Positions 1 through 34,782 of a stretch of DNA of 34,782 nt are shown here, piece after piece. The position numbers were made by a program, and so were the translations under genes. Each line of letters begins with the position of its first letter. Within the stretch, counting starts at the first letter, position 1. The stretch comes from a virus (Duplodnaviria > Caudoviricetes), in IMG/VR virus record IMGVR_UViG_3300012953_000094, positions 1 to 34,782 of that record. One strand, given 5' to 3'. The notes below the pieces were generated by a model, which had not been told where the DNA came from, made no database searches, and worked only from the letters and a program-made list of their open reading frames with translations.

Positions 1-538
1 AAGCATCAATTAATTTACACCTATAAATTACTAAATCATTTATTTGATCTTGAATACCAAAAAAGCTTTGGACAATATCAAGATCAGATAACTTTGGTAA
101 TAAAGAACTAGAACTTTTAGATATACTAGATGTAAATCTATTTGGTAATTTAGTAACCTTTTTAAATTGTTCTATTTCTACTTGCCTAGCATAACCACCG
201 TAACCCCTTTGATAACCTACCTCTTGAGATTGTTGATTAACAGCAAGGTTTTGCCAAGATTCAAAATATTCTTTAACACCATAATCATTTAATACATGGA
301 ATGTTAAATTTATATCTCCTACAGAAAATCCATATGGAACCTTTTCTGTTTTTATTCCTATACGTCTTTCAGTAGTAAGAACTTGTCTACCAGGTAATGT
401 AACATTTTTACAAAGAATATTTAATTCTTCAGCTGTTGATCCTGGCAATGACGGAAATTTTATTCTGAATAAATTAGGACGTGCTACACCATCCTTAGCA
501 CTTACTAAACTTTTGAATTGATCTATTGATTGAACCAT
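1..538 (-). CDS. gp54: Baseplate-tail tube initiator / tail-tube-fold protein (T4 gp54/gp19-like), 3'-truncated by the window edge
   Basis: Not in the ORF track; translated by hand. The ATG at 538-536 overlaps the gp2 stop (TAATG). It reads MVQSIDQFKSLVSAKDGVARPNLFRIKFP...LNILCKNVTLPGRQV...KVPYGFSVGDINLTF...YFESWQN...YRCKLIDA. The ARPNxF, C.x.x.LPG and F..W motifs are typical of the gp19/gp54 fold, and the frame stays open to base 1. Confidence 0.8.
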   Translation of the reverse strand, partial: MVQSIDQFKSLVSAKDGVARPNLFRIKFPSLPGSTAEELNILCKNVTLPGRQVLTTERRIGIKTEKVPYGFSVGDINLTFHVLNDYGVKEYFESWQNLAVNQQSQEVGYQRGYGGYARQVEIEQFKKVTKLPNRFTSSISKSSSSLLPKLSDLDIVQSFFGIQDQINDLVIYRCKLIDA

Positions 539-1122
539 TAAATCATCCTTCGAGATAATGAATATACTTGATTAGCACTAGCTTTTTGCCATTGTGCTGT
601 TGGTAGAAATGTAGCTATTTCCCATTCTGGCGCTGGCACAGTAGAAAATCTACTCTTAACATTTGTACTTAAATAGTGTTTTACACAAGGTTTAAAGTAT
701 TTTAATTTGGCAGATCTTTGTAACATATTATACCTAATATTAAATTTTGTATCATCGTCATATGTTTTACTATCTGCCAAATCTATTAAACCATCCAAGA
801 ACCTAGCTCTAAGTGTTGGTGGAAGATAATGTAAATTTAATCCCATAAAACCACCTTCTGCAGGACCCATTATAATAGAAAGAGGAAAAGTATCATAATA
901 GGGTAATGTTTTTTTATGCTTAGGATCATAGAAAAACATTTGCATAGAACCAATAATATGTTTTGGACCTTTTATTAATTCTTCGTCCTTTAATATAGCT
1001 TGTCTATTTAAACGTCTAAGCCTTGATGCCTTTTGTCGAAACCAATCTCTAGACTCCTTTGTCCTAGGATTAATTCCTGCTTTAAAAGCTTGTAATTCTA
1101 AATTTCTAAATAGATTTGCCAT
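538..1122 (-). CDS. gp2: DNA end protector protein (T4 gp2-like)
   Basis: Motifs SRDWF, FFYDPKHKKTLPYYDTFPL, GLNLHYLPP.LR, FKPCVKHYL and WEIATFLP; located next to gp4. Confidence 0.93.
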   Translation of the reverse strand: MANLFRNLELQAFKAGINPRTKESRDWFRQKASRLRRLNRQAILKDEELIKGPKHIIGSMQMFFYDPKHKKTLPYYDTFPLSIIMGPAEGGFMGLNLHYLPPTLRARFLDGLIDLADSKTYDDDTKFNIRYNMLQRSAKLKYFKPCVKHYLSTNVKSRFSTVPAPEWEIATFLPTAQWQKASANQVYSLSRRMI

Positions 1123-1127
1123 GTCTT

Positions 1128-1135
1128 TATTTATC
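1128..1135 (-). promoter_or_regulatory. Possible T4-type late promoter (GATAAATA) just upstream of gp2
   Basis: The minus strand reads GATAAATA, a 7/8 match to TATAAATA, overlapping the gp4 stop and ending 5 nt before the gp2 ATG. Confidence 0.35.
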
Positions 1136-1640
1136 TGGTTTTTTTAGATTTAAATGGCTTTAATCTTTTTAACTTAGGTAGAGGTCTCAATTCATTCTTA
1201 GGATTAGGTAATAAACCCATTGCTTTTAATTGTTTTTCGGTCCATATTTCAAAACCCCAACCTCTATCCGCTGCATAATTTTGTGCTGCTGCCCATTTAT
1301 TCATATTTTTAACATAAGTTAAACCTTCTGTAATATACTTTTTGGTTTTTCTACCATTAAAGTCTGGAGGAGAGGTTTCTTTCTCAGGTTTAATTTCAAC
1401 TAATATAGTTTTATTATTTTTATATGTTATTTTAAGATCCATAAAATAACGATGATACTTTTTATCTACCTCATAAAAATATGGAATAACAACCTCTTCC
1501 GAATTCCAAGCCTTTACTTGAGAAGATGTATCACACCAATTAAATACTTTAGCTTCCCAAAGAGACCTAAACACAACTCCATCAGCATCACCTTTATACT
1601 TAGATCTGTTTTTGACTTTATATCGACCAGAATATGCCAT
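1131..1640 (-). CDS. gp4: Head completion protein (T4 gp4-like, TnsA-type PD-(D/E)xK nuclease fold)
   Basis: MAYSGRYKVKNRSKYKGD, FRSLWE, WNSEEVVIPY, HRYFMD, LVEIKP, KW.AA and F.IWTE. The true start is probably the ATG at 1640 (MAYSG), not 1700. Confidence 0.92.
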   Translation of the reverse strand: MAYSGRYKVKNRSKYKGDADGVVFRSLWEAKVFNWCDTSSQVKAWNSEEVVIPYFYEVDKKYHRYFMDLKITYKNNKTILVEIKPEKETSPPDFNGRKTKKYITEGLTYVKNMNKWAAAQNYAADRGWGFEIWTEKQLKAMGLLPNPKNELRPLPKLKRLKPFKSKKTR

Positions 1641-1648
1641 AACTACCT

Positions 1649-1656
1649 TATAAATA
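1649..1656 (+). promoter_or_regulatory. T4-type (gp55) late promoter TATAAATA for the baseplate operon
   Basis: Perfect TATAAATA in the 51-nt divergent intergenic gap, 35 nt upstream of the gp48 ATG (1692), with an AAGGA Shine-Dalgarno-like sequence at 1681-1685. Confidence 0.8.
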
Positions 1657-1671
1657 CTTTCAACTCTTTTG

Positions 1672-1679
1672 TATTTATT
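1672..1679 (-). promoter_or_regulatory. Probable late promoter (AATAAATA) for gp4-gp2-gp54
   Basis: The minus strand reads AATAAATA about 31 nt upstream of the gp4 ATG (1640), and a minus-strand AAGGT precedes that ATG. Confidence 0.5.
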
Positions 1680-1691
1680 AAAGGATTTAAT

Positions 1692-2786
1692 ATGAGCCAA
1701 GTAGAATCATACTCTCAAAAAATAGCTAGATGGAGAAATGCTGAAGCTTCAAGTATGTCCGCGTTAAAGAATGCGATGCCTCGAGTATATGATCGTCTTC
1801 ATAATGCAGATACGCCTGGAGGTCAATTAAAATATCCATTAGAAAATGAAAATGATTATGGTGGGTATATTACATTTACAGCAAAGCAAGAAGCTCCGAA
1901 GCCTTTAGGTAAATGGGTAGCTAGGTTACTTACAGATGATCAAGAGACTTTAAAAAAGTTTAATGAATCACAAGGTTCTGGATCACTAAACGCAGCTGAA
2001 AATTCTTCGAAGGTTGAACCAGAAGCAACTGCATCCGCGAAACGGGATGACAGGCCACCATTACCGGATTATATAGGTTCAGGTAGAACATGTAAATTAT
2101 ATTTACCACAAGCTATTCAATTTCAAGATACAGTATCTTATACAAATATTGAATTGGGCATATTAGGAAATGTTGCAGAGAATGCTATTAGAAATAATCA
2201 AACAGGATCAGAGTTATTACGATCTGCTTGGACTAATATAAAAGAATCTTTTGAATCATTAGGAGAGGTATTTTCAAAAGGATTTCAATCAGAAGCGGCG
2301 CAGATAGCTGCACTAAGATTGTCAAGGAGAATGAATTCAGGTGTAGCAGGTGCGGTTAGTACACAAACGGGTATTGCATTGAATCCAAACCGTAGATCCG
2401 TATTGCAAGGACCTAATTTAAGAAATTTTAGGTTTGCATTTAAAATGATTCCTACTTCTCCAGAAGAAGCTAGAGCTATAAAAAGCATTGTTCAATTCTT
2501 TAGAGAAGAATTGTATCCTGAACAGACTAATGATTTAGGTGTATCAGCGGCATTAAAATATCCAAGTCAATTTCATATGAAGATGAGATATAGAACTAAC
2601 GACGGTAAATTAAAAAATGTAGCATCGGGTATTTTACCTTGTCATTTAACAGGAGTAGATGTTGTTTATAATCCAACCGGTATGGCATTTCATACTGACG
2701 GTGAAGTTCAAGAAACAGATTTAAATCTTCAATTTACAGAAATAAGAACTCTCACAAAAAGAGATGTTGCCCTAGGAGGGTATTAA
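1692..2786 (+). CDS. gp48: Baseplate tail-tube cap (T4 gp48-like)
   Basis: LKYPL, LYLP..IQF.D.V.Y, NP....L.GP.LR.F.F.FKM.P.S.EEA..I..IV.FFR, YP..F, C.LT.V.V.YNP and L.L.F.E...LT motifs. The start was moved from 1452 to the ATG at 1692 on the basis of the RBS and promoter, which also avoids the gp4 overlap. Confidence 0.85.
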   Translation: MSQVESYSQKIARWRNAEASSMSALKNAMPRVYDRLHNADTPGGQLKYPLENENDYGGYITFTAKQEAPKPLGKWVARLLTDDQETLKKFNESQGSGSLNAAENSSKVEPEATASAKRDDRPPLPDYIGSGRTCKLYLPQAIQFQDTVSYTNIELGILGNVAENAIRNNQTGSELLRSAWTNIKESFESLGEVFSKGFQSEAAQIAALRLSRRMNSGVAGAVSTQTGIALNPNRRSVLQGPNLRNFRFAFKMIPTSPEEARAIKSIVQFFREELYPEQTNDLGVSAALKYPSQFHMKMRYRTNDGKLKNVASGILPCHLTGVDVVYNPTGMAFHTDGEVQETDLNLQFTEIRTLTKRDVALGGY

Positions 2787-2787
2787 T

Positions 2788-3819
2788 ATGTCTTTCTTTA
2801 GAAATTTTCCTTTTATTGGTTATAGTTTTGGTGATAAATTAGACGTTGCAGCCTTTCAAAATTTAGCTGTGTATACTGATGTTGTAGATCAATATAAAGA
2901 TGATTTAGCCTTTTATGAATTATATCATATTCAAGATAACGAAAGACCTGATAATTTATCTTATCGACTATATGGAACAACAGAATTTTATTGGACATTT
3001 TATTTACTAAATGATAAATTAAGACAACAAGGTTGGCCGATAACCGAAGCTGAGGTTCATACATTATCTAAGAAATTTTATCCTAATAAGGTTTTAAAAA
3101 CTAATAGAAGCATGCATTCTAAATTTTATGTTGGGGATATATGTGCCAGAACACCATTTTCTGCTCCTCCATTTAAAGCTAGAATATTATCAAAAGATTT
3201 TGATACAGGTCAAATTGTTGTTAAACCTTTATCAGAGGTTCGTTCTATAGCTGTAAATAATGGAGGTTCAGGATATACAAGTATTCCTACTATTTCATTT
3301 AAAGGAGGTTCTGGTAATGGTGCTAAAGCTGCTGCTGTTGTTACCAGTGGTTCTGTTACGTCAATTACGATTACTAATGGCGGAGATAATTATACAGCTG
3401 TTCCTACAATAACTATTAGCAGTCCAGATAATGCTAATGGTGTAACCGCTACAGCTACAGCTACTTTATCTTCTAATAGTTTACCTAGTGATACAGATTT
3501 ATATTCTGTTAGGAATATAGAAGACACAACACAATGGGATCCAACAGCTGCTCAAATAATGCGAATTGATGCTAATACAAATCAGGATCAAGCAATACAT
3601 CATTATGAGAATGCTTCCGGTGATGCAGTAGACCTGACTATTTTAACAGACGTTGGTTATGGTGTAGATAATTCAGCATCAGGTATTGCAGGCAAAACTG
3701 CTATTAGAAACATAGATAGATTAAGGACTCAAAACGATAATTTAAGAATTATAAAAATATTTACAGCTGATGTGGCTGGACAAATAAATTCCGAATATCA
3801 AAGACTTTTGAGACAATAA
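2788..3819 (+). CDS. gp53: Baseplate wedge protein (T4 gp53-like, LysM-like N-terminus) with inserted beta-repeat module
   Basis: MSFFRNFP.I.Y, Y.IQDNERPDNLSY.LYG...FYW..LLN, GWP, IHHYE and N...R.IKI motifs; follows gp48. Confidence 0.88.
   Translation: MSFFRNFPFIGYSFGDKLDVAAFQNLAVYTDVVDQYKDDLAFYELYHIQDNERPDNLSYRLYGTTEFYWTFYLLNDKLRQQGWPITEAEVHTLSKKFYPNKVLKTNRSMHSKFYVGDICARTPFSAPPFKARILSKDFDTGQIVVKPLSEVRSIAVNNGGSGYTSIPTISFKGGSGNGAKAAAVVTSGSVTSITITNGGDNYTAVPTITISSPDNANGVTATATATLSSNSLPSDTDLYSVRNIEDTTQWDPTAAQIMRIDANTNQDQAIHHYENASGDAVDLTILTDVGYGVDNSASGIAGKTAIRNIDRLRTQNDNLRIIKIFTADVAGQINSEYQRLLRQ
3238..3470 (+). repeat. Two tandem protein repeats (V.SI.[VI].NGG..YT..PTI) inside gp53
   Basis: VRSIAVNNGGSGYTSIPTISF...AKAAAVV and VTSITITNGGDNYTAVPTITI...ATATATL. 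This repeat type is common in structural proteins of marine T4-like phages. Boundaries are approximate. Confidence 0.75.
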
Positions 3820-3822
3820 CCA

Positions 3823-5196
3823 ATGCAAATTCAGTCAGCTGAACAAATAGACATTATAAGGGTCACCCTTTTTTCTGAGCGATTTAGAGAAGGAACCGTT
3901 TTACATTTTGCCGGTATGGAGGTAGATGCTCCTACTGCATTAGAGATAAATGTGTTTGAAAGTATTGCTTTACCCTATTTAACGGGTTCTTTAGTATTAC
4001 AAGATGATAATGACGTATATAGATTAGCTAGGTTAAATGGAACCGAGAGACTTCATGTAGTATTTAAAAACCCATCAGAGAATTCTGCGGGTATGATTGA
4101 AAAGACTTTTATGTTAACAAGTCTTAAACAATCAGCTAAAGGAACAGATACTTCAACAACGTTATACATACAGCTTTTAGAAAACCATGCGTTTTTTAGC
4201 TCTCTACGGCCGTTTAACAGGTCATATACAGGCACAGGTCCTGCTATCATAGAAAAGATACTGAAGGATCATCTTAATGTAGGACTATATAAAGACTATT
4301 GGAAAGAACCTTATGGAACCTCATTTAGATATATTGTTCCATGGAAAGAACCTTTTGGTGCCACAAAAGATATAAGCACTAGTCTAGTTACAGATAATGG
4401 TTTGCCTTATTTTTTGTTTAGTTCATTAACACAAGAAGAAAGAATATTAACAGATTTAGAAAGTATTTTATCTCGAGATGCATTTAATAAAGGACATCCT
4501 TTTATATTTTCTAGAGGTGCAACACCATTAGCAGGTAAAAATGGAACTATAACTCCCGAAGAAAAAGCTTTAATCATAGCAGATTATAGATCTAAAGATT
4601 TAGAAGAAACACTTTCAATGGCACAATCAGGTGCTATAGGATCACAATATTCTCATATAAATGTTAATTCAGGTGTTCTTTTTGAACAAAGAATTGATAT
4701 GGAAGCGGAGTTTAAAAATTTAGTAGCTAGAGAAATATTGCCTAGAGGTATGCAAATACCAGTTGATGTTGAATTTAGAGAAGCACCTGACGGCCCTGAA
4801 AATATATCATTGGCGGATTATAATAGTCGAAGATATTTTACATTCTCAGAAAATCCTTTTATAGATACACAATCTTTATATAATGATGTTGTTGCATTAA
4901 GATTATCTATTATAAAAAATAATTTTATAAAATATTTGTTTAGAAATATTCATGAAATATATGTTCCTGGGTTACTATTCTCAGCAAAAAATATTGCAAC
5001 CTCTGTTGGACATCAAATAGAAATACAATTACTACAAAGTAATCCTGGAGAAGCAGAATCTGTTTCTTCGGATGATGAAAAAAGATCAGGTACTTATGTT
5101 ATGTTAGCTAAACGACACATATTTAATTTAGTAGATAATAGACATAACGTTGCTATATCAGTAGGAAGATTAGCAGAAAGGAGTGTCCAAGCATGA
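3823..5196 (+). CDS. Putative baseplate hub protein (gp27/VgrG N-terminal-like)
   Basis: Position between gp53 and gp5. EINVFESI..PYLTGSL.L.D, LNGTER and C-terminal DEKRSGTYV.L..RH.F resemble hub-type proteins of T4-like phages. Confidence 0.6.
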   Translation: MQIQSAEQIDIIRVTLFSERFREGTVLHFAGMEVDAPTALEINVFESIALPYLTGSLVLQDDNDVYRLARLNGTERLHVVFKNPSENSAGMIEKTFMLTSLKQSAKGTDTSTTLYIQLLENHAFFSSLRPFNRSYTGTGPAIIEKILKDHLNVGLYKDYWKEPYGTSFRYIVPWKEPFGATKDISTSLVTDNGLPYFLFSSLTQEERILTDLESILSRDAFNKGHPFIFSRGATPLAGKNGTITPEEKALIIADYRSKDLEETLSMAQSGAIGSQYSHINVNSGVLFEQRIDMEAEFKNLVAREILPRGMQIPVDVEFREAPDGPENISLADYNSRRYFTFSENPFIDTQSLYNDVVALRLSIIKNNFIKYLFRNIHEIYVPGLLFSAKNIATSVGHQIEIQLLQSNPGEAESVSSDDEKRSGTYVMLAKRHIFNLVDNRHNVAISVGRLAERSVQA

Positions 5197-6149
5197 AAAA
5201 TTATTATGGTGATCGTAATAGATGGTTTTTAGCTAGAGTAGTTAAAGGTGTTGCCGCGGCCGCTAATGCTGATAATAGCGGAAATTTATTTGATAAATGC
5301 CAAATTAGAATTATAGGATTACATTCTAAGGATATTAAAGATGAGGATTTGCCTTATGCTAAATGTATGATACCCACAACTGAAGGTGGTGTATCAGGTA
5401 TTGGAAAGATACCTCAAATATTAGAAGGAGCATTTGTATTTGGTATTTTTTTAGATGGTAAAGGATCACAAAATCCTTTAGTATTAGGTAGCTTAGGTCA
5501 TGAAGGAGTACCATCTAGTGTTCAAAAAGAAGAGATAGCTAAAACTAATCCATCTCAAGATTTATCTAATGAATATGTAAATAAAGGAATTATCCTTGAC
5601 CCAGATCTAGAAACATTATATAATAATGGTAAGGCAGATACTAAAACTCGAATGATAATTATCATGCAATTTTTACAAAAGCAAGGATTAAGTCAAAGAG
5701 CTGCTGCTGGTATTACAGGTAATTTAGTCCAAGAATCTACATTAGATCCAGAAGCTAGGAACATATCTTCTATTGAACAATCTTATGGGTTAGCACAATG
5801 GAATGCTAAAGTAGGTCGATGGCAAATGTTAACTGCATTTGCTAGGAAAAGAAATAAACCATGGGAAGATTTTTTTACACAATTAGAATTTTTGGTTGAT
5901 GATATGAAAACTAATCCGGCACATAAGGTTTGGAATCATATGAGTGATGTACAAAGAACTACAGATTTCGATAGTGGTGAAATAGAATCTAATGCTACAT
6001 GGTATTTTTTAAGAAAATATGAAGTAGCAGCATACTCAATGGAAGAATTAAAAAGACGACAAAGCTACGCACAACAAGCATATGATGCTTACTATGAATC
6101 AATAAGGGTTACAGCTGCACACAAAGCAGAGACACAGGCAGTAGGATGA
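5193..6149 (+). CDS. gp5: gp5 N-terminal OB-fold fused to a phage tail lysozyme (Phage_lysozyme2-like) domain
   Basis: N-terminus WF..RV, C.IRIIGLH...I.DEDLPYA..M.P, GAFVFG.FLDG..SQ.P.VLGS indicates the gp5 OB domain. C-terminus AAAGITGNLVQES.LDP, SYGLAQW and TQLEFL indicates a lysozyme2-type muramidase with the catalytic Glu retained. Confidence 0.85.
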   Translation: MKNYYGDRNRWFLARVVKGVAAAANADNSGNLFDKCQIRIIGLHSKDIKDEDLPYAKCMIPTTEGGVSGIGKIPQILEGAFVFGIFLDGKGSQNPLVLGSLGHEGVPSSVQKEEIAKTNPSQDLSNEYVNKGIILDPDLETLYNNGKADTKTRMIIIMQFLQKQGLSQRAAAGITGNLVQESTLDPEARNISSIEQSYGLAQWNAKVGRWQMLTAFARKRNKPWEDFFTQLEFLVDDMKTNPAHKVWNHMSDVQRTTDFDSGEIESNATWYFLRKYEVAAYSMEELKRRQSYAQQAYDAYYESIRVTAAHKAETQAVG

Positions 6150-7639
6150 GCAATAGAGATAAATTAACGGGCCAGATGAATTCTCTCAAAAATACATTAA
6201 ATGATTTTGCAAGAGAATCCGGTATTGAACAAATTGTAAAGAACTTTGAAGCTTCTGTAAACCATAAACATAAAACTACAGGTTCAATTGAAGGAGGTTT
6301 TAAAACCATAGTTAGCACTGTAACAGATGTTGTAAATGGTGTAAAAGAATCTAAACCGCCCGAAAATAATGATCTAAGTGTATTACAATTAGATAGAACA
6401 GCCAATAATAAAACAGTAAAGGTAGCATCTAGTGGTACTAAATCTGATATGCAATCAATTACTAATCAATTAGAATTAGTTGCAGATGGATTTTTAGATG
6501 TTATAATATCTTCCCCAACGCCAGAAGCTATAGCTACCGTTTTAAATACTCATGTTCCAGCTATAACTAAAGATGAAGTAAAGTCTACTACGAAAAGTAA
6601 TGTGGATCAATTTGCTCATGATGATGAGAATGTTGATAAAGTTATTAATAATGTTTACCAAATACAAAACTCTATGGATAAATTAGCAGAAACAACAGTC
6701 GCAAATATTAGTAATACAAGTTTAAATTTACAGAAAAAAACTTCAATGGGATTTGATACAACAATAGAAGATCTTATTGAAAAAACATTTAGAGCAGCTG
6801 AAGTAAAATTATCTCCTGCATTATATAAAAATGGTGTTGCTAATAATCTACCTGCAACGGAATTAAAAAAGATTATACAATATCAAAAAAATGGGAGATG
6901 GGAGAAAGCTGCGAGTATATTAAGTAAATATTCTGATAAGAATAGTGATGAATTAGCCAGTATTGTAAAGACAATTAATAATAAAGCAAGTGAAAATATT
7001 ACAGAAAAAAATACTACAATAACTAATTTACCTGTCGAAAGAACAGATATTTTAAAAAATTTATGGCGAGAAGAAAATACTCCTACTAATTCTACAGTAT
7101 TAAAACCTATTATTGGAACCGAGATAACATCAGAGGTTATTAATTTAGAAAGAGAAGTAACCGAAGTTATTATAATGTTCTTACCTAAGAAGAATGCTAC
7201 TGTTGAGGAATATCACAGTTTATACATTGAAGAATACAACCATGGAATTAATCAACACTTTTATATTGGATTTGATGCAGTAACGTATCGTGGAAGGCCT
7301 ATAGAAATAGAAGCTAAGAAAACAAAAACAATTACTAATAATCATTATAAAAATTCAATACTAATTGGTATTAATGTAGATGAGACAGCTATGGATCGAA
7401 AAGTTAAACCTGAACAAGCGGAAAAGCTTGTAGAATTATTAGATCAAATAATACAAGCAAAACCAGGAATACAAATTTTTAATGCAAGAGATGTTGGATG
7501 GTTATATAATGTAAATACAGAAGCATTAGATATTCCAGGATTAATAAAAAATAGATTAAATAAAATTAATGCTCCGGGATATGATCCACAATCCTCTGAT
7601 CCACTAGATCAAGAAACATTATCGACGTTGGGAGCTTAA
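6146..7639 (+). CDS. Helical N-terminal region plus C-terminal degenerate N-acetylmuramoyl-L-alanine amidase (Amidase_2/T7 lysozyme-like) domain
   Basis: The C-terminal REVTEVII.., GINQHFYIGFDAVTYRGRPIE, NSILIGI, EQ...L..LL..I....PG.QIFNARD and DIPG follow the amidase_2 pattern, but the Zn-ligand His positions are substituted. Confidence 0.6.
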   Translation: MSNRDKLTGQMNSLKNTLNDFARESGIEQIVKNFEASVNHKHKTTGSIEGGFKTIVSTVTDVVNGVKESKPPENNDLSVLQLDRTANNKTVKVASSGTKSDMQSITNQLELVADGFLDVIISSPTPEAIATVLNTHVPAITKDEVKSTTKSNVDQFAHDDENVDKVINNVYQIQNSMDKLAETTVANISNTSLNLQKKTSMGFDTTIEDLIEKTFRAAEVKLSPALYKNGVANNLPATELKKIIQYQKNGRWEKAASILSKYSDKNSDELASIVKTINNKASENITEKNTTITNLPVERTDILKNLWREENTPTNSTVLKPIIGTEITSEVINLEREVTEVIIMFLPKKNATVEEYHSLYIEEYNHGINQHFYIGFDAVTYRGRPIEIEAKKTKTITNNHYKNSILIGINVDETAMDRKVKPEQAEKLVELLDQIIQAKPGIQIFNARDVGWLYNVNTEALDIPGLIKNRLNKINAPGYDPQSSDPLDQETLSTLGA

Positions 7640-10123
7640 ATGTCAGATTTTACTGAATCACAAACAAAAAATTTAGGTCAAGGTAAAACAAATAATTTAC
7701 CTGAGGATCCTTCTGGCACATATCCTAAAGCAGATTATATGTTTTTATCTAATGCTAATAAAGAAGCAAAAGGTGAAAGCAGAACGGATTTAAAACCAGC
7801 TGGTGCAGCCACTGAATTAAAAGATGCTCGAACAGATACTTTTGTAAATTCTATTTACGGATTAAACCAGGTTCAAAAATCTGTAACAGGACATAGTTTT
7901 GAAATAGATGATACTCCGGGCAATGAAAGAATTTTAATATATCATAATACAGGAGCGGGTGTAGAATTAAGACCAGATGGCGGTGTTACTATTAACTCTG
8001 TTACTAATAGAATAGATGTAACAGGAGGTGATCAAGTTACTTTAGTTGAAGGCGATGCGAATGTAATTTATAATGGTAATGTTACTATGAAGGTTAAAGG
8101 TGAATTTAATATAGATTGTCTTGATTTTAATATAACTACTAGAGGCAATAAAACCGAGAAAATATATGGAGCTGAGACAAAAACGGTATCAAAAGGATCA
8201 ACAAATACTATTATAGGTAATTTAACTAACATTATAACAGAAAGACAAACCGATGTTATATTAGGAAATCACTCACATAGTGTAAAAGGTGATATGGAAA
8301 ATAATGTTGGAAATGATATAGCTTTATATTCTGGTGGTAAAATGAATATGACTGCTAAGACATATTTAAATGCTTCAACGGATAACATGACATTGTCTGC
8401 TAATAATATGACTGTTCAGGGTGGATCAGGAACTATAGGTGGAACCGGAATGTTATTTTCTGGTAATGGAGCAAGGTTTGAAGAAGGTATTACATCACCA
8501 ACATTTACTGGTTCTTTACAAGGAACCGCTTTACAAGCCGTTACAGCTGATATTACTAATTCACAAACCTATGCTGAAAACGCACAGGGATCTGCATTAG
8601 GCTATGCAGTAACCGATGCTGGTACGCCAGCTATTACTAAACCTACTGCTGATAATGTTGCTGAGTATCTAACAAAACTACAAGGTGGTATTAGAAATGT
8701 TGCTATCGATGATGGTAATTTTATAAAGAATACATTAGATAAAACCTTTAGATATCAAGGTGTATCTAATATCAATATTGATACAGAAGCTGCTAGATCC
8801 AAATTAAGAAATCCAAATAATAGAAAAAACAATAAATTTATTAAAAGTTTATTAGAAGAAGATACTATTGATAAAACATATAATGATGCTCTTCCGCCTA
8901 CAATAGGTCGTGTATTAGATGGAGAATCTAGTACAATAATAGCGAGTAATACTTCCTCAGCTTTAAAACCAGAACAAGCCGTTGTTCATATACCTAGATA
9001 TACAATAGGATCTTTCCCACCTGAACCAAAATATAATCCATGGGTTCAAGAAGACATAACAATAAAAACACAATTGGGTCTTGGATATTCTTTATCAAAG
9101 TTTTTGGGAACTAATGACCCCACAAATATAAAACATATAAAAGATCTTAATAAAAGAAAAGAAATAGCTGCAGCCTTATATTTACAAACAATACCTTTAA
9201 AGAAAGTAAAAGATAACAAAACAGATTTTGCGGGAATATCTTTAGCTGTTACAGAAGGATTATACAGACCTGGACCTGATGAAGACATAGCTAAAGGTTC
9301 TATTGCGGATTTAAAAACACAAGGTAGAGCGGTTGTTTATAAAGCATTAGATCCTTATGGAAAAGAATCAAATGAAAGGTTATTTGATATTGCTGCTTAT
9401 TTAAAAGACACAGCTTACTTTGAAGAATTAATTTTATCTTATGATAGTTTAAAAAATGATATAGCACGTAGATCAATGATAACTGCTAGGTTAATTTTAG
9501 TAATGCCTAAACTAGGTTCTGATTATACAGGAATATTTAAAAGAGAAGTTCGTACCGAATACAACGGTAATAAATTATCTCAGGGTGAATTGGTTGAATG
9601 TAAATTACCTGAAAAATTAGAACCTATAAAAGAGGTTACATATTCAACTAATAATAGTGGTGCTCTTCTTATTTGGGCAATACCTAAAATAAATAGAAAA
9701 GTTAATCCTATATTAGTTCAAAAATTAGAAAGAATAGCAAAGAAATTTGGTAAACCTTTAACTATAACTAGTGGATATAGAGATCCAAAGAATCCTAATA
9801 CTAGAAACAAAGGCGCTGGGTATAGAAGTCAACATGTATTAGGAAATGCGGTTGATATAAGATCTAGAAATATGAATAATGGTGATAAAGCTCGATTAAT
9901 TCGTATAGCATGCGAAGAAGGTATAACAGGAATTGGCGTTTATACAAAAGAAGGAGCAACCTATTTTGGTAGAACCGTTCATTCAGAAGCAATACACTTC
10001 GATATAAGACCTGCTAAATCATGTTGGGGAGATAACCTTTCTAAAAGTAGTTTATGGTTTTATCCGTGGGCTTATCAGGTTCTAGCCGAAAAAGGTTTTC
10101 AAGTCGGTTCAAGAGAGCCATAA
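7640..10123 (+). CDS. gp5: gp5 C-terminal part (beta-helix spike) fused to peptidase M15 domain(s)
   Basis: DPSG.YP, SVTGHSFEIDDTPGNERILIYH.TG..VE..PDG followed by V.G/I.GN beta-helix repeats. The C-terminal PLTITSGYR...SQHVLGNAVDI...GIGVY...IHFD is an intact M15 Zn-peptidase motif set. Confidence 0.85.
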   Translation: MSDFTESQTKNLGQGKTNNLPEDPSGTYPKADYMFLSNANKEAKGESRTDLKPAGAATELKDARTDTFVNSIYGLNQVQKSVTGHSFEIDDTPGNERILIYHNTGAGVELRPDGGVTINSVTNRIDVTGGDQVTLVEGDANVIYNGNVTMKVKGEFNIDCLDFNITTRGNKTEKIYGAETKTVSKGSTNTIIGNLTNIITERQTDVILGNHSHSVKGDMENNVGNDIALYSGGKMNMTAKTYLNASTDNMTLSANNMTVQGGSGTIGGTGMLFSGNGARFEEGITSPTFTGSLQGTALQAVTADITNSQTYAENAQGSALGYAVTDAGTPAITKPTADNVAEYLTKLQGGIRNVAIDDGNFIKNTLDKTFRYQGVSNINIDTEAARSKLRNPNNRKNNKFIKSLLEEDTIDKTYNDALPPTIGRVLDGESSTIIASNTSSALKPEQAVVHIPRYTIGSFPPEPKYNPWVQEDITIKTQLGLGYSLSKFLGTNDPTNIKHIKDLNKRKEIAAALYLQTIPLKKVKDNKTDFAGISLAVTEGLYRPGPDEDIAKGSIADLKTQGRAVVYKALDPYGKESNERLFDIAAYLKDTAYFEELILSYDSLKNDIARRSMITARLILVMPKLGSDYTGIFKREVRTEYNGNKLSQGELVECKLPEKLEPIKEVTYSTNNSGALLIWAIPKINRKVNPILVQKLERIAKKFGKPLTITSGYRDPKNPNTRNKGAGYRSQHVLGNAVDIRSRNMNNGDKARLIRIACEEGITGIGVYTKEGATYFGRTVHSEAIHFDIRPAKSCWGDNLSKSSLWFYPWAYQVLAEKGFQVGSREP

Positions 10124-10126
10124 ATA
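10119..10126 (+). promoter_or_regulatory. Probable late promoter (CATAAATA) upstream of gp25
   Basis: 7/8 match overlapping the gp5 stop, followed by a GAGG RBS and the gp25 ATG at 10146. Confidence 0.5.
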
Positions 10127-10145
10127 ATGGTTAAAGAGGGCTAAA

Positions 10146-10592
10146 ATGGCAACGACTAGAGTATTCTCAACAGAAGATGGTAAACAAAATACTAGTACTA
10201 TTATTACTAGTAGATCTAAGGTTTTTAGAGATATAGATTTATCTTTTAATGCTAAACCTAACGGTGAGATTTATATTAAAAAAGATGCGGCTGCTGTAGT
10301 ACAATCCCTTAAAAATTTAATACAAACAAATTATTATGAAAAACCTTTTCAACCATTCTTTGGTGGTAATATACGGTCAATGTTATTTGAGTTAGCAGAT
10401 GATGATACTGAAGATGAATTGAGAGATCAGATTATCGATGCTATTAATGTATATGAACCAAGAGCACAATTGAGAAGGCTAGAGACAGAAGTAAATCACG
10501 AACGAAATGATTTGAATGTAACAATTGAATTCCAGGTTGTTAATACATCCGAACAAGTAACATTTACCACTATAATTTCAAGGTTAAGATAA
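10146..10592 (+). CDS. gp25: Baseplate wedge subunit / sheath initiator (T4 gp25-like)
   Basis: DIDLSF, D..AV.QSLKNL..T..YEKPF.P.FG..IR..LFE, YEPR and terminal RLR. Confidence 0.93.
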   Translation: MATTRVFSTEDGKQNTSTIITSRSKVFRDIDLSFNAKPNGEIYIKKDAAAVVQSLKNLIQTNYYEKPFQPFFGGNIRSMLFELADDDTEDELRDQIIDAINVYEPRAQLRRLETEVNHERNDLNVTIEFQVVNTSEQVTFTTIISRLR

Positions 10593-10593
10593 C

Positions 10594-12603
10594 ATGGCTA
10601 CAACAGTTAGATCAACAGCACTAGACTTTAATAATATAAAAAGTAATCTAAAAACCTTTTTAGAAAATAAAGAAGAGTTTAAAGATTATAACTTTGAGGC
10701 TTCAGGGCTCTCGAATATCCTTGATGTACTCGCGTATAACACGCATATAAACGGCCTAATAGCTAACTTCGCACTAAACGAGTCCTTTTTACCTACAGCT
10801 CAATTAAGATCTTCCGCAGTATCATTAGCAGAGGGTTTAGGTTATATTCCAAGTTCTGATACATCTTCTACTGCTGCGGTTCGTATTACTTTTAATTCAG
10901 CAGCATCTGGTAGAGATACAAAAGTTACTTTACCTGCATATACGAAATTTAATACTACTGTTGATGATATAAGTTATATTTTTCAAACGATAGAACCCTA
11001 TGAAGCAGAAGAATTAAGCACAACAGGATTTTATGAATTCAAAACAAAAGACGGTTTAAATAGAATTCCTTTACATGAAGGAACACTTAAATCAAAAACA
11101 TTTTTAGTAGGTGAATATCAAGACAATCCTGTTTATGTTATTCCGGATTCTACTTTAAATACAGAAACGGTTACGGTAAAAGTTTATAATAGCACAACAT
11201 CATCACAAAGCACTACATATCAAAACATAATAAAAGCAACAAGTATTAGTGCTAACTCTACAATTTATATTTTAAAAGAATCACCTAATGGTAATTTTGA
11301 ATTATCTTTTGGAGATGGGACAACATTTGGTATTGCTCCATCTGCAGGAAATAAAATTGAAATACAATATCTATCTGTTAAAGGTGAAGAAGCTAATGGA
11401 GCAAGTGCATTTACAGCTCAGTCTAATTTTAATTCAGGAACTATTAATTCTACATTAGATATAACAACTTGGTCAAATTCTGTAGGTGGTAAAGATAAAG
11501 AAAGTATAGAATCTATAAGACAAAATGCTCCTTTTTCTTATGCTACACAAAATAGAATGGTTACGGCTAAAGACTACTCATCTATAATATTAAAAAATTA
11601 TTCAAATTTAATTAGTGATATTATTTCATGGGGTGGTGAAGATAATGTATTAGCAGAATTCGGAGCAGTATATGTTTCTATATTGTTTGAAAATACTGTA
11701 ACACAAGATACTATTTCCTCTACTAAGCTTGCTATATTAGATTTAGCCGAACAATTAGCTGTCGTATCTTTTAATTTGCGTTTTGTAGATCCTGTTACAA
11801 CCTTTATCGAAGCAGATACATTCTTTCAATATAATCCAAGATTAACTGATTTAACAGTTAATGCTATATCTTCTAGTGTTAATACTACAGTTGCTAATTA
11901 CTTTGCTTCTAATACAGGTAAATTCGATCAATCTTTTAGACGATCAAACATGTTATCTTTAATAGATGAATCTTCAACCGCTATTTTATCTTCGCGGGCT
12001 AATATTAGAATGCAACAAAGAATAGTACCTTCCGTTCCTGATTTAATAACAACTATTAAATCATTATTAACAAGTCCCGGAACAGTAACAACTACTCAAT
12101 TAGATAAAATAGTTTCTATGGTAACTAAAAAAGCTTATAATGATGCAGCTACTTACATGCAAAATAATAGCTTATCCAGTAATAGTTTTACATATAATGT
12201 AAATAAATTAACACTTGCTGTTAATAAAATAAGTCAAATACTACAATTTCCTGCAGCTATAGCCGCAGCTGACAACGATGAATATATTATTACATCAACA
12301 CAATTTACATTTAATAATCAAATATGTTTAATAAAAAATCGTTTAAATTCGTCAACATTAGAAATATTAACCCAAGCAGGTGGTATAGTAGTTGTAGATA
12401 ATATAGGATCATATAATGCAATTGATGGCACAGTTACACTACAATACTTCAATCCAACTGCATTAAAGGCAGGCGAATCATTTATTAAAATATCTGCAGT
12501 GCCAGCTAATCAAAGTGCTTTAACACCTTATAGAAATGATAGGTTTGTTTATGATGCTAATAATTCTATAACAACACCTGTAGCAACGGATGTTACAAAT
12601 TAA
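10594..12603 (+). CDS. gp6: Baseplate wedge subunit (T4 gp6-like)
   Basis: LDF..IK.NLK.FL, FKDYNFE.SGLS.ILDVLAYNTH, NESFL.TAQLRSS.VS.A..LGY.P, FGDG, ESIESIR.NAP, QNR.VT..DY and WGGED. Confidence 0.95.
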   Translation: MATTVRSTALDFNNIKSNLKTFLENKEEFKDYNFEASGLSNILDVLAYNTHINGLIANFALNESFLPTAQLRSSAVSLAEGLGYIPSSDTSSTAAVRITFNSAASGRDTKVTLPAYTKFNTTVDDISYIFQTIEPYEAEELSTTGFYEFKTKDGLNRIPLHEGTLKSKTFLVGEYQDNPVYVIPDSTLNTETVTVKVYNSTTSSQSTTYQNIIKATSISANSTIYILKESPNGNFELSFGDGTTFGIAPSAGNKIEIQYLSVKGEEANGASAFTAQSNFNSGTINSTLDITTWSNSVGGKDKESIESIRQNAPFSYATQNRMVTAKDYSSIILKNYSNLISDIISWGGEDNVLAEFGAVYVSILFENTVTQDTISSTKLAILDLAEQLAVVSFNLRFVDPVTTFIEADTFFQYNPRLTDLTVNAISSSVNTTVANYFASNTGKFDQSFRRSNMLSLIDESSTAILSSRANIRMQQRIVPSVPDLITTIKSLLTSPGTVTTTQLDKIVSMVTKKAYNDAATYMQNNSLSSNSFTYNVNKLTLAVNKISQILQFPAAIAAADNDEYIITSTQFTFNNQICLIKNRLNSSTLEILTQAGGIVVVDNIGSYNAIDGTVTLQYFNPTALKAGESFIKISAVPANQSALTPYRNDRFVYDANNSITTPVATDVTN

Positions 12604-14144
12604 TGGATATAGAACACGATAAAACTAAATCGGATCTTAATAGACGATTATTAAATCTTCAAAGGGCTGAAATAAATAATGCCTTACCTGAATATTTTGA
12701 TCTTGAATTTCCAAAATTAAAAGCTTTATTTGAAGCTTATTATGAATATTTGGATTCCTCTGGCAATCCTGCAGGTCAAATTCATGATCTTTATGCTAGT
12801 AGAGATGCTACACAGGTTCCAGAAGAGTTATTAAAATATCTTGAAGATGAATTATTATTAGGACAAGCAACATTTGGTGGGTTTCAAAATAAAAGAGAAG
12901 CTTTAAAATTCTCTAATCAATTATATAGATCTAAAGGAACAAAGTATAGTGTTCAACAATTCTTTAGAGGATTCTATGGTGTTGATCCAACAATAATTTA
13001 TCCTAAAGAAAATATTTTTAGAGTAGGACCTTCTATAAATTGGGATCAAGATAGTATCAATACCTCAGGCCAACAAATAAAACAACCCGCATCACAATTA
13101 GGCCCGGAGTCTCAAAAATATATTACGGATGATGGTTTATATCAGGTTATGTCTATTTTAATAAAAAGTAGTATACCTGTTGAACAATGGAAGACAGCTT
13201 ATCAATTATTTGTACATCCTGCTGGCGCACATTTAGCTGCTCAGATAGTTTTAGAATTAGTTAATGGTAATGTAGTTCAAAGCTTACGAGAATCAGGACC
13301 AGGAACAGCTGCTCTATCAACGTTCCAAATAGAAACTATAGCTAATATGAATCTGTTGGGTTATACTGATCTTACTCTTCTACAAAAAGGTGATGGAACA
13401 GTTGGTATGATGAGAACCGATAGATTGAAAACAATGCAAGATCTTGAGAGTATATCTCTTGATAGTGCATCAGCGCATTCAATCCGTGGTCTAGTAACAC
13501 CAAACTCCCTAAGAATGTCAGACAGTGATGTTATTACATATACAGTAGCAGGAGATCCATCACAGTATAATAGCTATAGATATAATGATTCTGGTAATTC
13601 AGTTAGAAGATATAGCGCCATGTTTGGGGACGCACCTTATAGAGGGTCTAACGTTGGTATTCGTCAAATCAATCTAAGTAGTTCAATAGCACCTATTTTT
13701 TGGGTGGCTACTAATGGTATAGATCCAAGTTCCACAATTAATGGATTTCACAACATTGAAACCGATTATACAAATGCAGGATTTGATAGTTCAAAATTTG
13801 CTAATCCAGAACATGTAGTTGGTAAAGCAGTTACTGGCGCTAATAAAGTAACTAATTTACCAGGACTTATTATTATACATCCAGAAAAACCTAGATATGC
13901 ATTTAGAGTAGATAGTGATGTATACACTACATATGATACTACTCATCCAAATGCTCCATTTGGAACTTCTTCAGGAATGTCATTCCCATTAACATTAATG
14001 GTACAGAGCAGTAAGTCAGCAACATTTGATAGGGATTCTTCAGCTGATACATTAATGCCGACATTTGATGAGCATAGATATCAAACATTATTTGATTCTA
14101 CAGCAAATAGTGCAGATTCTGCTCATTATCCAACAGGACCTTAA
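12603..14144 (+). CDS. gp7: Baseplate wedge protein (gp7-like)
   Basis: Follows gp6 with a TAATG overlap. LPEYF..EFP.L..LFEAYYEYL, LYRSKGT..S...FFR..YG, YQ..S..IKS and VHPAG are typical gp7 motifs. The C-terminal half is unrecognised and DS-rich. Confidence 0.75.
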   Translation: MDIEHDKTKSDLNRRLLNLQRAEINNALPEYFDLEFPKLKALFEAYYEYLDSSGNPAGQIHDLYASRDATQVPEELLKYLEDELLLGQATFGGFQNKREALKFSNQLYRSKGTKYSVQQFFRGFYGVDPTIIYPKENIFRVGPSINWDQDSINTSGQQIKQPASQLGPESQKYITDDGLYQVMSILIKSSIPVEQWKTAYQLFVHPAGAHLAAQIVLELVNGNVVQSLRESGPGTAALSTFQIETIANMNLLGYTDLTLLQKGDGTVGMMRTDRLKTMQDLESISLDSASAHSIRGLVTPNSLRMSDSDVITYTVAGDPSQYNSYRYNDSGNSVRRYSAMFGDAPYRGSNVGIRQINLSSSIAPIFWVATNGIDPSSTINGFHNIETDYTNAGFDSSKFANPEHVVGKAVTGANKVTNLPGLIIIHPEKPRYAFRVDSDVYTTYDTTHPNAPFGTSSGMSFPLTLMVQSSKSATFDRDSSADTLMPTFDEHRYQTLFDSTANSADSAHYPTGP

Positions 14145-14154
14145 TTTAATCACG

Positions 14155-14162
14155 TATAAATA
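14155..14162 (+). promoter_or_regulatory. T4-type late promoter TATAAATA
   Basis: Perfect match in the 42-nt intergenic gap, 24 nt upstream of the ATG at 14187. Confidence 0.8.
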
Positions 14163-14186
14163 ATGTTAAGTAAAAAGAGATAAAAT

Positions 14187-15179
14187 ATGGCAAAACAAAC
14201 TATTAATACTGGCAGCTCAGCGAATGACGGAACAGGTGATACGTTAAGGCAAGCCGGTAATAAAATAAATCAAAACTTTACCGAAGTATATTCTTTATTT
14301 GGGAATAATGCTGCCGGTGTATCTGTTCTTACAGATAGTGGTATGGACTTTATAGGTTCTACTCATAGAACAAAGTTAGGTCATGTCAATCCAACCGCAG
14401 AAAGAAGTATTGATTTCCCTAATGCTACTGGAGAGGTGATAGTTACTTCCGCTACACAGACAATGACAAATAAAACATTAACAAGACCGATGCTTGATAG
14501 TGCTATATTTGATAGATTTAAAGTAAAAGATTTTGATTCATCACATAGTTATAATTTTGTACCAAGTAATCTTGCAGCGGATAGAAATGTTGTATTACCA
14601 TTATTAACAGGTCATGATACGTTAGTAATGGAAGCCCATACTCAAACATTAACTAATAAAACCTTAGCTCCTGACAATGTAGTTCACAGACCTAGAATCT
14701 GGGAATGGATAGCAGACTCCGCCGGCTTACCTATTATATCATTTACTACAACTCAACATTCACGTAATAGAATTAGAGTTGAAGGAAAAGGAACAGGAAT
14801 TAATCCTAAAATTTCTTTATTAGGAACTGATACTAATATTGGTTTAGATATTGAAACCGCGGGTGACAGAGCTGTTAATATATCTCTTTACGGTCACATG
14901 TCAGAATCTAAAACTGTTGGTGGAACAATTTCATTAACAAAAAGTCTTGTTATATTAACAGGGAATGCAGGAACAATAACTTTACCTGATGGTCAAGCGT
15001 CCGAACCAATAACAGTTACTATTATAAGACAAACTGGTACAGGAGATCAGGTTGTGGGCATAACTAGTTTTGGTCAAGGTTCAACAGGAGTTACATTACA
15101 ACAAAATGATACAGCTACATTAACTTGGGATGGTTCAAATTGGTATGTAACTGGTGGTTACGGTTACGCAGTATCTTAA
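14187..15179 (+). CDS. Baseplate wedge / tail-fibre connector (gp9/gp10-like N-terminus)
   Basis: MAKQTINTGSSANDGTGDTLR.AG.KIN.NFTEVY is the gp9/gp10 N-terminal motif. It has two TQT[ML]TNKTL fibre-type repeats and a C-terminal L.WDGSNWY beta-domain. Confidence 0.75.
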   Translation: MAKQTINTGSSANDGTGDTLRQAGNKINQNFTEVYSLFGNNAAGVSVLTDSGMDFIGSTHRTKLGHVNPTAERSIDFPNATGEVIVTSATQTMTNKTLTRPMLDSAIFDRFKVKDFDSSHSYNFVPSNLAADRNVVLPLLTGHDTLVMEAHTQTLTNKTLAPDNVVHRPRIWEWIADSAGLPIISFTTTQHSRNRIRVEGKGTGINPKISLLGTDTNIGLDIETAGDRAVNISLYGHMSESKTVGGTISLTKSLVILTGNAGTITLPDGQASEPITVTIIRQTGTGDQVVGITSFGQGSTGVTLQQNDTATLTWDGSNWYVTGGYGYAVS

Positions 15180-15191
15180 TAGGAAAAAATT

Positions 15192-16592
15192 ATGGCAGCA
15201 ATTATTACAGATAATATTAAAAGAACATTTTTAACTCAGCTATTTGATGAAGCAACCGGGACTAAACTCGGTGATTCTAATAATCAATATTACATAGCAG
15301 TAGGAAGATCACAGCAATGGGATCCTGTTGGAAATGCGGATACCGTTACAACACCTACGGTTACGACTCGAACAGAAAAATTATTTAGATATAATGTTCA
15401 ATCTGTTAAAGCAATAGAAGCATTTTCTCATGTTGTACCAACCAAAGATTGGACAAGTAATACTCAATATGCTATGTATAATGATAATACAGTAGGTCAT
15501 CCTACTACATCTTATTATGTAAAAACCAATGAAAATAATGTTTATGTATGTATTAGAACGGGTAAAGATGCAGCAGGTAATATTCAGGTATCAACAGTAA
15601 AGCCAACACATACTAATACAACATTACCAAAAGAAACAGATGGATATATTTGGAAATATATGTATACAATTTCTACAGCTGATACAAACTTCTTTTCTAC
15701 GTCAAATTATATGCCAGTTAAATTTATAGATTCAGCTGCTTCGACTGATGCCTATTTTGCACAATACGTCGTTCAAAATGCATCTACACCAGGACAAATA
15801 TTAGGTTATAGGGTTGTAACAGGAGGAACAGGTTATGATAGTTCAACAACATCTCTTTCAGTAATTGGAGATGGATCAGGAGCTAAATGTTATCCTATAG
15901 TAGGAGCTGGTGTTTTAACAGCTGTTGAGGTTGGAGAAAGTGCAGGAACAACCGATATAACATCTTTCTTAGGATCAGGTTATCATCAAGCTTCTATTAA
16001 AATAACTTCTCCAGGCGGAACCAATGCATCAATAGTTCCTATATTTGCTCATGATAGTAATGGATTAGGAGCTAACCCTATAAAAGATTTAAGATCAACC
16101 GCAATGATGTTTCATATTAAACCAGAAGGAAATGTGGGTGGTAAATGGATCTTAAAAAATGATTATAGGCAAATTGCTTTATGGAAAAACCCTTTAGTTG
16201 ATAGTGCATCAAAAGCAAAATTTATAGGTAACTCAGGCACGTGTTTAAGTCGAATGAGAACAACAGCAGTAATAGATGCCTCGTATGATTTTTCTAATGA
16301 TGCAGAAGTATCAGGTGATAGTAATGCCAAGGGCTGGATTGACTTTTGTGACAGTGATACAATTTGGTATCATCAAGATGAACAATCAGGATTTACTCCT
16401 TTTAGAAGTGGTGAAACAATTACATTAGAAGGTCTTGGCGGAACGAAAACTGTTAGGAATTATGATAATCTACATAATATTAGACCAGACATAAACAAAT
16501 TTTCTGGAGAATTATTCTTTATTAATAACGCTTCACAACAAACGCGTACATCAGCTAGTACTGATGATGTGAAACTAGTTATTCAACTTTGA
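15192..16592 (+). CDS. gp8: Baseplate wedge subunit (T4 gp8-like)
   Basis: MAAIITD, YYIAVGR...W, YYV.T...NVYVC, S..KPT, TDGYIWKYMYTI, YMPV, NDYRQI.L.KNP, SGE..FINN and DDVKLVIQL. Confidence 0.88.
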   Translation: MAAIITDNIKRTFLTQLFDEATGTKLGDSNNQYYIAVGRSQQWDPVGNADTVTTPTVTTRTEKLFRYNVQSVKAIEAFSHVVPTKDWTSNTQYAMYNDNTVGHPTTSYYVKTNENNVYVCIRTGKDAAGNIQVSTVKPTHTNTTLPKETDGYIWKYMYTISTADTNFFSTSNYMPVKFIDSAASTDAYFAQYVVQNASTPGQILGYRVVTGGTGYDSSTTSLSVIGDGSGAKCYPIVGAGVLTAVEVGESAGTTDITSFLGSGYHQASIKITSPGGTNASIVPIFAHDSNGLGANPIKDLRSTAMMFHIKPEGNVGGKWILKNDYRQIALWKNPLVDSASKAKFIGNSGTCLSRMRTTAVIDASYDFSNDAEVSGDSNAKGWIDFCDSDTIWYHQDEQSGFTPFRSGETITLEGLGGTKTVRNYDNLHNIRPDINKFSGELFFINNASQQTRTSASTDDVKLVIQL

Positions 16593-16600
16593 GGTAACCA

Positions 16601-19600
16601 ATGGCTACTAATTTAAGCAAAACAACTTTTTTAACACAATACAACGATGATTATCGAGATAGTGATCATTATCATCGTGTATTATTCAATAATGGTAAAG
16701 CGCTACAAGCTAGAGAACTAACACAAAGCCAGACCATAATTCAAAAAGAAGTTGAAAGGTTAGCAAAATTTATCTTAACTGAAGGAGCTATTATTAATAA
16801 TGCGGGTACATTAGCATCAGGTTCAGATGCTTTTTCATATACCTATATTAAAGTAACTTCATTACCAACAGGACATGCAACATTAGTAGGATCTACAGTT
16901 AATGATGGAGATTTATATGCTACTGTAAAAGCAACTATTCCTGATGGAACTCAAAATGTTATTATGGTAAGAATGGGAGCCGGTAAAACAGGTGGGTCAT
17001 CTGCTGCTACTGATACCTCATCACCTAAAAAATTCGCTGCTGGATCAGTCTTGTCTTCATCTTTAGGAAATATAACTATTGAAAATGTAGCTGATGCGGT
17101 TGGCAATGGTTCTATTATAGAAGTACCTGCCTTCAATACTTATGCAGCTGGTCATTTAATTAATGTAGAAGCACAAACATTAGTATTAGACAAATATAGT
17201 TCTACGCCCACTAAAACAGTAGGTTTTAAAGTCACTCAACAAATTATAACAGCAACTGATAATGTTGCGTTATATGATAATTCAGGTGCCACTCCTAACC
17301 TAACTTCTCCTGGTGCTGATAGATTAAAAATTACATTAACATTAACTACAAAAGATAAAATAGTTACTGGTGAAACATTTTATTCAATGTATGAAGTAAA
17401 AAATGGTAAAATTTTAAATACAGCTAGAACTACAAGTAAAATTTTAGGTAACCTATCAACAATTCTTAATGCTCGAACAGAAGCTATTACTGGTAATTTT
17501 ATTGAGAAAAGCACAAGCGGAGAATATAATTTAACAATTAAAAATGATAGTGCTAGCGGTGATTTTTTATCTGTAGAAGTATCAAGTGGTACAGCTTTTA
17601 TTAAAGGTAATAAAATAACCCGTGATAATCCAATGCCTTTCAGGGTAAGAAAACCTAATAATATTCTTGCCGGAGAAAATATAACAACAAGATCTAATGA
17701 ATTTGTAAGTGCTAGTTATGGTACTTATTTTCTTTCTAATTTAGATAGTTCTTTTGGAATGGCAAGTTTATTAGACACCTATGGTACTGTTAATTTAAAA
17801 GATGCTAGAGACTTGGGTGGTACAGTTGTAGGTTCAGCTAAAGTTAGAATGCTTGATCGATATGGAGCAGATTTAAGAACCCACGTATTTGATGTACAAA
17901 TGGATTCTAATGGTTCAGGTACAGTATATAACCTCGCTAATGTTAGAAGTGTAGGTATTAATTCTTCTAATTATATTAACTTAAAACAGGTTTTAGGTAG
18001 ATTTGATCTTTATGACAAACTAGGATCCAGTTTATTATTTCCATTACCTAAGTATGGAGTTAATGAAATATCTACAGTATCAGGAACAGTTGGTAAAGTA
18101 GTAGCTCATAGTAATGCAGCCTCTACTATTGCAGCGACATCAGGATCAGCCTTTGATGATTTTGAACAATGGTTATATGTTATGGATAGTGGGGACATTT
18201 ATAGTAACTTAACTATTACAGGAACAGATCCAGTTACAGTAACACATGGTTATAAAAATGGTGAAGCAACCCTTTCTCCATTGCCTTCTGGAACACACAA
18301 TGCTCATGTATTAACCTTTGAATCCAGAACATTAGAATTAAAAACAAAAACCTTAACACCAGATCCTTTAGGGCCAGGAGGTCCATATACTTGGGAAACA
18401 GACTCAAGTGTGTCTTTAAGTAATGGTCAATTTACGTTATCAAAAAATGATGTTTATCAATTTCATAAGGTAACCGATGATACAACAAGTGAGGATATAA
18501 CATATAAGTTTACATTTAATAACGGCCAAACCGATAATTATTATGGTCCAGGAACAGGTAAATTGAAGTCTGGTGCTTCTGCTCCAGCTGGTACTATAAA
18601 CGTACAATATAGATACTTTTTACATTCAACTCCTAGTCCGTCAACTAATACTGGTTACTTTGGTCCTAATTCTTATGTTAATATAAGCTATGATAAGATT
18701 CCGGAATTTTTAAGTCCTGCAGGAAGTGCATATCGATTAGCTGATGCTATTGATATGAGGCCTGCTAAAAATGCTGCGGATAATACATTCTCAGGCGGTG
18801 CTGCTAGAATTGAACTTATTCCAAGAAATAAAGATAATTTAACAGCAGGTACCGTAAAATATTGGAATCCTAGAGTAGATTGTATTTCAATGTCTCAAGA
18901 AGGTGTATTAGTATACAATTATGGTACAGCTGCGGAAAATCCTGGTATGCCAGCGAATATTGATCCTAATGATTTATTATTACATAAGCTTACTTTAAAT
19001 CCTTATACAATGAATAAAAATGATGTGCAGATACAGTCTCCTGATTATAGGGGATATAAAATGGAAGACATTCGACGAATAGATAAAAGACTAGGCCATC
19101 TAGAAAGAATGTATACCCTTACAGCAGCTGAATTAAATTTAGCTAAATTAGAAGTATATGATCCAGACAATGCTAATACTATTAGACAAACAGAAGGATT
19201 AACTGGAGATAATTTTCAAGATAAATTACAATCCGATTGGTTCAATGATGAATATAGAGCTAAAGTATATCAAGGAATGTTTGTAAATGCTGTAACACCA
19301 AAAATGTATAACAGAGCTATTGGTGTAACATATGATTCTGCAGCATCAGCTGGTACTTGTGTCATAAAAGGAAGTACCATATGGCCAACATATACAGAAA
19401 CAGTTGCTAACTTTAGTCAGGATAATGCAACAACCATAGAAAATGTAAACCAATTTGAAACACCACAACATATAGCAGCAGCTGAATTAATACCAGAAGG
19501 TGATTATTTTACAAAGAGACGATCAGTAGATCAAAGTTATTCTTCTCAATCAAATGAATCATTAATTGTCCCAGGTACAATGGAAGTTGTCACCAATGAA

Positions 19601-19603
19601 TAG
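16601..19603 (+). CDS. Large virion structural protein, VrlC/DUF4815-like, N-terminal part
   Basis: YNDDY....HYHRVLF..G.ALQARELTQ.Q.I.Q, L.DN..G.PN...PGADRLKI.L, F..GQ.DNYY, LAD.ID.RP and Y.M.DI..I.KR...LE.Y.L, which match the VrlC-like proteins of marine T4-like phages. Confidence 0.82.
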   Translation: MATNLSKTTFLTQYNDDYRDSDHYHRVLFNNGKALQARELTQSQTIIQKEVERLAKFILTEGAIINNAGTLASGSDAFSYTYIKVTSLPTGHATLVGSTVNDGDLYATVKATIPDGTQNVIMVRMGAGKTGGSSAATDTSSPKKFAAGSVLSSSLGNITIENVADAVGNGSIIEVPAFNTYAAGHLINVEAQTLVLDKYSSTPTKTVGFKVTQQIITATDNVALYDNSGATPNLTSPGADRLKITLTLTTKDKIVTGETFYSMYEVKNGKILNTARTTSKILGNLSTILNARTEAITGNFIEKSTSGEYNLTIKNDSASGDFLSVEVSSGTAFIKGNKITRDNPMPFRVRKPNNILAGENITTRSNEFVSASYGTYFLSNLDSSFGMASLLDTYGTVNLKDARDLGGTVVGSAKVRMLDRYGADLRTHVFDVQMDSNGSGTVYNLANVRSVGINSSNYINLKQVLGRFDLYDKLGSSLLFPLPKYGVNEISTVSGTVGKVVAHSNAASTIAATSGSAFDDFEQWLYVMDSGDIYSNLTITGTDPVTVTHGYKNGEATLSPLPSGTHNAHVLTFESRTLELKTKTLTPDPLGPGGPYTWETDSSVSLSNGQFTLSKNDVYQFHKVTDDTTSEDITYKFTFNNGQTDNYYGPGTGKLKSGASAPAGTINVQYRYFLHSTPSPSTNTGYFGPNSYVNISYDKIPEFLSPAGSAYRLADAIDMRPAKNAADNTFSGGAARIELIPRNKDNLTAGTVKYWNPRVDCISMSQEGVLVYNYGTAAENPGMPANIDPNDLLLHKLTLNPYTMNKNDVQIQSPDYRGYKMEDIRRIDKRLGHLERMYTLTAAELNLAKLEVYDPDNANTIRQTEGLTGDNFQDKLQSDWFNDEYRAKVYQGMFVNAVTPKMYNRAIGVTYDSAASAGTCVIKGSTIWPTYTETVANFSQDNATTIENVNQFETPQHIAAAELIPEGDYFTKRRSVDQSYSSQSNESLIVPGTMEVVTNE

Positions 19604-19612
19604 AGGTACCTA

Positions 19613-20374
19613 ATGCCATACATAGACGTAACAGTTCAAAAAACAGGATACAAGGATGTATCCCACCAAGCTAATCATGGTTATGATGCAATACCAATTC
19701 ATAGACCTAAATTTATATTTTTTGAATTTGTAGGTTTAAGGCCAAATATTCCACATTGGATTTTCTTTGGTAATAAATTAGTAACACAATTTATTAATAC
19801 TTCTTATTCAGAAGCTGATTACACATCAGCTAGTGGAAGTTCACCTTTAAAGGAACCTGGAGATCAATTTGTTAACGCTACCGCATTTCCATCAGCTGGA
19901 GGTTTAACATATTCTGGAGCAACAAATGGTGGATCACCAAGTACTCCAATAACATCCGATGCTAATGGTATATTAAATGGTGTATTTTACTTACAAAGTA
20001 GTAATGATTATCAGTGGACAATAAATACAGATGGTCATAAATTTATGGCTATTGATATATCTACGCCTGATAAATCTAAATGTAAATCATATGGAACGGC
20101 TACATTTAGAGGATTTGGACAATACGAGAATTATTATACATATACAACACAAGAAGCATACCAATATAGTGCTACAGAACAAGTATGGCAAGAACCCGCG
20201 CCTACTACTAATAACACACCTACTTCAACCCCTAATACAACCAATACTAAAAATGATGATGGTGGTAAGGATAAAGAAATGGGTTGGTATCAAATGGACT
20301 GTGCTTTAACAGGTGGAACATATAATTATCATGGTGATATCTTTCGGAAGTCATGGTTGGCATATGATTCATAA
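19613..20374 (+). CDS. Virion structural protein, similar to the middle segment of VrlC/DUF4815-like proteins, with Pro/Thr-rich tail
   Basis: HRPKFIFF...GLRPN..H.IFF and ITSDANG.L.GVFY resemble the R.....F...GLKP.T..Y.FFD and .TD..G...G.F segments of DUF4815 proteins. Low-complexity PAPTTNNTPTSTPNTTNT lies near the end. Confidence 0.55.
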   Translation: MPYIDVTVQKTGYKDVSHQANHGYDAIPIHRPKFIFFEFVGLRPNIPHWIFFGNKLVTQFINTSYSEADYTSASGSSPLKEPGDQFVNATAFPSAGGLTYSGATNGGSPSTPITSDANGILNGVFYLQSSNDYQWTINTDGHKFMAIDISTPDKSKCKSYGTATFRGFGQYENYYTYTTQEAYQYSATEQVWQEPAPTTNNTPTSTPNTTNTKNDDGGKDKEMGWYQMDCALTGGTYNYHGDIFRKSWLAYDS

Positions 20375-20885
20375 TAACGGAGCAACTTCATTAGGAGTAG
20401 AAGGTCATGGCACAAAAGCGATAAAAAATTCATCGACTGGTAATAGTCAATTAGTCGCAGAGACTCACAATGAGGCTAAGCAACATGATAACTATTCCGA
20501 TGCAGATAATTCTTCTAGTGGAGAAGGTACAGTGTTATGTAGTTTATTACATCGAAGAGGTTATTTAAATAAAGATGTGTGGGAACAGGACGAAGCTTTT
20601 GGTAATTTAGTTGATCCAGAAGTGTTAAGTGGATATCATACTTGGGCATTACCAATGGTAGAATGGATAGAAAAAGATTCTTTATTAGCTAAACTTTGGT
20701 TTTACGCTTGGGTTTTACCATTTACTAAATCTTGGGCTCAACATATAGCACACAAAATGGAACCTAAAAAATTTAAAGATAATAAAATTGGTTGGTTAAT
20801 GTTAACAATTGGTATTCCATTATGTAGGTCCATTGGCAAATTTAAAAAGAAAAATAACGAAATAGTTTCGGAACTATTAACTTAA
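20364..20885 (+). CDS. Hypothetical protein (Ser/Gly linker followed by a 'GTVLC...GY..WA' domain); start uncertain, possibly the frameshifted C-terminus of the previous gene
   Basis: The frame is open from 20310, with possible starts at GTG 20313 or ATG 20364. SSSGEGTVLCSLLHRRG...D..FG...GYHTWA.P.V...WA..IA...G..LC..IG resembles a small domain that often terminates phage structural proteins. Confidence 0.6.
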   Translation: MIHNNGATSLGVEGHGTKAIKNSSTGNSQLVAETHNEAKQHDNYSDADNSSSGEGTVLCSLLHRRGYLNKDVWEQDEAFGNLVDPEVLSGYHTWALPMVEWIEKDSLLAKLWFYAWVLPFTKSWAQHIAHKMEPKKFKDNKIGWLMLTIGIPLCRSIGKFKKKNNEIVSELLT

Positions 20886-20898
20886 TGAAGGTATAGAT

Positions 20899-22599
20899 AT
20901 GAGTCAAGCAGGTTTACTTCAGTTAGCTGAACAAAGAAATCCAACAGGGCAAACATTTGTTGTCGATGAATCCAGCACCTTAACTGGTATAGGTATATTT
21001 TTTGCTAAAGCACCAGCAGATGATAATTATGGTATCACAATAGAAATGAGACCTACTACAGAAGGCGGTGCTCCTTCTTCATTAAGATTTGTTCCTGGAA
21101 CACGAGTAAGTGCAACAGCAGCCCAAATTAGAGCAAAGACAGATCCAGGCGGGACATATGCAGGTAATACTTTTTCTGCCGCTCGTGAATATAAATTTGA
21201 ATTCAAACATCCAATACACGTGCCTAGCAATACCTTATGTTCGTTTGTAATATATACTTCTGCTCCTGCGGGACAATATCAAATGTATGTTGCTAGAAAT
21301 TTAGATTATCTATATGGAAGCACTGAAGCATTTTATACTTTTAATTCCTCAACCGAAATGGGTGCATATTATAGTTCCTCTAATGGAACATCTTGGGAAG
21401 CAGATAATAGTAAAGACGTTACTTTTAAAATATATAAAGCACAATTTACTACGGCTACGGCGGCGACAGCTGTTTGTTATGCTAATAATCCCGGACCTAA
21501 AAAATTAACAGAATCTACAGTTAGAGATGGACTTAGTCATTATGCATTTGATCCCTTAACCTTTACAGCTGCGAGTCAATCAGTAAAAGTACGACATCCT
21601 GTTCATGGGTTTCAACCAGGCGATAAAGTTGTTTTAAGTTCAGATGGTGTTAATAGTTTTGACAGTAGCTCAACTATTAATGGTGTAATGGGTAGAAGTA
21701 TATTAGGTGAAAGAGTATTAACAGGTGTAGATGCATTTGGATATACTTTTAATATGGATTCAGCTGCCACAGCAAATCTTAGAGCCGGTGGTACTGGTTT
21801 AATGGCTACAGAGAACTATGCTATAGATCAAATACGTCTTAGTATGGCTAATGTTACACCAAAGAAAACAGCCCTAATGGCTAAAATAGATCTTACTACT
21901 AGTAAATCATTAGCGGGTGGCGAAACAGCTTATTCAACTACTTCGGATATAAGATTAACACCTTTTAAAACAGGTCGATTGAAAAACCCACATTTGATTG
22001 CTACTACAGAAAATGAGACATTAAGATTAAGTGGTAATCCTTCTGGTAAACTTACAGTAAGTATGTGGACGGATGATCCTAATGTTGCACCACATTTTAA
22101 TGTTAATACTGCATATCTAGGATGTGAAACAGTAATGGTTGATTATGCTGCATCAGCGGTTACACCTCAAAGAAACAATCTAGTAACAACCCCTTACATA
22201 GCAGATACTGAGGCAGATGGTGGCACAGCAGCCGCGCAACATATGACTATACCATATAAATTAGAAACAGCAGCGACCTCGATAGTTGTTTATATGGATG
22301 CTGTAAGACCAAAGGGTGCAGACTTTAATATATACTGGAGAACAAAAGCCGCGGGAGATGATATAACAAAATTATCAGAACAGGGTTGGACAGCTTTTAG
22401 TAAAACAAATAAGCAAGTAAAAGGTTTAGGTTATTTTGATATAGCTCCTACAGATGATTATGCTGCTTTTAGAGAATATGCTTTTAGTGTATTTAATTTA
22501 AATGCCTTTGATGAATATCAAGTAAAAATTACAATGCACACAACTAGGCAAACATATCCACCTGTATTTACAAATTTAAGAACGATAGCTACATCATGA
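20899..22599 (+). CDS. Virion structural protein, similar to the C-terminal segment of VrlC/DUF4815-like proteins
   Basis: P.GQTF.V, TGIGIFF, F.F..PI.., SSNG.SW.....D.TF.IYKA.F, V.HP.HG...GD.V, FREY.F, F.EYQVKI.M and P....LR.IA. Confidence 0.75.
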   Translation: MSQAGLLQLAEQRNPTGQTFVVDESSTLTGIGIFFAKAPADDNYGITIEMRPTTEGGAPSSLRFVPGTRVSATAAQIRAKTDPGGTYAGNTFSAAREYKFEFKHPIHVPSNTLCSFVIYTSAPAGQYQMYVARNLDYLYGSTEAFYTFNSSTEMGAYYSSSNGTSWEADNSKDVTFKIYKAQFTTATAATAVCYANNPGPKKLTESTVRDGLSHYAFDPLTFTAASQSVKVRHPVHGFQPGDKVVLSSDGVNSFDSSSTINGVMGRSILGERVLTGVDAFGYTFNMDSAATANLRAGGTGLMATENYAIDQIRLSMANVTPKKTALMAKIDLTTSKSLAGGETAYSTTSDIRLTPFKTGRLKNPHLIATTENETLRLSGNPSGKLTVSMWTDDPNVAPHFNVNTAYLGCETVMVDYAASAVTPQRNNLVTTPYIADTEADGGTAAAQHMTIPYKLETAATSIVVYMDAVRPKGADFNIYWRTKAAGDDITKLSEQGWTAFSKTNKQVKGLGYFDIAPTDDYAAFREYAFSVFNLNAFDEYQVKITMHTTRQTYPPVFTNLRTIATS

Positions 22600-22817
22600 T
22601 GAAAGCATTTAAACCAAGACCTTTACAAGAGGTAAAAGACTTTCCTGACTTTAGACGTGATGAAGTAACAGGTATGATAGTCAATATAAATAAACGTAAA
22701 ACAACTGAGAGAATGGAACAGGTAAAAAGGGATCAGGAATTACAAGATCTTCGAACAGAAGTTTCAGGAATCAAAGGTATGTTGAATAAAATATTAGAGA
22801 GAGTATCCAATGCCTAA
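22596..22817 (+). CDS. Small coiled-coil hypothetical protein
   Basis: 73 aa. V...P...RD..TG.IVN plus C-terminal L..EV..IK.ML..IL, a pattern often seen after VrlC-like genes. ATGA overlap with the upstream gene. Confidence 0.7.
   Translation: MMKAFKPRPLQEVKDFPDFRRDEVTGMIVNINKRKTTERMEQVKRDQELQDLRTEVSGIKGMLNKILERVSNA
22685..22692 (+). promoter_or_regulatory. T4-type late promoter TATAAATA upstream of the tail fibre gene
   Basis: Perfect match inside the small ORF, about 118 nt upstream of ATG 22810. Confidence 0.5.
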
Positions 22818-24525
22818 TTCAAAGATACCATATACAAATTTAACAGATAATATAAATGTTCATCGATTAAGACATAATCAATTAATTGATTCTGTTGGTG
22901 ACGTATCTACTTTGACAACAACATCTAAACAGGTTGTAGGTGGTATTAAAGAATTAGTAGGTCGAGTAGATAGTATTAATAATACACAATTGTTATCGCC
23001 TAAGATGACTTTAAGAGATAGTTCTGCTACTAATATTATTAAAGGTAATTTAGATACACACGGAACACTCAATACAAATGGATTATCAACATTTGATAGT
23101 GCAACAATTAGAGGTAGCTTACTTGTAGATTATCCTGTAAGGATGAACAGAGGACCCCTAGAAGTAATTTCTGGAGGATCTATAATCAATGGCAAACCCA
23201 GATTTGTAAATTCAGTTGCAGGAGATAGTGCAGAATTTACAGGGCATGTTGCAATTGGTGGTGGGTTAAGAGTCGTTGGTGATACTAAGATAGAAGGTAA
23301 TCATACAATAGGTGGTAAGTTAGTTATTGGCGACGCAGATACAGATACAGTTTCATTTGCGGCGGATATTAATACTAATTTAACTCCAGATGTAGACAAT
23401 TCTTTTGATCTTGGAGATAGTGCAAAAGAATGGAAAGATCTTTGGGTCGATGGAACCGGTAATATTGATAATATAATTTCAGATACCGCAACATTAGGAT
23501 CAGCTAAGATTTCTGATTTAACTGCTGGCAGGGTTTTAATAGCAGGTACAAGTGGTGAAATTGAAGATGATGCTAAATTATCTTGGAATACTACTACAGG
23601 ATTAAAATTAACCGAAGCTTTAAAAGTTGAAGATAGTGCTTATATAACAGGTAACTTGGCTATTGGCGGTACTATTACTGCTAATAATTATGCTAATAAT
23701 GAAATTATTATTAATTCAACTCATACAGGATCTCCATCAATAAATGGTGGTTTGGTAATTAATCGTGGTTCTTTTGATAATGCAAAATTATTCTGGGATG
23801 AAACTAATAACTATTGGGTTGCTCATAACGATAGTGCTGCATCTAAATCAGGCACACTTAGTAGAATTATAACAGCTGCTCAGATTGGAATTAAACCTAA
23901 TAGTGGTTTAGCATATGATACAGCAGATGGTAAATTTAGATTAGACTCTTCTCAACTACCAAATTTCTTTGAAAATGTGACTCTTTCTACGATGAACATT
24001 TCCGAATTAAATAATGCATCTATTGGCATCACCGCAACCAACGGTGATATTACTATGGGTGCTACTAATGGTACAGTTAATATAACGGGTGATACAGGAA
24101 ACATTAATCTTACTTCAGGGGCGGATATACAATATATCGCTACTGGGGGTGAACATATATTCAAGAGAACCGGTACTTCTAATACACCCTCTAATATTGA
24201 AATATGGAATCCTGCAACATCATCTGCGGCGACAAGTCAGGGCGAAATTAGATGGAATGGCCTAGATAACGCCGGTAACACTCAGACATATGCTCGCTTT
24301 AATTCTTGGGCATGGAATAATACTAATGGTGCTGAATGTGGTAAACTTGAACTTTCAGTTGTAGCAGGAGGATCATTAATGCCAAGGATGACATGGGATA
24401 GTTCATCTGTAACATTTAATAATACTGGAAGAATTATGCTAGGGACTTCGGCAAATGCAACTGTGCTTAATATCGTTAATTCTTCAGGAACCGTTGTTAA
24501 GAAAATTATTGGCACTTCGCAGTAG
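22810..24525 (+). CDS. Tail fibre / fibre-like structural protein
   Basis: Rich in G/T/S/N beta-repeats (V.G...I.GN.TIGG; P..DN.FDLG....W.DL.VDG; G..INRG...NA..FWDE...YW). Position after the baseplate genes. Confidence 0.7.
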   Translation: MPNSKIPYTNLTDNINVHRLRHNQLIDSVGDVSTLTTTSKQVVGGIKELVGRVDSINNTQLLSPKMTLRDSSATNIIKGNLDTHGTLNTNGLSTFDSATIRGSLLVDYPVRMNRGPLEVISGGSIINGKPRFVNSVAGDSAEFTGHVAIGGGLRVVGDTKIEGNHTIGGKLVIGDADTDTVSFAADINTNLTPDVDNSFDLGDSAKEWKDLWVDGTGNIDNIISDTATLGSAKISDLTAGRVLIAGTSGEIEDDAKLSWNTTTGLKLTEALKVEDSAYITGNLAIGGTITANNYANNEIIINSTHTGSPSINGGLVINRGSFDNAKLFWDETNNYWVAHNDSAASKSGTLSRIITAAQIGIKPNSGLAYDTADGKFRLDSSQLPNFFENVTLSTMNISELNNASIGITATNGDITMGATNGTVNITGDTGNINLTSGADIQYIATGGEHIFKRTGTSNTPSNIEIWNPATSSAATSQGEIRWNGLDNAGNTQTYARFNSWAWNNTNGAECGKLELSVVAGGSLMPRMTWDSSSVTFNNTGRIMLGTSANATVLNIVNSSGTVVKKIIGTSQ

Positions 24526-24533
24526 AGGTTGTT

Positions 24534-25508
24534 ATGGCTGTTAGAGAACCATTATATTGGACAGGTTCAGAACTAAAGGGAATGTCCACTGCTCAAGTAA
24601 CCGATTGGGTTGAGTATATTGCAGATAATCTTTGGGGTAATGATCCCAATGTCACTCTTTCTATAGTTTCTTCTGGAGGTAATCTAGGAGGTATAGATGA
24701 TACTAGAAAAGCTGCAGGTGCCTATCTATCGTTTACTACTAGTTTTCCATCAGAAGCATTTACAGCTGAGCCGTATACGGTCACAGTAACTCACGATAAA
24801 ATTGAGAGAACAGAAACTGTAGTTAGTAGTCAGAGTGACATTAATAGTACTAGATGGCCTGTTTATTGGTCCGGTTCTGATATAAGAGCAATGGATGCCA
24901 CAGATGTTCGTGATACATTTATTAGACCAGCTCTAACAAGAATAGTTGATGGTTCTGCTAGATATGGTACATATACTATATCAACCTCTTCTTTTAATGG
25001 ACCTGGTTATGTGGAGATGAGTGGCTTACCCGGAGGAACACCTATTTTTACTGATACTCGAGCTGATACAGCAGCTTATGCAGCAGGGTCTATTCCAGAA
25101 ACACAAGATCAACCAACAAACATAACTTATTATTATCTACATCGCATGGACTTTAATGCTCTTACATCAACATCGCAACCTTCAGAAAGACCGTTATTTA
25201 TTAATTCCTGGAATGGTTCATATGATTTATATGAATATGATACGCCTGGAGGTTATCATGACCTTGATGCTTTCTTTCAAAAACAATTACGGTCAAACGC
25301 GCAAAGCGACACAGGATATAGAATTACTTATGCTCTTAACTCTCCTGTTGGGAATGTTCTGGGAACAGGTATGGTAGATACTATATTAAACGGATCAGGT
25401 AATTATCAACAACGTTATGTGAATACTAATGATTATCGAGCGCAAGAGTTTCCCAACGGTACTCAAACAACAGCCGGTACACATTATTTGAAAATTTACA
25501 ATTGGTAG
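24534..25508 (+). CDS. Hypothetical virion-associated protein with three internal repeats
   Basis: GAGG RBS. Repeated P[LV][YF]..(W).GS and DT[RI] units; rich in T/G/Y. Confidence 0.6.
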   Translation: MAVREPLYWTGSELKGMSTAQVTDWVEYIADNLWGNDPNVTLSIVSSGGNLGGIDDTRKAAGAYLSFTTSFPSEAFTAEPYTVTVTHDKIERTETVVSSQSDINSTRWPVYWSGSDIRAMDATDVRDTFIRPALTRIVDGSARYGTYTISTSSFNGPGYVEMSGLPGGTPIFTDTRADTAAYAAGSIPETQDQPTNITYYYLHRMDFNALTSTSQPSERPLFINSWNGSYDLYEYDTPGGYHDLDAFFQKQLRSNAQSDTGYRITYALNSPVGNVLGTGMVDTILNGSGNYQQRYVNTNDYRAQEFPNGTQTTAGTHYLKIYNW

Positions 25509-25517
25509 GAGAAAATT

Positions 25518-26009
25518 ATGGAAGGACATAAATATTTAACAGCGCATTTTTGTGATAAAGAAAAGCGAACAGTTGAAGCATATTGGGTGGATACAAAAAC
25601 TAAGATTAAAAAGGGCCAACAGAAACCTGTTCGACTTAGTTATATTAATGTTGATCCTAAGGATAGTCAATATCAAAATTTATTAAAGCATGTTACTGTA
25701 GATGATTTACATGCTAACACATGGGCTAATATAAAAGAACAACGAAAAGCATATGAAGAATCAATAGCTAAACTCGCTGCTGCCGAAGGCATGGATGTTA
25801 AAGGCTTAGCTAAAGATCAAAAATATGATTTATTCTTTGAAATGATAGACCAAAGTATGGATATGAGTGAAGAAGATTTATTTAGATTTAAACTTAGGCT
25901 TTTTGAGACTCCCAAACTGGCGGAATCTAAAGATAGAAAAGCAAAAGCTGAACTTAGAAAATCAAGTACCTTTAAAGAAATGGTTGTGGCTTATATAAAC
26001 ATAGGTTAA
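25518..26009 (+). CDS. Hypothetical protein (charged, helical; possibly an assembly chaperone)
   Basis: AGGAG RBS, 163-aa K/E-rich ORF. No family recognised. Confidence 0.6.
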   Translation: MEGHKYLTAHFCDKEKRTVEAYWVDTKTKIKKGQQKPVRLSYINVDPKDSQYQNLLKHVTVDDLHANTWANIKEQRKAYEESIAKLAAAEGMDVKGLAKDQKYDLFFEMIDQSMDMSEEDLFRFKLRLFETPKLAESKDRKAKAELRKSSTFKEMVVAYINIG

Positions 26010-26010
26010 T

Positions 26011-26742
26011 ATGAAAAATATATTATGTGTCAAGTGGGGTGATAAGTATGACTCCTACGTTGAAAAATTAAAAAAACAAATCGAAGATCATTGTTCTTAT
26101 GATTTTAATTTTTATTGTTTAACAGACAATCCTCAAAACGATTACGACATCCAATTACCTACAACTTGGGATCCTTATTATAATCCCGAGACTAATTACT
26201 TTTGGGCTTATCGTAAATGTTATATGTTTAATGAGGATTTATTCCCACAAATAAAAGGTGATGAATTTTTATTCTTTGACCTCGATGTTTTCTTTCATAA
26301 ATCAATAGATGAATTTTTTAAACTTGATATGGATAAACCTTGGATAGTTAGAGGTTGGTGGAATGATGCCGATAATTGTAAAAAGAATTTTGGTAAAATA
26401 AAATCTACTCCTCTTAATTCTTCTATTATAAGATGGAACAGAGGTCAATTAAAACCATTATATAATCATATAGAAAAACATTATGAATATATTTTCTTTA
26501 CTTATTCAACTATTGATAATTATTTTAATCAATGTTGGTATAATATACACGAAGAAGAAGAAGGTTATTTAAAAGGGTTTAATAAAGGGTTGATTTATTC
26601 TTGGTATAAGGGTAATATATTTCCTAATGATATGGAAACAAAAATTTTAAGAAAAGATCATACAGTATGTTTGTTTAATAATAGTGCACAAGGCGTAGAT
26701 GAACATATGAATCAAATTAAAGAGCTAAAAAATTTATGGTAG
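26011..26742 (+). CDS. Putative glycosyltransferase (GT-A fold, nucleotide-diphospho-sugar transferase)
   Basis: N-terminal ILCVKWGDKY...YV.KL, F.CLTD, W...K..MF, FFDLD (DxD motif), NSSI..W and YSW. Confidence 0.8.
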   Translation: MKNILCVKWGDKYDSYVEKLKKQIEDHCSYDFNFYCLTDNPQNDYDIQLPTTWDPYYNPETNYFWAYRKCYMFNEDLFPQIKGDEFLFFDLDVFFHKSIDEFFKLDMDKPWIVRGWWNDADNCKKNFGKIKSTPLNSSIIRWNRGQLKPLYNHIEKHYEYIFFTYSTIDNYFNQCWYNIHEEEEGYLKGFNKGLIYSWYKGNIFPNDMETKILRKDHTVCLFNNSAQGVDEHMNQIKELKNLW

Positions 26743-27497
26743 CTAAAAGTAGATTAATAGAAATCGGAAGTAAATTTACGGAAGGTATGTTAAAGGCTGG
26801 TATAGAAGGTGATGATAATACATGGCCTCCTAAACAGTATTTAAAATACTATCCTAGTCTTGGAGCTAATTGGTCTCGAGCAACAGCTGAGGTAAGTAGA
26901 GAAAAACCTTATGCTATTCAAAGAGTAGAGGCTTCTATGACCTCATCTCAAATGCAAAGTAAATTATGGATATTAGAAGAATTAGAAAATTTAGAATTAC
27001 CATTTAATAATGCAGCTATTATTGGTGGGTGGTATTGTCATTATCTATGTGCTATATTATTTGATAACCTATATGTAAAGTTTATTTGTAATTATGATAT
27101 AGATAAAGACTCACAAACAATAAGTTATAAGTTTAATCGTCGATACAAAGATGCTAATGTATACATTGCAAGTTGTAGAAATTTATTTTTATCTGGGTTC
27201 GAAGATAGACAAATGGAACAAGGTCCGGTTGATTTAATTATTAACCCTTCAGCTGAACATATGTTTCATATGAGAAAAATTTTCTATAAACCTTATTTTC
27301 GTAATTTAAGAAAAGAAGAAAATATACATCCTATCTTTGTTATTCAATCTACTAATGAGACTGGATATGATGATCATATCAATTGTGTTAATTCAATTCA
27401 AGAATTAAAAGATCAAGTTCGTATGAAAAAAATATTATTTAAAGGTGAAAAAACTCTACATAATGGTATGAAAAGATTTATGATAATAGGAAAATAA
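26736..27497 (+). CDS. Putative class I SAM-dependent methyltransferase-like protein
   Basis: SK.W..EEL, AAIIGGWYC (motif I-like), NYDID (acidic motif II), DLIINPSAEHM, QS...HINCV.S..EL and RFMIIG. Confidence 0.6.
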   Translation: MVAKSRLIEIGSKFTEGMLKAGIEGDDNTWPPKQYLKYYPSLGANWSRATAEVSREKPYAIQRVEASMTSSQMQSKLWILEELENLELPFNNAAIIGGWYCHYLCAILFDNLYVKFICNYDIDKDSQTISYKFNRRYKDANVYIASCRNLFLSGFEDRQMEQGPVDLIINPSAEHMFHMRKIFYKPYFRNLRKEENIHPIFVIQSTNETGYDDHINCVNSIQELKDQVRMKKILFKGEKTLHNGMKRFMIIGK

Positions 27498-28577
27498 ATG
27501 TCTTTATATACTACTAAAGATCCTGTCCGGTGTCATATTGAATTAACTAATCACTGTAATGCTGCTTGTCCTATGTGTGGTAGACATACCGTAGATGGCA
27601 AAGCTCCTCATACAATGAGACTTAGAAAAGATGTTAATACATCTGCTTTAACTATAAATGATATAAAAAAAATATTTGACGATAGATTTTTTAATACCTA
27701 TAATTTTGTAGCTATTAATATGTGTGGTAATAGAGGTGATCCTGCTGCCAGCAAAGATCTATTTGAGATATGTGAGTATCTATTTTCTAATGCGCCTCAA
27801 TTACAAATAAAGATAGCTACTAATGGAGGATTAAAAACACCTCATTATTGGGGACGTTTAGGAGCTATGTTTGCTAAGTATGGTAATAAATCTAAAGTAA
27901 CCTTTGGTGTAGATGGATTAGCAGACACTAATCATATCTATAGACAAAATGTAGATTTTAATAAAGTAATGAAAAATGCACAAGGTTTTATAGACAATGG
28001 AGGCACTGCCTTTTGGCAATTTTTAGTATTTAAACATAACGTACATCAGGTTGACGAGGCAAAATTACTAGCTAAGAAAATGGGATTTAAAGATTTATTT
28101 TTTATTCATACACCTAGGTTTGCACATTCTCAAGGAAAAGATGGTACAAAGACCTTTACTTGGCAGGATAAAACATATACTTTAGAGACAGCAGATCCTA
28201 ATTTTGGTAAAAAACAAGACGCAGAAAAATTTATAAATTCTGATGAACAAGAAGAAATTGTATGTAAAGCAAAAGAAATAAACGAATTTTATTTAGATAA
28301 TGCAGGAAGACTTATTCCTTGTTGTTGGTTGGGTAATTCATTAGATTATTTAATTGCTTCAGGAGAGTTCAGAGATCGTATTATGAGATTATATGATATA
28401 GAAGAAATGAATGTTATTGAAAATGATCTGGTAGATACGCTTCAACATGAGTTTATAAATAAAACCGTACCATTAGCATGGAATAACTTAGGTAAAGATT
28501 GTGCCTCTCATTCCTGTAAAATGTATTGTAGCAAAAAAAGAAATTTAAGGAAACAAAAAATTGGCAATTGGGATTAA
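27498..28577 (+). CDS. Radical SAM protein with C-terminal twitch/SPASM-like domain
   Basis: IELTNHCNAACPMC (CxxxCxxC), CGNRGDP, TNGG, FGVDG....H.YR, and C-terminal C...YLD..G.LIPCC...SCKMYC. Confidence 0.92.
   Translation: MSLYTTKDPVRCHIELTNHCNAACPMCGRHTVDGKAPHTMRLRKDVNTSALTINDIKKIFDDRFFNTYNFVAINMCGNRGDPAASKDLFEICEYLFSNAPQLQIKIATNGGLKTPHYWGRLGAMFAKYGNKSKVTFGVDGLADTNHIYRQNVDFNKVMKNAQGFIDNGGTAFWQFLVFKHNVHQVDEAKLLAKKMGFKDLFFIHTPRFAHSQGKDGTKTFTWQDKTYTLETADPNFGKKQDAEKFINSDEQEEIVCKAKEINEFYLDNAGRLIPCCWLGNSLDYLIASGEFRDRIMRLYDIEEMNVIENDLVDTLQHEFINKTVPLAWNNLGKDCASHSCKMYCSKKRNLRKQKIGNWD
28454..28461 (+). promoter_or_regulatory. Possible internal late promoter TATAAATA within the enzyme cluster
   Basis: Perfect match about 100 nt upstream of the hydroxylase gene. 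It is intragenic in AT-rich DNA, so it could be chance. Confidence 0.3.
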
Positions 28578-29232
28578 TGATAAACAAAAAAAGGTTATAG
28601 AACTGTGTGCCGAAAAAGATTTATTTTATTTGGAATTTCCTTTTGAATTTCCTAAAGAATCTATAGAAGAAGTAAAGCAGGTTTATGATGAAGGTTACTT
28701 TGTAAAACATAGAGGCGGTGATAGTCACGGTTGGTGGTCATGTGCTTTGCATGGATGGGGCACAGGCAAAAGAGCAGAATATTATAGAACTATGAATCCA
28801 AGCGGTTATGGTATTGACGAAAAAGATACTAAGTATGGATGGACTGAGTTAGAAGAAGTAGCGCCTAGAACAAAAGAATTCTTATTAGATCATTTTGATT
28901 GTTCTATTATGCGCCGGGCTAGATTTATGTTATTAGAACCAGGAGGTGTTATAAAAGCACATACGGATAGAAAAAATAGAAATATCTGGGGTGCAATTAA
29001 TTGTTGTATGACACAACCCAAAAATTGTTATTTAAGAAGAACCGATACCTTAGATCCGGTTCCATTCAAACCTCGAAAAGTATTTTTTTATGATAATGGA
29101 GTAGAACATGAAGCTGCTAATAATTCTAAGGAAAATAGGTTTCATTTTATTATTCATGGGTACACTTCAAATAAAACAAAAGAATTATTTGTAAAGGCTT
29201 ATGAAGATAAACATGGTCCCGTCGAACTTTGA
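28561..29232 (+). CDS. Aspartyl/asparaginyl beta-hydroxylase-like 2OG-Fe(II) oxygenase
   Basis: W....LHG, WT......P.T..FL, R.RFM.LEPGG.I..HTD (HxD), H...N.S...R.HFIIHG (distal His and 2OG-binding Arg). TTG start with AAGGA upstream. Confidence 0.85.
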   Translation: MAIGINDKQKKVIELCAEKDLFYLEFPFEFPKESIEEVKQVYDEGYFVKHRGGDSHGWWSCALHGWGTGKRAEYYRTMNPSGYGIDEKDTKYGWTELEEVAPRTKEFLLDHFDCSIMRRARFMLLEPGGVIKAHTDRKNRNIWGAINCCMTQPKNCYLRRTDTLDPVPFKPRKVFFYDNGVEHEAANNSKENRFHFIIHGYTSNKTKELFVKAYEDKHGPVEL

Positions 29233-30550
29233 ATCAATTGATGATCTATTACAAGATTTAATAACTAATAAAAATGTAGCAACTAAGTATAAAGACTTTG
29301 CTTTTATTATATTAGAAAATAATAAATTGCCATGGACTTGGTTAAAAGAAAAATTAGTTCAACTTTTATTTTGGAATATACAAGGAGGCGTCACCGGTGC
29401 AGGTAGAGGCCATGCAGTATATTATGCTAAAGAATTGCATGAGGGTCTCCATGCAGCCAAAGCAAAAGGTCATAAGTATGCTATGGTATGTCAAATCGGA
29501 ATGGTCTTATCTGGATTTGGTAATCAAAAAGAAGTAAAAACTCCCGTACAAAATTTTTATGAATTCTGTCAATCAGGTCAATTTATGAGAGCTCATATAT
29601 TAGCCGTACCTGATAAAGAAGCTACTATACATACTCAACATTTAGAAATAGATTTAACCCAATGGAATGGACAAAACCTTAAAAAACTAGGCGGTAATTA
29701 TATAAGAGGTTATGAAAACATACATGATGATTATACACCATTATGGATAGAAGTGCAAGGGTTACCTAAAATTAATAATTTTACCGTTGCCCAAAGAGCA
29801 CAAAAGTGGTATACTTATCCTGATAGAGACTATGATAAACATGAACAAATATTATATGACTATATAAAAAATCAAATAGAACATCCTTTAGAAGGATATC
29901 ATTCTACTAGTTCTATTATAATAAGAGAAATATTAACTAGAAAAAAGAAAAGATTTTATTTTGAAAATAATGAACAAATACCTATTCATTTAAAACAAAA
30001 ATATGACGTGATTGTTTGTCCAACATCTGGTATATTGGCAGAGTATTTGCATGATACTATAGGTCATAAAGATACTAAAGTTTTTATATATGATTACGAT
30101 CAAGTGTTGTTAGATACTAAAAAAAGAATAATAGATATAGGACTAGTAGGTAAAGATCTTTTAATGTATATGGATTCATTTAAAGAATTACCAGGATATG
30201 AAGATTATATCTTCTCAGCCGGTCGTACCCCTAATCAATTTAAAAGTATAGGTTTTAATGAATCGGTTGTTACTGATGAAAAAATATTAAAAATGCAAGA
30301 TAAGCTCGCAGAGAGTAATCATGAATATATTTTGTGTGATTTAATTAATAATGATTTTAAATGGTTAGTAAAAGAAATAAAAGGTAAAAGAGTTTTCTTT
30401 TATGCTTCTAATATATTTCAGTATTATGCGGTATGGATGTTCCACGACTACAATACTATAAGGGGACAATACATGCGCCTTGTACGCGCGTTAAAACAGA
30501 GTAAATCATTCAATTACATAGGAAGAAGACCTATGGGGCGTAAAGTATGA
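29201..30550 (+). CDS. Hypothetical protein (possible transferase; Rossmann-like C-terminal half); start may be 29213
   Basis: 449-aa ORF. C-terminal YDVIVCPTSG..., FIYDY, CDLI and FFYASNIF are reminiscent of a methyltransferase-type fold. Function not established. Confidence 0.5.
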   Translation: MKINMVPSNFESIDDLLQDLITNKNVATKYKDFAFIILENNKLPWTWLKEKLVQLLFWNIQGGVTGAGRGHAVYYAKELHEGLHAAKAKGHKYAMVCQIGMVLSGFGNQKEVKTPVQNFYEFCQSGQFMRAHILAVPDKEATIHTQHLEIDLTQWNGQNLKKLGGNYIRGYENIHDDYTPLWIEVQGLPKINNFTVAQRAQKWYTYPDRDYDKHEQILYDYIKNQIEHPLEGYHSTSSIIIREILTRKKKRFYFENNEQIPIHLKQKYDVIVCPTSGILAEYLHDTIGHKDTKVFIYDYDQVLLDTKKRIIDIGLVGKDLLMYMDSFKELPGYEDYIFSAGRTPNQFKSIGFNESVVTDEKILKMQDKLAESNHEYILCDLINNDFKWLVKEIKGKRVFFYASNIFQYYAVWMFHDYNTIRGQYMRLVRALKQSKSFNYIGRRPMGRKV

Positions 30551-31704
30551 GTTGGTATTGTCCATTGCCATTTACTTCTTTATCAAGTGATACGGCGGGT
30601 TATTATGCTTTGTGTTGTGAATCTAACCCTGCTCCACATCATTGCAATAAAATGTCTTTAAAAGATTTTGAAAGTTCTTCTTATATGGCAAGAGTCAGAG
30701 AAGGATTTAAATCCGATGATCCTACAATTATTCCAGAAATATCTGAAGCTTGTCATCAATGTATACAAAAAGAAAAACAAGGCGTAGTATCAAAAAGACA
30801 AAGAGAATTATTAGAATGGGAAAAAGAAAGCGAAGAATATTTTCTTGAATTAAAATTAATAGGTAATATATGTAATCAAGCTTGTCGAATGTGTGCTCCA
30901 ATTAGTTCTTCAAAGATAGTAGAAGAATTAAATAAAATACCTGAAAGAAAAAAAATAGATATTCCTCGATATTATAATCTTAATGAAAAATGGTGGAAGG
31001 ACTTTGATGAAATAGCACCTGAATTTAATTATTTTAAATTCTCTGGTGGTGAACCTTTTATGTCTCCAACCTTTAATAAAATTTTAAAAAGACTTGAGGA
31101 AATAGGTCATACAGATGTTAAAATTCAAGTTAATACTAATGGTAGTGCATCAGGGAAAAAAATTGAAAAAATATTAAATACATTTACAGATTTAAATATG
31201 TGTCTTTCTATTGACGCATGGGGTAAAAGAAATGAAATTATAAGAACCCATTCCAACTGGAAGTTAACTGAAAAACATTTACATGAATACTGGGCATTAG
31301 TACATGATAGAAATAATTTTAATATTAGTATTCACCCTTGCGTTTCTATTTTAAATATAGGATATTTAAGTGAATTTGAAGAATTTGTAGAATACTTTTG
31401 TAGTAAAAAAATGCAGTTCTCTGTTTCTAATACTTTATTTCAACCAGAGGAATTAAATGTATATTATCTTCCTAACAAGTTAAAAGAACAATATTATAAT
31501 AAACAAAAATTATTTTTAGAAAATAATAAGGTTTTAAATGCAACAAGTGTTATTAATGTATTAACATCAAAATCTAAAGATGAAGGTTTATTTTCAAATA
31601 ATTTAAAATATCTTGATGGCCCTAAAATTGCCGAGGATGAATATCTTAAAGTAGAAAATTGGCAGAAGTGGTGGCCAGAGTTTTTAGAATGGTATGAAAA
31701 ATGA
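30547..31704 (+). CDS. Radical SAM protein with N-terminal twitch/SPASM-like domain
   Basis: N-terminal YCPLPF...G...LCC...ACHQC...E..G..S.R, then GNICNQACRMC.P..SS, FSGGEPF, NTNG and LSID......IR...W. Confidence 0.92.
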   Translation: MSWYCPLPFTSLSSDTAGYYALCCESNPAPHHCNKMSLKDFESSSYMARVREGFKSDDPTIIPEISEACHQCIQKEKQGVVSKRQRELLEWEKESEEYFLELKLIGNICNQACRMCAPISSSKIVEELNKIPERKKIDIPRYYNLNEKWWKDFDEIAPEFNYFKFSGGEPFMSPTFNKILKRLEEIGHTDVKIQVNTNGSASGKKIEKILNTFTDLNMCLSIDAWGKRNEIIRTHSNWKLTEKHLHEYWALVHDRNNFNISIHPCVSILNIGYLSEFEEFVEYFCSKKMQFSVSNTLFQPEELNVYYLPNKLKEQYYNKQKLFLENNKVLNATSVINVLTSKSKDEGLFSNNLKYLDGPKIAEDEYLKVENWQKWWPEFLEWYEK

Positions 31705-33008
31705 TTACCGGCATATCAAAAGGATTTCATGATGCTGCTATAACAAAAATTAAAGATGGTGAAATTCTTTATGCTAGTCACTCTGAAAGACATACAAGAA
31801 TAAAGAATGATAAAAATTTATATAAAAATTTTAAATTAGAAGGAACAACTGTATTTTATGAAAGACCTTTTTGGAAAAACACAAGACGGTTTTATGCTGG
31901 AGTAAATTGGAGATCATTAACATGGCCTCGATATGATTATTATATTAAACATCATTGGTCACATGCAGCTGCAGCTTATTATACTAGACCATTTAAAGAA
32001 GAACCAGTATGTGTTGTAATAGATGCTATAGGTGAATGGGATACAGCATCTATTTGGTATAAAAAGAAAAAGAAATGGTCTTTAAAATATCCAAAATCAT
32101 TAGGTTTATTTTATTCTGCTATTACACATGCTATTGATTTAAAACCAAATGAGGATGAATATATTACAATGTGTATGGCTGCGTATGGTCAACCTAAACA
32201 TAAGTTAAATCCTTATAAAGATTATCATAGAGGCATAGATATTGTAGGAGACAAATTTAATTTAGCAACGTCTGCACAAAAGATCTTAGAAGAAGAGATA
32301 ATTAAAATAATGTTAAAGGCAAAATATTATTCTAATTATCTCTGTTATGGTGGTGGTGTAGCACTTAACTGTGTAGCTAATACAAAAATACATTCTATGT
32401 TTAAAAAAATGTGGATAATGCCTAATCCAGGTGACGCTGGATCATCTTTAGGAGCTGCTGCAGCTTATTACGATAACCAACTAAATTGGATAGATCCCTA
32501 TTTAGGTACAAATATAAAAAGAAACATAAATGCTAAAGAAATTGTTAATTACTTGCTTAACCATTATTATTGCGGTGTTGCTAACGGCCGTGCTGAGTTT
32601 GGTCCTCGTGCTTTGGGTAACCGGAGTCTTATTGCAGATCCCCGTCGAAGTATTAAATCAACTATTAATAAAATTAAAAAACGACAAGAGTTTCGACCAT
32701 TTGGACCTGCAATCCTGGAAGAATTTGCTGATGAATACTTCGAAGGACCAAAAAACAGTTATATGCAATATGTCTCGAGGGCGCTACATGATGTTGAAGG
32801 AGTAACACATGTTGACGGAACTTCCAGGGTTCAAGTAGTTAAAAAAGATTGTAAAAGTATTATAAGACCTATATTAGAAGAATGGTATGAAAAAACAAAA
32901 TGTCCAATGTTATTAAATACCTCATTAAATATAAAGGGACAGCCTATTGTAGATACATGGAAACATGCTCTGGACTTTGAAAGGAAATATAAATGTCGTA
33001 TATTTTAA
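31701..33008 (+). CDS. Carbamoyltransferase (NodU/CmcH/TobZ family)
   Basis: GIS.GFHDAA, SER..R.KND, HH.SHAAA.YY, V.DAIGE, SLGLFYS, GGVALNCVAN, PNPGDAG.SLGAA, GR.EFGPRALGNRS..ADP, K.R..FRPF.P, HVDGT.R.Q and LLNTSLN..G.P. Confidence 0.95.
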   Translation: MITGISKGFHDAAITKIKDGEILYASHSERHTRIKNDKNLYKNFKLEGTTVFYERPFWKNTRRFYAGVNWRSLTWPRYDYYIKHHWSHAAAAYYTRPFKEEPVCVVIDAIGEWDTASIWYKKKKKWSLKYPKSLGLFYSAITHAIDLKPNEDEYITMCMAAYGQPKHKLNPYKDYHRGIDIVGDKFNLATSAQKILEEEIIKIMLKAKYYSNYLCYGGGVALNCVANTKIHSMFKKMWIMPNPGDAGSSLGAAAAYYDNQLNWIDPYLGTNIKRNINAKEIVNYLLNHYYCGVANGRAEFGPRALGNRSLIADPRRSIKSTINKIKKRQEFRPFGPAILEEFADEYFEGPKNSYMQYVSRALHDVEGVTHVDGTSRVQVVKKDCKSIIRPILEEWYEKTKCPMLLNTSLNIKGQPIVDTWKHALDFERKYKCRIF

Positions 33009-34195
33009 CAAATGGATGTAGTTATACTGACAAAAGATTTGGAAAAAAATCAGGTAACTGGATGCATACTGATGAAGAAAAAATAGAATTAGGCATACCC
33101 ATTGATGTTTGGCCAATGTGGCCAGACTATGTTTCTAAAAAAATGGGAATTAAAAATATTAATTTAGCAAAAAGTGGTGCGTCTAATGGTAGAATGCATC
33201 GAACATCTTTAGAACAAATTTTAATATCTCGGCCTAAAGTATTAATGCATTTATGGACTAGTGCTGGTAGAGATGATCACTGGAATGAACACGTAAACCC
33301 TTATGATTTTATTAGAGCAGTTTATATTGCGGGAGAACTTATGCAACGTAATCCCGCAATGTTTGATAAAGATAAAAGAACTATGATGAATCAAAGCCAA
33401 GGACAATTGGCTTTTAGAATGATATCAATATATTATCCCAATGAAATAAATAAAATAATTAGATTTTATACCGATTGGTTTCAATCCGATCATGATTCTT
33501 TAATACATCTTTTAAACTGTATAAGAATAGATGATACTCCTGTATACAAAAATTTAACAAAAAGAGAGTATGATAATGTCAATGCGAGTAAAAATGGTAA
33601 AGCTCTAGAGACATCAATAAGATTTTGGTGTCATATGTTTTGGACAGCAAGAAATTATAGTGATAACGAATTAGAGGAAATGAATACATTTATTCTTAAT
33701 ACTGAATTTCAGCCTATATTAGATACCTATTACATGACTAAATCTGAAAATTTACCATTTATTTCTTTAGCGGCTATAAATTTAGATCCTCAATGGGTGC
33801 ACCTAGGAAGTTATAATGAGGAACTAATTGAAAAGGCAACTAAAACCCATTCAGGTCAGCAGAATGGATTGTGGAAAATTTTTAATGATAAAGAAATTTC
33901 TAGAAGTAAAATGAATGTTTTTGAAAAAATGTCATTATCTATTCGTTATGCTGTTTCGCGTAGAATAAATTTAATATTAAAAAATGAGACTTTTAAAAAA
34001 TTAGATGATTTGGTTTATAATGGAGAATACAATTTTCATCATTGGCCTCCATTAACTAAATATAATACTAATGCTGATATAATGTCAAGACCAGACTGGA
34101 AACCTATAAGTGAAGATGATCAACATCCGCATCCCGACTATCAACAAAAAATAGGAGATATTTTTTATGATTTATATCAAAAGAATTATTCGTAG
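32993..34195 (+). CDS. SGNH/GDSL hydrolase-like protein (esterase or acyltransferase)
   Basis: Block I NGCSYT, WP, NLA.SGASN (block II) and C-terminal DDQHPHP (D..H). Confidence 0.7.
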   Translation: MSYILTNGCSYTDKRFGKKSGNWMHTDEEKIELGIPIDVWPMWPDYVSKKMGIKNINLAKSGASNGRMHRTSLEQILISRPKVLMHLWTSAGRDDHWNEHVNPYDFIRAVYIAGELMQRNPAMFDKDKRTMMNQSQGQLAFRMISIYYPNEINKIIRFYTDWFQSDHDSLIHLLNCIRIDDTPVYKNLTKREYDNVNASKNGKALETSIRFWCHMFWTARNYSDNELEEMNTFILNTEFQPILDTYYMTKSENLPFISLAAINLDPQWVHLGSYNEELIEKATKTHSGQQNGLWKIFNDKEISRSKMNVFEKMSLSIRYAVSRRINLILKNETFKKLDDLVYNGEYNFHHWPPLTKYNTNADIMSRPDWKPISEDDQHPHPDYQQKIGDIFYDLYQKNYS

Positions 34196-34263
34196 ACTTA
34201 GATATATCTTAATAGGATTATTTAGAAAAAATTCAAAACCTCCAAATTTTATATACGAAAAAG

Positions 34264-34746
34264 ATGACTAAAATAAAAATAGAAGATTTTGATGACGGCA
34301 TAAAAGACGATTATGTTGCTGAATATGTCAATGGTAAACAAAAAAGAATATGGAATGAACATAGAACTAAAAGTTATCATCTAGAGGATAATTATTTTGT
34401 TAAAACATTATCATGGGATTATTCCACAGAATGGTTAGAGTGGTATCAAAAATTACAAAAGTTTGAACCAAGGTTAATTGAGGTTGTTAAGATGGTTGGT
34501 AAAAGACAACTTTATATGCCTATAATAAAAGGTGTAACTTTAAAAAACAAAATGTCAATAGAAAGATTTATGATTATTCCTGATATAATGAATAACATAG
34601 CTAAGTTTTCTTTAATGAATGATATTATATTTTTACATCACGATATGCATTTTAGTAACTTTATGGTTGAAGATTATACTGATAATATAATTATGATTGA
34701 TCCTGATTCATTTCATTTATATGATATAGATGGTACACAAATATGA
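34264..34746 (+). CDS. Small protein-kinase-like (APH/RIO/Kdo-kinase fold) phosphotransferase
   Basis: FVK (Lys), M..I.G.TL, HHDMHFSNFM (HxDxxxxN catalytic loop) and IDPDSF (DFG-equivalent). Confidence 0.7.
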   Translation: MTKIKIEDFDDGIKDDYVAEYVNGKQKRIWNEHRTKSYHLEDNYFVKTLSWDYSTEWLEWYQKLQKFEPRLIEVVKMVGKRQLYMPIIKGVTLKNKMSIERFMIIPDIMNNIAKFSLMNDIIFLHHDMHFSNFMVEDYTDNIIMIDPDSFHLYDIDGTQI

Positions 34747-34782
34747 AAATAGTAGCCGTTCGAATAGGAAAGAAATATGGTC
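34743..34782 (+). CDS. Start of a second glycosyltransferase-like gene (truncated by the window edge)
   Basis: ATGA overlap with the kinase stop. It translates as MKIVAVRIGKKYG, paralleling MKNILCVKWGDKY of 26011..26742. Confidence 0.55.
   Translation, partial: MKIVAVRIGKKYG

Follow-up and report, generated by a model that had tools for sequence, protein, structure and literature searches.

Asp-Ser-small motifs on the exterior proteins of T4-like phages: a candidate sequon for phage-encoded serine O-glycosylation

In this study, we have found that Asp-Ser followed by Ala, Asp, or Ser occurs at several-fold over chance on the outward-facing tail proteins of a marine T4-like phage and its relatives and is avoided in their inner and non-particle proteins. 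On balance, this motif, in which Asn or Gly less often takes the third position, is probably the acceptor sequon for a phage-encoded cytoplasmic O-glycosylation of serine, the modification being putative. This reading is supported by the excess on exposed proteins; by the avoidance of DS followed by A, S, D, N, or G (DS-small), which extends much less to DS followed by bulky residues (DS-bulky); by the turnover of sites; and by a candidate transferase. The sequon proposed in the original prediction is thereby strengthened, but not its placement of the writer in the adjacent enzyme cluster.

RESULTS

Virion genes of the window

The window is the whole stretch of viral DNA analyzed, 34,782 nucleotides long, and carries the following features.

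1692..12603, + strand: inner baseplate block, in the order gp48, gp53, hub, three gp5-locus genes, gp25, gp6
1692-2786, + strand: gp48, first gene of the inner baseplate block
12603..14144, + strand: gp7-like wedge subunit (PF23786 match); 10 DS versus 3.5 expected
14187..15179, + strand: gp9/10-like fiber connector (PF07880 match); 4 DS versus 1.6 expected
15192..16592, + strand: gp8 wedge subunit (family match and predicted fold); 7 DS versus 2.7 expected
16601..19603, + strand: VrlC-like N-terminal part (DUF4815); 7 DS, all with A, S, D, N, or G next
19613..20885, + strand: two open reading frames (ORFs) between the VrlC halves, of 253 aa (one C-terminal DS) and 184 aa (one DSL)
20899..22599, + strand: VrlC-like C-terminal part; 2 DS (DSS and DSA)
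22810..24525, + strand: probable tail fiber, by position; 10 DS versus 3.5 expected, five of them DSA
24534..34746, + strand: downstream enzyme cluster; no DS-small
26011-26742, + strand: GT-A-like gene of the downstream cluster
28561-29232, + strand: Asp/Asn beta-hydroxylase-like gene of the downstream cluster
within 24534..34746, + strand: two radical SAM, carbamoyltransferase, and kinase-like genes, the rest of the cluster

Pfam/PHROG matches back the labels gp7-like, gp9-like, gp8, gp6, gp25, gp53, gp48, and gp5, and that of gp8 is also backed by its predicted fold; the 571-aa fiber ORF had no family match in Pfam or PHROG, and its label rests on position. The closest GenBank phage to the window's phage is C48C1.

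Asp-Ser statistics inside the window

Recounting reproduced the original tallies: the roughly 42 DS in about 3,950 aa of outer proteins came to 42 in 3,956 aa (9 ORFs, 12603-24525), identical protein by protein, and the 3 DS in about 3,620 aa of inner proteins came to 3 in 3,623 aa (8 ORFs). Per-protein composition predicts 21.2 DS for the outer set, and 42 was reached in 0 of 3,000 composition shuffles, with the same result for local shuffles of 50 and 20 residues; the excess over composition also recurs in relatives. Among all 400 dipeptides, DS is the most enriched in the outer set and the most depleted in the inner set (15.9 expected; a count this low was found in 1 of 3,000 shuffles), where DS-small is avoided (1 versus 5.5).

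The bias toward small residues after DS was confirmed for the outer set (A14, S11, D4, N4, and G3), which contains 36 DS-small sites versus 8.1 expected. The 11 downstream ORFs have 7 DS versus 11.4 expected and, as first described, these precede bulky residues, none being followed by A, S, D, N, or G (0 versus 3.3 expected). Other dipeptides were not enriched in the outer set (SD, 14 versus 21.2; DT, 20 versus 26.0; ES, 9 versus 12.8; NS, 21 versus 24.4). The DS serines are encoded by both AGT (25) and TCN (17) codons, in agreement with the predicted protein-level signal; because the signal keeps to the reading frame and GANTC sites show no depletion (80 versus 68.6), a DNA-level cause (GANTC or palindrome avoidance) was rejected. 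The sites are single and dispersed, as first described, with no tandem Ser-Asp repeats.

The list of DS-rich outer proteins stands for the gp7-like, gp9-like, gp8, and fiber proteins but not for the two VrlC parts (N-terminal, 7 versus 5.4; C-terminal, 2 versus 2.3), in which only the third residue is biased. Under a worst-case correction for any of the 400 dipeptides in any contiguous block of at least 3 among 28 ORFs, 17 of 100 shuffled windows matched the DS excess in strength; the window alone is therefore suggestive, and the proof is carried by the relatives. When no block was selected, DSA ranked first of 8,000 tripeptides across all 30 window ORFs (14 versus 3.4).

Excess and turnover in gp8 relatives

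DS is also the top dipeptide in 120 gp8 homologues (793 versus 359 expected), with A308, D178, N99, S84, T48, and G24 in the third position. In the gp8 alignment, DS-small is found in 46 columns with 185 parsimony changes, and D and S appear and vanish together; at position 337, S follows D in 53 of 55 cases and other residues in 1 of 65. Four columns are conserved in about 100 of 125 rows. The gp8 tree (101 rows) places the window in one clade of 66 (support, 100), 64 of which have DS-small around gp8 at about 2-fold chance or more; among the 35 rows outside this clade, the highest DS-small count is 12 versus 5.9.

Mapping onto structure placed the sites in loops: in the predicted gp8 monomer, all seven DS serines lie outside helices and strands, and 664 of 693 DS-small sites are in loops and turns. 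Because DS-bulky sites are likewise in loops (97 of 100), this location does not discriminate.

Whole contigs

We compared 49 core families common to motif-bearing and motif-free phages (8 exterior and 41 other) between 8 motif-bearing contigs and 5 motif-free genomes. In the exterior families of the motif-bearing contigs, a list fixed after the per-family counts were seen, DSA (69 versus 15.7), DSD (78 versus 12.8), DSS (52 versus 15.8), and DSN (25 versus 11.6) were in excess; DSI, DSL, DSV, and DST were under expectation, and DTA showed no excess (12 versus 18.6). The other 41 families of these contigs held 3 DSA versus 22.7 and 44 DS-small versus 116.6, compared with 60 DS-small versus 74.4 in the motif-free genomes, of which HTVC008M is also low (7 versus 15.0). 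DS-small was absent from gp6 (0 versus 14.8), the tube family (0 versus 5.7), terminase (0 versus 4.7), and polymerase (0 versus 4.5) of the motif-bearing contigs, and DS-bulky was not purged from these same families (15 versus 11.6). The sheath, neck, and fibers carry the motif.

A candidate writer

In genomes of the clade, a conserved GT25-GT25-GT-Maf-like block closes with a 200-aa gene whose product is predicted to have a Maf/CstII fold, for example at L117:6478-7077 (minus strand). This gene is absent from the 35-kb window fragment; its presence in the window's phage is inferred from gp8 tree position, since one carrier (L019) falls in the window's nine-row gp8 subclade. Of 7 long motif-bearing contigs, 6 have the gene, both complete contigs among them, and none of the 5 motif-free genomes has a member of its close family; all 10 contigs that hold both this gene and gp8 are motif rich (gp8 was present in 10 of 23 searched). 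No copy was recovered from the motif-rich G005 (61% complete) and G008 (37% complete).

The predicted model (pLDDT, 93) best matches the Maf glycosyltransferase 5MU5 (Z, 11.6; root mean square deviation, 3.5; 165 residues aligned) and then CstI (Z, 9.6); Foldseek returned CstII (E, 2e-4; TM, about 0.4). The fold also matches SteA (Z, 9.5) and pyrophosphokinases (Z, 6.5 to 8.9). The curated-family match was a weak one to MptE-like PF01973 (E, 0.06; one of four members), and a PDB sequence search gave no match.

Among T4-like phages, the motif and the Maf-like gene mark one clade, a single event; GT25 genes delimit this same clade, as do two unrelated families. Maf-like genes also occur elsewhere. 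Mosig, HTVC008M, and G007, all motif free, encode distant homologues. A separate Maf-like subfamily is found in a freshwater T4-like lineage, whose near relatives lack a DS excess in gp7, gp8, and VrlC, the Maf-like gene and the baseplate being on different contigs linked by 95% gp48 identity; no alternative S/T motif stood out in 16 outer proteins from four contigs. C48C1 has the gene, yet its core exterior proteins contain only 5 DS-small versus 7.5, the motif being kept only in gp9 repeats, fibers, and sheath.

A second lineage

Fourteen siphovirus genomes, DSL-LC06 (metagenome assembled; PMC10611076) and its relatives, are unrelated to the T4 clade and carry a Maf-like homologue. In DSL-LC06, this gene lies at 8460-9017 of OR003941. 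DSA ranks 1 to 11 of 8,000 tripeptides in 12 of the 14. DS[AS] sits in their capsid, tail tube, hub, and fiber families, in 1 to 10 columns each, and is scarce in tape measure, terminase, portal, and scaffold (2 versus 13.0). Of 124 T4-clade family profiles, the Maf-like one (13 of 14) alone matches more than three siphoviruses. Both motif-linked subfamilies share two C-terminal motifs (26/29 and 12/22), which are absent from the homologues of motif-free phages (11/11 and 5/5). The siphovirus profile scores freshwater members (93 to 109 bits) as high as T4-clade members (51 to 106 bits), and tree testing neither excludes nor establishes that the two motif-linked subfamilies form a single clade (p-AU, 0.52). 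A locus search with the DSL-LC06 gene as a single sequence gave no match. HTVC siphoviruses without the gene have a mild background excess (52 versus 35.9), with DSA at rank 40 in one half genome, and G047 has the gene with DSA at rank 1170 only.

DISCUSSION

We propose that the Maf-like enzyme would place the first sugar on the serine of Asp-Ser-small, recognizing the tripeptide in loops of whatever protein it meets in the infected cell. Because of this breadth, selection would add sites where a glycan helps, on the particle surface, and remove them where it is harmful, as in the tube, gp6, terminase, polymerase, and helicase. NeuB and CTP_transf_3, of the CMP-nonulosonate pathway, were each found in 0 of 14 genomes searched; as neither NeuB nor a KdsB/NeuA gene was found, the donor may be a host CMP-ulosonate, such as CMP-Kdo. 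The neighboring GT25, GT8, and GT9 enzymes could then extend the glycan, whose purpose, we would guess, is to shield against proteases and to lessen sticking to particles or decoy receptors. In its fullest form, the proposal is tentative and somewhat doubtful: a minimal phage Maf-type enzyme may read a three-residue sequon and prime an LPS-like glycan, probably from host CMP-Kdo, over the whole virion exterior, a system common to an uncultured aquatic myovirus clade and an unrelated siphovirus group, with both proteomes rewritten by gain of sites outside and purging inside.

The original prediction had looked to the adjacent enzyme cluster. This was rejected as the writer: for 6 of its 11 genes (p324, p163, p253, radical SAM, carbamoyltransferase, and p400), homologues exist in the motif-free Pelagibacter phage Mosig, and the motif-rich G001 and G002 yielded no match to p324/p163. 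The cluster does not track the motif across phages and is not likely to be the writer. Hydroxylation of the Asp, also suggested, fared no better, with hydroxylase-like genes found in 3 of 10 genomes bearing the motif and in 2 of 5 lacking it. A different adduct could nevertheless be attached by GT25, a GT-A enzyme of the window's type, a kinase, an Asp hydroxylase, or a Maf-fold phospho- or pyrophosphotransferase. GT25 genes are just as closely tied to the T4 clade (6/7 versus 0/5) and, in 76 of 77 loci, stand two positions upstream of the Maf-like gene, the Maf-like fold is common to pyrophosphokinases, and the window itself has GT-A-like, Asp-hydroxylase-like, and kinase-like genes. We regard this as unlikely, however, given that the GT25 profile matches 0 of 14 motif-bearing siphoviruses, that the GT-A family matches 3 of those 14 and 1 of 5 motif-free T4-like phages, and that hydroxylase-like genes occur in Mosig and in none of the 4 siphoviruses tested.

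It is also improbable that DS-small is an unmodified structural habit of the lineage, an Asx-turn, hairpin, or helix N-cap in beta-rich outer proteins spread partly by fiber repeat expansion. The loop location, the four conserved gp8 columns, the periodic DS units of C48C1 gp9 and of fibers, and the DS-small excess in the major capsid protein of motif-free phages too (11 versus 3.4) all suit such a habit. DT, NS, and ES also cap turns but are not enriched; orthologous folds in sister phages lack the motif; the sites stand singly across unrelated folds in two phage lineages; and the avoidance in polymerase, terminase, helicase, gp6, and tube is left unexplained. None of the 42 window sites fits a Dx[DN]x[DN] calcium-loop context (tested against the Dx[DN]xDG type), and that reading was rejected, as was protease cleavage after Asp, by reasoning, since it would cut exposed structural proteins. 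Non-covalent docking or ion binding on the particle surface (decoration protein, metal, mineral, or exopolymer) is highly doubtful: the distribution is surface only, and the side chains offer an acid and a hydroxyl, but three residues make a small binding site, no decoration gene follows both lineages, and avoidance in cytoplasmic enzymes suits a catalyst better.

Very little probability attaches to a host cytoplasmic glycosyltransferase or kinase as the writer, with phages of that host group exploiting it outside and avoiding it inside. A common host group could account for the motif in two unrelated lineages, and non-virion avoidance requires just a cytoplasmic enzyme; both lineages, however, possess glycan clusters alongside a related phage gene. 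Matches to genome bins (12) gave inconsistent host taxa spanning unrelated phyla. Bacteroidota rarely use Shine-Dalgarno sequences, and the cores present in 12 of 29 window genes (versus 2.5 in shuffled sequence) therefore argue against such a host.

The general O-glycosylation system of Bacteroidota, as far as PMC8729774 describes it in the portions available, is limited to exported proteins and uses D-(S/T)-(A/I/L/V/M/T), extended with S/G/F/C. It resembles the phage motif in having Asp before the acceptor, in allowing Ala, Ser, and Gly after it, and in avoiding unwanted sites. Here, in contrast, Ser alone is used, Asp and Asn are favored and I/L/V/M/T disfavored after it, and enrichment is on virion proteins. 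Virions assemble in the cytoplasm. The Bacteroidota system is excluded as the writer because it is periplasmic, differs in the third residue, and would call for DT, which is not enriched.

For the phage-encoded O-glycosylation that we favor, the closest likeness is to the Maf flagellin O-glycosyltransferases. In the available parts of PMC12645811 and PMC11339370, these act in the cytoplasm by stepwise transfer to Ser/Thr of a substrate that later builds an external structure, and some accept CMP-Kdo. Known Mafs target flagellin and, according to those parts, have no sequon; the candidate is phage encoded and known from sequence and predicted fold, and at about 200 aa, compared with 632 aa for 5MU5, it matches residues 271 to 507 at 13% identity. 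A cytoplasmic O-glycosyltransferase of 200 residues that reads a three-residue sequon would therefore be unusual.

Phage glycosyltransferases also modify virion proteins in mycobacteriophages (Freeman et al., 2023, via PMC12619734 and PMC10877033), there, according to the passages available, at the C termini of capsid and tail tube subunits. The sites reported here are internal, dispersed over at least 10 proteins, and accompanied by a proteome-wide avoidance signature, and the T4-like tail tube is motif free. If the proposal is true, phage virion glycosylation would no longer be confined to a few terminal sites but would include a sequon-driven system that spans the particle and can be read from sequence alone. 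The SdgB/SdgA O-GlcNAcylation of staphylococcal surface proteins likewise glycosylates Ser beside Asp and shields against proteases; its targets, in the available text of PMC3794999, are long SD tandem repeats on adhesins, unlike the single D-S-small sites, unenriched SD, and different candidate fold seen here.

A literature search, mostly of open-access papers, found no account of this Asp-Ser motif. Pelagimyophages and cyanomyophages also have LPS-like islands rich in glycosyltransferases after VrlC, for which PMC7029224, in the sections available, proposes the host O-chain as target and does not mention a virion sequon; the motif is missing from the two Pelagibacter myophages tested here. 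If the proposal is true, the motif would supply an acceptor for the glycosyltransferase islands of marine T4-like phages, usually taken as modifiers of the host surface; in the fullest form of the proposal, a large share of marine virions would be glycoparticles, and phage "LPS" islands would serve the particle, not the host.

RESULTS

The Asp-Ser motif in the window and in gp8 relatives

The Asp-Ser (DS) dipeptide counts of the original prediction were correct on recount: the nine exterior ORFs at 12603-24525 (gp7-like to the probable fibre) contain 42 DS in 3956 aa (21.2 expected), and the eight inner ORFs (gp48 to gp6) contain 3 in 3623 aa (15.9 expected). Composition does not account for the excess, as 0 of 3000 shuffles reached 42. 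DS ranked first of 400 dipeptides for enrichment in the outer set and first for depletion in the inner set; DS followed by A, S, D, N or G (DS-small) occurred 36 times in the outer set (8.1 expected), where SD, DT, ES and NS were flat. The signal is in frame and uses both serine codon blocks, which upholds the protein-level reading proposed earlier; a DNA-level cause, avoidance of GANTC, was ruled out, since GANTC is not avoided. AGT encodes serine in 25 of the 42 DS versus 69 of 301 other serines at 12603-24525, a bias that may reflect site gain from Asn, Gly or Asp-type codons. With no block chosen, DSA was the top of 8000 tripeptides in the window (14 versus 3.4). When dipeptide and gene block were chosen freely, 17 of 100 shuffled windows equalled the DS excess; therefore, the weight of the case lies with the relatives.

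In 120 gp8 sequences (that of the window and 119 of the 120 matches listed, one short match being dropped; 1731 were found), DS was the top dipeptide (793 versus 359). DS-small occupied 46 alignment columns, with 185 parsimony changes on a FastTree tree, a number inflated by misalignment, and the D and S of these sites were gained jointly and lost jointly. The motif pattern was bimodal over 91 loci. On a 101-row gp8 tree it marked one clade of 66 rows that includes the window, the exceptions being locus L062 and C48C1, the nearest GenBank phage (by gp8 and gp6, and by gp23 for a relative); among the 35 rows outside, the highest DS-small count was 12 versus 5.9. The DS pattern is genuine and clade-wide.

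Enrichment outside and avoidance elsewhere

Within the long contigs of the motif clade, which include two complete ones, the motif clusters in the sheath, gp14, gp15, gp7, gp8, gp9, VrlC and long fibres, which carry as many as 50 copies in 1896 aa; five motif-free genomes have 0 or 1 motif-rich protein each. Eight motif-bearing contigs and the five motif-free genomes share 49 core families, whose orthologues are not independent of one another, and 41 of these were classed as non-exterior by a list based on T4 anatomy but fixed after the core-family counts were seen. In these 41, DS-small occurred 44 times versus 116.6 in the motif-bearing contigs (P ≤0.033 in each) and 60 versus 74.4 in the motif-free genomes, of which HTVC008M alone was also low. 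DSA occurred 3 times versus 22.7 in the motif-bearing contigs. For DS followed by a bulky residue, the counts were 168 versus 248 (motif-bearing) and 123 versus 162 (motif-free); the additional loss is therefore specific to a small third residue. In the major capsid protein, DS-small occurs in motif-bearing and motif-free genomes alike, and this protein does not count as evidence. NSA was also low in the non-exterior core families of the motif clade (8 versus 20.2), perhaps by chance, perhaps because Asn that can deamidate to Asp is avoided.

A structural habit, such as a turn element, might also underlie the motif. The loop placement expected of a modification site was found in an AlphaFold model of gp8 (pLDDT 93), in which 7 of 7 DS serines are located in neither helix nor strand, versus 20 of 34 other serines; however, DS-bulky sites also lie in loops, so position cannot discriminate between a sequon and a turn element. 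Avoidance of the tripeptide in polymerase, helicase and terminase would be expected from a cytoplasmic enzyme acting on it, but is not predicted by a structural habit. DS-small is probably an enzyme-read site of some kind.

A candidate writer in the T4-like clade

The adjacent enzyme cluster (11 genes, 24534-34746) had been suggested as a possible modifier. Its larger part is:

27498-34746: genes for two radical SAM proteins, an Asp/Asn hydroxylase-like protein, a carbamoyltransferase and a kinase-like protein

The cluster was rejected, since 6 of its 11 genes have homologues in the motif-free phage Mosig. Asp hydroxylation was likewise discarded, as Asp-hydroxylase-like genes do not track the motif.

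A 200-aa Maf-like family, absent from the 34.8-kb window, is encoded by C48C1 and by 6 of the 7 long motif-bearing contigs; its close family was found in 0 of 5 motif-free genomes, and all 10 further contigs with both this gene and gp8 are motif-rich. The predicted model best matches Maf 5MU5 (Z 11.6), then CstI, SteA and a pyrophosphokinase. The gene is the last of a block, with GT25 genes two places (76 of 77 loci) and three places (67 of 73) upstream, in an island of epimerase, aminotransferase, GT8, GT9 and methyltransferase genes. NeuB and KdsB/NeuA were not found among 14 genomes, so the sugar donor would come from the host, as a CMP-sugar; CMP-Kdo is accepted by some Mafs (PMC11339370).

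A second lineage

Among 50,697 GenBank phage records, the Maf-like protein matched 2, C48C1 and DSL-LC06 (OR003941), a tailed phage of 29.8 kb that has a tape measure and whose tube is lambda-like. The homologue is present in DSL-LC06 and in 13 near-complete relatives, located next to fibre-like genes or detected by profile; five relatives were chosen by capsid similarity, independently of this gene, and all five complete capsid-chosen genomes carry it. For 12 of the 14 siphoviruses, the rank of DSA among 8000 tripeptides was 1-11, and for the other two 44 and 1170. D-S-A-G is the typical form, found at single sites in proteins of the capsid, tube, hub and fibres; DS[AS] occurs 2 times versus 13.0 in the tape measure, terminase, portal and scaffold. 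Of 124 T4-like-clade family profiles, only the Maf-like one matches most siphoviruses. Related capsids also occur in four HTVC pelagiphages, in which the gene was not found. Their DSA ranks were 2680, 1050, 40 and 2997, the latter pair of values coming from half genomes, and DS-small was mildly in excess in their structural regions (52 versus 35.9), compared with 20 versus 7.0 in DSL-LC06. In the 30-kb DSL-LC06 genome, the region 1732-9017 holds the Maf-like gene and, adjoining it, an LPS-core-like gene set (GT9 heptosyltransferase-like, two methyltransferases, KpsC-annotated and two other GTs).

DISCUSSION

Several results weigh against the Maf-like protein as writer, the absence of its gene from the window among them. 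A third Maf-like subfamily belongs to a freshwater T4-like lineage, in whose close relatives no motif was seen. Distant, unannotated Maf/CstII-like genes occur in motif-free phages:

L158:752-1309: HTVC008M
L158:4180-4983: HTVC008M
L160:489-1319: HTVC008M
L156:6172-7029: Mosig
L137:10249-11058: genome G007

The fold is thus common in aquatic phages, and the pairing of gene and motif in siphoviruses could therefore be chance. Two C-terminal patterns, picked by eye, are common to both motif-linked subfamilies and missing from the homologues of motif-free phages; profile scores do not cleanly separate motif-linked from other Maf-like groups, and trees neither reject nor support monophyly of the two subfamilies. 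The gene is retained in C48C1 although the motif is reduced there, possibly a modification system in retreat. In C48C1 (L009 15242-19948; L144), DSD/DSE/DSA occur only in gp9 and fibre repeat units and in the sheath, and are lost from gp8, VrlC and gp14.

Virion glycosylation in mycobacteriophages reportedly lies at protein C-termini (as cited in PMC12619734). The motif resembles the Bacteroidota O-glycosylation sequon but falls outside its definition (PMC8729774), and it differs from the SD-repeat substrate of SdgB (PMC3794999). For known Mafs no sequon is described (PMC12645811), which also weighs against a Maf-like writer. For pelagimyophage GT islands, PMC7029224 proposes the host O-chain as target. 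No description of the DS motif was found in the literature searched, with most subscription journals outside its reach. By analogy, the putative system would resemble Maf-type O-glycosylation in the cytoplasm, with virion proteins as its target. Putative phage-encoded serine O-glycosylation at DS-small is mildly favoured, and a full Maf-primed coat in both lineages is a tentative, rather doubtful extension.

The window, a genome fragment from a T4-like phage (34.8 kb, 32% GC), runs from tail tube to baseplate, VrlC, probable fibre and enzyme island; Pelagibacter, OM43 and cyanobacterial myophages are more distant relatives (gp8, gp6 and gp23 comparison). Its layout includes the following.

5193-10123: gp5 locus of three genes (one combining an OB fold with tail lysozyme; one for an unassigned protein of 497 aa restricted to the motif clade; one with the needle part fused to M15 peptidase)
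16601-22599: VrlC as separate N- and C-terminal genes, two ORFs in between
24534-26009: 324-aa and 163-aa genes, 3' of the fibre

The 324-aa and 163-aa genes have no family match, and the pair recurs in motif-bearing and motif-free phages alike, mostly ahead of a GT-like gene. Between the VrlC halves, a 184-aa ORF (20331-20885), for which no homologue was found among the long contigs compared, has a helical, Trp-rich C-terminal segment.
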